Made by a program: the position numbers and the translations under genes. Of a stretch of DNA of 38,983 bases, positions 1-38,983 are shown piece after piece; positions within the stretch are counted from its first letter, which is position 1, and the number at the start of each line of letters is the position of its first letter. The DNA lies in contig JAUXZV010000023.1 in the NCBI GenBank assembly GCA_030693825.1, forward strand, positions 1-38,983. The letters run 5' to 3'. The notes below the pieces were generated by a model. The model was not told the DNA's origin. It did not search any database and was given only the letters and a program-made list of their open reading frames with translations. Source of the DNA: Myxococcales bacterium. GTDB lineage: Bacteria; Myxococcota; Myxococcia; Myxococcales; Myxococcaceae.

Positions 1-339
1 ATCGACGGCCTCGCTCGCTCAGCGTCGGCCGCACCGCAGAGAACTTTCGTCGGACCTTCTCGATGAGCGTCATCGAGCCTTGAGATCATCTTGGGATCAG
101 AATGTCGACACGAGTCGATCGACTAATTCTCCGACGGCTCCCGGGGAGATCTTCTTGCCATTGCTCAACGCGACGGCGAAGCGCGGGCGCATCAATCGAC
201 AGCGTCGTGACCGGCGTGCAGCGCTTCGTTTGTGACAACGTGGCCCATTTCGATGGCATCGCTGGGCTCTCGCTGCGCCCAGCCCTTCTCGGTGAGCGTC
301 CACCGTTCTGCTTACTCAGCATCAAGCGGACGGTGCGTC

Positions 340-909
340 CTACCTTCTGGCAGCAATCAACCAACTCGGACCACCTGGGTTCGCTTGTTTTCGGAAGAAA
401 CTGACTTTCCAGGGCCCAAACGGCCAACTCCCGTCGACCGGCTCCTCCTGCGGCGATCCCGCGAAGCCGATCTGGAGAGTGTGGGTGAATCCACGACGAA
501 GATACTCAAGGAGCTTCTCGGGCGGAGGACCGTCAAACTGAGCCTCGCCACCCACCTTCGAGCGCGTCGCCCAATCAGCCTGCAATTCGGAGTCGGGCAG
601 TTCAGGCCCCAAGCCGAGTGTGTGACTTGAGAGCTCCAACCGAAAACACTCGCTGGCACTTCGGCGCAACTCGCCTGAGTGCTCGATCAATTCAATCGTC
701 TGAGGACACAGAAGAACACGGTCGTAGAACGGTTTCGTAAGTGCGTCGTAGTCGCCACAAACGAACAGACTTAGCCATCGATTCTCAACCCGTACGGTCA
801 AGAAGTACTTCGCCTCTTCGATGGTTGGCTCAACCCCGATGGGAGGACAGCCACCGAGAAACCCGTCAATCCCCTGCCGAATGGAGATTCGGCGAGCTCG
901 AGAACTCAT
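340..909 (-). CDS. hypothetical protein in a lower-GC island (possible orphan accessory or immunity-like gene; may be degraded)
   Basis: 189-aa ORF. The N-terminal two-thirds has protein-like composition (K, Y, F, I, E present; MSSRARRISIRQGIDGFLGGC...VCGDYDALTKPFYDRVLLCPQTIELIEH). The region around 600-950 is visibly AT-richer than the ~70% GC background. The C-terminal part is R/G-rich and may be a spurious extension. I recognise no family. Confidence 0.3.
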   Translation of the reverse strand: MSSRARRISIRQGIDGFLGGCPPIGVEPTIEEAKYFLTVRVENRWLSLFVCGDYDALTKPFYDRVLLCPQTIELIEHSGELRRSASECFRLELSSHTLGLGPELPDSELQADWATRSKVGGEAQFDGPPPEKLLEYLRRGFTHTLQIGFAGSPQEEPVDGSWPFGPWKVSFFRKQANPGGPSWLIAARR

Positions 910-1063
910 GGGATCAACCCCCAGCGCCCGTCATCACTGAAGCAGACCTTTTCGCGCGGCACAGCTGCACCCAGCGAGACGCTCACAATTAAACAGCAGA
1001 AGACGAAGACGGCTTTCGCGCCGCGAGCGTACTTCACGCAACGGTCGGCTGAATCGAGCCAGA

Positions 1064-1804
1064 TCACGCGTCGCACTCCGATGGCTCGTCGGTGAACGAG
1101 CTCCAATCGGTGAACACGAACTGGCCGTCTGCGCCGAGCGTGCCGTCGAACGCCGCCTTCTTGAGCGACGGCACATCCTTCGGGAACGTGATTCGCACTG
1201 CGCGACCGCTCACCGTCCACTTCCCCGTGAACGACTGCCGCTTCGGGAGCGGCACGCCCTCTGAATCGAACACCAACATCGTCAACGTCACGCTTCCCTG
1301 CGGAGCGAACGACAGCTCCTGCGTCGAGCCGTAGACGCCTTGCCCCGGGCTCCACCACCGCACGCCCGCCACGATCGCCTTCACATCGGACTCCCGCTTC
1401 GGCGACAGGCCCTTCACGCTCTGGAACGCCACCGTGTTGCGCACGTTCGCCAGGTCGGGATCCGTCAGCGCTTTCTCGAGCCGGTTCGGATCTCGCGCGA
1501 TCGACTGCCGCACCTGCTCCCAGATGGCAGATCGATACGCGTCGTGATCACAGACCTTCCCGGCCTTCCGTGCGAGAGCCAGCGTGCACGCGAGGTTGAA
1601 GTGCGCCAGCGCGATGGTCCGGTTGAGCTGCGCCACATCTTTCAACGTGGTCGGCTCGGCTGCCTTCCCACCAAGGTCGATGGCCAGCTTGAACTGGGTG
1701 ATCGCCTCTCCGTACTGCTTCGCCTTGTAGTGCTTCATGCCGGCCGCGTTCGCGTCGAAGGTGGTCGGGTCCGCGGCGAGGAGCATCGAGAGAAGGGCGA
1801 TCAT
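1064..1804 (-). CDS. secreted hypothetical protein with a TPR-like N-terminal region
   Basis: 246-aa ORF. N-terminal signal peptide (MIALLSMLLAADPTTFDANAA). Helical repeat-like segment (KHYKAKQYGEAITQFKLAIDLGG...NLACTLALARKAG) followed by a beta-rich C-terminus. Divergent from thiD with a 36-nt spacer. Confidence 0.6.
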   Translation of the reverse strand: MIALLSMLLAADPTTFDANAAGMKHYKAKQYGEAITQFKLAIDLGGKAAEPTTLKDVAQLNRTIALAHFNLACTLALARKAGKVCDHDAYRSAIWEQVRQSIARDPNRLEKALTDPDLANVRNTVAFQSVKGLSPKRESDVKAIVAGVRWWSPGQGVYGSTQELSFAPQGSVTLTMLVFDSEGVPLPKRQSFTGKWTVSGRAVRITFPKDVPSLKKAAFDGTLGADGQFVFTDWSSFTDEPSECDA

Positions 1805-1840
1805 GTCGACGCTTCTACTCAGTCTGCTAGCTCAACGCGC

Positions 1841-2623
1841 ATGACTCCCACCGCCCTCACCATCGCCGGCTCAGACCCCTCAGGCGGCGCTGGCCTGCAA
1901 GCCGACCTGAAGACGTTTCACCAGCACAGCGTCTACGGCATGGCGGTCGTCTCGCTCCTCACCGTGCAGTCGACCCGAGGCGTCACCCGCGTCGACCCGG
2001 TCTCTGCCGAACTCCTCGCGCAGCAGCTCGATCACCTCCTCGCCGACCTCACGCCCGGCGCCGCGAAGACCGGAGCCCTCGGCAACGCCGCGCTCGTCGA
2101 GGTCGTCGCCGCCCGCGCGAAGGTGTTCTCGTTTCCCCTCGTCGTCGACCCGGTGATGATCAGCAAACACGGCCACCCGCTCATCGACGCGTCAGCCGTG
2201 ACGGCGGTGAAAGAACGACTGCTCCCCGTCTCGTTTCTCCTCACGCCGAACACGCAGGAAGCCGCCGCGCTGACAGGCCGGACCGTCGAGACGCTCGCGC
2301 AATCGAAGGACGCCGCGAAGGCCCTCGCTCAGCTCGGCGCCAGGCACGTGCTCGTGAAAGGTGGCCACCTCGACGGTGCGCCGATCGACGTGTTGTTGAC
2401 GGAAGGGACGCTCCACGAACTCCACGCCGAGCGCATCGACACGAAGCACACCCACGGCACGGGCTGCACCTACTCCGCCGCCATCGTCGCGCGCCTCTCG
2501 CTCGGAGCCCCGCTCCTCACCGCCGTCACCGAAGCCAAGGCCTGGCTCACCCGCGCGATCGCGACTGCTCCCGGAATCGGGTCCGGCGTCGGCCCGGTCA
2601 ACCACTTCGCTCCGTTGCGCTGA
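1841..2623 (+). CDS. thiD: hydroxymethylpyrimidine/phosphomethylpyrimidine kinase
   Basis: 260 aa from an internal ATG of the 1340..2623 ORF (the upstream 167 codons are an R-rich antisense-like extension). Reads LTIAGSDPSGGAGLQADLKT...VDPVMISKHG...LLTPNTQEAAALTG...VKGGH...THGTGCTYSAAIVARLSLG, which is the classic ThiD/PdxK ribokinase-fold signature. Confidence 0.9.
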   Translation: MTPTALTIAGSDPSGGAGLQADLKTFHQHSVYGMAVVSLLTVQSTRGVTRVDPVSAELLAQQLDHLLADLTPGAAKTGALGNAALVEVVAARAKVFSFPLVVDPVMISKHGHPLIDASAVTAVKERLLPVSFLLTPNTQEAAALTGRTVETLAQSKDAAKALAQLGARHVLVKGGHLDGAPIDVLLTEGTLHELHAERIDTKHTHGTGCTYSAAIVARLSLGAPLLTAVTEAKAWLTRAIATAPGIGSGVGPVNHFAPLR

Positions 2624-3210
2624 TCCGCTCGACGAAGCGAGTCTCCGTGAAGCCGAGCGTCGTCAACAGCGCGCGCAGCGCCCGCTCCGATGACTCCCGA
2701 GCCTTCTCCTTCAACCCGCGGTCGCCACGAACGCTCGCCTCGAGCGCCGAGCGGCCCTTCGCCAGCAGGAGAGCAGTCTGCGCGGAGTCCAGGTTCGACG
2801 AGATCACCTCCGTCTCCTGTGGCAGCAGCTCGACCCGCACCTCGGCAGGCGGCAGCACGACCTCGATCGTCCGCCCGACGATTCGAACATCCTCCGGACG
2901 AAGCCGTGACAGGTCGAGCCCCACGTGCGCCACGCCGAAGACGATCGCCCGGCCCCGCTTCGGAGCGACGGTGTGCTTCGCCCACTCGAAGACCTCGGCC
3001 GCGAGCGTCGTCGGAGCCGGCAGCTCCGACTCGTACGAGACCTTCTGGTACACGCTGACCTCGAGCGTCTCGAGGCGCGCGACCGCTCGCATCTGCGTCA
3101 GCACCGCCGGAGTCTCGACCTCCACGACCGGACGCTCGAGCCAGAAGAACGTCCCGACGCCCACGGCCCCGAGGGCGATCAGCAGCGCGGCGCGGAGGAT
3201 GGTGGTCATG
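2598..3210 (-). CDS. DUF4230-family membrane-anchored protein
   Basis: Single N-terminal TM segment (MTTILRAALLIALGAVGVGTFFWL), then a beta-rich domain with a VAHVGLDLSRLRPEDVRIVG segment typical of DUF4230. The start is ambiguous (ATG at 3210, 3222 or 3269). The tail overlaps thiD convergently by 26 nt. Confidence 0.65.
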
Positions 3211-3311
3211 CGCCTCTCCATTCCACTTGCTGTGCCAACCAAGGCGTGTGCCCCCGGCCGCGACGTCAATCTCGAGGTCGAGACTTTGCTTTCCTCCCCT
3301 GAAGGGCTCCA

Positions 3312-4190
3312 ATGGGCCGAATGGGACGAGTCCTGGTGCTGCTGCTGTTGGGGGGAAGTACGACATCAGCCGCCGCCTCCTCCGTACTGGTGGTCGGCGA
3401 GAACGAACGAGGCCGCGAGGTCGCCTCCGAGCTCAGCGAAGTCTTCGCGAAGCAGAAGGTGAAGATGAAGGTCGCAGGCCCTCAGGCTCCCGCGACGAGC
3501 TGTCTGTTTCGTCCCGCCTCCGAACGAGGCCGCTGCTTCTCGCAGGCAGGCCAGACGGCGTTCGTGGACGCGGTGCTCCAGGTCGGAGCCACCACCGCGA
3601 AGGGCCGCACGACCGTGACGTTTCAGCTGCTGAGCCTCGACGATGGCCGGGTGATCAAGCGGGAGGTGGCGACCGGGCCGTCCAACAACCTGAGCAAGGC
3701 GCTGGCGCCGGTGGTCTCGCGGCTGGCAAAGCTGATCAAACCGCAGGGTGGTGGTTCGAAGGCCCCCGAGAAGGTCGAGCCGGAGAAGGCCGCGCCGGAG
3801 CCGGTGGTGACTGCGCCCGAGCCAGTGAAGACGACTCCAGTTCAGCCGGACGTTCCGAAGAAGACCGTGCTCGAGCCCGTGGTGGTCGCGCCGCCGCCGT
3901 CCATCGTGGCGCCCGTGGAGCCGAAGGGAAGCGGACTCACCGTCGCTGCGTGGACGACCACGGGCCTCGCGGTCGCTGCAGCGGGCGTCGCCGGCACCTT
4001 CGGCGGTCTCGGCCTCAGCGCGCGTGGCGAGCTCGACACGAACGAAGGTGGAGTGTCGGCGCTGTCGCGCAGCCAGGCCAACGCCCTTGCAGGACAAGCC
4101 AACACCAACTTCACCGTCGCGCTTGGAGCCGGTATCGGCGCGGGCGTCCTCGGCGTGGTCTCAGCGATTCTCTGGAGCCAGACCCCATGA
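3312..4190 (+). CDS. secreted Pro-rich hypothetical protein; first gene of a three-gene secreted-protein operon
   Basis: Signal peptide MGRMGRVLVLLLLGGSTTSAAA. Central PEP/PVV proline-rich linker. C-terminal Gly/Ala-rich hydrophobic segment (possible membrane anchor). Its stop overlaps the next gene's start (ATGA at 4187-4190). The overlapping 3227-frame reading here is R-rich junk. Confidence 0.7.
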   Translation: MGRMGRVLVLLLLGGSTTSAAASSVLVVGENERGREVASELSEVFAKQKVKMKVAGPQAPATSCLFRPASERGRCFSQAGQTAFVDAVLQVGATTAKGRTTVTFQLLSLDDGRVIKREVATGPSNNLSKALAPVVSRLAKLIKPQGGGSKAPEKVEPEKAAPEPVVTAPEPVKTTPVQPDVPKKTVLEPVVVAPPPSIVAPVEPKGSGLTVAAWTTTGLAVAAAGVAGTFGGLGLSARGELDTNEGGVSALSRSQANALAGQANTNFTVALGAGIGAGVLGVVSAILWSQTP

Positions 4191-6148
4191 CGGCTGCTGC
4201 GCGCGTTCGCTGGCCCATCGTCTTCGCCTTCAGTGTGTTCGGCGCCTGTACCTGCGTCGCTCCACGCGAAGACCTCATCTACGCCTGTGAGCCTGATGGC
4301 TCGTGCCTCGAGGCGGGCCGCGCGTGCGTTCAAGGCCGCTGCGTGCCCATGTCGAACGGTGGAGGACGAGCGGGCGGTGCCGCGGGAGGCGTGGCGGGTG
4401 GAGCGGCAGGCGGCATGGCTGGTGGTCTCGCCGGTGGAATGGCCGGCGGTGACGCGGGCGGCATGGCCGGTGGAATGGCCGGCGGTGACGCGGGCGGCAT
4501 GGCCGGTGGAATGGCCGGTGGTGACGCGGGCGGCATGGCAGGTGGAATGGCCGGCGGCGACGCGGGCGGCATGGCCGGTGGAATGGCAGGTGGAGCGGCG
4601 GCGGGCGGCATGGCCGGAGGAATGGCCGGTGGCGACGCGGGCGGCATGGCGGGAGGAATGGCAGGTGGAGCGGCGGGCGGCATGGCCGGTGGCGACGCGG
4701 GCGGTGTGGCTGGCGGCAGTGCAGGCGGCTCCACGGCAGGTGGAAGCGCAGGCGGCTCGACGGCGGGTGGCAGCGCAGGCGGCTCCGACGCGGGGTGCGT
4801 TCCCTCGGGAGGCACCGACTTCCCCGACGAGAACGGCCTCGACTCGAACTGCGACGGCATCGACGGTGACGCGACGCTGGCCGTCTTCGTCGACGGCACC
4901 AACGGCGTCGACACCAACGCAGGCACTCTGACGCTCCCGTTCCGCACCATCGCGCGCGGCCTCGACGCCGGTCGCCCGCAAGTTCTGGTCTCGAGCGGCA
5001 CGTACGCCGAGTCGCTCGGGCTCGGCACCGGAGGCTTTGGCATCTACGGTGGCTACGACGCGACCTCCTCGTGGGCCCGCACCGCGATGCGGCCCATCGT
5101 CACCCGGCCCATCGTCATCGTCGGTGATGGCGGCACGCTCGCCCTCGACTTCCTCCGCGTGGCGACGACGAACGCGACGTCCTCTCGCAGCGCCGTCTAT
5201 GCGCTCATCGTCGAAGACGCTCCCGCTGGCGTCGTCATCAGCCGCTGCGAGTTCTCCTCAGGCCGCGGTGGCGACGGCTTCAACGGGATGCCCGGGACCG
5301 TCGGCGCCTCTGGAGGGTCTGGCACCCGAGGTGGGAGCGGAGGTGACGGCGGCCTTGGCGGTGCGGGTGGTGCTTCGACGTGCGGGGTCGGCGGACTCCC
5401 AGGCGCGCGCGGCGGAGTCAGTGGCGCTCTCGACGGCGAGACCATCGGCGGGGGAGGCATCGGCGGCGCGGGCCAGACGTGCGACGGAGCGCCCTGCGAG
5501 GCCACCTCGGGTGGACGTGGCCTCGACGGCGTCGATGGCGGTCGTGGACCCGATGGCGCGGAAGGCACGAGCCCTGGGCTGATCGTTGGCCGCCGCTGGG
5601 CTCCCGTCGATGGCCGAAGCGGCGATGGCGGAACACCCGGTCTTGCAGGCCGGCCTGGTGGCGGAGGTGGCGCCGTCTTCGACTCCGACGCAGGCGTGGT
5701 CGCGCGTGGCGGTGGCTCCGGAGGCACGGGCGCAGGTGGATGCCCCGGTGGCGGTGGTGGAGGTGCCCAGTCGGGCGGCGCGTCGATCGCGGCGTTGTTG
5801 ATCAACGCCTCGCCCTCGTTCGACCGCTGTGCCTTCACGACGAGCGGCGGCGGTAACGGTGGCCAGGGAGGCTTCGGCGGCGCAGGCGGCATCGGCGGGT
5901 CCGGTGGCGCGAGTGGCGAAGGGGAACAACTCGGTGGCCTCCTTGCGGGCGACGGCGGCATCAGCGGCCGCGGCGGTCCGGGAGGGGGGGGCGGCAACGG
6001 TGGTCGTGGCGCGGGTGGCCCTTCGATTGGCGTCTGGTGTGAGGGGGCGTCGACTCCAGTCTTCATGGCGCCCTCGTTCACGGTGGGCTCTGGAGGAACC
6101 GGCGTCGTCACCGGCTTGTCGGCGCAGCGCACCGGGACTTGCCCCTGA
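4187..6148 (+). CDS. secreted Cys-module / Gly-rich tandem-repeat / right-handed beta-helix plus GGxGG-rich protein (paralog 1)
   Basis: 654 aa from an in-frame ATG of the 3227..6148 ORF. Signal peptide MTAAARVRWPIVFAFSVFGACTC. Cys module ACEPDGSCLEAGRACVQGRCVP. (GGMAGGMAGGDA)n repeat. Beta-helix N-cap LPFRTIARGLDAGRPQVLVSSGTYAES. A long GGxGGxGG (PGRS-like) Gly-rich C-terminus. Confidence 0.75.
   Translation: MTAAARVRWPIVFAFSVFGACTCVAPREDLIYACEPDGSCLEAGRACVQGRCVPMSNGGGRAGGAAGGVAGGAAGGMAGGLAGGMAGGDAGGMAGGMAGGDAGGMAGGMAGGDAGGMAGGMAGGDAGGMAGGMAGGAAAGGMAGGMAGGDAGGMAGGMAGGAAGGMAGGDAGGVAGGSAGGSTAGGSAGGSTAGGSAGGSDAGCVPSGGTDFPDENGLDSNCDGIDGDATLAVFVDGTNGVDTNAGTLTLPFRTIARGLDAGRPQVLVSSGTYAESLGLGTGGFGIYGGYDATSSWARTAMRPIVTRPIVIVGDGGTLALDFLRVATTNATSSRSAVYALIVEDAPAGVVISRCEFSSGRGGDGFNGMPGTVGASGGSGTRGGSGGDGGLGGAGGASTCGVGGLPGARGGVSGALDGETIGGGGIGGAGQTCDGAPCEATSGGRGLDGVDGGRGPDGAEGTSPGLIVGRRWAPVDGRSGDGGTPGLAGRPGGGGGAVFDSDAGVVARGGGSGGTGAGGCPGGGGGGAQSGGASIAALLINASPSFDRCAFTTSGGGNGGQGGFGGAGGIGGSGGASGEGEQLGGLLAGDGGISGRGGPGGGGGNGGRGAGGPSIGVWCEGASTPVFMAPSFTVGSGGTGVVTGLSAQRTGTCP
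4360..4790. repeat. in-frame 36-nt tandem repeat (about 8 units) encoding (GGMAGGMAGGDA)n, with a degenerate tail
   Basis: The unit ggcggcatggccggtggaatggccggcggtgacgcg recurs with few substitutions across about 4410-4700. The antisense reading gives the spurious PPAMPPAS ORF at 4330..5043. Confidence 0.85.
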
Positions 6149-6238
6149 GGCACTGGGGAGATTCTCTTCCGAACGTTCGTTTTGTGGTGTCGATCTCGGC
6201 GGGCGTCGGCCGGCGCTCACTTCTCGGGGAGCTCTCCA

Positions 6239-8584
6239 GTGCGTCTGATCACTCTTGGCTGCGCAGTCGTGCTCGCGGTGTCTGCTTCGGGGTGTAGCTG
6301 CGGCGTCGTTCCCATTGACGACGACGGAGGCGTGGCCGGCGGGTCTGCGGGCGGCACCTCAGGGACGGGTGGTGGCGCCTCGGCCGGCGGTGCCGCGGGT
6401 GGGAGTGCCGGTGGAGGCGATGCAGGAGGAAGCGCCGCGGGTGGGAGTGCTGCTGGAGGGGATGCAGGAGGAAGCGCCGCAGGTGGCAGCGCCGCGGGTG
6501 GCAGCGCCGCAGGTGGAAGCGCCGCAGGTGGCAGCGCCGGAGGTGCCGCCGTCAATGATGCGTACGTGTGTGGCAACTGCCCGGGCGCGAACAACTCGAA
6601 CCCGGGAACGCGAAACAGCCCGGTCTCGACCATCGGCCGTGGCATCCAGCTGGCCACGATGAACAACGGCGCGCGCGTCTACGTGGCGGCCCGCTTCGGC
6701 GGCGCGACCGTGAACTACTCCGAAGACGTCACGATGGTCGAAGGCCGTTCGCTCGAAGGGCGATGGTCGGTCACCGGGAGCGCCGGCAACTTCACGTGGA
6801 CCCGCAACGGTCCCCGCACGTCGATTCGCAACACTGCGGCCACGGGGTTGAAGTTCCCTGCAGGCCTCACGGCGGCGACCTCGCTCGACGGGTTCTCGAT
6901 CGAGAAGAGCGGCCCTGGCCTCGTCGGCGGCCGCGTCACGGGCATCACCATCACGCAGAGCGCTCCCGTCGTCCGTGACTTCGACGTGGCGCCTCCCCAG
7001 ATCGCCATCGGCACCGCTGCCGATGCCATCGGCATCGACGTGCTTGGCACCATGACCGCTCCCGCTGCGCCGTCGCTTCAAGGCGGAGGCCCCGCGAACA
7101 GCACGGTGAACGCGGGCTCTGGCTCGACGTCGAGCGTCGGTCTCGCGGGCCTCTTCGCGCGTGTCACGGTGGCGGGCGTCGACTTCAGGGCAGAGAACGG
7201 CGGCACCACCTCGGCGGGCGTCTTCATCATCAGCAGCCCGGGCTCGACCTTCACTCGAGGCACGTACACGGCAGGCGCCGCCAACAGCTGCTTCGGCTTC
7301 GCGTCGTCGGGCGAAGCGAGCGGAACGCGCGTCGAGGGCGTGACGGCCGTCGGCTGCCCGCGCGTGGCCAACGTGATGAACGTGCCTCGCTTCGGTGTCG
7401 GCGTGTTGTTCGACAACTGCCCCGCGCTCTCTCCGGGGAGCGGCAACCCCATCGTTCGCAACGTCACCGCGACGGGCGGCGTCGTCGGAGGCAACAACAG
7501 CTCGGCCGTCGGAGGCGCCGCGCTCGACGGGTGTGCCGTGCGCTTCGAGGGCACGGCAGGGAGCTCCGCGACGTTCACCGGCGCCTCCCAGGCTCCAGCG
7601 TTCGGCATGGGGCCCGAGAACACCGTCGGCATCGCCTGCTCGTTCGCCGGCTTCCGCAACCCCAACGGCTTCGACGCGCGCTGCTCCATCTCAGGCGTCT
7701 CGGCCTTCGGTGGCTTCGTCTCGGCGCCCAACTCCATTGGCCTCGCGTGCGATGGAACGTGCGGCAATCAGCCCGCCTCGTGTCGCGGCTCGTGCGACGA
7801 GCTCGCGAACAACACCTTCTCGGCCGCCTCGGGCACCCAGATGAACCACGTGCTCCTGCGCAACTCGTCGCCGAGCCTTCGGGCCAACCGGCTTGGGGTC
7901 GGCGGCAACGGCATCACCTGCGGCAACAACGCGACCGTCGTCGGCATGACGCTCCAGGGCTCTGCAGCGTCCGTCATCAACAACCTCATCGTCGGCGGCC
8001 CGTGCCTCACCAGCATCGGCGTCTCGAATCAGCTCGCCCAGCGCTCGGATGGCTCGACGCCGTCGGCGAACTTCCACTCGAACACCATCGTCTCGAGGAC
8101 CTCTGGCGGTGGTTCGCCGTCGCTCAACAGCATCGGCGCGCAGCTGGTGGGGCCGGCAGGCTCGGCGACAGCCCTCGTCGGGAGCACGTGGCGGAACAAC
8201 ATCTTCTTCGCTGGCCCGGCGCAGGGCTCGGGCTCGGTGGCGGTGGCGTTCCGCGAGACGAGCACCGGCGCAGACCCGGCCACGCTCGGCAACAACCTGT
8301 TCTTCACCGACTCGCCCAGCCTCAACCCGCCGCTGTACTTCGATGAAGGCACGACGGCGCTCACCACCACGGCGGCCATCAATGGGCTGATGGGGTCCTC
8401 CGGCAACGTCGCCGGCGACCCGGACTTCGTGAACGCGGGCAACGGCAACTACGCGCCGGCCAGCCCGTCACCGGCGCGCGCAGCAGGCACGACGACAGGC
8501 GCGCCGGCGGTCGACTTGAACGGCGCCAGCCGCCCCAACCCGGTGGGCAGCAACCCCGACATCGGCTGCATCGAAGTCAACTGA
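6239..8584 (+). CDS. lipoprotein-type secreted right-handed parallel beta-helix (pectin-lyase-fold) protein with a Gly-rich repeat linker (paralog 2)
   Basis: GTG at 6239 is preceded by GGGGAG 8 nt upstream. Lipoprotein-like signal VRLITLGCAVVLAVSASGC. A (GGSAA)n linker. Beta-helix cap VSTIGRGIQLATMNNGARVYVAARFGGATVNYSEDVTMVEGRSLEG, followed by many N/G/T/S-rich beta-helix turns over about 700 aa. Alternative start at 6182. Confidence 0.75.
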   Translation: MRLITLGCAVVLAVSASGCSCGVVPIDDDGGVAGGSAGGTSGTGGGASAGGAAGGSAGGGDAGGSAAGGSAAGGDAGGSAAGGSAAGGSAAGGSAAGGSAGGAAVNDAYVCGNCPGANNSNPGTRNSPVSTIGRGIQLATMNNGARVYVAARFGGATVNYSEDVTMVEGRSLEGRWSVTGSAGNFTWTRNGPRTSIRNTAATGLKFPAGLTAATSLDGFSIEKSGPGLVGGRVTGITITQSAPVVRDFDVAPPQIAIGTAADAIGIDVLGTMTAPAAPSLQGGGPANSTVNAGSGSTSSVGLAGLFARVTVAGVDFRAENGGTTSAGVFIISSPGSTFTRGTYTAGAANSCFGFASSGEASGTRVEGVTAVGCPRVANVMNVPRFGVGVLFDNCPALSPGSGNPIVRNVTATGGVVGGNNSSAVGGAALDGCAVRFEGTAGSSATFTGASQAPAFGMGPENTVGIACSFAGFRNPNGFDARCSISGVSAFGGFVSAPNSIGLACDGTCGNQPASCRGSCDELANNTFSAASGTQMNHVLLRNSSPSLRANRLGVGGNGITCGNNATVVGMTLQGSAASVINNLIVGGPCLTSIGVSNQLAQRSDGSTPSANFHSNTIVSRTSGGGSPSLNSIGAQLVGPAGSATALVGSTWRNNIFFAGPAQGSGSVAVAFRETSTGADPATLGNNLFFTDSPSLNPPLYFDEGTTALTTTAAINGLMGSSGNVAGDPDFVNAGNGNYAPASPSPARAAGTTTGAPAVDLNGASRPNPVGSNPDIGCIEVN
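6405..6545. repeat. in-frame 15-nt tandem repeat encoding (GGSAA)n
   Basis: ggtggcagcgccgca-type units repeated about 9 times. The antisense reading gives the spurious PPAALPPAAL ORF at 6217..6666. Confidence 0.8.
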
Positions 8585-8699
8585 CGAGCGCGAACTCCCG
8601 AATCCCCGGGCGCTGCTTCTGACTCCCATCGCCCTGGCGTCGCGTTGCGATGGCGGCGGCTGGGCGAGGTCACTATTCCCGCGGGGCACTGGAGGCAGC

Positions 8700-10028
8700 A
8701 TGGATACCGCCACGCTCGCGCGAGCACAGATGGGGCTCTCGCTGGCGTTTCACATCATCTTCGCGGCGTTCGGAGTCGGGCTGCCATTGCTCCTGGTCAT
8801 CGCCGAGACGATGGCGACGCGGACGAACGAGCCGCGCTACCGGTTGCTCGCCCAGCGCATGGCGAAGGGCACTGCGATTCTCTTCGCGGTCGGCGCGGTC
8901 TCGGGCACGGTGCTCTCACTCGAGCTCGGCCTCTTGTGGCCAGAGTTCATGCGGCGCTTCGGTGAGGTGGTCGGCCCGCTCTTCGCGCTCGAGGGCGTGG
9001 CCTTCTTCCTCGAGGCCATCTTCCTCGGCATCGTCTTGTATGGCCGCGAGCTCGTCTCGCCGCGCGTGTTCCGCTTCTCTGGCGTGATGGTGGCGGTCTC
9101 GGGCGCCGCGTCGGCGGGCTTCGTCACGGTGGTGAACGCCTTCATGAACCTGCCGGTGCCGGTGCAGTGGGATGCGGGCCGCGCGTACCTCGAGCAGCCA
9201 TGGCTCGTCTTCACCGCGCCCTCAGCAGCGACGCAGGTGGTCCACGTGCTGCTCTCGTCGTACGCGGTGACGGGCTTCGTGATGGCGGCAGTGCACGCAG
9301 TGTTGCTGCTGCGCGGAAGGGAGCCGTCATTTCATCGCCTCGCGCTCAACGTCGCGTTGCCGGTCGGCGCCGTCGCGGCGCTGCTGTTGCCGCTCTCGGG
9401 TGACGTCGCGGCGAAGCAAGTGACGAAGCACCAGCCGTGGAAGCTCGCCGCGATGGAGGCCCACTTCACGACGATGGCGTGCGCGCCGCTCCTCATCGGT
9501 GGGCTGCCCGACGAAGCGACAGGAACGGTCCGGTTCGGCCTCGAGATTCCGTGTGGCCTGTCGGTGCTCGGCGCTGTGGACCCGAACGCCGTCATCACCG
9601 GCCTCGACCAGGTGCCAGTGGCGGAGCGGCCTCCCGTCACCCGCACGCACCTCAGCTTCCAGGTGATGGTGGGCGCTGGCGGCTTCCTCGCGCTGCTCTC
9701 GCTCTTCGCCCTCGGTTGGCGCTGGAGGAAGAAGGAATGGCCACCGCAGCGCGCGTTCCTCTTCGCGCTCGTCGTGGCGGGTGTGGCGGCGCCGGTGGCG
9801 ATGGAGGCCGGCTGGCTGGTGACGGAGTGGGGCCGGCAACCATACGTGGTGCGTGGGCTGCTGCTGACCGCCGATGCGTCGACCCGGGTCGAAGGGCTCG
9901 CGGGCCGCCTCGCCGTCTTCGCAGCGCTGTACGTCTTCCTTGCGGTGACGGTGGTGGCGCTCCTTCGTGGGCTGTTCCGCGAGCCCGAGCCGACCGTCGA
10001 GCCGTCGCTGGTGCCGCATGGGGCTTGA
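8700..10028 (+). CDS. cydA: cytochrome bd-type quinol oxidase subunit I (short Q-loop, CioA-like)
   Basis: 442 aa, multi-TM. Conserved N-terminal region MGLSLAFHIIFAAFGVGLPLLLVIAE...WAKGTAILFAVGAVSGTVLSLELG and ...GWLVTEWGRQPYVV near the C-terminus. GGAGG RBS 6 nt upstream of the ATG. Confidence 0.9.
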   Translation: MDTATLARAQMGLSLAFHIIFAAFGVGLPLLLVIAETMATRTNEPRYRLLAQRMAKGTAILFAVGAVSGTVLSLELGLLWPEFMRRFGEVVGPLFALEGVAFFLEAIFLGIVLYGRELVSPRVFRFSGVMVAVSGAASAGFVTVVNAFMNLPVPVQWDAGRAYLEQPWLVFTAPSAATQVVHVLLSSYAVTGFVMAAVHAVLLLRGREPSFHRLALNVALPVGAVAALLLPLSGDVAAKQVTKHQPWKLAAMEAHFTTMACAPLLIGGLPDEATGTVRFGLEIPCGLSVLGAVDPNAVITGLDQVPVAERPPVTRTHLSFQVMVGAGGFLALLSLFALGWRWRKKEWPPQRAFLFALVVAGVAAPVAMEAGWLVTEWGRQPYVVRGLLLTADASTRVEGLAGRLAVFAALYVFLAVTVVALLRGLFREPEPTVEPSLVPHGA

Positions 10029-10980
10029 GCATGTCATCGCCGCGGTGATGGTGGGCGGACTGGTGCTCTACGTGCTCGGCGGCGGCGCGGACTTCGGTGG
10101 CGGCGTGTGGGACCTGCTGGCCTCTGGGCCACGCAAAGACGACCAGCGCGCGCTCATCGAGCGCACCATCGGGCCCATCTGGGAGGCGAACCACGTCTGG
10201 TTCATCTTCGTCTTCGTGCTGTTCTTCAGCGCCTTCCCGCCCGCGTTCGCGACGCTGACGACCGCGCTCTTCACGCCGCTGACGCTGTACGCGATGGGCC
10301 TGGTGATGCGGGGCTCGGCCTTCACGTTCCGCCACTACGACAGCGACCCGGTGCGCCGCCGCCGCTTCGGAGCGCTGTTCTCTGCCGCCAGCATCGGGTG
10401 CCCCTTCATCCTCGGGGCGATCGGCGCGGCGATGGTGCGCGAGCGGCCGCTGTCACTCGAGCTCGACCTCTTCGTCGTCGCGGGAGGCTTCTTCATGTTG
10501 GCCCTCGTCGCGGCGCTGGCGGCGACGTACCTGGCGGTTGCGGCGACCGACGAAGCGGTGCGTGAGGACTTCCGGCGTCGCGCCATCGTCAGCCTCGTGG
10601 TGGCCGGCGCCGCTTCGTGGCTCGCGCTCGCCGTCGCGGGAGACGTCGCGCCCCTGCTCATCACGCGGGTCGGCTTCGGCCTGCCAGCCCTCGCCGGAAC
10701 GCTGTTGGGCTTCCTCGCCGTGGCGATGCAGGCGACGCGTCGCTACCGCGCGGCGCGCTTCGCGGTCGGAGCGCTCGCCAGCACCGTCGTCATCGGGTGG
10801 GCGGTCGCGAAGGGCGAGGTGCTGGTGTGGGGTGAGCACACGCTGGCGTCGAGCCGCGCGCACCCGGCGACGCTGCAGGTGTTGCTCATCGCGAGCGCCG
10901 TGGCAGCGGTGCTGGTGATGCCGAGCCTCGCGCTGCTGTTCTCGGTCTTCAGTCAGCGTGCGGCGAAAGGCCTGAGCTGA
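10018..10980 (+). CDS. cydB: cytochrome bd-type quinol oxidase subunit II
   Basis: An internal ATG (MGLEHVIAAVMVGGLVLYVLGGGADFGGGVWDL...) overlaps the cydA stop by 11 nt. 320 aa. Polytopic membrane protein with a typical CydB N-terminus (YxxLxGxDxGxG). Confidence 0.85.
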   Translation: MGLEHVIAAVMVGGLVLYVLGGGADFGGGVWDLLASGPRKDDQRALIERTIGPIWEANHVWFIFVFVLFFSAFPPAFATLTTALFTPLTLYAMGLVMRGSAFTFRHYDSDPVRRRRFGALFSAASIGCPFILGAIGAAMVRERPLSLELDLFVVAGGFFMLALVAALAATYLAVAATDEAVREDFRRRAIVSLVVAGAASWLALAVAGDVAPLLITRVGFGLPALAGTLLGFLAVAMQATRRYRAARFAVGALASTVVIGWAVAKGEVLVWGEHTLASSRAHPATLQVLLIASAVAAVLVMPSLALLFSVFSQRAAKGLS

Positions 10981-10987
10981 TGCCCGG

Positions 10988-11842
10988 CTATTTCAAGACG
11001 ACGGCGGCACCGACCGGCAGGCGCGCGTAGAAGTCAGCGACGTCCTCCGGGTGGAGCACCACGCAGCCCCATGACAGCCCGAAGCCCTCGACGTCGCCGC
11101 GCCACGGCGCAATCCACCCGTGGAAGCCGATGCCGCCGCCGAGCTTCGTCTTCTGCGTCGGCAGCGCCCGTCTCCACCAGGTCTGCGCAATGTTCGCGGA
11201 CTGCTCAGGCGAGACGAGCCGTTCCTTCTCTCCCCGGCGAGCATCGAACGCGTTCGGGTAGTTGAGCTTCACCCAGTGGCCTCCGTAGTAGCCGGCGAAG
11301 TCGCCCGTGAACGGCCCGGTGGACTTGTCGGTGACGAAGTAGAGGCCGCGTGGCGTCTTCAGGTCTCCGCGCACGGTCTTGACGCCCTCGGCCTGGCCGC
11401 GCCCGACCTCCCACGTGTGCGTGCGCACGCCGCGTTCGTAGCGACGCGCTTCGTTCGTCTCGACGTCGACGACGAGCAGCACGGCTTCGTGGCGTGGGTC
11501 GTAGAGAAACGCGTGCTCGCGAAAGAAGCGTGTCGGCGCCTGTCCATCGAGCAAGGCGCTCCCCCGGGCCAACGGTTGTCCCGCCACGACGGTGGCGCCG
11601 GCCTCGACGGCTCGAAGCTTCGGCTGCTTCACCGTCAGCAGCACCTCGCGCACCTCGTGGTTCTCGTACGCGCAGAGGCGCACCTCGAGCACGTCATCGG
11701 TCGACGCGGTCACCACGCCGCCCGACGGAGCCACGACGCGGTCGCCTGCCGTCAGCTTCGAGGTGATGAGCAGCGGGGCCGGGCAGAGGTCGAGGAGGTC
11801 TGGCGTGGCGGCGAGCAGCGCGAGGAGCGTCAGCGTCATCAC
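10988..11842 (-). CDS. L,D-transpeptidase (YkuD domain) with signal peptide
   Basis: C-terminal catalytic motif GGIGFHGWIAPW...GLSWGCVVL (His/Cys of YkuD). Signal MMTLTLLALLAATPDLLDLC. Confidence 0.8.
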   Translation of the reverse strand: MMTLTLLALLAATPDLLDLCPAPLLITSKLTAGDRVVAPSGGVVTASTDDVLEVRLCAYENHEVREVLLTVKQPKLRAVEAGATVVAGQPLARGSALLDGQAPTRFFREHAFLYDPRHEAVLLVVDVETNEARRYERGVRTHTWEVGRGQAEGVKTVRGDLKTPRGLYFVTDKSTGPFTGDFAGYYGGHWVKLNYPNAFDARRGEKERLVSPEQSANIAQTWWRRALPTQKTKLGGGIGFHGWIAPWRGDVEGFGLSWGCVVLHPEDVADFYARLPVGAAVVLK

Positions 11843-11864
11843 AGGCCCAGACGTCTGTCGGCGG

Positions 11865-12773
11865 TCACGAGTTCCGCGCGGCGGCAGCGCGGTCGAGGGC
11901 GAAGCGCACCACCTCCGACGCCACGTCTTGTCCGGTCGCGTGCTCGAGCCCCTCGAAACCCGGAGACGAGTTCAGCTCCATCACTCGCGGCCCGTCCTTG
12001 CCCTCGAGCATGTCGACGCCGCAGATGTCGAGGCCCACGAGCTTCGCCGCCTTCACGGCCGTCTCGAGGAACACTGGCTCGAGGGTGACGGGGCTGCCTT
12101 CTCCCCCGCGGTGAATGTTGCTGCGGAACTCACCGGCCCGGGCCTGGCGCCGCATCGCGCCCACGACGCGGTCGCCCACCACGAGCGCGCGCACGTCTCT
12201 GCCGCTCGACTCGGCGATGAACTCCTGCAGGCAGATCTCCTGGCCCAGCGAGGTGAAGGTGTCGACGATGGTGCGCGCCTCGGTCATCGTGGTGGCGATC
12301 ATCACGCCGACGCCCTGGGTGCCGCGGAGCAGCTTGATGATGCAGGGCAACCCGCCCACGGCGTCGACCAGCCGGACGATGTGCGCCGTGTCGTTCGCCA
12401 TCACGGTGCGGGGCACGCCGACGCCTCCGGCCGCGAGCACCTGCAGACACCGCACCTTGTCGCGGCTGCGCGCGATGGCCGAGGCGCCGTTGACGACGGG
12501 CACGCCCATCGAGTCGAGGTGGTTGACGACCTGCATGCCGTAGTTGGTGATGCTGGTGCCGATGCGCGGAATCACGGCCGAGAGGCCTTCGACGCTGACG
12601 CCCCGGTAGAGCAGCCGCGAGCCGTCGGGGCCGATCACCATGGTGCAGCGCAGGGTGTCGATGACGATGGGGCTGGCGTCGAGGGCCTCGGCGGCTTCGA
12701 CGAGGCGGGTCGTCGAGTACAGCGACCGCTGACGCGACAGAATGCAGAGGCGCTCGTGGCGCACGCGGGACAT
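11865..12773 (-). CDS. rimK: ATP-grasp ribosomal protein S6--L-glutamate ligase
   Basis: Near full-length match to the RimK pattern: ILSR...LYSTTRLVEAA...VIPRIGTSIT.YG....LDSMG....N...AIARSRDK.R.LQ.LA..G...P.T.......IKLL.GTQG.GV....T..EA......F.......LQEFI.E..G.D.R.LVVGD.VV.AM.R.A..GEFRSN.HRGG. Start taken at the ATG three codons inside the ORF. Confidence 0.9.
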   Translation of the reverse strand: MSRVRHERLCILSRQRSLYSTTRLVEAAEALDASPIVIDTLRCTMVIGPDGSRLLYRGVSVEGLSAVIPRIGTSITNYGMQVVNHLDSMGVPVVNGASAIARSRDKVRCLQVLAAGGVGVPRTVMANDTAHIVRLVDAVGGLPCIIKLLRGTQGVGVMIATTMTEARTIVDTFTSLGQEICLQEFIAESSGRDVRALVVGDRVVGAMRRQARAGEFRSNIHRGGEGSPVTLEPVFLETAVKAAKLVGLDICGVDMLEGKDGPRVMELNSSPGFEGLEHATGQDVASEVVRFALDRAAAARNS

Positions 12774-12828
12774 GCGCCACAACCGTACTGCCCACGTCCT
12801 CCGTCGTCCCGGTTTGTTGGCGAAACGA

Positions 12829-13620
12829 TCAGGGAGGTGGCGTCGTCGCCAGCCTCGGCAGCGCTTCCCAGGAGGCGGTGGGAAACGCGTGGTGCGTTCG
12901 GTGGTAGCCGACGTGGTGCGGGAAGACGAAGGGCGCGAGCCACCGGCTGCGATGCTCCCGGGTCGTCGCCTCGAGGCCCCGCGCCGCTGGGGTGGTCGAG
13001 TGCTCGGCGAGGAACCGGCAGGCGTTGAACAGCGCCGTCCAGCCGAGCGGGAGCCACCAGTGCTGGGCGAAGAAGGCGGGCTCCAGCGCCGTCGCCACCA
13101 GCAGGAGCGCCCACGTCACCACCACGGGCCACTCGGTGCGGCGGGCGCGCTCGACGTCTCGCCGGCCCGCGTCGTCGTCTTCTCCAGACACCAGGAGCTG
13201 GGCGTACAGCGGCGTCAGGCGCGGCGCGACGAGCGACGCGGTGCCGAGAAGTGAACGGAACACCCAGAACGGGAAGATGACGAGCAGCAGCAGGAAGAGC
13301 CGCGCGTCTCCAAGCGCCTTCCGCGGTACGAGGTATGGATCGTTCGGCAGGTTGGTGCGCGCGTGGTGCCGCAGGTGATGCGCGCGCATCGCGTCGAGCG
13401 TGGTGCCGAGGGGCCAGCCGCCGAGCGCTTCGAGCCAGACGGCCTTCCCAGCGCCGTGACAGGCGTCGTGCAGCAACACGCCGAGCGCGTGAAGGCGGCC
13501 CCCGATGACGGGCGCGACGAGCAGGAACGTCCACCAGGGCCCGACAGCGCTGACGCCCCAGCAGGCGATCATCACGGCGACGTCCAGCGCCGCCCAGCGC
13601 GCGAGCCTCGCCGACGTCAC
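12829..13620 (-). CDS. membrane di-iron fatty-acid-desaturase-family protein (CrtW/beta-carotene-ketolase-like or acyl-lipid hydroxylase-like)
   Basis: Three His boxes: HDACHG, HHLRHH, and FPHHVGYHRTHHAFP...W..LP. The last closely mirrors the CrtW C-terminal HHEHH box. Four hydrophobic helices. Its start overlaps the upstream amidohydrolase stop by 4 nt (coupled). Confidence 0.75.
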   Translation of the reverse strand: MTSARLARWAALDVAVMIACWGVSAVGPWWTFLLVAPVIGGRLHALGVLLHDACHGAGKAVWLEALGGWPLGTTLDAMRAHHLRHHARTNLPNDPYLVPRKALGDARLFLLLLVIFPFWVFRSLLGTASLVAPRLTPLYAQLLVSGEDDDAGRRDVERARRTEWPVVVTWALLLVATALEPAFFAQHWWLPLGWTALFNACRFLAEHSTTPAARGLEATTREHRSRWLAPFVFPHHVGYHRTHHAFPTASWEALPRLATTPPP

Positions 13621-15014
13621 TCCACTTTCTCGATGACGACGCCGCCCTGCATCACGGTGACGATGCGCGAGGTGGCGGTGATGTCGGTGAGCGGATCGCC
13701 GTCGAGCAGCACGAGGTCGGCGCGCTTGGTGGGCTCGATGGTGCCGAAGTCGGCGTTGGCGCCGGCGATGAAACGCGCAGGGAGCACCGTCGCGCCACGC
13801 AGCACGTCAGCGTTCGGGATGCCCGCCTCCGACAAGAGCCGCAGCTCGTCGAGGAACGCGCCGCCCGCCAGGCACCCGATGGAGCCCGCGCCATCACTGC
13901 CCACCAGAATCGGCACGCCCGCGTCGTAGAGCGTCTTGGCCGCGGCGAGGCGCTTCGGGCGGTCGGCCTGCAGCTGGCCGAGCCACTCCATCAGCTGCGG
14001 GTCGAGCGTCCTGGTGCGGGCGACGTCGGGCGAGAACGGCGTGAGGAACGACTCGGGGTAGAGGCGCTTCTCCATCTCGGTGGGCGCGAAGCGGAACTGC
14101 ACCAGCGCCTCTGCGCGCTCGAACACCACGAGCGTCGGAGCGACGACGACGCCTGCTGCTTTGAGCTCCTGCGCCTCGGCCACGGTCAGCTCACCCAGAT
14201 GAATGCCGTGCATCAGCGCGTCGATGCCTGCGCGCGCCGCTCTCAGGGCGTGCACCGCCGTGTCGATATGGGCCACCGCCTTCACGCCCTTCTCATGAGC
14301 CCGCTTCACCGTCGCGGACACGAGCTCGGGCGGCATCGTCTGCGCGTTGAGCGGCACGCTCGCGATGGCCAGCTTGATGTGGTGCGCGCCGTTGTGCAGT
14401 CGCCAGTCGACCGCCGCGACGGCCTCGAGCGGGTTCGTCACCGGTCCGGAGAAGCGCTGGTCGGCGAGCGTGCTGGCCGGCCAGGGAAACAGAATCTTCA
14501 CCATCGACGTCGGGTAGCCGCCCTTCAACGAGACGATCTGCCCCGAGTACCAGAAGCGGGGCCCAAGCCATGACGGGTCGGCCTGCCGCTTCCACAACGC
14601 CTTGAGCTTCTCGAGCTCGCCGCCGACGTCCATCGCGCTGGTGATGCCCGAGGCGAGCAGCGCGCGGCCGTTGTGGTCTTCATCGGGCCACGCCACCGCC
14701 CACGGTGGCGCAGGGCTGCCAGTGAGGTGCACATGGAAGTCGACGTAGCCGGGCATCAGCGTCTTGCCAGCGCCTTCGATGACGCGGGCTCCGGTGAGGT
14801 CGGTGCCGGTCGGCGCGATGCCGACGATGCGGCCGTTCTCCACGCGCACATCCTGGTGCTCGAGCGAGCTGGTGTCGGTGGCGGTGAAGACCCGCACGTC
14901 GCGGAAGATGGTGACGGGCGCGGGTGAGGCTTCACGCCGAATCAGCTGTGGATAGCGGTGAGACGCAGGGCAGCCGAGCAGCACGGCCGGCACGAGGAGG
15001 AGCAGCAGACGCAT
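13617..15014 (-). CDS. metal-dependent amidohydrolase-family lipoprotein
   Basis: Lipoprotein signal MRLLLLLVPAVLLGC taken as start (ORF extends to 15104). HxH metal motif (VDFHVHL). Later HIDTA..., ...HGIHL and ...SDGAGS motifs of the amidohydrolase superfamily (TIM barrel). Confidence 0.85.
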   Translation of the reverse strand: MRLLLLLVPAVLLGCPASHRYPQLIRREASPAPVTIFRDVRVFTATDTSSLEHQDVRVENGRIVGIAPTGTDLTGARVIEGAGKTLMPGYVDFHVHLTGSPAPPWAVAWPDEDHNGRALLASGITSAMDVGGELEKLKALWKRQADPSWLGPRFWYSGQIVSLKGGYPTSMVKILFPWPASTLADQRFSGPVTNPLEAVAAVDWRLHNGAHHIKLAIASVPLNAQTMPPELVSATVKRAHEKGVKAVAHIDTAVHALRAARAGIDALMHGIHLGELTVAEAQELKAAGVVVAPTLVVFERAEALVQFRFAPTEMEKRLYPESFLTPFSPDVARTRTLDPQLMEWLGQLQADRPKRLAAAKTLYDAGVPILVGSDGAGSIGCLAGGAFLDELRLLSEAGIPNADVLRGATVLPARFIAGANADFGTIEPTKRADLVLLDGDPLTDITATSRIVTVMQGGVVIEKVE

Positions 15015-15264
15015 GGCGGCGCACGCTACCCTGCGGCACGCAGGCCACCACTGACCTTCACCCGCCCTCGGCGGACCCTGGAACCCGAGTCCTCGAACGA
15101 CCATTGACGTTCGCCAGAGCGCGTGCGGGGCCCGCCGTTTGTCTGCGTTGCGTCACGGAGCGTCGAAAGAGGACAGAATGTTTCACTTCCCTTGATGCGT
15201 GCCAATTCGACCGCAGGCTAGGAGGCGCCTTCGCGAGCACCGCGCACGCGAGGGGAGGTCAGCC

Positions 15265-16263
15265 GTGTTGTACCTGCACGCCATCGGTCACTTTCACCCC
15301 GAGAACCTGCTCACCAACGCGTTCCTCGAGAGCCTTGGCATCGAGACGAACGAGACGTGGATCATGGAGCGCGTGGGCATTCGCTCTCGCCACACCGTGC
15401 TGCCGCTCGACTACATCCGCGAGACGAAGAACCGTGACCCGCGCCGCGCCATCGAGGCGGCGACGATGTCGAACGCTCAGACGGGCGCGAAGGCCGGCCT
15501 GATGGCGCTCGAGCGCGCGAAGCTGACCGTGAAGGACATCGGCATGGTGCTCTCGGGCAGCTGCAGCCCTGACGAGTGCATTCCTGCCGAGGCCAACCGC
15601 GTGGCTGCCGCGCTCGGCATCGACGCGCCGTCGCTCGATCTCTCCAGCGCCTGCTCGAGCTTCTGCAGCCAGCTCTACTTCGTCGAGGCGATGCGGCCCG
15701 AGAAGCTCCCCGACTTCATCATGCTGGTGAACCCCGAGAACTCGACCCGCGTCGTCGACTACTCGGACCGCTCGAGCTGTGTGTTGTGGGGCGACTGCTC
15801 CACCGCCGCCATCGTCTCGCCGCGTGTTCCTGGCCCGTGGAAGGTGACGTCGACGTACCTGAAGGGCGAGCCTGCTGGTGCCGACAAGGTGAAGGTGCCG
15901 CGCTTCGGTCACTTCACGCAGCAGGGCGCCGAGGTGCAGAAGTTCGCCATCAAGCGCACCGGTGAAGTCTACGAGGTGCTGCGCCGCGAGTGGCTCGAGG
16001 GCGCTCCGGGCCGCAGCGTCGACGACCTCACCTTCATCGGCCACCAGGCCAACCTGCGCATGCTCGAGGCCGTCGCCCGTCGCTGCGAGGTGCCCGAGTC
16101 GCGGCACCGCTTCAACGTCGACACTCGCGGCAACGTCGGCGCCTCTGGCGCCCCGTCGGTCTTCTCGGAGCACTGGGGCACCGACGCGCTCGGCAAGGGC
16201 ATCGCGCTGTGCGTCGTGGGCTCTGGCCTCACCTGGGCTGGCGCCCTGTTCGAGCGTAGCTGA
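15265..16263 (+). CDS. beta-ketoacyl-ACP synthase III-like (FabH family) condensing enzyme
   Basis: GTG start with AGGGGAGG 6 nt upstream. Catalytic triad contexts are present: Cys (LSSACSSF), His (FIGHQANLRML), Asn (RGNVGASGAPSV). The first 22 codons of the track ORF are an R-rich extension. Confidence 0.85.
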   Translation: MLYLHAIGHFHPENLLTNAFLESLGIETNETWIMERVGIRSRHTVLPLDYIRETKNRDPRRAIEAATMSNAQTGAKAGLMALERAKLTVKDIGMVLSGSCSPDECIPAEANRVAAALGIDAPSLDLSSACSSFCSQLYFVEAMRPEKLPDFIMLVNPENSTRVVDYSDRSSCVLWGDCSTAAIVSPRVPGPWKVTSTYLKGEPAGADKVKVPRFGHFTQQGAEVQKFAIKRTGEVYEVLRREWLEGAPGRSVDDLTFIGHQANLRMLEAVARRCEVPESRHRFNVDTRGNVGASGAPSVFSEHWGTDALGKGIALCVVGSGLTWAGALFERS

Positions 16264-16370
16264 CGCAGTGATTTCAACAGGTTCTGGCCATGTCGCCCAT
16301 TCGGGCGAAACCAGCGCCTGCCGCGCGACGTAAGCCCCGTGTCGCGAACGAACCCATGGAGCCCGACACA

Positions 16371-17477
16371 ATGAGCCGCCTCGTCTTCCTGATGGTTGGA
16401 ATCGCCCTCGCCGTCGCCGCCGTCGCCTGGGCGCAGTCGTCGAGGGGCAGGACGGGAGCGCCCGGCGCCAACGCCTCCACCACCACCGATCCGGAGCTCC
16501 CCGTGAAGAACTACCTCAAGCCCTCGAAGGACGAGCTGAAGAAGAAGCTCACCGCAGAGCAGTTCAAGGTGACGTGTGAAGCCGACACCGAGCCGCCGTT
16601 CCGCAACGCGTACTGGAACAACCACGAGGCCGGAATCTACGTCGACATCACCACCGGCGAGCCGCTCTTCAGCTCCCTCGACAAGTTCGACTCGGGCTCT
16701 GGCTGGCCGAGCTTCACGAAGCCGATTCAGAAGCAGGTCGTCGTCGAGCACAAGGACGTGGCCTTCGGCATGGTTCGCGTCGAGGTGCGCTCGAAGGGCG
16801 GCGACGCCCACCTGGGCCACGTCTTCGATGACGGCCCGTCGGACAAGGGCGGCCTGCGCTACTGCATCAACTCGGCGTCGCTGCGTTTCATCCCCGTCGC
16901 GAAGCTCGAGGCCGAGGGGTACGGGGAGTACCTGCAGCTGTTCCAACCTGCATCATCCTCCGCAGCATCGAAGGAGAAGGCCGCCGTGAAGACCGAGACC
17001 GCGTACCTCGCTGGTGGCTGCTTCTGGGGCATGGAGGACCTGCTCCGCAAGATTCCGGGCGTCGTCGAGACCGAGGTTGGCTACACCGGCGGTCACCTCG
17101 ACAACCCGAAGTACGACGACACCCACGACAGCAGGTCGGGCCACGCGGAGTCGGTGAAGGTGGTGTTCGACCCTGCCGTGCTCTCGTACGCGACCCTGCT
17201 CGAGAAGTGGTTCTTCAAGATGCACGACCCGACGACGCCCAATCGTCAGGGCAACGACGTCGGCACGCAGTACCGCTCGGCGCTCTTCGTGATGGACGAC
17301 GCGCAGAAGAAGGTGGCCGATGAGGTCATCGCGAAGCTGAACAGGGCTGGCACCTGGAAGAAGCCCATCGCCACCACCATCGAGCCGTTCAAGAAGTGGT
17401 GGAAGGGCGAGGACTACCACCAGGACTACCTGCAGAAGAACCCGGGCGGGTACACGTGCCACTTCATGCGTGACTGA
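16371..17477 (+). CDS. secreted bifunctional peptide-methionine sulfoxide reductase (MsrB domain then MsrA domain)
   Basis: Signal [21 protein letters not shown]. MsrB motifs GSGWPSF and RYCINSASL. Linker. MsrA active site GGCFWG...YHQDY. Start taken at the internal ATG (the upstream 27 codons are R/P-rich). Confidence 0.88.
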
Positions 17478-17489
17478 TGCGTGAGCGTC

Positions 17490-18830
17490 TCACCGGGTGA
17501 CGGTCGCTTCCACGCGAACGGTGAGATCGGCGAACGACGGCTGGCTGTCATCGAAGTCGGCTTCGAGCAACACGACCTGCGGACCCACAGTCCGCGGAGT
17601 GAACGACAGAGTCCACTCGGCCATCGCGCCGGGCGCGGGAATCGGTCTCGACTCGAGCCCGAGCCCGGCAGGCAACGGCCGCACGCGCAGCTTCGTGCAC
17701 GCTCCGGTTCCGGTGTTGCGCACCTGAAGCCGGGCGATGCGCGTCTCGCCCACGACTGCCGAGCCAACGTTGACGTCAGAGGCCTCGAGCCTGCAATCGG
17801 TCGCGGCGAGCCCCTCGATGGCGAAGGGGATGCGGTCGGTCCACTCGCCCGTCGAGCCACGAACGGTGAGCCGCGGCCAGACGGAGCGGGCTCCGACGGC
17901 CTTCGGGCTCATGACGACCGTGAGGCCGGTGGGCGCCGAGGGCTCCAGCTGCGCGGGCAACGACGACGTCAGCGTGAGGATGCCGGCCTCGTCGCGGAAG
18001 CCGATGAGCGTCGCGGGCTCCGCGATGGCTTGAATGCTCCGCGAGATCTCCACCGGCGACCCGATGCGCACCCGCACCGGAGCCCGGGTGGGGTCGAGGT
18101 CGCGAACCGTACGGCCCGTCGCGGAGGCAGCCGGCCAGCTCAGGGCTCGACTTCCCACCGTCACGTTGGCCCGCGTGTCGAGCTCGAGCAGCGCCGGCGT
18201 CTCTGCCGTCACCGGCATGAGCTTCAAGAAGGGCAGGAGGCCGCCGAGCCCGCCCTTCTCGTCGTCGCCGTGAGAGACGACGCTGATTCGTTTCACCGTC
18301 GTCTCCCCACTGCGAACGCTGAAGCGCGCACGCTTGATCAGCACCGCGTCGGTTCGGTCGATTGGCAGCTCGAGGTCACCGAACGGGTTCAGCGCCTTGC
18401 AGCGGTCCAGCGGGAGCCCATCATCTTCAGCGCTCGTGTTCGCCGCGCACACCGTGAGGCCGAGGTCGACGATGGAGCGTGAGACGACCCAGCGCCCGGC
18501 TTCGACGCCGTCGACCAACACGACGACCGTGGTCTCTTCGCTGCCCAGCTTCGTGCGGGGCCAGGACAGGTCGACCCGGTCTTCTCCTGTCGTGGTGCGC
18601 AGACACGGGTCGGCGGCGCCATCGCGAGTGCAGGTCACCGTGCTCCTCGACGAGACCAGACTCAGCTGCGCCCTGAGGCCGTCTTCCATGTCCCAGGCCG
18701 AGACTTCGCCGAGCTTCACTGGAGCGCCACTCGCGACGCCGTTGAGCGTGACGACGGGGTCGGGGGCGGGCGGCGCACAGGCGGCGAGCAACAGCAGTCC
18801 GAGCAGCCAGCGCGGGTGAAGACGGAACAT
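17490..18830 (-). CDS. lipoprotein with C-terminal choice-of-anchor-D/Ig-like domain; third gene of the rSAM operon
   Basis: Lipobox LLLLAAC. C-terminus CRLEASDVNVGSAVVGETRIARLQVRNTGTGAC matches the choice-of-anchor-D pattern (FG.V.VG......L.N.G). AGGAG RBS overlaps the rSAM stop. 18-nt gap to the upstream gene. Confidence 0.7.
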   Translation of the reverse strand: MFRLHPRWLLGLLLLAACAPPAPDPVVTLNGVASGAPVKLGEVSAWDMEDGLRAQLSLVSSRSTVTCTRDGAADPCLRTTTGEDRVDLSWPRTKLGSEETTVVVLVDGVEAGRWVVSRSIVDLGLTVCAANTSAEDDGLPLDRCKALNPFGDLELPIDRTDAVLIKRARFSVRSGETTVKRISVVSHGDDEKGGLGGLLPFLKLMPVTAETPALLELDTRANVTVGSRALSWPAASATGRTVRDLDPTRAPVRVRIGSPVEISRSIQAIAEPATLIGFRDEAGILTLTSSLPAQLEPSAPTGLTVVMSPKAVGARSVWPRLTVRGSTGEWTDRIPFAIEGLAATDCRLEASDVNVGSAVVGETRIARLQVRNTGTGACTKLRVRPLPAGLGLESRPIPAPGAMAEWTLSFTPRTVGPQVVLLEADFDDSQPSFADLTVRVEATVTR

Positions 18831-18848
18831 GGTGACTCCTGGAACAGG

Positions 18849-20075
18849 TCAGACGGTTGGCGCGCGCTTCTTCACGAGCTCGCGCGGGGTCGGCGGCTTC
18901 ACATCGACGGCGTCGAACGGCTCTTCGACGATCTCGAAGCGGCCGTTGTCGAACGGCTGTCCCGGCGCTGCTTCCCGCAACACCAGCCGCTCGCGAACGC
19001 CCTTCTTCTGCTGCGCACGCGCGCGGAAGTAGCAGTACGGGTTGTTCCCCGGGCGACCCAGCACCGAGTGCGCGGTGAAGGTGCAGCCGCCCAGACACTC
19101 CTGCGCGAACGGGCACGTGCGGCAGAAGCCCCAGAGGTCGTCGACGGTGCGCGCGCGCGCGAACGCCAGCTGTGGCGCCTCGTCCCAGACCTGCTTCAAC
19201 GTCGAGTCCTTCAGCGAGCCGCCGATGTACGACGGCTGCAGCGAGGGGCAGCCCTTCACCGCGCCGTTCGCTTCGATGCCCATCACGAACTTGCCCGCGT
19301 TGCAGCCACGCCACGCGTCTTCGGGGTGCTCGGGCAACGAACGGAGCACCGGCTCCTCGGGGTGGAAGTACCCCAGGTTGTTCCCGGCCATCACGGCGAT
19401 GCGCGACTCGGCCCAGGCCTTCTTCTTGAGCGCGATGACGCGCGGCACGACGTTCAACAAGTCCCACGGCTGGAGGAGCATCGCGGGCCGGTCGGCAGCG
19501 CGGCCGAGCGGCGCGGTGATCTGCACCTGCCACGCGTGAATGCCCTGTGCTCGCAGGTGCTCGAAGAGGTCTTCGAGATCGCCCAGGTTGAGGCGGTTCA
19601 CGTTGGTGTTCGCCGACACCACGATGCCGGCCTCGCGCATGAAGCCCATCGCGGCGGTGGCCGATTGAAAGCTGCCTCGGGCGGCGCGCATCAGGTCGTG
19701 CGTCGGCTCGAGGCCATCGATGGAGACGGAGGCCTGGTACAGCCCCGCGCCCGCCATCTTGAACGCGAGGGCGCGATCGATGCCGCGCCCTCCCGTCGTG
19801 AGCACCGGCCGAATGCCGGCGGCCTTCAGCCCCGCGATGATCTCCAGGAACCCCGGGTGCAGGTACGCCTCGCCACCGATGAGCACGACTTCACGCGTGC
19901 CCATGGCAGCGAGCTCCTGCACGACCGACAGGGCCTTCTGCGTCGACAGCTCGCCTTCACGCACCTCGCCGGCGCGTGAGCCGCAATGCGTGCACGGTTG
20001 GTCGCACGCCAGCGTGAGCTCCCACACGACGTAGGCCGGGTGGTGTGCTTGCGAGAGGTCTTGTCGACGCGTCAT
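18849..20075 (-). CDS. radical SAM/SPASM-domain maturase-type enzyme
   Basis: CDQPCTHC (CxxxCxxC) 4Fe-4S/SAM cluster site near the N-terminus. GGEAYL glycine-rich SAM motif. C-terminal SPASM Cys cluster GCNAGKFVMGIEANGAVKGCP...GFCRTCPFAQECLGGC. 408 aa from the internal ATG. GAGG RBS overlaps the upstream gene's stop (translational coupling). Confidence 0.88.
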   Translation of the reverse strand: MTRRQDLSQAHHPAYVVWELTLACDQPCTHCGSRAGEVREGELSTQKALSVVQELAAMGTREVVLIGGEAYLHPGFLEIIAGLKAAGIRPVLTTGGRGIDRALAFKMAGAGLYQASVSIDGLEPTHDLMRAARGSFQSATAAMGFMREAGIVVSANTNVNRLNLGDLEDLFEHLRAQGIHAWQVQITAPLGRAADRPAMLLQPWDLLNVVPRVIALKKKAWAESRIAVMAGNNLGYFHPEEPVLRSLPEHPEDAWRGCNAGKFVMGIEANGAVKGCPSLQPSYIGGSLKDSTLKQVWDEAPQLAFARARTVDDLWGFCRTCPFAQECLGGCTFTAHSVLGRPGNNPYCYFRARAQQKKGVRERLVLREAAPGQPFDNGRFEIVEEPFDAVDVKPPTPRELVKKRAPTV

Positions 20076-20085
20076 GGGCGGTGCC

Positions 20086-20451
20086 TCAGGGCCCGCCGTC
20101 AGCGCCGCCGTCTCGTGAGCCGCCGTCCGAAGCGCCGGCGTCGGAGGGGGCGCCGCTGTCGTCGGTGAAGACCGTCGTGCCACCGTCGGGCTGGTTCACG
20201 AGGTCACCCGGGCAGCGGAAGGTGCTGGTCACGCCTCCGTCGGGGAGCGTCTCACTGACGGACCGGCAGCCCGTCGCAGGCGCCCCGTAGCAGGCCATCA
20301 GCGTCATCGAGGCCCCGAGTCCTCCGAGCAGGCCCATCGCCAGCCTGCCGAGCGACGACCTCGGCGTGAGCGGTCCCTCGCAGTGGGGACATTCGGAGAG
20401 TGAAACGGGGACGACGCCTGAACACGCTGGGCACTTCGACAGAGACGACAT
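20086..20451 (-). CDS. small zinc-ribbon / single-TM / Gly-Asp-rich-tail protein; candidate partner or substrate of the adjacent radical SAM enzyme
   Basis: 121 aa from an ATG with GGAGGGAG 9 nt upstream (the track ORF extends further 5' as R/P-rich junk). N-terminal CPACSG...CPHCEG zinc ribbon. TM helix LAMGLLGGLGASMTLMACYGAPA. Then CRSVSETLPDGGVTSTFRCPGDLVNQPDGG and a D/G/S-rich tail. 10-nt gap to the rSAM gene. Confidence 0.6.
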   Translation of the reverse strand: MSSLSKCPACSGVVPVSLSECPHCEGPLTPRSSLGRLAMGLLGGLGASMTLMACYGAPATGCRSVSETLPDGGVTSTFRCPGDLVNQPDGGTTVFTDDSGAPSDAGASDGGSRDGGADGGP

Positions 20452-20656
20452 GATGGGTGGCTCCCTCCGGCCGGTGTGGCGAAGCTCGAGAGCAATTCTG
20501 CTGCCACCGTCTCGATGCAGATGATCCGCCTGCTTGGGAAGCCACCTCGGTCGCCTCGACGCGCTGCTCGGGCATGGGCGACATGGCACAGGCGTCAGAG
20601 TTGCACTGGCTCGTCCCGCCAGCGCTCGAGCTGGCCAACACCCCGGGAGACGGCCA

Positions 20657-21250
20657 ATGGCAGGAGCGACGATGGTGTTCGGAGCCACGACGAGGCGATC
20701 CGAAAAGTGGCGGGTGTACCGAATTCGCACGGCCAACAGCACCTACGAGCTCGAAGTGCAGACCGAAGGGGCCGACCGCCGCTGCACCGTCTTGACGCGC
20801 ACCGAGCCCGCTGGTGAGCGCTACGAAGACTCCGCGCCGCAGCTCGATGGCCAGAGCCTCTACGCGCAATCAGCGTTGGACTGGATTGGGAAGCGGCTCT
20901 CGGTCGGTACTGCGTGCACGTCGGAGATCCAGTCCGTCGACTTCCTCACCACCACGTCGCAGCGCTCGGCGCCGTCGTCGACGATGGTGTTCGGTGAGAA
21001 GGCTCCACGGGCTGAGCCTGCGCGCGCGCAGCCGCCCCCTCGCGCCGAAGAGCGCCGCCCCGACTGGGCGCCGTTTCCGCTCGGCTATGTCGAGATGGCG
21101 GAGGCCGCGGCCAGTGTCCTCAAGTCCGTCGCCCATCGGCACGACCTCGCTGCGGCCTTGCGAGACGACCCGCACCTCCTGCGCCGCTATCAGCTCGCGC
21201 TCGCCGCCTGCGGACTCATGGTCGAGACGCTCACCAGGCGCGGCGACTGA
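20657..21250 (+). CDS. hypothetical protein
   Basis: 197 aa from an ATG with GGGAGA 6 nt upstream. Balanced composition (MVFGATTRRSEKWRVYRIRTANSTYELEVQTEGADRRCTVLTRTEP...). Convergent with the DMT transporter gene, 7-nt gap. I recognise no family. Confidence 0.45.
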   Translation: MAGATMVFGATTRRSEKWRVYRIRTANSTYELEVQTEGADRRCTVLTRTEPAGERYEDSAPQLDGQSLYAQSALDWIGKRLSVGTACTSEIQSVDFLTTTSQRSAPSSTMVFGEKAPRAEPARAQPPPRAEERRPDWAPFPLGYVEMAEAAASVLKSVAHRHDLAAALRDDPHLLRRYQLALAACGLMVETLTRRGD

Positions 21251-21256
21251 GAAGGG

Positions 21257-22174
21257 CTACCGTTCTGCGGTGCGCGCGAACGCCGTGCCCGGAGGCTTCG
21301 GTCGCTTCAGCCACCCATTGAGCAGCACGAGCGAGAGCAGGCCGAGCGCGCCCGTGTAGAACCGCCACGTCAGCTGCTCTTCGCCGGGGAACAAGATGTA
21401 CGCGAGTACCAGCGAATAGACGGGCTCGAGCGTGACGGTGAGGGCGATGGTGTACGGCGACAACGTCTCGAGGATGCGCAGGCTCGCCAGCCACGGGAAG
21501 ACCGTGCACACCACGCCGAGGAGCAAGAGCCAGCCCACGTCGGCGCCCGACAGCGCCCACGGCGGCACGAAGTCCCAGGCGAGGAACGCGAGCGACGTCA
21601 CCACCAGCCCCGACGACAGCTCGTGCAGCGTCACGCGCTCGGCCGGCTCGCCCTGACTCCAGCGCCCGTTGAGCGTGCCGAAGCCCGCCGAGAACAGCGC
21701 CGAGCCCAGCCCCAGCGCCAGGCCCATCGGCGTCGCGTTCGTCTCGAAGCGCACCAGGAGCGACACGCCGCCGACCGCCGCGAGGCCAATGAGCAATTCG
21801 GCCACCACGATGCCGCGCTTGAAGACGAGCGGCTCGATGAGGGCGGTGAAGAAGGTGATGGTCGACAGGCACAACACCGCCACCGCGACGCCTGCGTACT
21901 TGATGCACCCGTAGAAGCAGAGCCAGTGCAGCGCGACGAGCACGCCGATGCCCCAGAAGGCCCGCATCGTCTTCGGCGCCGTGGCGAAGGCCTGGCCCTT
22001 CCACTTCAAGGCGAGCGCCATCACCGGGAGCACCACCACCAGCCGGTACCAGACGAGCGGCACGGCCGAGATGCTGATGAGCCGGCCGAGAATGGCGGTG
22101 AAGCCCCAGGTGAAGACCGTCACGTGGAGCAGCGCGTGCGCCGCGCGAGGCGAGAGCGGCTTCGACGGCGACAT
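21257..22174 (-). CDS. DMT-superfamily (EamA-like) transporter
   Basis: Ten predicted TM helices in two EamA-type halves. Start at the internal ATG (the upstream 29 codons are R/C/S-rich). 5-nt gap after the upstream gene. Confidence 0.8.
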   Translation of the reverse strand: MSPSKPLSPRAAHALLHVTVFTWGFTAILGRLISISAVPLVWYRLVVVLPVMALALKWKGQAFATAPKTMRAFWGIGVLVALHWLCFYGCIKYAGVAVAVLCLSTITFFTALIEPLVFKRGIVVAELLIGLAAVGGVSLLVRFETNATPMGLALGLGSALFSAGFGTLNGRWSQGEPAERVTLHELSSGLVVTSLAFLAWDFVPPWALSGADVGWLLLLGVVCTVFPWLASLRILETLSPYTIALTVTLEPVYSLVLAYILFPGEEQLTWRFYTGALGLLSLVLLNGWLKRPKPPGTAFARTAER

Positions 22175-22178
22175 CACG

Positions 22179-23306
22179 TCACTCGGCCAGCGCGCGCAGC
22201 GTCGACAGGCGCTCGAGCTCGTCCTCCGGCAGGTGCGTGCCCGACGAGCCGGTGTAGCCAAAGTAGAGCCGGTCAGAGAGCTGCGTGAAGCACTGCCGCG
22301 CCAGGGCCGACTTCGGGTTCTCGCGGATGCAGGCCTCGAAGAAGAGCAGGTCGACGTCCCACAACAGCGGAGACTTCAGCGCGCCCGTGCAGAGGCCGAG
22401 CAGGAACAGCGCCTCGCCACGCTGCGGGAGCGCCGGGTTCTTGTGCAGCGCCAGGTTCAGGTACGCGCTCGCGCGCAGGTAGGCCACGACGTACGTCTCG
22501 TCGGGCAGGTAGCTGCGTGGGCCGCTCGCCTGCCGCACGAGCGCCTTGGCCTTCGCGAAGAGGTCCTTCGCCGACGCGCGCTGGGCATCGAAGCCTTCCT
22601 TCTTCCAGGCCAGCACGTCTTTGCGCCAGGCCGCGACGGGCCGCTTGAGGAACGGCGCCACGTCTTCGCGCTTCGCGAGCCCTTCGAGGAACACGTCGGC
22701 GGCCTTCGGGTCGTCCTTCACGCGGACCAGCAGCGTCAGCAGGTCCTTGATGGCGCGGGCCTGCACGAGGAGCGAGCGCTCGTCCTTCGCCGGCTGCGCG
22801 ATGAGGGCGCCGTACGCGTCGATGGCCTTGTCGAACTGGCGCGTCGCCGCGAGGTACTGCGCCTTGTCGAACGGCGAGAGCTTCATCGCGTCGAGGTGCT
22901 TCTCCATGTCCTGATAGTCGGCGGGCGCGCGCTCGCGGCTGTGACAGGTGAAGCACAGGCTCATCAGCGTGCGTACGCGGGAGGGAACGGTCTCTCGGTC
23001 ACCAAAAGTGAAGCGGCGGCGGGTCTCGAGGGCGTACTGCGAGAAGAGGCCCGACAGCGCCGCGGTGGCAGGCTCCTGCGCCTTCGCGTCGGCGGGGAAG
23101 GCGTGCTTCAGACCCGCGAGGGCGTCGAGGCGCCGGGTGATGTCCTCGGCCTGGAGTGGGTCTCGCAGCCGCTCCGGGTGGGCGACGAGCGGCTCGAGGC
23201 CGAACAACGCGTCGAGGGCGCTTCGCATGGCGGCCTGGGTCGGCGTCGCGACTCCGGCGTCTGGGGTCGCGACCGTCAAGACGGAGACGAGGAAGAACGG
23301 CGTCAT
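22179..23306 (-). CDS. secreted hypothetical protein with a single CXXCH (c-type haem-binding-like) motif; co-transcribed with the DMT transporter
   Basis: N-terminal signal MTPFFLVSVLTVATPDAG. Motif LMSLCFTCHSRERAP. Otherwise helical with TPR-like composition. Stop 5 nt before the transporter start. Confidence 0.65.
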   Translation of the reverse strand: MTPFFLVSVLTVATPDAGVATPTQAAMRSALDALFGLEPLVAHPERLRDPLQAEDITRRLDALAGLKHAFPADAKAQEPATAALSGLFSQYALETRRRFTFGDRETVPSRVRTLMSLCFTCHSRERAPADYQDMEKHLDAMKLSPFDKAQYLAATRQFDKAIDAYGALIAQPAKDERSLLVQARAIKDLLTLLVRVKDDPKAADVFLEGLAKREDVAPFLKRPVAAWRKDVLAWKKEGFDAQRASAKDLFAKAKALVRQASGPRSYLPDETYVVAYLRASAYLNLALHKNPALPQRGEALFLLGLCTGALKSPLLWDVDLLFFEACIRENPKSALARQCFTQLSDRLYFGYTGSSGTHLPEDELERLSTLRALAE

Positions 23307-23350
23307 GCCCCTCGTCTATCACGCACCGCCGAGCCGGGCCCGGGAGGTAC

Positions 23351-24919
23351 TCACCCCTTCGTGAGCTCGCGCAGCCGGCGCGCCGCTTCGGCGCTCATCG
23401 CGAACGGCGCCAGCACCAGCCGCTGGGCTCCGGTGGCGACGGTGCCGACCGACGTGGCGACCGCGCACAACGGGAGCGGCGGCTGCGCGTCGACCTCGAG
23501 GCTCGCCAGCACGTGCTCGGCCAGCATGCCCTTGCCCTCGAGCACCAGGGCTCGAGGCATGAACGAGACGACCTTGAAGCGGTCCTCGCGCCGACGGCTG
23601 TTCACCACGAACACGTCCTTCGCCGGGGCCGGGGCTGTGGCCGGTGGCTCGGCTGGGAGCACCCGAGTCGACGCGGCCTTGGACGTTGGCGCCTCTTCGA
23701 GTGAGGCGACGGCCTCGGCCAGCGGTGGCAGCGCCTTCACCAGGTGCGCGCGCTCGTCCGCCGTGAGCGCCGGCACGGCGGCCAGGGTGGCGTCGGTGAC
23801 CTCGTCCACCTCGGAGACGACGCGGACGATCTGCGCCGAAGCCAGGACGAGGTCGATCATCGCCGGAGCCTCACAGCCCGAACTGCCCGCGCCAGACTGC
23901 GTGCTGATGACCTCTCCCAGCGTCCTCGGCAGGTGCCAGCGCTTCGCCGTCAGCGCACCGAGCTCGGCGCGGAAGACCTCGAGCACGCGCAGCCAGAACG
24001 AGAGCGGCTGCGCAGCAAAGGTGGGGTGCTCCGAGAGGAAGATCTCGAGGCTCAGCGTGCCGACGATGGAGCCCAGGGGTTGGAGCAGGCCAGCGAGGAA
24101 GCTCTCGTCGGGCTGAAGACCGCGCCGGGTGCCGAGCGCGCGGTTCACCATCGCCGTCGTCACGCTCCGATGCCACAGGTGCAGGCGCACGGGCGACAAA
24201 GCTCCGACCGTCGTCGTCGCGCCGCCGACGCCCGCTGCGATGGCCAGGCGAGCGACCTCCTTCATGCCCAGCCGTTTCACGGCCATCGCCAACGAGGTGA
24301 CCGGTTGCCCTCGGGCGTAGATCGGCGCATTCACCAGGTGGAGCAGCTCGGCCGCCAGCGTCGCGTCGCTCGAGATGACCTTCGCGATCTGCTCGGGGGT
24401 GGCGTCGGCCGACCGCGCGAGCTCGGCCACCTTGAACGCCACGGCAGGGAACGGTGGGACGCGCACCGAGCCGCGCTCCAGAATCGCCATCATCGCGGCG
24501 CCTACGTCGAGCAGGCGCTGGTCGGGCACCGACGGCATGAAGGCCTGCGGGGCCTGCGCCGAGCGGGCCCTGGCGTTGACGGCCTCGATGAGCGCCTCGA
24601 GCACCTCGGCGTCGGAGCGGCCCGTCGTCGCGATGTCGCGCCGCACGGCTGCGTTGAACGCTGCGTGCTTCGAGATGTCTTCGTACCGAATCGCCAGCGT
24701 GCTGCCGCACTCGCAGTTGGCGAAGCTCAACAGCCCGATGGCGTCGTCTTCGTCGTCGTCAGGGTCGAGCTTCGGCGCGCCGATGCGCTTCGTCGACTCG
24801 AGGTAGCTGAGGAACGTGGGGTGGGGCCGGCGGCACGCGGAGCACGCCCGGGGAAACTGGGCGCAGCATGCGGCGAAGACCGAGTCCTCGAACGACGCGA
24901 GGGCCAAAGGCGAATCCAT
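23351..24919 (-). CDS. HDOD-domain signalling protein with an N-terminal Cys-cluster module
   Basis: HDOD core PFPAVAFKVAELARSADATPEQIAKVISSDATLAAELLHLVNAPIYARGQPVTSLAMAVKRLGMKEVARLAIAAG. The N-terminal 80 aa carry CC...CSAC...CEC cysteines (zinc-binding-like). Confidence 0.75.
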   Translation of the reverse strand: MDSPLALASFEDSVFAACCAQFPRACSACRRPHPTFLSYLESTKRIGAPKLDPDDDEDDAIGLLSFANCECGSTLAIRYEDISKHAAFNAAVRRDIATTGRSDAEVLEALIEAVNARARSAQAPQAFMPSVPDQRLLDVGAAMMAILERGSVRVPPFPAVAFKVAELARSADATPEQIAKVISSDATLAAELLHLVNAPIYARGQPVTSLAMAVKRLGMKEVARLAIAAGVGGATTTVGALSPVRLHLWHRSVTTAMVNRALGTRRGLQPDESFLAGLLQPLGSIVGTLSLEIFLSEHPTFAAQPLSFWLRVLEVFRAELGALTAKRWHLPRTLGEVISTQSGAGSSGCEAPAMIDLVLASAQIVRVVSEVDEVTDATLAAVPALTADERAHLVKALPPLAEAVASLEEAPTSKAASTRVLPAEPPATAPAPAKDVFVVNSRRREDRFKVVSFMPRALVLEGKGMLAEHVLASLEVDAQPPLPLCAVATSVGTVATGAQRLVLAPFAMSAEAARRLRELTKG

Positions 24920-24996
24920 CAGCGAAATCTACCAGTCACCGTGGCGAAGTCGTCGTCCGCCACCGACATGGGAGGCTGCTCGACGCCAGTCAGCGA

Positions 24997-25401
24997 CTAC
25001 TTCATCGCCGCGACTTCGAGGCGCTTCTGCTCGCGTCGAATGAGGTCGCGCTGCGGCTCGGCCTTCGGGTCGGTCACCTCGAGGCCCTTGAGCTTCTCTT
25101 CGGCCTCGCTGATGCGCTTCTTCGCCGCCGCCGTGTCGATGTCCTTCGCGGGCTGGGCGGAGTCGGCCAGGACGCGAACGTTCTGAGCGCCGACCTCGAC
25201 GAAGCCGCCAGCGACGAAGAACAGCTCGCTCGTGCCACCGGTCTTCACGGTGAGGGGGCCCGGCATCAGCAGCGAGAGGAACGGCGCGTGGCCGGGGCGA
25301 ACACCGAACAGACCCTCGGCACCGGGAGCGATGACCTCGTCGGCTTCCAGCTGCGCCAGCCGGCGCTCAGGAGTGACGACTTCGACTTTGAGCTTCGCCA
25401 T
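24997..25401 (-). CDS. atpC: F0F1 ATP synthase subunit epsilon
   Basis: 134 aa MAKLKVEVVTPERRL...APGAEGLFGVRPGHAPFLSLLMPGPLTVK...VAGGFVEV, the typical AtpC beta-sandwich plus helical tail. The track ORF extends 5' into the atpD coding frame and is not real there. Confidence 0.92.
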   Translation of the reverse strand: MAKLKVEVVTPERRLAQLEADEVIAPGAEGLFGVRPGHAPFLSLLMPGPLTVKTGGTSELFFVAGGFVEVGAQNVRVLADSAQPAKDIDTAAAKKRISEAEEKLKGLEVTDPKAEPQRDLIRREQKRLEVAAMK

Positions 25402-25421
25402 ATTGATCCGCTCCGCTCCGC

Positions 25422-26954
<1,533 letters not shown>

Positions 26955-26986
26955 TCAAGGCGGATCAATGGGCAGCACGCCGTGAC

Positions 26987-28768
26987 GTGAGCCGCGCTTC
27001 ACTCTTGTATGCGGCTGGCTCCGGCTGCGCGCGGAGCGGCTATGGTGATTCCGTGCGTTGGACCACGATCAGTTTGCTGCCAATGGTGCTCGCGGGGTGC
27101 AGCCTTCCCACGGGTGTGAGCTTCAGGTGTGAGTCAGACGGCGCGTGCCCGGACGGCCTTCGGTGCGTCGCGCTCGACGCGGGCCGATACTGCCTCGACG
27201 TCGATGGCGGTGCGGCGGGTGCTGGGACCGCGGGTGGAGGAGTCGCAGGCGGCGGAACGTCAGGCGGCGGAACGTCAGGCGGCGGAACGTCAGGCGGCGG
27301 AACGTCAGGTGGCGGAACGTCAGGCGGCGGAACGTCAGGCGGCGGAACGTCAGGCGGCGGAACGTCAGGCGGCGGAACGTCAGGCGGCGGAACGTCAGGT
27401 GGCGGAACGTCAGGCGGCGGAACGTCAGGTGGCGGAACGTCAGGTGGCGGAACGTCAGGTGGCGGAACGTCAGGTGGCGGAATCGCAGGTGGCGGAACGT
27501 CCGGCTGCGGAGCACCCCTCGATCTCGCCGATACCCTCTACGTCAGCGTCGACGGCGGGAGCGATTCGAACAGCGGCGTCTCGCCAACCGCTCCCTTCGC
27601 GACCGTCACCCACGCGCTCACCCGCGCAGTCTCTCTTGGTCGCTCGGTGATCGCGGTAGCGCCTGGCGTCTACTCGGAGCCAGTCGTCATCGGCTCGGCG
27701 CACGCCGGCCGCACGGTGACAGGCGGGTTCCTCGCCGATTGGACCCGGGACTGTGCCGCAGACGCTCGAGACCGGACCGTCATCGACGCGCCCGCTGGGG
27801 TCGGCATCGCGTTCTCCAGCATCTCGGGCCCCGAGGTCATCGTGCGCCGAATGACGGTCCGCTCTGGTCCGACGGCTCAGAAGGGCGGCTCGACGTACGG
27901 TGTTCGCGCGCTCGCTTCGAACGTCTCCCTGCACGACGTGGTGGTGATCGCCGAACCGGCGAGCGAGGGGCGCATGCCGGCGTCACCTGTCGACATGACG
28001 GGGACCACGCTGTGCCTCGGCGTCAGTGACTGTTCCACGGGCGGCGCGGGGTCTCGAGGCGCAGCGGGCAGGTCTGCAGATGGCGGTTGGTTCGACGCGA
28101 TGGGCTTCTTGCCGGGCGTCGGAGAGACTGGAACCCCGGGTGGGCCTGGCTTCAACGGAACCCCGCCGCCGCTGCCTGTTCCCGCGAACTGCGCGACGTG
28201 CAGCGGCTCGACGCCTTGCAACGGCAGTAACCTGTTCTGCGGGAACACGACCGGAGCCATGAGCGGCACTCGTGGCCGATGCGGCTGCGGCGGCCTCGGT
28301 GGTCTCGGCGCAGCTGGTGGAATCGGCGGCGGCGCGTCCATCGCCCTGTTTGCCTCGGGTAGCAGTCTCGTTCGCGTCACGAACTCCGTGCTGCGTTCGA
28401 GAGCAGGCGGCGCGGGCGTTGGCGGCGCCTTCGGTGGCCTCGGAAGCCTCGGCTCGTCTGGTGCTCGTGGCAACCCGACCGCCTGCATCGACCCAAACGG
28501 CGCCAACTGTTCTCGCATGCGGTGCAACGACAACTGCGAGCCGAGCGGCCAGGTGCTGGCGGTTGCTGGAGGCGCTGACGGTGGGACTGGCGGCACGGGT
28601 GGAGCCGGTGGGCCCGGTGGGGCCGGCGCGGGCGGCCCTTCCATCGGCGTCGTCTCGGTCTTCAGCACGGTGACGCTCACCGCGTCGACGGTCAACACGG
28701 GCTTCCCTGGCCCTGCAGCGGACGGCGGTCAGCCTGGCTTCTCGCAGCAGACCCTGACGATTCCGTAG
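26987..28768 (+). CDS. lipoprotein-type secreted Cys-module / (TSGGG)n tandem-repeat / beta-helix plus GGxGG-rich protein (paralog 3)
   Basis: GTG start (alternative GTG at 27053 gives a cleaner lipo-signal MRWTTISLLPMVLAGCS). Cys module RCESDGACPDGLRCVALDAGRYCLDV. 16x TSGGG. Beta-helix cap PFATVTHALTRAVSLGRSVIAVAPGVYSEPVVIG. Cys-rich NCATCSGSTPCNGSNLFCG. GGLGGLGAAGGIGGGASIALF and GGxGG tracts as in paralog 1. Confidence 0.75.
   Translation: MSRASLLYAAGSGCARSGYGDSVRWTTISLLPMVLAGCSLPTGVSFRCESDGACPDGLRCVALDAGRYCLDVDGGAAGAGTAGGGVAGGGTSGGGTSGGGTSGGGTSGGGTSGGGTSGGGTSGGGTSGGGTSGGGTSGGGTSGGGTSGGGTSGGGTSGGGTSGGGIAGGGTSGCGAPLDLADTLYVSVDGGSDSNSGVSPTAPFATVTHALTRAVSLGRSVIAVAPGVYSEPVVIGSAHAGRTVTGGFLADWTRDCAADARDRTVIDAPAGVGIAFSSISGPEVIVRRMTVRSGPTAQKGGSTYGVRALASNVSLHDVVVIAEPASEGRMPASPVDMTGTTLCLGVSDCSTGGAGSRGAAGRSADGGWFDAMGFLPGVGETGTPGGPGFNGTPPPLPVPANCATCSGSTPCNGSNLFCGNTTGAMSGTRGRCGCGGLGGLGAAGGIGGGASIALFASGSSLVRVTNSVLRSRAGGAGVGGAFGGLGSLGSSGARGNPTACIDPNGANCSRMRCNDNCEPSGQVLAVAGGADGGTGGTGGAGGPGGAGAGGPSIGVVSVFSTVTLTASTVNTGFPGPAADGGQPGFSQQTLTIP
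27240..27490. repeat. near-perfect in-frame 15-nt tandem repeat (about 16 units) encoding (TSGGG)n
   Basis: caggcggcggaacgt repeated head-to-tail. The only variation is g/t at one position (caggTggcggaacgt). Antisense frames give the spurious LTFRHLTFRR and AAERQ ORFs. Confidence 0.9.
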
Positions 28769-28805
28769 CGCAGCGCGACCCAAGCGCCGACGTCGAGTCG
28801 GTTGT

Positions 28806-28829
28806 GCTGAGGGCCCGCGCTCCCTCAGC
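28806..28829. terminator. GC-rich hairpin between convergent genes (candidate bidirectional terminator)
   Basis: gctgaggg-cccgcgct-ccctcagc: 8-bp perfect stem with an 8-nt loop, located between the stop of the paralog-3 gene (28768) and the stop of the minus-strand NHL lipoprotein (28836). No clear U-tract. Confidence 0.4.
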
Positions 28830-28835
28830 CAGTGA

Positions 28836-30149
28836 CTACGGCAACGCGTGGAACAGCGGCGTGCCCTTCGCGGCCGGGTAGAACGCCGGGCCTTGCGGAC
28901 TGCCGAGCGACGAGCCGGTGATGATGGTGTCGGGCACCGTCGGCGCTCCCGAGCCGGTGCTCACCGTCAGTTGTGCCGGAGCCAGCCGAGCGAGGTTGCC
29001 CGCGCTGTACGGGAGCCACAGCCCGCCACCTTCATCGAACGCGAGCCCTTCGAGCACCGCGCTCACCGGGAGCGAGATGCGCACCAGCGGCGTCGCCGAC
29101 CGGGGACCGGTGCCGGGGAGCTCCGCGGCGGGGACGGCGAACACCAGGTTGAGGCCGAAGTCGTAGCTCCACAGGTTCCCGTCCTTGTCGAACGCCAGCG
29201 CGTCAGGCTTCAGCGCAGAGGGGTCGGCTGGCTGGTCTGACTTGCGGGCCTTCACCCGGCGCGTGGCCGTTGCCGAGGCGCCGTCGAGTGACCCGAAGTC
29301 GTAGCGCAGCAGCTCCTCGGTCGACGAGTCGGAGACCCAGAGGTTGCCGTCCTTGTCGAAGGCCAGGCCCGAGACCGCCATGAAGCCGGTCAACGTCAGT
29401 GAGGGCGTGACGGTGCTCGAGCCATCGAGCGACGCCGCCGGCAGCTTGTAGACCTCACGCTTGCAGCTCGAGCCCACGAAGAGGTTGCCGTTCTTGTCGA
29501 AGGCGAGGGCGCTGGCGCGCGGGAAACAGTTCACGCCGGCCACCTCGATGCGGCGGTCGGCCATCGGCGCGGCAGGCGTCGCGAAGCCCTCGGCTGGGAA
29601 GCGGGCGATCAACGGGTCCACCGTCGTGTTGCCCAGCGCCCAGAGGTTTCCTTCTTTGTCGAAGGCGGTCGAGCCGCTCGCTGCGAGGTTGGCGTTCCAC
29701 GACGAGGTGACCGTGGCCGTGGTGGCGAGGCTCGCCGAGTCGAAGGCGTGCGTGCTGCCCATGCCGCCCGAGCTGTTGCCGACCCACAGGCGGTTGCTGG
29801 TGGCGACCTTCGTCCACGTCACCGTGACCGCTTGCGTGGCGTCCTTCACGAGGCAGAAGTTCGGCGCCGACGCACGCGCGGCGTAGACGGTTCGAACGAG
29901 CGGATCGCTGACGGTGACGAGGCCACCTGAGACCGCCCAGGTCCCCGCGCCCACCATCACCGTCTGGCCCATGGTCAGCGTCTGCGACGTCGGGCCCATC
30001 AGCGTCACCGTGCCGTCCGTGCCTGCGGGCAGGCCCGCGAACGTCACCGCGATGGAGCCAGTACCGGTCGTCGCGCAGGCGCCAGGCGGAGGCGGGCAGG
30101 CGAACAGCAGCAGCGCGCTGGGGAGCAGGAGCAGGGCTGGAGTTTTCAT
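28836..30149 (-). CDS. lipoprotein with NHL/SMP-30-like beta-propeller repeats
   Basis: Lipobox MKTPALLLLPSALLLFAC. Five to six repeats of ALAFDK(D/N)GNLW(V/A) spaced about 45-60 aa apart. Confidence 0.75.
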   Translation of the reverse strand: MKTPALLLLPSALLLFACPPPPGACATTGTGSIAVTFAGLPAGTDGTVTLMGPTSQTLTMGQTVMVGAGTWAVSGGLVTVSDPLVRTVYAARASAPNFCLVKDATQAVTVTWTKVATSNRLWVGNSSGGMGSTHAFDSASLATTATVTSSWNANLAASGSTAFDKEGNLWALGNTTVDPLIARFPAEGFATPAAPMADRRIEVAGVNCFPRASALAFDKNGNLFVGSSCKREVYKLPAASLDGSSTVTPSLTLTGFMAVSGLAFDKDGNLWVSDSSTEELLRYDFGSLDGASATATRRVKARKSDQPADPSALKPDALAFDKDGNLWSYDFGLNLVFAVPAAELPGTGPRSATPLVRISLPVSAVLEGLAFDEGGGLWLPYSAGNLARLAPAQLTVSTGSGAPTVPDTIITGSSLGSPQGPAFYPAAKGTPLFHALP

Positions 30150-30261
30150 GAGGGCGGAACGAAGCACAGGCCCTGCCAACGCTCCAATGGCCAGAAGCCG
30201 GATGGTTGTCGTGGGGCTTCGTGACGCCAGCCGTCACAGGTGTGGCTTCGAAGGTCGGCCT

Positions 30262-30435
30262 TCAGAAGAGCGCGTAGACGAAGGGCGTGACGTACGCGAG
30301 GCCCTGGGTCAGCACGAGCAGCACCGCCGCGAGCAACAGCACCACGAGGAGCGGGAGCAGGACGAGCCTGTTCTGCTTCGCGAAGTGGCCGACGAGGTCT
30401 CTGAGCGTTCGGACGGACAGCACGGGCGAGAGCAT
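30262..30435 (-). CDS. DUF5989-like small membrane protein (carbamoyltransferase-associated)
   Basis: 57 aa MLSPVLSVRTLRDLVGHFAKQNRLVLLPLLVVLLLAAVLLVLTQGLAYVTPFVYALF, which fits the conserved ...KKxWLLP...L....L.PFIY.LF pattern of this family. The ATG lies 3 nt after the carbamoyltransferase stop. Absent from the ORF track. Confidence 0.7.
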   Translation of the reverse strand: MLSPVLSVRTLRDLVGHFAKQNRLVLLPLLVVLLLAAVLLVLTQGLAYVTPFVYALF

Positions 30436-30438
30436 CGC

Positions 30439-32139
30439 TCACGACTTGCGAATGAGCACGTCCTCGACGACCAGCGCGTCGGCGGAGTGGCCGAGAAAGA
30501 ACGCGAACGCGTCAGCGACCGACGCGACGATGGGCTCGCTCTTCCCGTTGAGTGAGGTGTTGAGCACCACGGGTGTTCCCGTCTGGCGGCCGACCGCGTC
30601 GATGAGGGCTCCGAAGGGTGTGGAGGGAAGCACGGTCTGCACGCGCGCGGTGCCATCGACGTGCGTGACGGCCTCGAGCACGGGCTTCGCGTCGTCTCTC
30701 ACGTCGGCCACCGTCACCATGAACGGCGCGAGGCGTGACGCGAAGGGACCGAAGAAGCGTGAGGCGTCGCTTTCGAGCACCGCGGGCGCGAACGGGCGAA
30801 ACGGCTCGCGGCGTTTGATGACGCGGTTGAGGCGCTCCTTCACGGCGAGCGGCGTCGGGAGCGAAAGCAACGAACGATGGCCGAGCGCGCGCGGGCCCCA
30901 CTCGAAGCGGCCTTGCACGAAGGCGACGACGTCTCCTTTTGCGAGCAGCGCGGCCACGTCGGTCGCGGGGTTCGCGAGCGAAGTCATCTTGAGGCCGAGC
31001 GACGTCGCGATGCTGCGTGCGTCATCGGCCGAGACAGGAAGGCCCCACGCGCTGTGCTCCATCGGAGTGACTCGCGGCGTGCGCGCGTCGAGGGCCCCGA
31101 GGAGGGCGGCACCGAGTGCTCCACCCGCGTCGCCTGCGGCAGGTTGAACGAAGACGTCACGAAAACCGGCGCTGCGCGCGAGGCGGGCGTTCGACACGGC
31201 GTTGAGCGCGACGCCTCCAGCGAGACAGAGCGCGTCGGCTTGCGTGCGGGCCTTCGCTCGGCTCGCGAGCCCCAACATCGCGTCCTCCAGCACTGCCTGG
31301 AGCGTGCACGCGACGTCGGCGAAGCGTCGATCGGCGGCGTCGGAGAAGTTCCACGGCGTACCCGGCATGCGACGCGGTCCGAGCAGGGCCTCGAGCTTCG
31401 AGGAGAACCCGACCTCGGTGTTCGCGTGCGCGTCGAAGTACTCGAGGTGGAGTTCGAAGCTGCCGTCTTGCGCGAGCGTGACGAGCTTCTCGAACTCGGC
31501 GCGGAAGCGCGGCGTGCCGAACGCGGCGAGGCCCATCACCTTGTACTCGCCCTCGTTCACCTCGAAGCCGCACCACGCCGTCAGCGCCGAGTAGAGCAGG
31601 CCAAGCGAGTGGGGGAAGGTGATGCGCTCCAGCAGCGTGAGCGTGGTGCCTTCGCCGAGCCACAGCGCGGTCGAGGTCTCTTCGCCGACGGCGTCGACGG
31701 TGAGCACGGCGGCGCGAGGGAAGGGGCTGCAGAAGAACGCGCTCGCGGCGTGTGACTCGTGGTGTTCGCGATGGCTGATGCGGTCGCGCGGAACCCCGAG
31801 GCGGCTCGAGAGTTCGTCGAGGACCTGCACCTTGCCGCTCAGTTGCGACGCGATGGCGCGCGGGAATTGGCGCAAGGAGCCAGGGAAGGAGCGCAGCATC
31901 ATCGTGAGCACGCGCTCGAGCTTGCGGTACGGGTTCTCGTAGAAGACGACGTGCGTGAGGTCTTTCACGTCGAGCTTCGCCATCGCCAGACACGCGCGCG
32001 CGGCGGCGATGGGCAGCGAGGGGTCGTTCTTGATGCGAGAGAAGCGCTCCTCCTGCATCGCTGCGACGAGCTGGCCGTCGACGACCAGCGCCGCCGCCGC
32101 GTCGTGGTAGTTCGCCGAGATGCCGAGCACGGCACTCAT
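30439..32139 (-). CDS. carbamoyltransferase (NodU/CmcH family)
   Basis: 566 aa from an internal ATG. N-terminal LGISANYHDAAAALVVDGQLVAAMQEERFSRIKND (ASKHA/Kae1-like domain) and C-terminal YrdC-like domain. The track ORF's upstream 274 codons (to 32961) are R-rich antisense of the 32215 lipoprotein gene. Confidence 0.9.
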   Translation of the reverse strand: MSAVLGISANYHDAAAALVVDGQLVAAMQEERFSRIKNDPSLPIAAARACLAMAKLDVKDLTHVVFYENPYRKLERVLTMMLRSFPGSLRQFPRAIASQLSGKVQVLDELSSRLGVPRDRISHREHHESHAASAFFCSPFPRAAVLTVDAVGEETSTALWLGEGTTLTLLERITFPHSLGLLYSALTAWCGFEVNEGEYKVMGLAAFGTPRFRAEFEKLVTLAQDGSFELHLEYFDAHANTEVGFSSKLEALLGPRRMPGTPWNFSDAADRRFADVACTLQAVLEDAMLGLASRAKARTQADALCLAGGVALNAVSNARLARSAGFRDVFVQPAAGDAGGALGAALLGALDARTPRVTPMEHSAWGLPVSADDARSIATSLGLKMTSLANPATDVAALLAKGDVVAFVQGRFEWGPRALGHRSLLSLPTPLAVKERLNRVIKRREPFRPFAPAVLESDASRFFGPFASRLAPFMVTVADVRDDAKPVLEAVTHVDGTARVQTVLPSTPFGALIDAVGRQTGTPVVLNTSLNGKSEPIVASVADAFAFFLGHSADALVVEDVLIRKS

Positions 32140-32214
32140 GGTGCTGCCTGTGAAGTCGAGGAGCGCAGACGGAAGACGGTAGCGCAGGGCCCCCTTTCGA
32201 GGTGAGTTCCCGCT

Positions 32215-33090
32215 GTGAGGCACTGGCTCATGGTCGCCACGATCGCGGTGGGCTGCGCCAGCCCTCGACCTCTCTTTGCTCCGAACGTGGACGTGCAACC
32301 TGTCGCTGCGCCGTCGCTGTTGCCGCTCGGCCGCCTGCGCGTCGGCGTGCCACCCGGCTTCACCCGCGAGAGCAGTGAGACGGTGCTCACCGGCACCGAG
32401 GCGTGGACCGAGCCGCTGGAGCTGTCGCCCGACGAGCGGTGGGCACGTCACCTCGCCGCGCTCCCTGCCGGCGCCGAGCGGGAGCGGTTCGATTGGGGCG
32501 ACGCAGGCCGCGCGGTCACCTTCATGAGTGGGAACGATCTGCTGATCGAGCTGATGAAGCCGTACGACGACCACGTGCTGTGGCTGCGCCGCGAGTTTCC
32601 CGAGGGCAAGCTGCCCATCGCCGAGAAGCTGCTGCGCGAATTGGTGCGCGTCTACACGCCGCACAGTCGTGATGGGTTCGGGGTCGAACACGGTGCGTTT
32701 CAGCGCGTCTCCCAGGTCGAGAACGCCCGGCTCTCGCTCGTCGGCCCGGCTCGCGCTCGCCTGAGCCTCATCGTGAGCTCGAACGTCGTCGCCCGAGAAC
32801 GAGCGCCAGCCGACATCGCGCGTGAGGTGGAGCAGCTCGGCGGCACGCTCCAGGTTCTCCGTGAGCGCTCCCGTACCGTGGCTGGCCTGCGCGGGACGGA
32901 GCTGGTGATGACGCTCACCACGCCTGCCGCCGTGAAGACGCTTCGTTTCGAGTGGGTGCATCCCGGTGCGCCGTCGAGCCGAGCGCCGGCGTTGACGCTC
33001 GAGGCGACCGGTCCGAACGAGGCCGGGCCCGAGCTCGAGCGCGGGTGGGAGCAGCTGCTCGGCGCGTTGAAGCTCGAAGCGCCGCCCTGA
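32215..33090 (+). CDS. hypothetical lipoprotein
   Basis: Lipobox MRHWLMVATIAVGCAS. 291 aa with balanced composition. Divergent from the carbamoyltransferase gene. Confidence 0.65.
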   Translation: MRHWLMVATIAVGCASPRPLFAPNVDVQPVAAPSLLPLGRLRVGVPPGFTRESSETVLTGTEAWTEPLELSPDERWARHLAALPAGAERERFDWGDAGRAVTFMSGNDLLIELMKPYDDHVLWLRREFPEGKLPIAEKLLRELVRVYTPHSRDGFGVEHGAFQRVSQVENARLSLVGPARARLSLIVSSNVVARERAPADIAREVEQLGGTLQVLRERSRTVAGLRGTELVMTLTTPAAVKTLRFEWVHPGAPSSRAPALTLEATGPNEAGPELERGWEQLLGALKLEAPP

Positions 33091-33096
33091 CCGCCG

Positions 33097-33771
33097 TTAC
33101 GGTGCTCGCCACCCTGAAGCGCTCGGAGCCTTGAGCTGCTCCATCAGCGCCAGTGGGGCCATCAACACGTAGAGCGTCCACATCGTCAGCGTGAACAACA
33201 CCCCTGACGACGCCGCGCCCCACCGCAGCCACCCGCGACGAAGCTCCCAGAACCGCGCGCTGCGCAGTTCGCTGGCATCGGGTGCAAGCGTGGAAAGGAA
33301 CTCCCGCGTGTACGACTCGTGGACCGCTTCATCGACCATCACCGCGTCGAGGAGCGCTTTCGTCTTCGTGTCCGCGCGGGCCGTGCCTTCGAACGCGGCG
33401 AGCTCATCGCGGAACAGCTTCATCTGCGCGCGGCCACGCTTCTCGCCGAGGTGCACGAAGGCCAGGAAGCGCACTTCGCCCAATCGCGTGAACAGGTGCT
33501 CGAAGTCGGCGCGTGCGACCGAGTCGTCGAAGGCGAGCGTCGGGTCGAGCTCCACGGCGCGCAGCGAGAACATCTGCGCGTGGCGATTCTCGTCGACGGC
33601 GTGGCTCAGGTATTTGGTCCGGCGCGAGAGATCGCTCGTGGTGTTCGCCGCCTCCATCATGTCGAAGAAGCTGGAGCGCTCGGCGCGCGCGAACGCCATC
33701 AACATGCGCGCGGTGGCCCGTGGGCTTCGCCAGCGAAACGGCTTGAGCAGTCGCGCGAAGACGAGCCGCAT
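33097..33771 (-). CDS. hypothetical protein, possible ferritin-like/di-iron fold
   Basis: 224 aa. Paired acidic/His motifs (FFDMMEAAN...HAVDENRHAQMF...EAVHESYTREF) are reminiscent of ferritin-like ExxH pairs. C-terminal hydrophobic helix. 3-nt gap after the upstream SGNH gene. Confidence 0.5.
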   Translation of the reverse strand: MRLVFARLLKPFRWRSPRATARMLMAFARAERSSFFDMMEAANTTSDLSRRTKYLSHAVDENRHAQMFSLRAVELDPTLAFDDSVARADFEHLFTRLGEVRFLAFVHLGEKRGRAQMKLFRDELAAFEGTARADTKTKALLDAVMVDEAVHESYTREFLSTLAPDASELRSARFWELRRGWLRWGAASSGVLFTLTMWTLYVLMAPLALMEQLKAPSASGWRAP

Positions 33772-33774
33772 GGG

Positions 33775-35838
33775 TCAGGGCGCTCCGCAGAAGTCGCCGG
33801 TCGGCCACGGGTGGCACGTGCCCGTCGCGCAGGGCGCCGAGGTGTTACAGGGGACGGCGCAGCGACGGAGCGCACCGGAGGGCACTTCGCCCTCCTTGCA
33901 GGTGATGGCCCGGAGCGGGTTCGACCACTCCACTGGCTCACAGCGCCGGTTGCGACAGGGCTTCCCGTCGGCATCCATCACCTTCCAGTCTGGGCGCTCG
34001 GCCTTCCGTTTCGGCTCCTTGTCGTCGAAGGCCCGCTTCGGCGCGGCGCCTTTCGGGTGCTCGAGGATGAGCTCGCGGGTGTGGTCTTCCCACGCGACGT
34101 CGAGGACGGTCGTCTCTCCCTCGAGCACCGGCAGCATCACGGTGCGCTGGTTGTACGAGCCGTCGAGCAACACATCGCCATGGCCTCCACGGAGCACCTG
34201 AATCGCGGCGATGCGCAGCGTCGGAGCCTCGTCATCATCAGGGTAGAAATCCCGGCACGTCATGCGGAACCACTCGCGCACCTGCCGGGTCTCGCAGTTC
34301 GACGCGGTCGAGCCCTTCACGTTCACCTCAGGCACGGCGCGCCACTCGTCGTCCGTCGGCGGCCACGAACGACCTTCTGGCAACACGAGTGCGCTCTTCG
34401 GCTTCGGTTTCGAGTCGAGCGCCACGTGGAGCGCTTCAGCGAAGGCACGATGGCCCTTCGGCGTGAGGTGAAGGTCGCCGTCGAGGAACGCGCCGGGCTC
34501 GGCCTTGCGGAGCGCCTCGGTCGGGTCGAGCGCGAGCGCACCAATCGCTTCAGCGCGTGACACGATGTCGTCGAGCAGGACCTGCGTGACCGAGAGGTCG
34601 ACAGGCTCCTTGCCGTACTTCTTCCACTCGTCCTTCGAGACCATCACGTCGAGCGGAAGCGCGACCACCAGCAATGTCGCTCCCGCCTGGTCGCAGGCGT
34701 CCTTCGTGCGCTGGAAAAGAGCCTCGAGCGGCGTGACGGCGTGGGCGTCTGAAGTACCCAGCGTCGAACCCAGTGCGATCCGCAGCGCCTTGCGCTTCTC
34801 GACGAGCGCCTTCAGCTCGGCGTCCTTCGTCTTCTCGGCGATCGCGAGCAGCTTGTCTTCGTTGCCCTCGATGCCGAGCGCCGCCGTGTAGAGCTGGTGC
34901 GCGGTGACGTCGACGGCGCGCGCGCCTTCCATGAACGGCACCTGCACGATGTCGCGCGGGTCACCGTTCTTGAGCGGCGGGAGCACCTTCGCGGCCTGCG
35001 CGTACGGCTCGTTCTGGTTGATCCGGTCCGTCACGTGACGGTCGAGCTCGAGCTGAAGCTCGTCGAGCTGCTTCGTCGTCGCGTTGCGCTTCTCGAGCGC
35101 CTCCTTCGTCGCGGTGTCGTCGCGCTCCAGCGGCTTGGTGACCGACGACGCCGTGACGATGTCCTTCCACGTGCCTTCGCCAGCGCTCTCTTGCGCGAGG
35201 TTCACCGAGCCGGCCATGAGGCGGCGGGCCGCGTAGACGAGGTGAGAACCGTTCATCACCGCGTGCCGGAACGGGAAGTTCACCGTCGAGGTCGGAGCCG
35301 TCTCGCTGCGCACCGCCCAGCCGTCCCACACGTGGTGGCGGCCGCTGTTCGGCTTGCCGAGCTCGAAGAGGTCGTTCGACACGTTCATCACGTAGACGAC
35401 GTGCTTCGGCTTTCGCTCGGCGACGAGGCGCTCGACCAGCGCCGTGTATTCGCCCGGGCCGTACGTCGGCACGCCCGCGTTGAGCACGTTCACTTTCCGA
35501 ATCGCCGCCAGCTGCGCCGAAAACGTCTCGCCGTCTTCCACGCCGAGTCCGAAGACCTGCGAGTCGCCGACCACCAGGACGTCGGTCGGAGCAGGGGATG
35601 CCCAGTCGCTCCCGCGGAAGCCGAGCGCGTTGGTGTGAATGGTCGTCGTCGGGTTGGTGCCGAGCTTGAGCTTCATCTGCGCGTTCGGCGCGAGCTTCAC
35701 GCCGAGCGACGCGTCTTCTTCGTAGAGGTTCAGGTGAGGGAACGCGCCGTCGTCACGCGCACGGAAGACGAGCTCGGCGATGACGACGCCAAGGGTGAGC
35801 CCGACGAGCACCTTCACGACCGCAGAGAGGACGCGCAC
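33775..35838 (-). CDS. membrane-anchored SGNH/GDSL-type hydrolase-like protein with a C-terminal Cys-rich module
   Basis: N-terminal TM (VLSAVVKVLVGLTLGVVIAELVF). GDS block VLVVGDSQVFGLG. Later LDGDLHLTPKGHRAFAEAL (the DxxH block of SGNH). The C-terminal 60 aa contain about 11 Cys (PCRNRRCEP...CAVPCNTSAPCATGTCHPWPTGDFCG). Confidence 0.7.
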   Translation of the reverse strand: MRVLSAVVKVLVGLTLGVVIAELVFRARDDGAFPHLNLYEEDASLGVKLAPNAQMKLKLGTNPTTTIHTNALGFRGSDWASPAPTDVLVVGDSQVFGLGVEDGETFSAQLAAIRKVNVLNAGVPTYGPGEYTALVERLVAERKPKHVVYVMNVSNDLFELGKPNSGRHHVWDGWAVRSETAPTSTVNFPFRHAVMNGSHLVYAARRLMAGSVNLAQESAGEGTWKDIVTASSVTKPLERDDTATKEALEKRNATTKQLDELQLELDRHVTDRINQNEPYAQAAKVLPPLKNGDPRDIVQVPFMEGARAVDVTAHQLYTAALGIEGNEDKLLAIAEKTKDAELKALVEKRKALRIALGSTLGTSDAHAVTPLEALFQRTKDACDQAGATLLVVALPLDVMVSKDEWKKYGKEPVDLSVTQVLLDDIVSRAEAIGALALDPTEALRKAEPGAFLDGDLHLTPKGHRAFAEALHVALDSKPKPKSALVLPEGRSWPPTDDEWRAVPEVNVKGSTASNCETRQVREWFRMTCRDFYPDDDEAPTLRIAAIQVLRGGHGDVLLDGSYNQRTVMLPVLEGETTVLDVAWEDHTRELILEHPKGAAPKRAFDDKEPKRKAERPDWKVMDADGKPCRNRRCEPVEWSNPLRAITCKEGEVPSGALRRCAVPCNTSAPCATGTCHPWPTGDFCGAP

Positions 35839-35922
35839 CGCGCGGAGTGTGCTTCAGAATTGGCGTGCAGTGTCGCGCGCCGGTGACGGTCCTCCGGACG
35901 GTCAAAGCTCCGATGTTGACTC

Positions 35923-35938
35923 CAGAATCAATATTCTG
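35923..35938. promoter_or_regulatory. AT-rich perfect palindrome CAGAATcaatATTCTG next to a TTGACT hexamer, about 70 nt upstream of the MFE-2 gene (candidate operator and promoter)
   Basis: 6-bp inverted arms with a 4-bp spacer in an otherwise about 70% GC region. TTGACT at 35916-35921. Sits in the divergent intergenic region between the SGNH gene (-) and the MFE-2 gene (+). Confidence 0.35.
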
Positions 35939-36005
35939 CTCTGAAGCCCCCAGTGCCGCACGGCTTCGGGTCATTCGTTCACCGGCCCCTCGAGAGGACG
36001 CACGC

Positions 36006-38983
36006 ATGAGTGAGCTTCGCTTCGACGGAAAAGTGGTGGTCATCACGGGCGCGGGCGCAGGGCTTGGCCGCTCCCACGCGTTGTTCTTCGGCAAGCGCGG
36101 CGCGAAGGTCGTGGTGAACGACCTCGGCGGCACCGCGCACGGAGCGGGCCAGTCGTCGGCCGCTGCCGACAAGGTCGTCGAAGAGATCAAGGCTGCCGGG
36201 GGTGCTGCCGTCGCCAACTACGACTCGGTCGAGAACGGCGACAAGATCATCAAGACGGCCATCGACGCGTTCGGCCGCATCGACGTGCTGATCAACAACG
36301 CCGGCATCCTCCGCGACGTCAGCTTCCAGAAGATGACGAAGGACGACTGGGACCTGATCATGCGCGTGCATGTGAACGGCGCGTTCGCCTGTTCGCACGC
36401 GGCGTGGTCGTACATGCGCGACCAGGGCTACGGGCGCATCATCTTCACCACCTCGGCCGCCGGCATCTACGGCAACTTCGGTCAGGCGAACTACTCGGCC
36501 GCCAAGCTCGGCCTGGTCGGCCTGTCGAACACGCTCGCCATCGAAGGCGAGAAGAAGAACGTGCGCGCCAACGCCATCGCGCCCATCGCGGCGTCGCGGC
36601 TCACCGAGACGGTGCTGCCGAAGGACATGCTCGAGAACCTGAAGCCCGAGTACGTGACGCCGCTCGTCGCGTGGCTCGCGCACGAGGAGTGCATCGAGAA
36701 CGGCGGCCTCTTCGAGGTCGGCGCCGGCTTCTTCGGCAAGCTCCGCTGGGAGCGCACCGAGGGCAAGACGTTCAAGCTCGGCCGCGAGATCTCCCCCGAG
36801 GCCATTCGTGGCGCATGGGAGCAGGTCACCGACTTCACGAAGTCCACGCACCCCGCCAACATCACCGAGGCGCTCGGCCCCGTGATGTCGAACCTGTCGT
36901 CGAAGTCGAAGGGCGGCAACGAGTTCATCGACGTCGACGCGGCGCTCGGCTTCGAGATGGAAGAGGCGCGCTCGACGTATGACGAGCGAGACCTTGCGCT
37001 GTATGCGCTCGGCGTTGGCGCCGGGAAGAACCCGACCGACGCGAGCGACCTGCACCTCGTCTACGAGCGCAACGGCGAAGGCTTCTACGCGCTGCCCACG
37101 TACGGCGTGATCCCCGCGCTCAACGCCATCTTCAAGATGGTCTCCGAAGGCAAGAGCGCGCCGGGCCTGCACTACGGGCTCGACCGTATCCTCCACGGAG
37201 AGCAATACACCGAGGTGCTCCGCCCGCTGCCGCCGAGCGCCGAGCTCGTGCACAAGGCGCGCATCTCGGAGATCCTCGACAAGGGCAAGAACGCCGTCGT
37301 CGTCACGCACCTCGACACGTACGACGCGAAGAGCGGCGAGCTGCTGGTGAAGAACGACGTCTCGATGGTGGTGCGCGGCGCCGGTGGCTGGGGCGGCGAC
37401 CGTGGCCCCTCGTCCGACGTCAACGTGCCGCCGAGCCGTCCTCCCGATGCTGTCGCGACCGAGAAGACGACCGAGAGCCAGGCGCTCCTCTATCGCCTCT
37501 CGGGCGACTGGAACCCGCTGCACGTCGACCCCGAGTTCGCGACGATGTTCGGCTTCAACAAGCCCATCCTCCACGGCCTGTGCACGTTCGGCTTCGTCGG
37601 CCGCGCCGTCATCAACGCGTTCAGCAAGGGCGATCCGCGCTTCTTCAAGAGCATCAAGGTGCGCTTCGCCGAGACCGTGTACCCGGGCGAGACGCTCAAG
37701 ATCGAGATGTGGAAGGAGAGCGATCTTCGCATCATCGTTCGCGCCACCGTCGTCGAGCGCGAGAAGGTCTGCATCTCGAACGCCGCCGTCGAGCTCTACC
37801 CTGAGATCCCGAAGCCGAAGGCGAAGGAGGCTCCGAAGGCCGCCGCTGCTGCTGCGCCCGTCGCCGCGAAGATCGACGCCGCCGCTTCGTTCAACGCCAT
37901 CGGCGCGCACCTCGCCTCGCACCCCGAGCTGGTGAAGAGCGTCGGCAACGTCTACCAGTTCCGCCTCAAGAACCCTGACTCCGCGTGGGTGCTCGACCTC
38001 AAGAACGGCGGCGGCTCGGTGAAGGCCGGCACGGTCGAGAAGGCCGACTGCACGCTCGACCTCTCGGACGCCGACTGGCTCGACATGGTGAGCGGCAAGG
38101 CCGACCCGATGAAGCTCTTCCAGGGCGGCAAGCTGAAGATCTCCGGCAACGTGATGGCGTCGCAGAAGCTCGACTTCCTCAAGAAGATGGATCGCTCGGC
38201 CGTCGCCGCGGCGGTCTCAGGTGGAGCTGCTCCTGCTCCCGCAGCCGCTGCAGCTGCGACGGTCACCTCAGCCATCAGCTTCCAGGCCATCGGCGCGTAC
38301 CTGTCGAAGAGCCCCGACCTCGTGAAGGCCGTCGGCAACGTCTACCAGTTCCGCCTCAAGAACCCCGACTCCGCCTGGGTGCTCGACCTCAAGAACGGCG
38401 ACGGCTCGGTGAAGGCTGGCACCGCCGAGAAGGCCGACTGCACGCTCGACCTCTCCGATGCCGACTGGCTCGACATGGTGAGCGGCAAGGCCGACCCGAT
38501 GAAGCTCTTCCAGGGCGGCAAGCTGAAGATCAGCGGCAACGTGATGGCGTCGCAGAAGCTCGACTTCCTCAAGAAGATCGATCGCAAGGAGTTCGAGTCG
38601 GCCCTCGGGTCCGCACCGGCACCGGCACCGGCACCGGCAGCGGCGGCTCCTGCGGCGCAGGCGAGCGCTCCTGCTGAGGCGAAGGCGCCGAAGATCATCG
38701 CCGCCCTCAAGGAGCGCCTCGCGAAGAACGCCAACCTCGCCAAAGAGGTCGACGCCATCATCGCCTTCAAGGTGAAGAACGGCCCGTCGTTCACGGCAGA
38801 CCTGAAGTCCGCGACGCCCGGCGTGAAGGACGGCGTCGACGCAGCGGCCACCACCACCATCAGCCTCACCGACGACGCACTCGCCGAGCTGGCGAAGACC
38901 GGCGCCGTGCAGGACCTCTACCAACACGGCGGCATGCGCATCGACGGCTCGATGAAGCCGATGCACCGCCTCGGGTTCCTCAA
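36006..38983 (+). CDS. multifunctional beta-oxidation enzyme type-2-like: SDR (3R)-hydroxyacyl-CoA dehydrogenase, MaoC-like enoyl-CoA hydratase 2, and three SCP2 domains; 3' partial (runs off the window)
   Basis: Not in the ORF track because no stop lies within the window. Manual translation from ATG 36006 is open to 38983. TGAGAGLGR Rossmann motif and YSAAK catalytic Tyr-x3-Lys. Hotdog signature in the hydratase part (RLSGDWNPLHVDPEFA...GFNKPILHG). Three SCP2-like modules (...KADCTLDLSDADWLDMVSGKADPMKLFQGGKLKISGNVMASQKL...). RBS GAGAGGA upstream. Confidence 0.9.
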   Translation, partial: MSELRFDGKVVVITGAGAGLGRSHALFFGKRGAKVVVNDLGGTAHGAGQSSAAADKVVEEIKAAGGAAVANYDSVENGDKIIKTAIDAFGRIDVLINNAGILRDVSFQKMTKDDWDLIMRVHVNGAFACSHAAWSYMRDQGYGRIIFTTSAAGIYGNFGQANYSAAKLGLVGLSNTLAIEGEKKNVRANAIAPIAASRLTETVLPKDMLENLKPEYVTPLVAWLAHEECIENGGLFEVGAGFFGKLRWERTEGKTFKLGREISPEAIRGAWEQVTDFTKSTHPANITEALGPVMSNLSSKSKGGNEFIDVDAALGFEMEEARSTYDERDLALYALGVGAGKNPTDASDLHLVYERNGEGFYALPTYGVIPALNAIFKMVSEGKSAPGLHYGLDRILHGEQYTEVLRPLPPSAELVHKARISEILDKGKNAVVVTHLDTYDAKSGELLVKNDVSMVVRGAGGWGGDRGPSSDVNVPPSRPPDAVATEKTTESQALLYRLSGDWNPLHVDPEFATMFGFNKPILHGLCTFGFVGRAVINAFSKGDPRFFKSIKVRFAETVYPGETLKIEMWKESDLRIIVRATVVEREKVCISNAAVELYPEIPKPKAKEAPKAAAAAAPVAAKIDAAASFNAIGAHLASHPELVKSVGNVYQFRLKNPDSAWVLDLKNGGGSVKAGTVEKADCTLDLSDADWLDMVSGKADPMKLFQGGKLKISGNVMASQKLDFLKKMDRSAVAAAVSGGAAPAPAAAAAATVTSAISFQAIGAYLSKSPDLVKAVGNVYQFRLKNPDSAWVLDLKNGDGSVKAGTAEKADCTLDLSDADWLDMVSGKADPMKLFQGGKLKISGNVMASQKLDFLKKIDRKEFESALGSAPAPAPAPAAAAPAAQASAPAEAKAPKIIAALKERLAKNANLAKEVDAIIAFKVKNGPSFTADLKSATPGVKDGVDAAATTTISLTDDALAELAKTGAVQDLYQHGGMRIDGSMKPMHRLGFL
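37896..38586. repeat. intragenic tandem duplication of about 300 nt (period 390 nt) duplicating one SCP2 domain at about 93-95% nucleotide identity
   Basis: Copy 1 spans about 37896..38196 and copy 2 about 38286..38586. Long identical runs such as cgtcggcaacgtctaccagttccgcctcaagaacc and ctcgacatggtgagcggcaaggccgacccgatgaagctcttccagggcggcaagctgaagatc, with only scattered synonymous and a few non-synonymous differences. Confidence 0.85.

What the first reader, a model, noticed from the sequence alone, without database searches (positions are those of the whole stretch)
3312..8584. Three-gene operon of secreted proteins: two adjacent paralogous Cys-module/Gly-repeat/beta-helix proteins preceded by a Pro-rich secreted protein
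Genes at 3312-4190, 4187-6148 and 6239-8584 are co-directional. The first two are coupled by an ATGA overlap.

Both large proteins combine:
- a signal or lipoprotein peptide,
- a short Cys module,
- a low-complexity Gly-rich linker encoded by a DNA tandem repeat,
- a pectin-lyase-fold N-cap motif (P-F/S-x-T-I-x-x-G/A-L ... Y-x-E).

Paralog 1 additionally has a long GGxGGxGG (PGRS-like) domain. Large secreted beta-helix proteins in myxobacteria are candidates for adhesins, polysaccharide lyases/hydrolases or surface-layer components. The operon arrangement with a Pro-rich partner suggests an assembled extracellular structure.
Basis: partly seen in the sequence, partly recalled or inferred. Interest (0 to 1): 0.6.

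Follow-up and report, generated by a model that had tools for sequence, protein, structure and literature searches.

The report
Tethered beta-helix lipoproteins with stalk partner
This is a real, conserved gene cluster from an uncultured myxobacterium that encodes a membrane-anchored proline-rich protein and two lipid-anchored beta-helix proteins on long floppy glycine-rich tethers; it is an uncharacterised but fairly ordinary kind of cell-envelope module, and the two large proteins are only distant relatives.

Summary
Three co-directional genes lie at 3312-4190 (A), 4187-6148 (B) and 6239-8584 (C). A and B overlap by ATGA. B and C have lipoboxes and in-frame tandem DNA repeats that encode Gly-rich linkers.

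AlphaFold2 models with fold searches give right-handed parallel beta-helices for both B and C. The linkers are predicted disordered.

The interpretation needs three corrections.
- B and C are not close paralogs. BLASTP finds nothing, and profile comparison shows homology only over about 140 residues (N-cap plus first rungs). B's true paralog lies 21 kb away at 27053-28768.
- A is not a free secreted protein. It ends in a conserved hydrophobic hairpin and looks like a membrane-anchored Pro-rich stalk.
- The conserved core is the A-B pair, found in 8 of 8 testable loci down to 32% identity. C is an add-on in one subclade.

B's C-terminal half has family-conserved glycines with period 3, interleaved with canonical beta-helix rungs. 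It is PGRS-like, and no Pfam or NCBIfam model covers it.

No catalytic family membership could be shown. My best reading is outer-membrane lipoproteins, adhesin- or glycan-binding, on length-variable tethers, with A as partner. The cluster is a new member of a known kind, of moderate to low interest.

The parts
3210..3311 (+). Divergent intergenic region between the DUF4230 gene (2598-3209, minus strand) and gene A. This is the presumed promoter region.
   Evidence: Sequence and ORF layout. No sigma-70-like site was found, so the promoter is inferred only.
3312..4190 (+). Gene A, 292 aa. Signal peptide aa 1-23; Cys-pair domain aa 24-145 (invariant C64 and C75); Pro-rich spacer aa 146-206; conserved hydrophobic hairpin aa 207-292.
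   Evidence: Translation. 46 homologues, all from Myxococcales MAGs or metagenomes. Alignment. 24.6% Pro in aa 146-206 and Kyte-Doolittle maximum 2.19 at aa 269-287. The NCBI homologue P0157 starts at the second ATG (3321).
3747..3929 (+). Pro-rich (EP/KP/VxP) spacer of A, variable in length among orthologues.
   Evidence: TRF finds a 15-bp repeat at 3768-3800.
3930..4187 (+). C-terminal Gly/Ala-rich hydrophobic helix-loop-helix of A, the most conserved part. It is shared with PEGA-, TolB_N- and TPR-bearing proteins of similar size.
4187..6148 (+). Gene B, 653 aa, a lipoprotein. Its start overlaps the stop of A (ATGA).
   Evidence: Homologues. AlphaFold2 model pLDDT 97-98 for aa 205-653.
4187..4249 (+). 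B signal peptide and lipobox (VFGA-C21), followed by T-C (a CxC mature N-terminus).
4253..4342 (+). B Cys module (C23; C34-x5-C40-x6-C47-x4-C52), predicted as a small beta-hairpin domain.
   Evidence: pLDDT 88-91 with strands at aa 45-48 and 51-54. Conserved in orthologues and in 24 of 122 family members.
4343..4795 (+). B disordered linker, (M/D/A)AGG then S(T)AGG repeats, encoded by tandem DNA repeats at 4381-4794.
   Evidence: TRF. pLDDT below 50 for aa 59-199. Gly period 4. Unit and length vary among orthologues, 74-189 aa.
4817..4870 (+). DFPDENGLDSNCDGIDGD, an acidic Cys-containing motif resembling a metal/Ca-binding site, just before the N-cap.
   Evidence: NCDGxDG is present in 94 of 122 family members. 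Nearly invariant columns D211-G227. Pfam MopE (PF11617) does not hit B itself.
4871..5260 (+). B right-handed beta-helix: N-cap helix and first rungs (DUF1565-like). This is the part homologous to C aa 103-253.
5261..6145 (+). B Gly-triplet (PGRS-like) domain, interleaved with canonical rungs at about aa 531-553 and 612-634. It ends in a conserved C-P.
   Evidence: Period-3 conservation of Gly, lag-3 autocorrelation 0.60. pLDDT about 98 but mostly unassigned by DSSP. No Pfam or NCBIfam model.
6239..8584 (+). Gene C, 781 aa, a lipoprotein (GTG start, SD-like GGGGAG at 6226-6231).
   Evidence: About 32 homologues, all from Myxococcales MAGs. AlphaFold2 pLDDT above 90 for aa 105-781.
6239..6295 (+). 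C signal peptide and lipobox (SASG-C19), followed by the conserved S-C-x-V-V-P-x-D-D-D.
6296..6556 (+). C disordered Gly/Ala/Ser linker encoded by tandem repeats at 6392-6545.
   Evidence: TRF. pLDDT below 50 for aa 1-104. Length 34-233 aa in homologues, with NVAGG units in L003 and L009.
6557..8446 (+). C right-handed parallel beta-helix, Cys-rich (12 invariant Cys between aa 351 and 589).
   Evidence: Foldseek hits 7dmk, 2pyg, 6f7k and 7eea at E 1e-5 to 1e-4. Invariant columns.
8447..8578 (+). C-terminal cap of C, a choice-of-anchor Q domain.
   Evidence: NCBIfam NF041518, 28.5 bits against a cut-off of 25, E 1.3e-6.
27053..28768 (+). B2, the true in-window paralog of B: lipobox LAGC, Cys module, (TSGGG)n linker (DNA repeat 27246-27511, 15 bp x 17.7), N-cap and Gly-rich domain. 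It has no A-like neighbour.
   Evidence: B-family HMM E 1.6e-25 with two significant domains. The start codon is inferred.

Best explanation
This is a conserved cell-envelope module of an uncultured Myxococcales lineage.

Gene A encodes an exported protein with four parts: a small disulfide-containing N-terminal domain, a Pro-rich semi-rigid spacer, and a conserved C-terminal hydrophobic hairpin that anchors it in a membrane. It is translationally coupled to gene B.

B is a lipoprotein. In order it has a lipid-modified Cys, a small Cys-hairpin module, a disordered tandem-repeat tether of about 150 residues, an acidic NCDGxDG motif, and a right-handed beta-helix. The distal two-thirds of that helix is built from Gly triplets (PGRS-like) interleaved with ordinary rungs.

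C is added downstream in one subclade. It is a second lipoprotein with a tether of about 90 residues and a Cys-rich right-handed beta-helix of about 630 residues, capped by a choice-of-anchor-Q domain.

Inferred mechanism:
- After Sec export and lipidation, B and C go to the outer membrane. Neither has a +2 Lys or a +7 Ala.
- They hold their beta-helices away from the membrane on flexible spacers. Spacer length changes by in-frame repeat slippage.
- The beta-helices act as binding modules for glycan, a surface or Ca2+ (adhesin-like). They are not demonstrated enzymes.
- A is a stoichiometric partner that positions or retains B.

Shown here: gene structure, conservation and synteny, lipoboxes, disorder, folds, Gly periodicity. 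Inferred: localisation, ligand, A-B contact.
For: - Gene structure and coupling.
- Synteny. The order A-B-C is found in L003, L007, L009 and L012. An A-family gene is immediately followed by a B-family gene in 8 of 8 loci with enough downstream DNA, including A relatives at 32-36% identity. C is absent in L010 and L015.
- The linkers are disordered and hypervariable in unit and length but always present.
- Lipoboxes are conserved in both families.
- M. xanthus sorting rules (+2 Lys for the inner membrane, +7 Ala for the matrix) are not met, which implies a default outer-membrane location (PMC3222651).
- Disordered N-terminal linkers are typical of outer-membrane lipoproteins (bioRxiv 10.1101/2021.01.05.425367).
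- Many conserved Cys residues fit an oxidising extracytoplasmic location.
- The choice-of-anchor Q cap marks surface-protein passengers.
- The only characterised protein with detectable similarity to B is the Ca-binding surface adhesin LIC10774 of Leptospira, and only at the N-cap.
- A's hairpin and Pro-rich spacer are shared with PEGA- and TolB_N-type envelope proteins.
Against: - There is no experimental localisation and no ligand.
- The sorting rules come from M. xanthus, not from this organism.
- Beta-helix hits in the PDB are dominated by polysaccharide lyases, hydrolases and epimerases, so an enzymatic role for C is not excluded.
- The A-B interaction is inferred only from translational coupling and co-conservation.
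- B2 and most B-family members have no A partner.
- The membrane that holds A's hairpin is unknown.
- AlphaFold2 can over-confidently build solenoids from repetitive Gly-rich sequence (my own knowledge). I could not inspect coordinates.
- Co-transcription of C is not shown: the gap is 90 nt, and a weak hairpin at 6143-6158 is no better than chance.
Confidence: 0.55

Rival explanations
1. C, and possibly B, is a tethered polysaccharide-active enzyme (lyase, hydrolase or epimerase). It would act on exopolysaccharide, capsule or prey cell-wall glycans at the surface or in the periplasm.
For: The best structural neighbours of C are PL6 alginate lyases, AlgE4/AlgE6 epimerases and phage tailspike depolymerases. 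The neighbours of B include Pel9A, pectin methylesterases and rhamnogalacturonan lyase. C has a set of invariant polar residues in its C-terminal third: R602, N615, R652-N654, E673, D679, Y700 and E703.
Against: TM-scores are only 0.2-0.33, identity is about 10% and E is about 1e-5. Neither protein hits a Pfam beta-helix, pectate-lyase or GH28 model at E <= 1. PDB profile searches find no enzyme relative. Most invariant positions are Cys, Gly or Asn, which are structural. No catalytic constellation could be mapped.
Confidence: 0.25
2. The module is a periplasmic trans-envelope bridge. A, anchored in the inner membrane, reaches across on its Pro-rich stalk to outer-membrane-tethered B and C. 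This would resemble TonB or LpoA/B logic and serve peptidoglycan or envelope maintenance.
Against: YkuD is convergent. It is separated from the cluster by cydAB here and is missing next to C in L012, so the adjacency looks like ordinary synteny. The choice-of-anchor Q cap and the Leptospira relative point to the surface. There is no direct evidence of location.
Confidence: 0.15
3. One reading: B and C are recently duplicated paralogs that, together with a secreted Pro-rich partner, assemble into an extracellular or S-layer-like structure.
For: B and C share an architecture of lipobox, linker and beta-helix, and a homologous N-cap. The gene order is conserved.
Against: BLASTP gives E = 12. Homology is limited to 137 columns at 19% identity. 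The distal domains are entirely different. C is absent from the more distant A-B loci. A has a membrane anchor. Lipid anchors argue against free assembly.
Confidence: 0.05

Closest known systems
Right-handed parallel beta-helix (pectin-lyase-like) superfamily, e.g. Pel9A (1ru4), PL6 alginate lyase BcAlyPL6 (7dmk), AlgE4 A-module (2pyg)
   Same: Predicted fold of B aa 229-358 plus later rungs, and of C aa 107-736. An N-cap helix follows a P-x-x-T-I motif.
   Different: About 10-19% identity. No Pfam beta-helix or lyase model is matched. No catalytic residues were identified. B replaces most rungs with Gly triplets. C is unusually Cys-rich.
Leptospira LIC10774/LIC10365 surface proteins and Pfam DUF1565
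   Same: N-cap region similarity: NF047854 hits 36 of 60 B-family members and DUF1565 hits 9 of 60. LIC10774 is a Ca-binding surface adhesin.
   Different: The match covers only about 47 residues, at 26.6 bits against a cut-off of 380. The rest of the protein is unrelated.
Mycobacterial PE_PGRS proteins (PGRS domain, PGII-sandwich model; PMC9436101)
   Same: Long runs of GGx/Gxx triplets with conserved period-3 glycines. The domain is confidently modelled but has no regular DSSP structure.
   Different: There is no PE domain and no type VII secretion context. Export is via a lipoprotein signal. The triplet runs are interleaved with beta-helix rungs and Cys residues. PGII geometry was not verified.
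Autotransporter passenger adhesins (UpaB 6bea, Vag8 7akv, pertactin 2iou)
   Different: There is no beta-barrel translocator. Anchoring is by an N-terminal lipid plus a tether.
Outer-membrane lipoproteins with disordered N-terminal linkers (RcsF, NlpD, Pal, LpoB)
   Same: A lipid anchor followed by an intrinsically disordered spacer before the folded domain.
   Different: The spacers here are tandem-repeat encoded. They are much longer (about 77-190 aa, up to 233) and turn over their repeat unit between lineages.
Choice-of-anchor Q domain proteins (NCBIfam NF041518)
   Same: C's last 44 residues pass the model cut-off. NCBI names close homologues this way.
   Different: No C-terminal sorting signal follows the domain. 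The anchor is N-terminal lipid.
Pro-rich envelope stalk proteins (TonB-like; myxobacterial PEGA- and TolB_N-domain proteins with the same C-terminal hairpin)
   Same: A's Pro-rich spacer and C-terminal hairpin are homologous to those of PEGA-, TolB_N- and TPR-bearing proteins.
   Different: A's N-terminal Cys-pair domain matches no Pfam family. Its orientation is the reverse of TonB's, with the anchor at the C-terminus.

Membership tests
Right-handed parallel beta-helix / pectin-lyase-like fold | Three-stranded right-handed coils with an N-terminal capping helix, seen as structural similarity to solved members | tested here: met
Right-handed parallel beta-helix / pectin-lyase-like fold | Sequence match to Pfam Beta_helix, Pectate_lyase_3 or related models | tested here: not met
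   No Pfam family for B or C at E <= 1.
Polysaccharide lyase / GH28-type enzymes | Identifiable catalytic residues (Ca-binding Asp plus Arg/Lys base, or the Asp triad) in the groove | not testable with these tools
Only the list of invariant polar residues is available.
DUF1565 (PF07602) | Score above the Pfam gathering threshold | tested here: not met
   B itself has no hit. 9 of 60 relatives do, best E 2.4e-8. B is therefore related to the family but is not a scoring member.
LIC10774/LIC10365 surface protein (NF047854) | Full-length equivalog score of at least 380 bits | tested here: not met
   26.6 bits over aa 232-278 only.
Choice-of-anchor Q domain (NF041518) | Domain score of at least 25 bits | tested here: met
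   C aa 737-780, 28.5 bits, E 1.3e-6.
Bacterial lipoprotein | Signal peptide ending in a lipobox [LVI][ASTVI][GAS]C, conserved in homologues | tested here: met
   B: VFGA-C. C: SASG-C. B2: VLAG-C. Full-length homologues keep the lipobox. Lipidation itself was not tested.
PE_PGRS | N-terminal PE domain with the linker motif (GRPLI) | tested here: not met
   B starts with a lipoprotein signal and a Cys module. There is no PE domain hit in Pfam.
PE_PGRS | Gly-rich triplet repeats forming PGII helices | tested here: inconclusive
   Period-3 conserved Gly with lag-3 autocorrelation 0.60, and confident non-DSSP structure. Backbone geometry could not be inspected. No PGII structure appears among the significant fold hits.
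RTX beta-roll | Tandem GGxGxDxUx nonapeptides | tested here: not met
   Only two isolated matches in B (aa 361 and 442), and none in B2 or C.
MopE-like metal-binding motif (PF11617) | Pfam match | tested here: not met
   No hit in B. Some distant family members carry PF11617. The NCDGxDG motif is only reminiscent of it.
Collagen-like triple helix | Uninterrupted G-X-Y with Pro-rich X/Y | tested here: not met
   PDB profile hits to collagens and to 8zxl have per-domain E of about 1 and high bias. The runs are short, interrupted and Pro-poor.

The most novel reading that the evidence does not exclude
The B family has more than 1000 members in several phyla and no Pfam or NCBIfam model for its distal half. 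It could be an unrecognised class of lipoproteins in which a right-handed beta-helix is continued by a true polyglycine-II (PGRS-type) domain. That would mean PGRS-like folds are not confined to mycobacteria. In the myxobacterial subfamily, this protein would also work as an obligate pair with a dedicated membrane-anchored Pro-rich stalk protein (A), forming a length-tunable trans-envelope or surface tether.
Probability: 0.25. Interest if true: 0.55.

Novelty: new member of a known kind. Interest (0 to 1): 0.3.

Why it matters
If the reading is right, the locus adds an uncharacterised but well-conserved envelope module to the myxobacterial surface repertoire. It also gives a clean example of lipoprotein tethers whose length evolves by in-frame repeat slippage.

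The wider point concerns B's Gly-triplet domain. It is widespread and confidently modelled, yet absent from domain databases. A solved structure would show whether PGII/PGRS-type packing exists in Gram-negative lipoproteins.

There is a practical consequence too. The repeat DNA breaks short-read assemblies, so these genes are systematically truncated in MAGs.

Tried and rejected
- Plasmid megablast of the locus found no match.
- Pfam found nothing for A, B or C. NCBIfam gave only partial or terminal hits.
- PDB sequence profiles. The C family gave nothing meaningful. The B family hit 8zxl 'spindle/axial fibril' and collagens. I rejected these as G-x-x low-complexity matches, because per-domain E was 0.77-1.3 and bias was high. 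A paper search on those names was irrelevant.
- I rejected an RTX beta-roll.
- The promoter and terminator scan did no better than shuffled sequence.
- The first search for related loci attempt, with the full C alignment, failed because no stretch was conserved enough.
- The metagenome scan with A returned only 4 loci.
- Literature searches for DUF1565, for Gly-rich beta-helix and for PGRS in Myxococcus found no study of these families.
Only one multi-domain relative (P0257) carries such a domain, next to its A-like domain.
- I rejected the idea that the Gly-rich half of B is a chance ORF in high-GC DNA. Homologues are conserved to the terminal C-P.


Full report
**Observation**

The window is about 69% GC. 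On the + strand there are ORFs at 3312-4190 (A, 292 aa), 4187-6148 (B, 653 aa from the ATG at 4187) and 6239-8584 (C, 781 aa from the GTG at 6239). The stop of A and the start of B overlap as ATGA at 4187-4190. B and C are separated by 90 nt, with GGGGAG 8 nt upstream of the GTG.

Tandem Repeats Finder reports in-frame arrays at three places:
- 4381-4692, period 12/36/72, score up to 401;
- 4708-4794, period 27;
- 6392-6545, period 15/42.

GC3 is 0.81 for A and 0.85 for C but only 0.75 for B. The Gly-rich half of B gives no frame signal, so I relied on homologues to confirm the frame. They are conserved through to the terminal Cys-Pro.

The upstream gene, a DUF4230 protein at 2598-3209, is divergent. 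The cluster therefore starts at A.

**Are the genes real and conserved?**

- A has 46 homologues (E <= 1e-3), all from uncultured Myxococcales MAGs or metagenomes. One is 100% identical.
- C has about 32 true homologues from the same sources. NCBI names some of them 'choice-of-anchor Q domain-containing protein'.
- B, queried without its linker, has more than 1000 hits. A few are labelled DUF1565, 'PE-PGRS family' or 'metal-binding motif-containing'.

In genome and metagenome loci the order A-B-C recurs in L003, L007, L009 and L012. I ran HMM searches of six-frame ORFs in all 16 loci. An A-family gene is followed immediately by a B-family gene in 8 of 8 loci that have enough downstream DNA. 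This includes A relatives at only 32-36% identity (L010, L015, L016). C follows B only in the closer clade and is absent in L010 and L015. The conserved core is therefore the translationally coupled A-B pair, and C is a subclade addition.

Several MAG contigs begin inside the repeat DNA of B or C (L001, L002). This explains why many database homologues are N-terminally truncated.

**Are B and C paralogs?**

BLASTP of B against C finds nothing (E = 12). Profile-profile comparison of the two family alignments gives 98.7% probability and E 2.7e-16. The match covers only 137 columns at 19% identity, pairing C aa 103-253 with B aa 211-359, which is the N-cap and first rungs. Beyond that the proteins are unrelated in sequence.

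The genuine paralog of B in this window is at 27053-28768 (B2). It has a lipobox LAGC, a similar Cys module, a (TSGGG)n linker encoded by a 15-bp x 17.7 repeat at 27246-27511, an N-cap and a Gly-rich domain. The B-family HMM matches it at E 1.6e-25. B2 has no A-like neighbour.

**Anatomy and structure**

*Protein C.* The AlphaFold2 model (29-sequence alignment) has pLDDT above 90 for aa 105-781 and is all-beta. Residues 1-104 are disordered. Every significant Foldseek hit in the PDB is a right-handed parallel beta-helix: PL6 alginate lyase 7dmk (E 1.2e-5), AlgE4 (2pyg) and several tailspikes. TM-scores are only 0.2-0.33 and identity is about 10%. The last 44 residues pass the NCBIfam choice-of-anchor Q cut-off. 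The family has 12 invariant Cys between aa 351 and 589.

Most of aa 359-653 has no DSSP assignment despite the high confidence. The family-conserved glycines there have a clear period of 3 (autocorrelation 0.60, 0.31 and 0.20 at lags 3, 6 and 9). The linker, by contrast, has period 4. Canonical rungs (GGASIAALLINASPSFDRCAFTT and GGPSIGVWCEGASTPVFMAPSFTV) interrupt the triplet runs.

This pattern matches the triplet logic proposed for mycobacterial PGRS 'PGII sandwiches' (PMC9436101). I could not inspect coordinates, so PGII geometry is unverified. An RTX beta-roll is excluded. The collagen-like PDB profile hits are low-complexity artefacts. No Pfam or NCBIfam model covers this half of B.

*Protein A.* It has these parts, in order:
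- a signal peptide;
- a domain of about 120 residues with two invariant Cys;
- a Pro-rich spacer (24.6% Pro, variable in length);
- a highly conserved C-terminal Gly/Ala-rich helix-loop-helix, with a Kyte-Doolittle maximum of 2.19.

An exhaustive profile search finds 285 representatives. Most share only the spacer and the hairpin. Some of those carry PEGA, TolB_N or TPR domains instead of A's N-domain. A is therefore best read as a membrane-anchored stalk protein, not a free secreted one.

**Linkers**

Both lipoprotein families keep a lipobox followed by C-x-C (B: C-T-C; C: C-S-C-x-V-V-P-x-D-D-D) and then a low-complexity spacer. The repeat unit and the length both change between lineages:
- B: (M/D)AGG, SSGG, xDAG or PPDAG, 74-189 aa;
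- C: SAAGG or NVAGG, 34-233 aa.

What is conserved is the property (a disordered, in-frame repeat), not the sequence.

**Mechanism (inferred)**

Under the M. xanthus lipoprotein rules, +2 Lys marks the inner membrane and +7 Ala marks the matrix (PMC3222651). B has +2 Thr and +7 Arg, and C has +2 Ser and +7 Pro, so both default to the outer membrane. Disordered N-terminal linkers are typical of outer-membrane lipoproteins.

Three further observations point the same way:
- both proteins have many conserved Cys;
- C carries the choice-of-anchor Q cap;
- the only characterised protein with detectable similarity to B is the Ca-binding surface adhesin LIC10774, although the similarity is limited to the N-cap.

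On this basis I favour tethered binding or adhesin-type beta-helices, with A as a co-expressed partner (confidence 0.55).

An enzymatic role cannot be excluded, especially for C, because its structural neighbours are mostly glycan-active enzymes. No family membership or catalytic site supports it, however (confidence 0.25). A periplasmic bridge model is possible (0.15). Its one contextual clue, the neighbouring YkuD gene, looks like plain synteny.

**Verdict**

This is a real and well-conserved module made of known kinds of parts. B and C are database-dark in family terms. The most notable element is B's widespread, unmodelled Gly-triplet domain, together with the strict A-B pairing. Interest is moderate to low (0.3). 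I rate it a new member of a known kind.

Noticed in passing
window 27053-28768 (+); repeat 27246-27511: A second B-family lipoprotein (B2). Its (TSGGG)n linker is encoded by a very homogeneous 15-bp x 17.7 repeat (95% matches). It stands alone next to an F1/V-type or FliI-like ATPase gene (25422-26921, minus strand).
   Followed up: partly
window 4381-4794, 6392-6545, 27246-27511; L001 and L002 contig ends: The Gly-linker repeats use GGT/GGA codons, with GC3 about 0.69 in a genome whose genes have GC3 of 0.85-0.95. Short-read MAG contigs terminate exactly in them, so database homologues of B and C are often truncated or miscalled.
   Followed up: partly
window 8700-10980 (+): The cytochrome bd oxidase genes cydAB lie between C and the YkuD gene only in this window and its closest relatives (L002, L003). 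They are absent at that position in L001 and L004-L009.
   Followed up: partly
window 17490-20183 (-): A radical SAM/SPASM protein (18849-20183) lies next to a 445-aa protein with no Pfam match (17490-18830). The radical SAM gene is also present in L001.
   Followed up: no
window 30439-37922 (-): A run of minus-strand genes suggests polysaccharide modification: an 839-aa carbamoyltransferase (NodU/CmcH type), a 686-aa AlgX-like SGNH protein, and 223-aa and 646-aa proteins with no Pfam match.
   Followed up: no
B and C mature N-termini (window 4247-4255; 6293-6301) and their homologues: In both lipoprotein families the lipidated Cys is followed by a second Cys at +3 (C-T-C and C-S-C). In the C family this continues as a conserved V-V-P-x-D-D-D. 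It may be a sorting or disulfide signal, but its meaning is unknown.
   Followed up: partly
window 1064-2623: The mechanical ORF at 1340-2623 (+) is a composite. Only about 1838-2623 is real (thiD, phosphomethylpyrimidine kinase). Its 5' part is the shadow of the minus-strand gene at 1064-1804.
   Followed up: yes

Follow-up and report, generated by a model that had tools for sequence, protein, structure and literature searches.

To our knowledge, beta-amino acids and keto-amide warheads are ribosomally encoded by no known route other than through spliceases, and the census of Scott et al. 2022 is reportedly the main one for these enzymes. The characterised splicease substrates described are soluble leader-plus-core peptides. 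Enzymes of the PlpX type target X-Y-G sites for tyramine excision (PMC11414181; PMC11626197; PMC9811515; PMC11002830). The type I spliceotides (PlpA/PlpX/PlpY and PcpA/X/Y of Pleurocapsa) are linked to the family TIGR04103 ('nif11-class peptide radical SAM maturase 3') through homology of clusters and precursors and a single paper that gives IPR026482 as PlpX's InterPro entry; they have an adjacent ribosomal substrate with a leader of the Nif11 or NHLP class plus, behind a GG cleavage site, a core at the C-terminus, and a gene for a Y (RRE-like) protein. The binary type II systems RhaX/RhaA, RcsX/RcsA and RasX/RasA of Rheinheimera have two genes and no Y protein, and the precursor helix N-terminal to the site has been proposed to bind and activate the enzyme (PMC11414181, PMC11626197). 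A further maturase family, TIGR03913, occurs with DUF1843 ('GDL motif') peptides, which are soluble, helical and encoded in threes. The DAG-RiPPs, hybrids of ribosomal peptide and lipoprotein, are an example of a ribosomal peptide being modified in the cytoplasm before it is processed as a lipoprotein: cytoplasmic multinuclear iron oxidases act on precursors that have a lipoprotein-type signal with a lipobox Cys as their 'leader', and which then undergo housekeeping export and lipidation (PMC13056109).

Here we describe a small gene and a neighbouring radical SAM gene of a Myxococcales bacterium, which on balance probably constitute a 'binary' (two-component) splicease system of the spliceotide kind. 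The window is the whole stretch of DNA analysed, i.e. the 38,983 nucleotides of contig JAUXZV010000023.1 (GenBank assembly GCA_030693825.1), and positions are those of its forward strand. The small gene, which encodes the predicted splicease precursor ('A' protein), is located on the minus strand at 20086..20451, and consists of 121 codons and a TGA stop. It is nested in a 218-aa frame of the open reading frame listing, which runs on the same strand from a GTG at 20742 to the stop at 20086.

The 121-aa ORF (20451..20086) is the gene and the 218-aa ORF is an artefact, as follows from homologue lengths, the G+C content at third codon positions (GC3), the ribosome-binding site, a sigma-54-type promoter inside the upstream part and an overlapping antisense gene. 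Close homologues of the small protein measure 82-126 aa in 21 of 21 cases, and P0020, called at 85 aa, is a truncated gene call with an in-frame ATG and the zinc ribbon upstream. The 121 codons have a GC3 of 0.83, the neighbouring genes 0.83-0.93 and the upstream extension of the longer frame 0.60-0.65. The Shine-Dalgarno sequence GGAGGGAG (20462..20469, minus strand) is separated by a 9-nt spacer from the ATG at 20451, and a GGAG-type site is kept in the close loci. Upstream of it, the homologous loci have diverged with indels, save for conserved blocks of a non-coding type, and the first 71 nt of the 218-aa ORF are overlapped by a real antisense gene (20672..21250, opposite strand), which has an AGGAG ribosome-binding site and a 96% identical copy in locus L006. 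The frame is unbroken from the GTG, as expected if the 218-aa ORF were the true product, but the low GC3 of the extension, the ribosome-binding site and conserved promoter within it, its antisense overlap and the failure of a homologue search with the small protein to return any sequence carrying it leave that reading with practically no probability. Thus the preliminary description, which had called the longer ORF spurious, placed the start at the internal ATG behind its ribosome-binding site and named homologues as the check on the longer form, was correct in these respects. In a 69% G+C genome, a longer spurious ORF easily masks a gene of 121 codons.

The promoter element in question, TGGCAGCAGAATTGCT (20491..20506, minus strand; TGGCAG-N5-TTGCT), is of the sigma-54 type and is the sole match in the window at ≤1 mismatch. 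It is found 55-60 nt ahead of the ATG in all close loci (L001-L013), and across the family in 16 of 71 upstream regions, against 0.017 matches expected per region. Transcription of the operon in the window's clade would start from this element. Further upstream lies a conserved non-coding block, CTGACGcctgtgCCATGTCGC (20578..20598, minus strand), which corresponds to invariant or near-invariant columns 23-45 of upstream alignment A3, and to which, by inference, an activator of sigma-54 may bind. A scan of positions 17300-21400 for sigma-70 promoters and terminators found none.

The small protein belongs to an uncharacterised family of 366 clusters at 50% identity, mostly from Myxococcota, with members in Myxococcia, Polyangia and some low-GC lineages. 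Pattern matches from metagenomes (n=120) contained ∼45% chance matches without a zinc ribbon, which were discarded. When scanned against Pfam and NCBIfam, the small protein had no match at E≤0.01 and nothing but generic zinc-ribbon matches at E≤10; across the family, TIGR03913 was the NCBIfam model most often matched (36 of 148 members, best E 7.5e-4). From the N-terminus, the conserved module comprises a CxxC-x10-CP[HN]C ribbon, then a linker of basic character and finally a hydrophobic helix rich in Gly. In the window protein the putative zinc ribbon, predicted to be cytoplasmic, comprises residues 7-24 (CPACSGVVPVSLSECPHC; 20380..20433, minus strand), with cysteines C7, C10, C21 and C24 (CxxC-x10-CxxC) that are invariant in 148 aligned sequences; a ribbon spacing of 14 was found in 175 of 189. 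The Gly-rich hydrophobic segment, residues 37-53 (LAMGLLGGLGASMTLMA; 20293..20343, minus strand), is a single 17-mer with a mean Kyte-Doolittle value of 1.59, directly preceded by a basic residue, and could be either a signal-anchor or a lipoprotein-type h-region.

The helix ends in a near-invariant T-L-M-A-C-Y-G-x-P-P, which in the window protein includes T50-L-M-A-C54-Y55-G56 (20284..20304, minus strand). All 148 aligned members have T50, A53, C54, Y55 and G56 without exception, in an alignment that 45 members from a TLMACYG DNA scan have enriched for the motif. In the less biased set of profile-matched proteins, T-x-x-A-C-Y-G was present in 158 of 170 and the exact TLMACYG in 132, with Met replaced mostly by S, A or T. 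A second YG occurs in only 16 of 198 family members. From its invariance, the segment A53-C54-Y55-G56, where the hydrophobic helix ends, is the candidate modification site.

Beyond the motif the family is highly variable. The tail of the window protein, residues 57-121 (20089..20283, minus strand), is predicted to be exported and carries D/G-rich repeats ending in DGGP; the tail is acidic, with 10 D+E against 3 K+R. Across the wide family the tail ranges from 7 to 307 residues with unrelated composition and lacks conservation beyond the clade, and low-GC members have ∼30 unremarkable residues. Family-wide, the linkers average 3.3 K/R against 0.8 D/E and the tails contain 15% Asp, and some tails have a myxobacterial cysteine-rich acidic repeat typical of exported proteins. 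An AlphaFold2 model built on a 22-sequence alignment had an overall pLDDT of 54 and did not model the hydrophobic helix. It gave short strands at residues 4-6 and 13-15, in the region of the putative zinc ribbon (pLDDT 52-57), and a small beta unit in the tail at about residues 61-94, including C62 and C80, for which a pLDDT of 70-76 applies to residues 61-90 only. These two cysteines had previously been numbered C65 and C83 and suggested as modification targets. That suggestion fails because the tail, whose variability had been named beforehand as telling against it, differs in length and composition across the family; C62 is clade-specific and C80 is not conserved.

The architecture proposed earlier, a CxxC...CxxC ribbon followed by one hydrophobic span and a D/G-rich tail, is borne out by residues 7-24 and 37-53 and the acidic tail, and the topology is very probably N-in with a single hydrophobic span and C-out. 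Such a topology, in which one span links a Cys-rich N-terminus in the cytoplasm to a tail outside, resembles that of single-pass anti-sigma factors, and had led to the proposal of a zinc-binding anti-sigma factor or membrane-tethered transcriptional regulator. In zinc-binding anti-sigma (ZAS) factors, e.g. of the RsrA or RslA type, the cytoplasmic N-terminus is rich in Cys, and those that are membrane-bound cross the membrane once; ZAS proteins are defined by HxxxCxxC within a helical anti-sigma domain of ∼80 aa and by an adjacent ECF sigma factor gene. In contrast, the window protein lacks the HxxxCxxC domain and has only a 4-Cys ribbon of 18 residues without any Pfam or NCBIfam family match at the threshold above, no sigma factor gene, ECF or other, is located near it, none recurs in ∼70 related loci, and its conserved partner is a radical SAM enzyme. 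The anti-sigma reading is thus very improbable and effectively refuted, and post-translational modification, at the A-C-Y-G site and not in the tail, explains the protein better than regulation.

The preliminary description had noted the missing sigma factor and had taken the radical SAM enzyme as functional partner, and both points agree with the wider comparison, in which the radical SAM gene is the only recurrent neighbour. A radical SAM/SPASM gene is directly beside the small gene in 42 of 52 informative loci: immediately downstream and co-directional in 26, divergent upstream in 15 and upstream on the same strand in 1. For nine members located on long contigs, the surrounding 1.5 kb hold no radical SAM gene; among these is L050, an ORF of 43 aa that is probably spurious. 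The pair was confirmed in cultured or near-complete Myxococcota genomes. In the window, a gap of 10 nt follows the small gene's stop before the radical SAM gene begins with its ATG (20075), and the two do not overlap; gaps in the window's clade are 4-11 nt. The translational coupling suggested earlier is therefore plausible within the clade, but it is not a property of the family, since 15 of the 42 adjacent pairs are divergent.

The small gene's neighbours in the window are the radical SAM gene and a 192-aa orphan or EamA gene. No third conserved gene was found in the related loci; besides clade-level synteny (EamA, a 375-aa protein, MsrB-MsrA and a FabH-like gene), there were only antisense or alternative-frame artefacts of the radical SAM gene. 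A gene for a 446-aa lipoprotein-like protein (17490..18830, minus strand) starts 18 nt downstream of the radical SAM gene. It has a weak choice-of-anchor D match only, is present in the window, L003, L012 and L009 and absent from L001 and L004, and is a clade-specific, dispensable operon passenger.

The radical SAM/SPASM enzyme, a predicted tyramine splicease ('X' protein) of 408 aa, is encoded on the minus strand at 18849..20075. It matches Pfam Radical_SAM (E 1e-17) and SPASM, with the CxxxCxxC motif at C24-x3-C28-x2-C31 and the SPASM cysteines (C..GxxxxC and CxxCx5Cx3C) present in the translation. Its best NCBIfam matches are TIGR04103 (427 bits, E 8e-128) and TIGR03913 (374 bits, E 6e-112), and all other families score ≤143 bits, the next with E 2e-41. 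By sequence, the enzyme falls beside these two families. It is 46% identical to a Nostoc member of TIGR04103 and 44% to an Azospirillum member of TIGR03913 over ∼93% of its length, and shares with these relatives the C-terminal tail G[IV]RER..APG.PFDNG.F.I[IV]EEP. It ends at position 392 of 477 in the TIGR03913 profile and has no C-terminal zinc ribbon. Both scores are under the curated cut-offs (426.6 against 725 bits for TIGR04103; 374.5 against 591.75 for TIGR03913), so the enzyme forms a separate subfamily that could catalyse different chemistry. Among the weaker matches were AhbD and NirJ, and hemE/hemH genes occur near the pair in L137 and L139. A role in the heme pathway was rejected: AhbD scores 143 bits against a 500-bit cut-off, and the hemE/hemH synteny is not general.

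The peptides encoded beside TIGR04103 and TIGR03913 maturases carry X-Y-G, and C54-Y55-G56 is on this ground the predicted splice site, with X = Cys54. The Nostoc TIGR04103 gene (locus L141) adjoins a Nif11 precursor ending in IALYGLPPELF, followed by a small Y-like ORF. This precursor is 53% identical to PlpA3 in an alignment that spans the splice site (PlpA3 sequence from PMC10533398), and its core has x-P-P after the site, as does the A-C-Y-G motif of the window family. The Azospirillum and Aureibacter genes adjoin DUF1843 trios with MLYGG, KPYGV or QPYGA near the N-terminus. The Azospirillum and Aureibacter enzymes carry the CxxC-x10-CPHC ribbon as a C-terminal fusion, whereas a Tropicibacter enzyme carries it at its N-terminus. 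A search of the splicease literature yielded no splicease accepting X = Cys, and one for TIGR03913/TIGR04103, the 'GDL motif' and the TLMACYG motif returned nothing relevant.

The position of the enzyme outside both families, its nearest solved structures, SkfB (a thioether former) and PqqE, and the invariant Cys within the motif would fit a radical SAM/SPASM enzyme that modifies the motif by other chemistry, i.e. a thioether at Cys54, oxidation of Cys to formylglycine, or epimerisation; a candidate thioether would be of the sactipeptide or ranthipeptide type, e.g. Cys54 to Thr50 in T-x3-C. This we regard as unlikely: the two closest families (>370 bits) both adjoin X-Y-G peptides, whereas the SkfB- and PqqE-type families are among those at ≤143 bits, and Tyr and Gly are as invariant as Cys, which neither a thioether nor formylglycine explains. 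Alternatively, the small protein could be no substrate at all, but a membrane-anchoring or regulatory partner of the enzyme, for instance one whose zinc ribbon docks the enzyme at the membrane to act on something else, or an ordinary lipoprotein with a merely regulatory linkage. In the sister families the enzyme itself carries the zinc ribbon, a lipobox-like pattern is present and the short tails of the low-GC members are unremarkable, all of which agree with such a role. We consider it distinctly unlikely, as the conservation of T-L-M-A-C-Y-G far exceeds the needs of a lipobox or membrane anchor, the motif includes the Y-G pair that marks splicease substrates, and no further gene that might encode a substrate is recurrent in these loci. 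The small protein is most likely a membrane-targeted substrate of the radical SAM enzyme, and not a regulator.

Compared to the type I systems, the window pair has a related enzyme with a common C-terminal tail motif, and an adjacent substrate with X-Y-G in a small hydrophobic context (IALYGLPP and AAMYGVV, compared with LMACYGAPP in the window). It differs in the enzyme's score below the TIGR04103 cut-off, in the absence of a Y protein gene, in X being Cys, and in the precursor, which has a zinc ribbon and hydrophobic helix instead of a Nif11 or NHLP leader and a site that ends a membrane-type helix and not a C-terminal core. The two-gene organisation without Y protein is that of the Rheinheimera binary spliceases, where RhaX and RcsX are set beside the window enzyme by description, and in the window, too, a helix directly precedes the C-Y-G site; the Rheinheimera precursors are soluble and have no zinc ribbon, anchor or lipobox. 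With TIGR03913, whose cut-off the window enzyme also misses, the pair has the zinc ribbon in common, but on the substrate N-terminus and not the enzyme C-terminus, and the window protein has no DUF1843 match.

In the mechanism we propose, the small protein would be synthesised in the cytoplasm, where its N-terminal zinc ribbon, the helix before the site, or both, may dock to the radical SAM/SPASM enzyme. The enzyme would then remove a tyramine equivalent (the Tyr55 side chain plus backbone atoms) from A-C-Y-G; Tyr would thereby be cut out of X-Tyr-Gly and a reactive keto-amide left. Subsequently the hydrophobic segment would insert in the inner membrane, leaving the zinc ribbon on the inner side and the acidic tail exposed on the outer. 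Against this model, a strongly hydrophobic signal-anchor beside the site would compete with the cytoplasmic enzyme for the nascent chain.

Since the predicted splice motif is also a lipobox (L-M-A-C), the product may finally be lipidated on Cys54 and cleaved before it. The L-M-A-C agrees with the lipobox [LVI]-[ASTVIM]-[GAS]-C and follows an uncharged h-region and a basic residue, the distance from the last K/R to the Cys is usually 16-17 residues, and 195 of 198 members fit a lipobox core pattern (G+LPPv2). In bacterial lipoproteins (signal peptidase II substrates) the n-region is short and the Cys is located ∼15-35 residues from the N-terminus; the candidate lipobox Cys is at position 54, beyond this range, and the zinc ribbon forms an extension of ∼30 residues before the n-region. 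A twin-arginine signal was rejected, as the inspected linkers have no consistent RR motif. It is possible, although doubtful, that splice site and lipobox are one, such that after excision and export Cys54 would be diacylglycerylated and the protein cleaved to a lipoprotein starting with an alpha-keto-beta-cysteine. The DAG-RiPPs follow the same order of events, but their enzymes are not of the radical SAM type, the modified site is far from the lipobox and the signal has no N-terminal zinc ribbon (PMC13056109), whereas lipidation in the window protein is predicted from its motif. Such a pathway would equip the myxobacterial envelope, or outer membrane vesicles, with an electrophilic keto-amide held by a lipid anchor, possibly as a tethered protease inhibitor or a reactive handle, and the released zinc ribbon and helix would have been a docking leader for the enzyme. 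It would be the first radical SAM-made 'lipo-spliceotide', and the first lipoprotein whose backbone is rearranged post-translationally at residue +1.

The family described here is phylum-wide; its X-Y-G overlaps a lipobox, is located where a membrane helix passes into an exported tail, and is accompanied by a zinc ribbon that sister systems carry on the enzyme. If the pair is a splicease system, protein splicing would be extended to envelope proteins, and the zinc ribbon would be a testable recognition element, located either on the enzyme or on the substrate. It would also provide a function for small genes annotated as 'hypothetical protein' in the cultured myxobacteria Pyxidicoccus, Archangium, Cystobacter and Corallococcus.

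The small gene comprises only the final 121 codons (20451..20086, minus strand) of an uninterrupted 218-aa frame on that strand, which opens with a GTG at 20742 and ends with the stop at 20086. Five independent lines agree on this start and on the spurious nature of the long ORF, as the preliminary description had proposed: homologue lengths, GC3, the upstream alignment, the promoter and an overlapping divergent gene. The internal ATG at 20451 is preceded, after a 9-nt spacer, by the ribosome-binding site GGAGGGAG (20469..20462, minus strand). All 21 close homologues measure 82-126 aa and have the common start M-S-S-L-S-K-C-P; an 85-aa homologue call is mis-started. GC3 is 0.83 over the 121 codons, compared to 0.60-0.65 in the upstream extension and 0.83-0.93 in the genes of the window (G+C, 68.6%). 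In 10 related loci, DNA 5' of the ribosome-binding site is alignable only as short blocks with indels, and the extension thus behaves as non-coding. The start of the long ORF is also overlapped by a gene on the opposite strand (20672..21250). This gene, inserted between an EamA gene and the small gene, has an AGGAG ribosome-binding site and a GC3 of 0.83, and its 192-aa product has no Pfam or NCBIfam match. A 96% identical copy is present in the closest locus (L006) only; the EamA-to-small-gene gap in other relatives is ∼140 nt.

One of the alignable blocks, inside the supposed 218-aa ORF, is a sigma-54-type -24/-12 element, TGGCAGCAGAATTGCT (20506..20491, minus strand), the single match of its kind within the window. 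It is found at a fixed 55-60 nt 5' of the ATG in all close loci, and in 16 of 71 family upstream regions, against 0.017 expected per region. About 75-90 nt upstream of it is a conserved non-coding block, CTGACG-N6-CCATGTCGC (20578-20598, minus strand), a possible activator binding site. The radical SAM gene (18849..20075, minus strand) starts at ATG 20075 and not at GTG 20183, as indicated by homologues of 408 aa, leaving 10 nt after the TGA of the small gene. Translational coupling of the two genes, suggested previously, is plausible within the clade, whose intergenic gaps are 4-11 nt, though it is no family-wide trait.

Further along the minus strand, 18 nt beyond the end of the radical SAM gene, a 446-aa lipoprotein-like protein is encoded (17490-18830; signal LLLAAC|APP; weak choice-of-anchor D match). 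Its gene is present in the related loci L003, L012 and L009 (47% identical in L009), and absent from L001 and L004. Convergent with the operon is an MsrB-MsrA methionine sulfoxide reductase fusion with an N-terminal hydrophobic signal (16290-17477, plus strand), an arrangement that the close clade (L001, L003, L004) retains and more distant loci do not; Met52 of the conserved motif in the small protein is near-invariant.

The small protein carries cysteines at positions 7, 10, 21, 24, 54, 62 and 80 and one YG pair, at 55. A CxxC-x10-CxxC ribbon (residues 7-24) is followed by the only hydrophobic stretch, LAMGLLGGLGASMTLMA (residues 37-53), and the rest is acidic and D/G-rich. Searching 1.84 billion representatives with a profile (E<=1e-3) gave 366 clusters, nearly all of 70-160 aa, and a metagenome scan for TLMACYG added ∼65 true loci. 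The module order is a short N-terminus, the ribbon (C-x2-C-x-G-[FLV]-[VLI]-P ... C-P-[HN]-C; spacing 14 in 175/189), a K/R linker (mean 3.3 K/R vs 0.8 D/E), a hydrophobic, Gly-rich segment of ∼17 residues and T-L-M-A-C-Y-G-x-P-P. The four ribbon cysteines and T50, A53, C54, Y55 and G56 are invariant in 148 aligned members, an invariance partly selected, as 45 of these were found via the TLMACYG DNA scan. Among profile matches, a set not picked by motif, 132 of 170 have the exact TLMACYG, and S, A or T takes the place of Met in 18 of 21 variants. Most loci have at least 65% G+C and a few 38-53%. The family reaches a low-GC lineage, since the same pair occurs on a 38% G+C contig (L117, 1630-3148), with an enzyme 52% identical to that of the window and an 89-aa precursor bearing a trivial charged tail of 30 residues.

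After the motif, sequences diverge completely, with tails of 7 to 307 residues comprising D/G repeats, charged low-complexity sequence, globular domains or myxobacterial cysteine-rich acidic repeats (homologues P0112 and P0051). C62, C80 and the DGG repeats are therefore features of the clade only, and such variability, which the preliminary description had itself named as a counter-argument, speaks against its proposal of tail cysteines as modification targets. A weak AlphaFold2 model (22 sequences, pLDDT 54) suggests that residues 61-94 form a small beta unit bracketed by C62 and C80.

Among 52 informative unique family members, a homologous radical SAM/SPASM gene lies directly downstream on the same strand in 26, divergently upstream in 15, upstream on the same strand in 1 and 729 nt off in 1; the linked enzymes share 52-98% identity with that of the window. 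None was found within 1.5 kb of the remaining 9, one of which (L050, a 43-aa ORF) is probably spurious. When every ORF of these loci was clustered, no third gene family recurred. The pair is present in Pyxidicoccus, in a genome of 6.1 Mb whose motif variant reads TLSACYG, and in a Labilithrix genome with two tandem small genes; precursor genes duplicated in tandem or overlapping beside one radical SAM gene are seen at L139 (Labilithrix, 4433-4944) and L035 (metagenome contig, 1435-2097). In Archangium, Cystobacter and Corallococcus the enzyme is annotated merely as 'radical SAM/SPASM domain-containing protein'. Proteins of one subfamily (L054, L068, L072, L097, L114, L120; e.g. L114 5878-6390), with zinc ribbon, TLMACYG and a tail C[VI]DQDDDGWFPACYD.., are probably unlinked extra substrates; no radical SAM gene is nearby, and their neighbour encodes an RRM-type glycine-rich RNA-binding protein. 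In two distant Myxococcota lineages (L137 3411-4457, L139 8044-11236), the pair has heme biosynthesis genes nearby (uroporphyrinogen decarboxylase, ferrochelatase and amine-oxidase-type protoporphyrinogen oxidase); in the window it has none.

The window enzyme matches Pfam Radical_SAM and SPASM. It scores 427 bits against TIGR04103 ('nif11-class peptide radical SAM maturase 3'; cut-off 725) and 374 bits against TIGR03913 ('GDL motif peptide-associated maturase'; cut-off 592), with the next NCBIfam family at 143 bits, and is outside both curated equivalogs. The nearest solved structures, SkfB and PqqE, are distant. Members of the two families were obtained by tblastn against annotated plasmids, and comparison with these members gives the probable splicease placement. 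The TIGR04103 product of Nostoc sp. C057 is 46% identical to the window enzyme (E 5e-127); its gene is flanked by a 71-aa ORF and a Nif11 precursor ending ...AGGRGSIALYGLPPELF, which shares 53% identity with PlpA3 (as given in the supplement of PMC10533398) in an alignment spanning the splice site (AAMYGV vs IALYGL). An Azospirillum TIGR03913 product is 44% identical (E 4e-109), and its gene is preceded by three DUF1843 peptides (starts MSTPPIRMLYGG..., ...SIKPYGV... etc.); a similar trio with QPYGA precedes an Aureibacter homologue. The window enzyme and its family share the C-terminal tail G-[IV]-R-E-R...A-P-G-x-P-F-D-N-G-x-F-x-I-[IV]-E-E-P. RimK-type ATP-grasp ligases are encoded both in the window, 7 kb away from the pair (11865-12782, minus strand), and directly beside the Aureibacter trio (L142 101-1477), probably by coincidence. 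Scott et al. (2022) reportedly surveyed YG-associated spliceases across 189 genera, and may already list a myxobacterial type.

Judged from sequence, the small protein is rather probably a splicease precursor. A-C-Y-G-x-P-P would be the splice site of a binary system, with Cys54 as the X of the X-Y-G target and Tyr55 excised. This reading would account for three observations: Tyr and Gly are just as strictly conserved as Cys, no neighbour other than the enzyme gene is conserved, and the tail is free to vary. A difficulty for it is kinetic, as the modifying enzyme would be cytoplasmic and the site adjoins a hydrophobic signal-anchor. Many splicease pathways discovered later are binary; they have no Y protein, and their enzyme is bound by a helix of the precursor (PMC11414181, PMC11626197, PMC9811515, PMC11002830, PMC10849128). 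An anti-sigma factor or membrane-tethered regulator, as envisaged in the preliminary description, has only its topology in favour, and is countered by the lack of a HxxxCxxC domain, of a sigma factor gene nearby or recurring in related loci, and of a Pfam or NCBIfam match. Of that description, the gene model holds and post-translational modification is the better reading; the regulator and the tail targets are not supported.

In the splicease reading, the zinc ribbon looks like an accessory module belonging to this clade of enzymes, and may have a docking or activating role. The ribbon is carried by the putative substrate in the family of the window, whereas in Azospirillum, Aureibacter and Tropicibacter it is part of splicease-clade enzymes (CxxC-x10-CP[HF]C; L140 2884-4440, L142 2438-3862, L143 2210-3832), fused with the same spacing C-terminally in the first two (LCRACNQYVWPHETDCPHCG) and N-terminally in Tropicibacter. 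TIGR03913 is the NCBIfam model touched most by family members (36/148).

The conserved motif is also overlapped by a lipobox, L-[MSAT]-A-C, preceded by 16-17 uncharged residues and, ahead of these, a basic one; a lipobox core pattern fits 195 of 198 members. Its Cys is unusually distant from the N-terminus because of the zinc ribbon. A recent precedent is offered by the DAG-RiPPs, in which a ribosomal peptide is modified in the cytoplasm and then undergoes lipoprotein processing (PMC13056109), and by analogy the small protein may pass through these two steps in the same order.

Follow-up and report, generated by a model that had tools for sequence, protein, structure and literature searches.

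Vlp-type proteins of Mycoplasma are size-variable repeat lipoproteins, and Borrelia ospC, flagellin and O-antigen loci are hypervariable loci under balancing or diversifying selection, to which the allelic cassette described below can be likened. The multiple banded antigen (MBA) of Ureaplasma is a size-variable tandem-repeat surface lipoprotein (excerpted text of PMC3637154). N-terminal disordered linkers of outer-membrane lipoproteins support Lol sorting (bioRxiv 10.1101/2021.01.05.425367); what counts in the E. coli linkers is length and disorder, not sequence, so that artificial GS repeats can take their place (10.1101/2021.01.05.425367). In myxobacteria, TraA is a polymorphic cell-surface receptor (excerpts of PMC6372800 and PMC3820747). 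In the present work, a 15-nt tandem array within a lipoprotein gene of a 38,983-nt stretch of DNA (the window) was analyzed and compared with orthologous loci (L001 to L007; the allele or gene of the window is designated W). According to our preferred explanation, to which we assign a probability of roughly 0.7, this in-frame minisatellite encodes a flexible Gly-rich tether, the length of which drifts, at the junction with an allelic cassette.

The original prediction, made from the letters of the window, had described a near-perfect 15-nt repeat of 16 units with one polymorphic position at 27240-27490. This description of the repeat was accurate, with 16 matches of CAGGYGGCGGAACGT observed versus 0.00 expected (exact-pattern search; 100 dinucleotide-preserving shuffles). 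Its 3′ end was placed about 10 nt short, as the array reaches 27500; the GC content of the window is 68.6% instead of the assumed 70%. Sequence and register print revealed 17 head-to-tail units in register. The first 15 units (27246-27470) follow each other as CAGG[C/T]GGCGGAACGT, then comes the variant unit CAGGTGGCGGAATCG (27471-27485), leading to GGGIA, and finally one more consensus unit (27486-27500). Degenerate units are located on both sides of the array (27206-27245 and 27501-27515). Tandem repeat detection by TRF returned 27246-27511 with a period of 15, 17.7 copies, 95% matches and a score of 453, the top score in the window. The longest internal repeated substring of the array has 94 nt (27246 = 27336), and units 7-12 are a duplicate of units 1-6, i.e. 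a 6-unit internal duplication of 90 nt. Also as predicted, the repeat is coding and in frame within the ORF 26987-28768; in the codon register 27248-27502, the unit GGY GGC GGA ACG TCA is translated to GGGTS, resulting in a (GGGTS)n product, and as 15 nt correspond to 5 codons the frame is kept on each unit change. Folding of the single-stranded DNA indicated no special hairpin propensity for the array (z = -1.45). An ORF on the minus strand (27123-27515) and ORFs in other frames over the array were rejected as high-GC artefacts; they are absent in the array-less L002. The repeat unit contains rare codons (usage of GGA 8%, TCA 6%, and GCA 6%), which are kept across lineages, an observation left unexplained by a model in which the spacer is purely neutral. 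The coordinates of all features are listed in Table 1.

Table 1. Features of the lipoprotein locus and of other Gly-rich repeats in the window
Feature	Position	Strand	Remarks
Gly-rich repeats, 36/72-nt and 27-nt periods, less perfect	4381..4794	+	Linker of distant paralogue, gene ~4241-6148
Imperfect 15/42-nt Gly-rich repeat	6392..6545	+	Linker of adjacent lipoprotein-like gene 6182-8584
Upstream intergenic region, atpD divergent	26922..27052	.	Part of tract differing between two same-species MAGs
Lipoprotein gene, 571 aa	27053..28768	+	Identical to P0001, NCBI 'hypothetical protein Q8N26_06545', Myxococcales bacterium MAG
Signal peptide and lipobox (MRWTTISLLPMVLAG, then C)	27053..27100	+	From translation; kept in L001, L002, L007
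Small N-terminal 4-Cys module (SLPTGVSFRCESDGACPDGLRCVALDAGRYCL), 32 residues	27101..27196	+	Kept in orthologues
Gly-rich linker, 103 aa, 21 Gly-rich units, predicted disordered	27197..27505	+	From unit parsing and AF2
15-nt tandem array	27246..27500	+	16 units CAGGYGGCGGAACGT, one IA variant
C-terminal domain, 14 Cys: right-handed parallel beta-helix, then Gly-rich solenoid-like part	27506..28765	+	
Intergenic spacer between convergent genes	28769..28835	.	3′ boundary of divergent tract

Two further genes of the window carry Gly-rich repeats, and these are less perfect, as had been noted before: TRF gave 88% matches for gene 1 (4430-4692, period 36) and 75% for gene 2 (6410-6545, period 15) versus 95% for the array. 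The term paralogs used for both genes needs to be qualified since BLASTP of the target against them found no similarity and homology becomes visible only by profile comparison. Gene 1 is homologous over 362 columns with 99.4% probability (hhalign against the family profile); for gene 2, homology is limited to the first ~130 residues of the domain after the linker (96.4%).

The lipoprotein gene begins with a GTG codon at 27053, the start that NCBI also assigns, and the orthologues start with ATG or GTG at the equal position. Synteny is kept, with atpD/atpC upstream and a beta-propeller gene downstream, both on the minus strand. The cluster of P0001 has a single member. Protein scans found no Pfam family at E <= 0.1 and no NCBIfam match for the protein, an Rfam scan of the window found nothing, and neither did a promoter/terminator scan around the gene. 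The sequence L-A-G-C, which we take to be the lipobox, makes Cys16 the predicted lipidated residue. From the signal peptide, the lipobox and the conserved cysteines, we infer that the protein is located in the envelope or at the surface. In the full-length AF2 model, the 4-Cys module has a pLDDT of 63-76 with a beta-hairpin at residues 37-48, while the linker residues 53-57 and 59-149 have a pLDDT < 50 and lack secondary structure (34-42 over residues 53-149 vs > 90 in the domain). More than 22 disordered residues are therefore found between the lipidated cysteine and the globular domain in this model; the disordered segment starts 36 residues past Cys16, beyond the 4-Cys module. Invariant cysteines comprise 13 in the domain and the one ending the linker. 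One structural match is the E. coli lipoprotein YbhC, the beta-helix of which is pectinesterase-like; the C-terminal ~240 residues form a Gly-/Cys-rich extension for which the top matches include no solved counterpart. The protein ends with ...FSQQTLTIP, and a C-terminal sorting tag is absent.

The Gly-rich segment could also be structured or modified, either as a polyglycine-II or collagen-like assembly or as an array of Thr/Ser O-glycosylation sites, as might be suggested by the Thr-Ser in each unit and by the conservation of the rare-codon unit across lineages. AF2 shows no structure, however, the hydroxyls are not conserved because orthologues freely replace TS by IA, VA or AA units, and the segment has been lost entirely in one orthologue, so we consider this explanation very improbable.

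In syntenic orthologues, the linker consists of 0 (L002/L003), 17 (L001), 21 (W) and 42 (L007) units, the last three corresponding to 88, 103 and 215 aa, respectively; for L004, L005 and L006, at least 9, 15 and 15 units were counted, as their contigs end inside the array. Copy number, for which a comparison across relatives had been proposed, is not invariant, and the repeat does not look like an old, stable one. The unit types TS, IA and VA are common to all arrays and occur in differing homogeneous runs, which in L007 include VA x6, IA x5 and TS x8. Since the same 15-nt unit types are arranged in different homogeneous blocks, linker length is evolutionarily labile, with units homogenised within each lineage, in agreement with the original prediction. 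The assumption of a recent expansion or ongoing homogenisation fits both the lineage-wise homogenised units and the 90-nt internal duplication. Arrays can differ in arrangement even between close alleles: L005 and L007 have a domain dS of only 0.10, yet their array arrangements differ. For W and L001, whose flanks are ~99% identical, the difference between 21 and 17 units goes along with a replacement of the entire allele. As the L002/L003 orthologue lacks the linker completely and the gene is nevertheless intact, the exact linker length is probably not critical. The same orthologue weakens the case for an essential sorting or reach function of the linker, since at least one lineage can do without the tether. 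The low-complexity spacer between cysteine and domain varies from 2 to 267 aa (median 59 aa) in the 99 family representatives that have a lipobox-like motif.

All sequences are consensus sequences of short-read metagenome assemblies, hence absolute copy numbers could be wrong. Therefore, we considered that the repeat is real while the count of 17 units and the C/T pattern originate from short-read assembly or a strain mixture. In line with this, three orthologous contigs terminate within the array, and homology of L013 to L008 begins inside the array, which suggests that L013 may be a chimeric join. On the other hand, the array of the window is resolvable in principle because its longest exact repeat has 94 nt, so that a k of 95 or more, or reads of 150 nt, suffices; the independent assemblies L001 and L007 span complete arrays with the frame kept, and the repeat type is reproduced in at least five independent assemblies. 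An artefact of this kind is therefore unlikely. For database users, the array is nevertheless of practical relevance: of the seven closest database homologues, four are truncated at the N-terminus, and for the three of these with readable DNA the cause is a contig end within the array. Short-read assembly thus routinely breaks or mis-joins the array, and copy numbers and N-termini in databases are unreliable.

The large copy-number differences between relatives, together with the near-perfect array and its multi-unit internal duplication, could also point to a true contingency locus, as put forward in the original prediction, in which linker length changes at high frequency within clones and selection thereby tunes reach or exposure of the beta-helix. 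Size-variable repeat lipoproteins such as MBA are known (excerpted text of PMC3637154), and the contig breaks in the array could reflect length heterogeneity in the population. These breaks are explained equally well by k-mer assembly limits, however, and a 15-nt unit, being a multiple of 3, provides no ON/OFF switch. Classic contingency tracts are simple sequence repeats of 1-8 nt (excerpts of PMC5084427 and, in part, general knowledge). Furthermore, the L002/L003 orthologue works without any linker, and the family-wide spacer range of 2-267 aa shows no obvious constraint. We thus rate a contingency locus as quite improbable; high-frequency switching is not needed to explain the data.

According to the preferred explanation, the minisatellite encodes most of a disordered Gly-rich tether of ~100 residues, which connects the putatively lipid-anchored 4-Cys module at the N-terminus with the right-handed beta-helix domain, itself putatively rich in disulfides. 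Whole units and blocks of several units are gained, lost and homogenised in the array, presumably via replication slippage or unequal homologous recombination, and therefore linker length drifts widely between lineages, from 0 to 42 units, with the reading frame kept. Most likely, the tether acts as a flexible spacer that would let the beta-helix move freely and extend away from the membrane, and it possibly aids lipoprotein sorting. Its disorder would matter, but not its exact length and sequence. Furthermore, the array is the place where a conserved 5′ module, consisting of promoter, signal peptide, Cys module and linker, meets a 3′ cassette.

This cassette is a larger feature that the original prediction had overlooked. 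The flanks of W and L001 are 99-100% identical (atpD 99.6% at the nucleotide level and 98.6% at 4-fold sites), whereas the beta-helix domain shows only ~62% nucleotide identity, a dS of 1.45 and a dN/dS of 0.25. With a dS of 0.03 in the neighboring gene, synonymous divergence of the domain is ~50 times that of the flanks. Identity between these two alleles is 88-91% in the N-terminal module and the upstream intergenic region, 85% across the array, and then 59-63%. In the two same-species MAGs, the upstream intergenic tract is 91% identical versus 99-100% further out; 3′ of the gene, identity returns to 96-100% from 28845. Between W and L007, identity is ~90-100% as far as the TS units of the array extend, drops to 57-74% in the region between array and stop codon, and recovers to 83-97% beyond. 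Overall, allele dS values of 1.2-1.6 occur within a conserved chromosomal context, and the downstream convergent beta-propeller gene is 99% conserved between the allele classes. The alleles group as W with L004 and L001 with L005/L007, which conflicts with the flank tree. Judged from these alignments, the C-terminal domain is a hypervariable allelic cassette with the 3′ end of the array as its 5′ boundary, and the allele classes are anciently diverged, segregating within the species and common to sister species. The dN/dS of ~0.25 shows that purifying selection predominates within alleles, and we infer that selection acts on the alleles. A viral scan found no relatives of the cassette, leaving a phage origin without support. 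A literature search for bacterial trans-species polymorphism gave only papers on vertebrate MHC.

The shared repeat units could serve as a recombination hinge, with one crossover in the units and a second one downstream swapping the beta-helix cassette between strains or species; this is compatible with the preferred explanation. When alleles of class A and class B are compared, deep divergence sets in where the array ends on its 3′ side, both in W/L007 (about 90-95% identity before this point) and in W/L001, identical 15-nt units are common to alleles of both classes, and dS is ~0.3 in the N-terminal module compared to 1.2-1.45 in the domain, the former value being derived from only 48 codons. 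However, the tract replaced between W and L001 also takes in the N-terminal module and the upstream intergenic region, and therefore points to exchange via flanking homology and not via the array. In addition, only five or six alleles are involved, and a boundary at a domain junction could reflect different selective constraints on the two modules. We regard the hinge as a tentative possibility.

The deeply diverged alleles flag the domain as a candidate for balancing or diversifying selection, and, as the group is known for social behavior, candidate roles include self-recognition as well as glycan recognition and service as a phage receptor. A doubtful but far-reaching reading is a polymorphic recognition or receptor locus of uncultured Myxococcota, in which beta-helix classes are under negative frequency-dependent selection and are cassette-swapped via the tether hinge. 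If this were true, the locus would be a previously unrecognised receptor locus, selection would come from phage, predator-prey or kin interactions, cassettes would be exchanged between strains and sister species, and the tether would be both a flexible stalk and a built-in homology hinge. Independent of this, the locus is a natural example of a tether ranging from 0 to > 200 residues in one orthologous protein. The family of myxobacterial beta-helix lipoproteins is large, comprising at least 671 clusters at E <= 1e-30. When only the non-repetitive half of the domain was used as query, P0002 was the sole match and even the identical protein was missed, a search with the 49-aa N-terminal module gave no candidates, and a metagenome scan found three loci only, with weak or partial matches.

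With pectin-lyase-like proteins, the domain shares the right-handed parallel beta-helix. In contrast to DUF1565/PF07602 proteins, pectin methylesterase, Pel9A and phage tailspikes, the window protein is without a Pfam or NCBIfam match; a PF07602 record exists solely in distant homologues, among them P0009, P0022 and P0023. The likeness to TraA is limited to the population-genetic pattern, i.e. diverged alleles in a conserved context that do not follow the species tree. There is no PA14-like domain, no MYXO-CTERM and no sequence or domain relationship, and a TraA homologue was ruled out given the lack of shared domains, of Pfam/NCBIfam matches and of a C-terminal sorting tag. A SitA-like polymorphic toxin was ruled out as well, because the beta-helix is not a toxin fold and no immunity gene is adjacent.

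As in the contingency loci of Neisseria and Haemophilus, the repeat tract lies in the coding region of a gene for a predicted envelope protein, here one with a lipobox, and slipped-strand mispairing is presumed. In contrast to these loci as described in excerpts of PMC5084427, the unit has 15 nt and no frameshift ON/OFF switching results; a change in tract length keeps the frame and would not switch expression in this way. With RcsF, Pal, NlpD and LpoB, outer-membrane lipoproteins of Gram-negative bacteria, the protein has in common the order of a lipobox, a long low-complexity segment with predicted disorder and a globular domain. In the E. coli cases, the linker comes immediately after the lipidated cysteine, whereas here the 32-residue 4-Cys module separates the two. 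With its 103 aa, the linker also greatly exceeds theirs in length; a near-perfect DNA repeat encodes it, and it is altogether absent from a close orthologue. The linker-less L002/L003 suggests that such a linker may not be universally required for outer-membrane targeting.

MBA and the Vlp-type proteins are similar as lipoproteins with an in-frame tandem repeat, the copy number of which varies between strains or lineages with the frame kept. Their repeat is the exposed antigenic C-terminal part, whereas here it is an internal Gly-rich spacer before a folded domain; also, theirs varies in size within infections, whereas here lineages are compared for a free-living myxobacterium known only from MAGs. 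Like a coding VNTR, the repeat is in frame in a gene with a lipobox (LAG-C) and differs in copy number at the orthologous locus. The repeat itself is an ordinary coding minisatellite making a flexible lipoprotein tether and belongs to known kinds.

The tandem repeat is confirmed. In the window sequence printed in a 15-nt register, head-to-tail units follow the consensus CAGG[C/T]GGCGGAACGT, with 15 units in unbroken succession, then the variant unit CAGGTGGCGGAATCG and one more consensus unit, and degenerate Gly-rich units border the array on its 5′ and 3′ sides. For CAGGYGGCGGAACGT, 16 exact matches were found compared with 0.00 expected in shuffled sequence, and TRF reported the array as the strongest of the window (period 15, 17.7 copies, 95% matches, score 453). 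These matches and the register print agree with the original prediction of 16 units of 15 nt with one polymorphic site, except that its coordinates are off by about 10 nt on the 3′ side; as it stated, two other window genes contain repeats that are less perfect according to TRF. The longest exact internal repeat measures 94 nt (27246 = 27336), and the variable-site pattern C C C C T C of units 1–6 is seen again in units 7–12, which reveals a six-unit duplication; the array is resolvable by assembly at k ≥ 95. C-type units predominate in its 5′ half and T-type units in its 3′ half. This GGC/GGT polymorphism, which affects the unit's leading Gly codon (27250, then every 15 nt), was found in each orthologue array (L001, L004, L005, L007); either the arrays share an internal polymorphism or a CpG-context transition has recurred.

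Coordinates of the array, the target gene and related features (window positions unless a locus or protein is named)
Feature	Position	Size	Remark
ORF containing the array in frame	26987-28768
Target gene	27053-28768 (+)	571 aa	true start GTG; same start position in orthologues
15-nt units, register print	27246-27500
15-nt array, TRF	27246-27511
Variant unit	27471-27485
C-terminal domain	27506-28765	420 residues
Window linker	27197-27505; 27248-27502 (a)	21 units, 103 aa
L001 linker	6154-6405 (a)	17 units, 88 aa
L007 linker	1108-1749 (a)	42 units, 215 aa
L004 linker	1-140; 5-136 (a)	at least 9 units	contig ends inside array
L005 linker	1-225; 1-222 (a)	at least 15 units	contig ends inside array
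L006 linker	1-225	at least 15 units	contig ends inside array
L008 linker	2620-2995	~30 units	different type, GGSAA
L002/L003 (two samples)		no linker	modules joined directly by RYCL-GTPG-CG
L013, start of homology to L008	~1187		within array
P0122 linker	residues ~110-160	DTETGEFP x6
Distant paralogue of target gene	4241-6148
Adjoining gene	6182-8584
Convergent downstream gene	28836-30179 (-)	447 aa	lipobox-like N-terminus (LLLFAC)
Reduced-identity flank patches	23056-23255, 24056-24255, 24856-25053, 33445-33644, 34045-34244		84-95% identity, window vs L001
(a) range compared for codon choice

The product of the target gene is identical to the database protein P0001, which comes from a Myxococcales bacterium MAG and is annotated as 'hypothetical protein'; no Pfam or NCBIfam family was recognised in it. 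It starts with a signal peptide with lipobox (MRWTTISLLPMVLAG directly followed by C) and a 4-Cys module of 32 residues; the Gly-rich linker, with GGGTS in 16 of its 21 units, is closed by a Cys preceding the C-terminal domain, whose 13 further Cys residues are all invariant among orthologues. In the full-length structure model, residues 53–149 have a pLDDT of 34–42 and are without secondary structure, which predicts a disordered linker; for the 4-Cys module the pLDDT is 63–76. The in-frame minisatellite encodes a predicted disordered tether joining the lipobox and Cys module to the beta-helix of the C-terminal domain.

The orthologues share their synteny: atpD/atpC lie upstream on the other strand, and downstream follows an NHL/SGL-like beta-propeller gene in convergent orientation. 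Among syntenic orthologues the linker comprises 0, 17, 21 or 42 units, in line with the predicted variable length; all sequences are consensus metagenome assemblies, in which arrays are hard to assemble and copy numbers may be off. Three 15-nt unit types, GGYGGCGGAACGTCA (TS), GGYGGCGGAATCGCA (IA) and GGYGGCGGAGTCGCA (VA), are common to all arrays of the target clade and are ordered in differing homogeneous runs (e.g., VA ×6, IA ×5 and TS ×8 in L007), as expected from unit gain and loss with homogenisation; the arrays would thereby have evolved via replication slippage or unequal recombination. In the window, the lone IA unit and the leading VA unit, both located at the edges of the array, look like remnants. 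L005 and L007 differ in array arrangement at a domain dS of only 0.10. Together with the homogeneous runs and the six-unit duplication, this fits recent expansion or ongoing homogenisation, and an old, stable repeat is contradicted by the differing copy number and unit order. The orthologue arrays thus uphold length lability and recent homogenisation; the further reading as a contingency locus would require frequent mutation within a clone together with a phenotypic benefit, and is unproven.

Rare codons (GGA, 8% of Gly; TCA, 6% of Ser; GCA, 6% of Ala codons in this genome) occupy fixed unit positions and are retained in all orthologue arrays of both allele classes, though four-fold sites of the domain are saturated between classes. 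This could reflect avoidance of (GGC)n runs, a DNA- or RNA-level constraint, or simply a later common ancestor for the 5′ module. Three contigs from independent assemblies (L004, L005, L006) stop within the array, which explains three of four N-truncated database proteins (P0002, P0005, P0006), whose starts gene callers placed at an internal Met; the fourth is P0007. At L013, the 1.2 kb preceding the homology to L008 is unrelated, suggesting a chimeric join or rearrangement.

Farther orthologues from Myxococcaceae MAGs (L008, L006) carry linker units of another family (GGSAA/GGNVA, 12–15 nt); the linker position is conserved and the repeat unit replaced over longer time scales. The wider family comprises 671 cluster representatives at E ≤ 1e-30, and in the 99 with a lipobox-like motif the Cys-to-domain spacer is of low complexity (median 59 aa, range 2–267 aa). 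Its distant member P0122 has another tandem peptide at the same linker position, so repeat-encoded linkers arose more than once in the family.

A deeply polymorphic cassette has the array at its 5′ boundary. L001 (GCA_030696265.1) is nearly identical to the window across 12 kb of flanks, with 98–100% identity in most 200-nt windows and 99.6% in atpD (98.6% at four-fold sites). Identity falls to ~91% in the intergenic sequence ahead of the gene, ~88% over the N-terminal module, ~85% across the array and 59–63% from the array end to the stop codon, and recovers to 96–100% from 28845. By the Nei-Gojobori method, dS is 1.45 in the domain (dN/dS 0.25), ~0.3 in the N-terminal module (48 codons only) and 0.028 in the adjacent propeller gene. 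Both alleles are intact with an overall dN/dS of 0.2–0.3, indicating that both are functional under purifying selection. A viral scan revealed no phage relatives. The flank patches of reduced identity, lowest around the HDOD gene/atpC intergenic region, interrupt sequence of 99–100% identity and look like a recombination mosaic.

In the comparison of the window with L007, identity is ~90–100% through the TS part of the array, switches sharply to 57–74% from the array end to the stop, and then reaches 83–97%. This coincidence of divergence boundary and array end supports a non-exclusive alternative in which the shared units would supply homology for cassette exchange, though it is less likely than not. 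The tract exchanged between the window and L001 also takes in the N-terminal module and promoter, and that exchange therefore used flanking homology.

The tree of the flank (propeller gene) conflicts with that of the domain. Nucleotide identities of flank and domain are 99% and 62% for window–L001, 92% and 82% for window–L004, 91% and 64% for window–L007, 78% and 67% for window–L002, and 91% and 85% for L001–L007; the L005–L007 domains share 95%. This disagreement resolves the alleles into two or more ancient classes, A (window, L004) and B (L001, L005, L007), as judged from five or six sequences. Both classes segregate within one species-level lineage and are common to sister species.

Two adjoining window genes encode a signal, a Cys motif or lipobox, a Gly-rich repeat linker and a beta-helix start. 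The first is the distant paralogue (hhalign 99.4%); the second matches the target only over the initial ~130 domain residues and carries a 'choice-of-anchor Q' domain (NF041518, E 1.4e-6) at its end. The convergent downstream gene, with weak NHL/beta-propeller matches (PorZ-like, ScyE/ScyF-like), is 99% conserved across both MAGs (window, L001) whose target genes differ.

The feature belongs to known kinds, i.e., coding VNTRs, disordered lipoprotein tethers and hypervariable envelope-protein loci (the envelope location being putative). It lies in an uncharacterised myxobacterial family, and what matters most about it is the ancient allelic cassette beside the array. The tether would act as a flexible spacer for which disorder counts and exact length does not; the orthologue without linker (L002/L003) argues that linker length is not tightly constrained. 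In E. coli, disordered lipoprotein linkers help Lol sorting, and GS repeats of comparable length can take their place (10.1101/2021.01.05.425367); a spacer function of the target tether would agree with such a disorder-based role.
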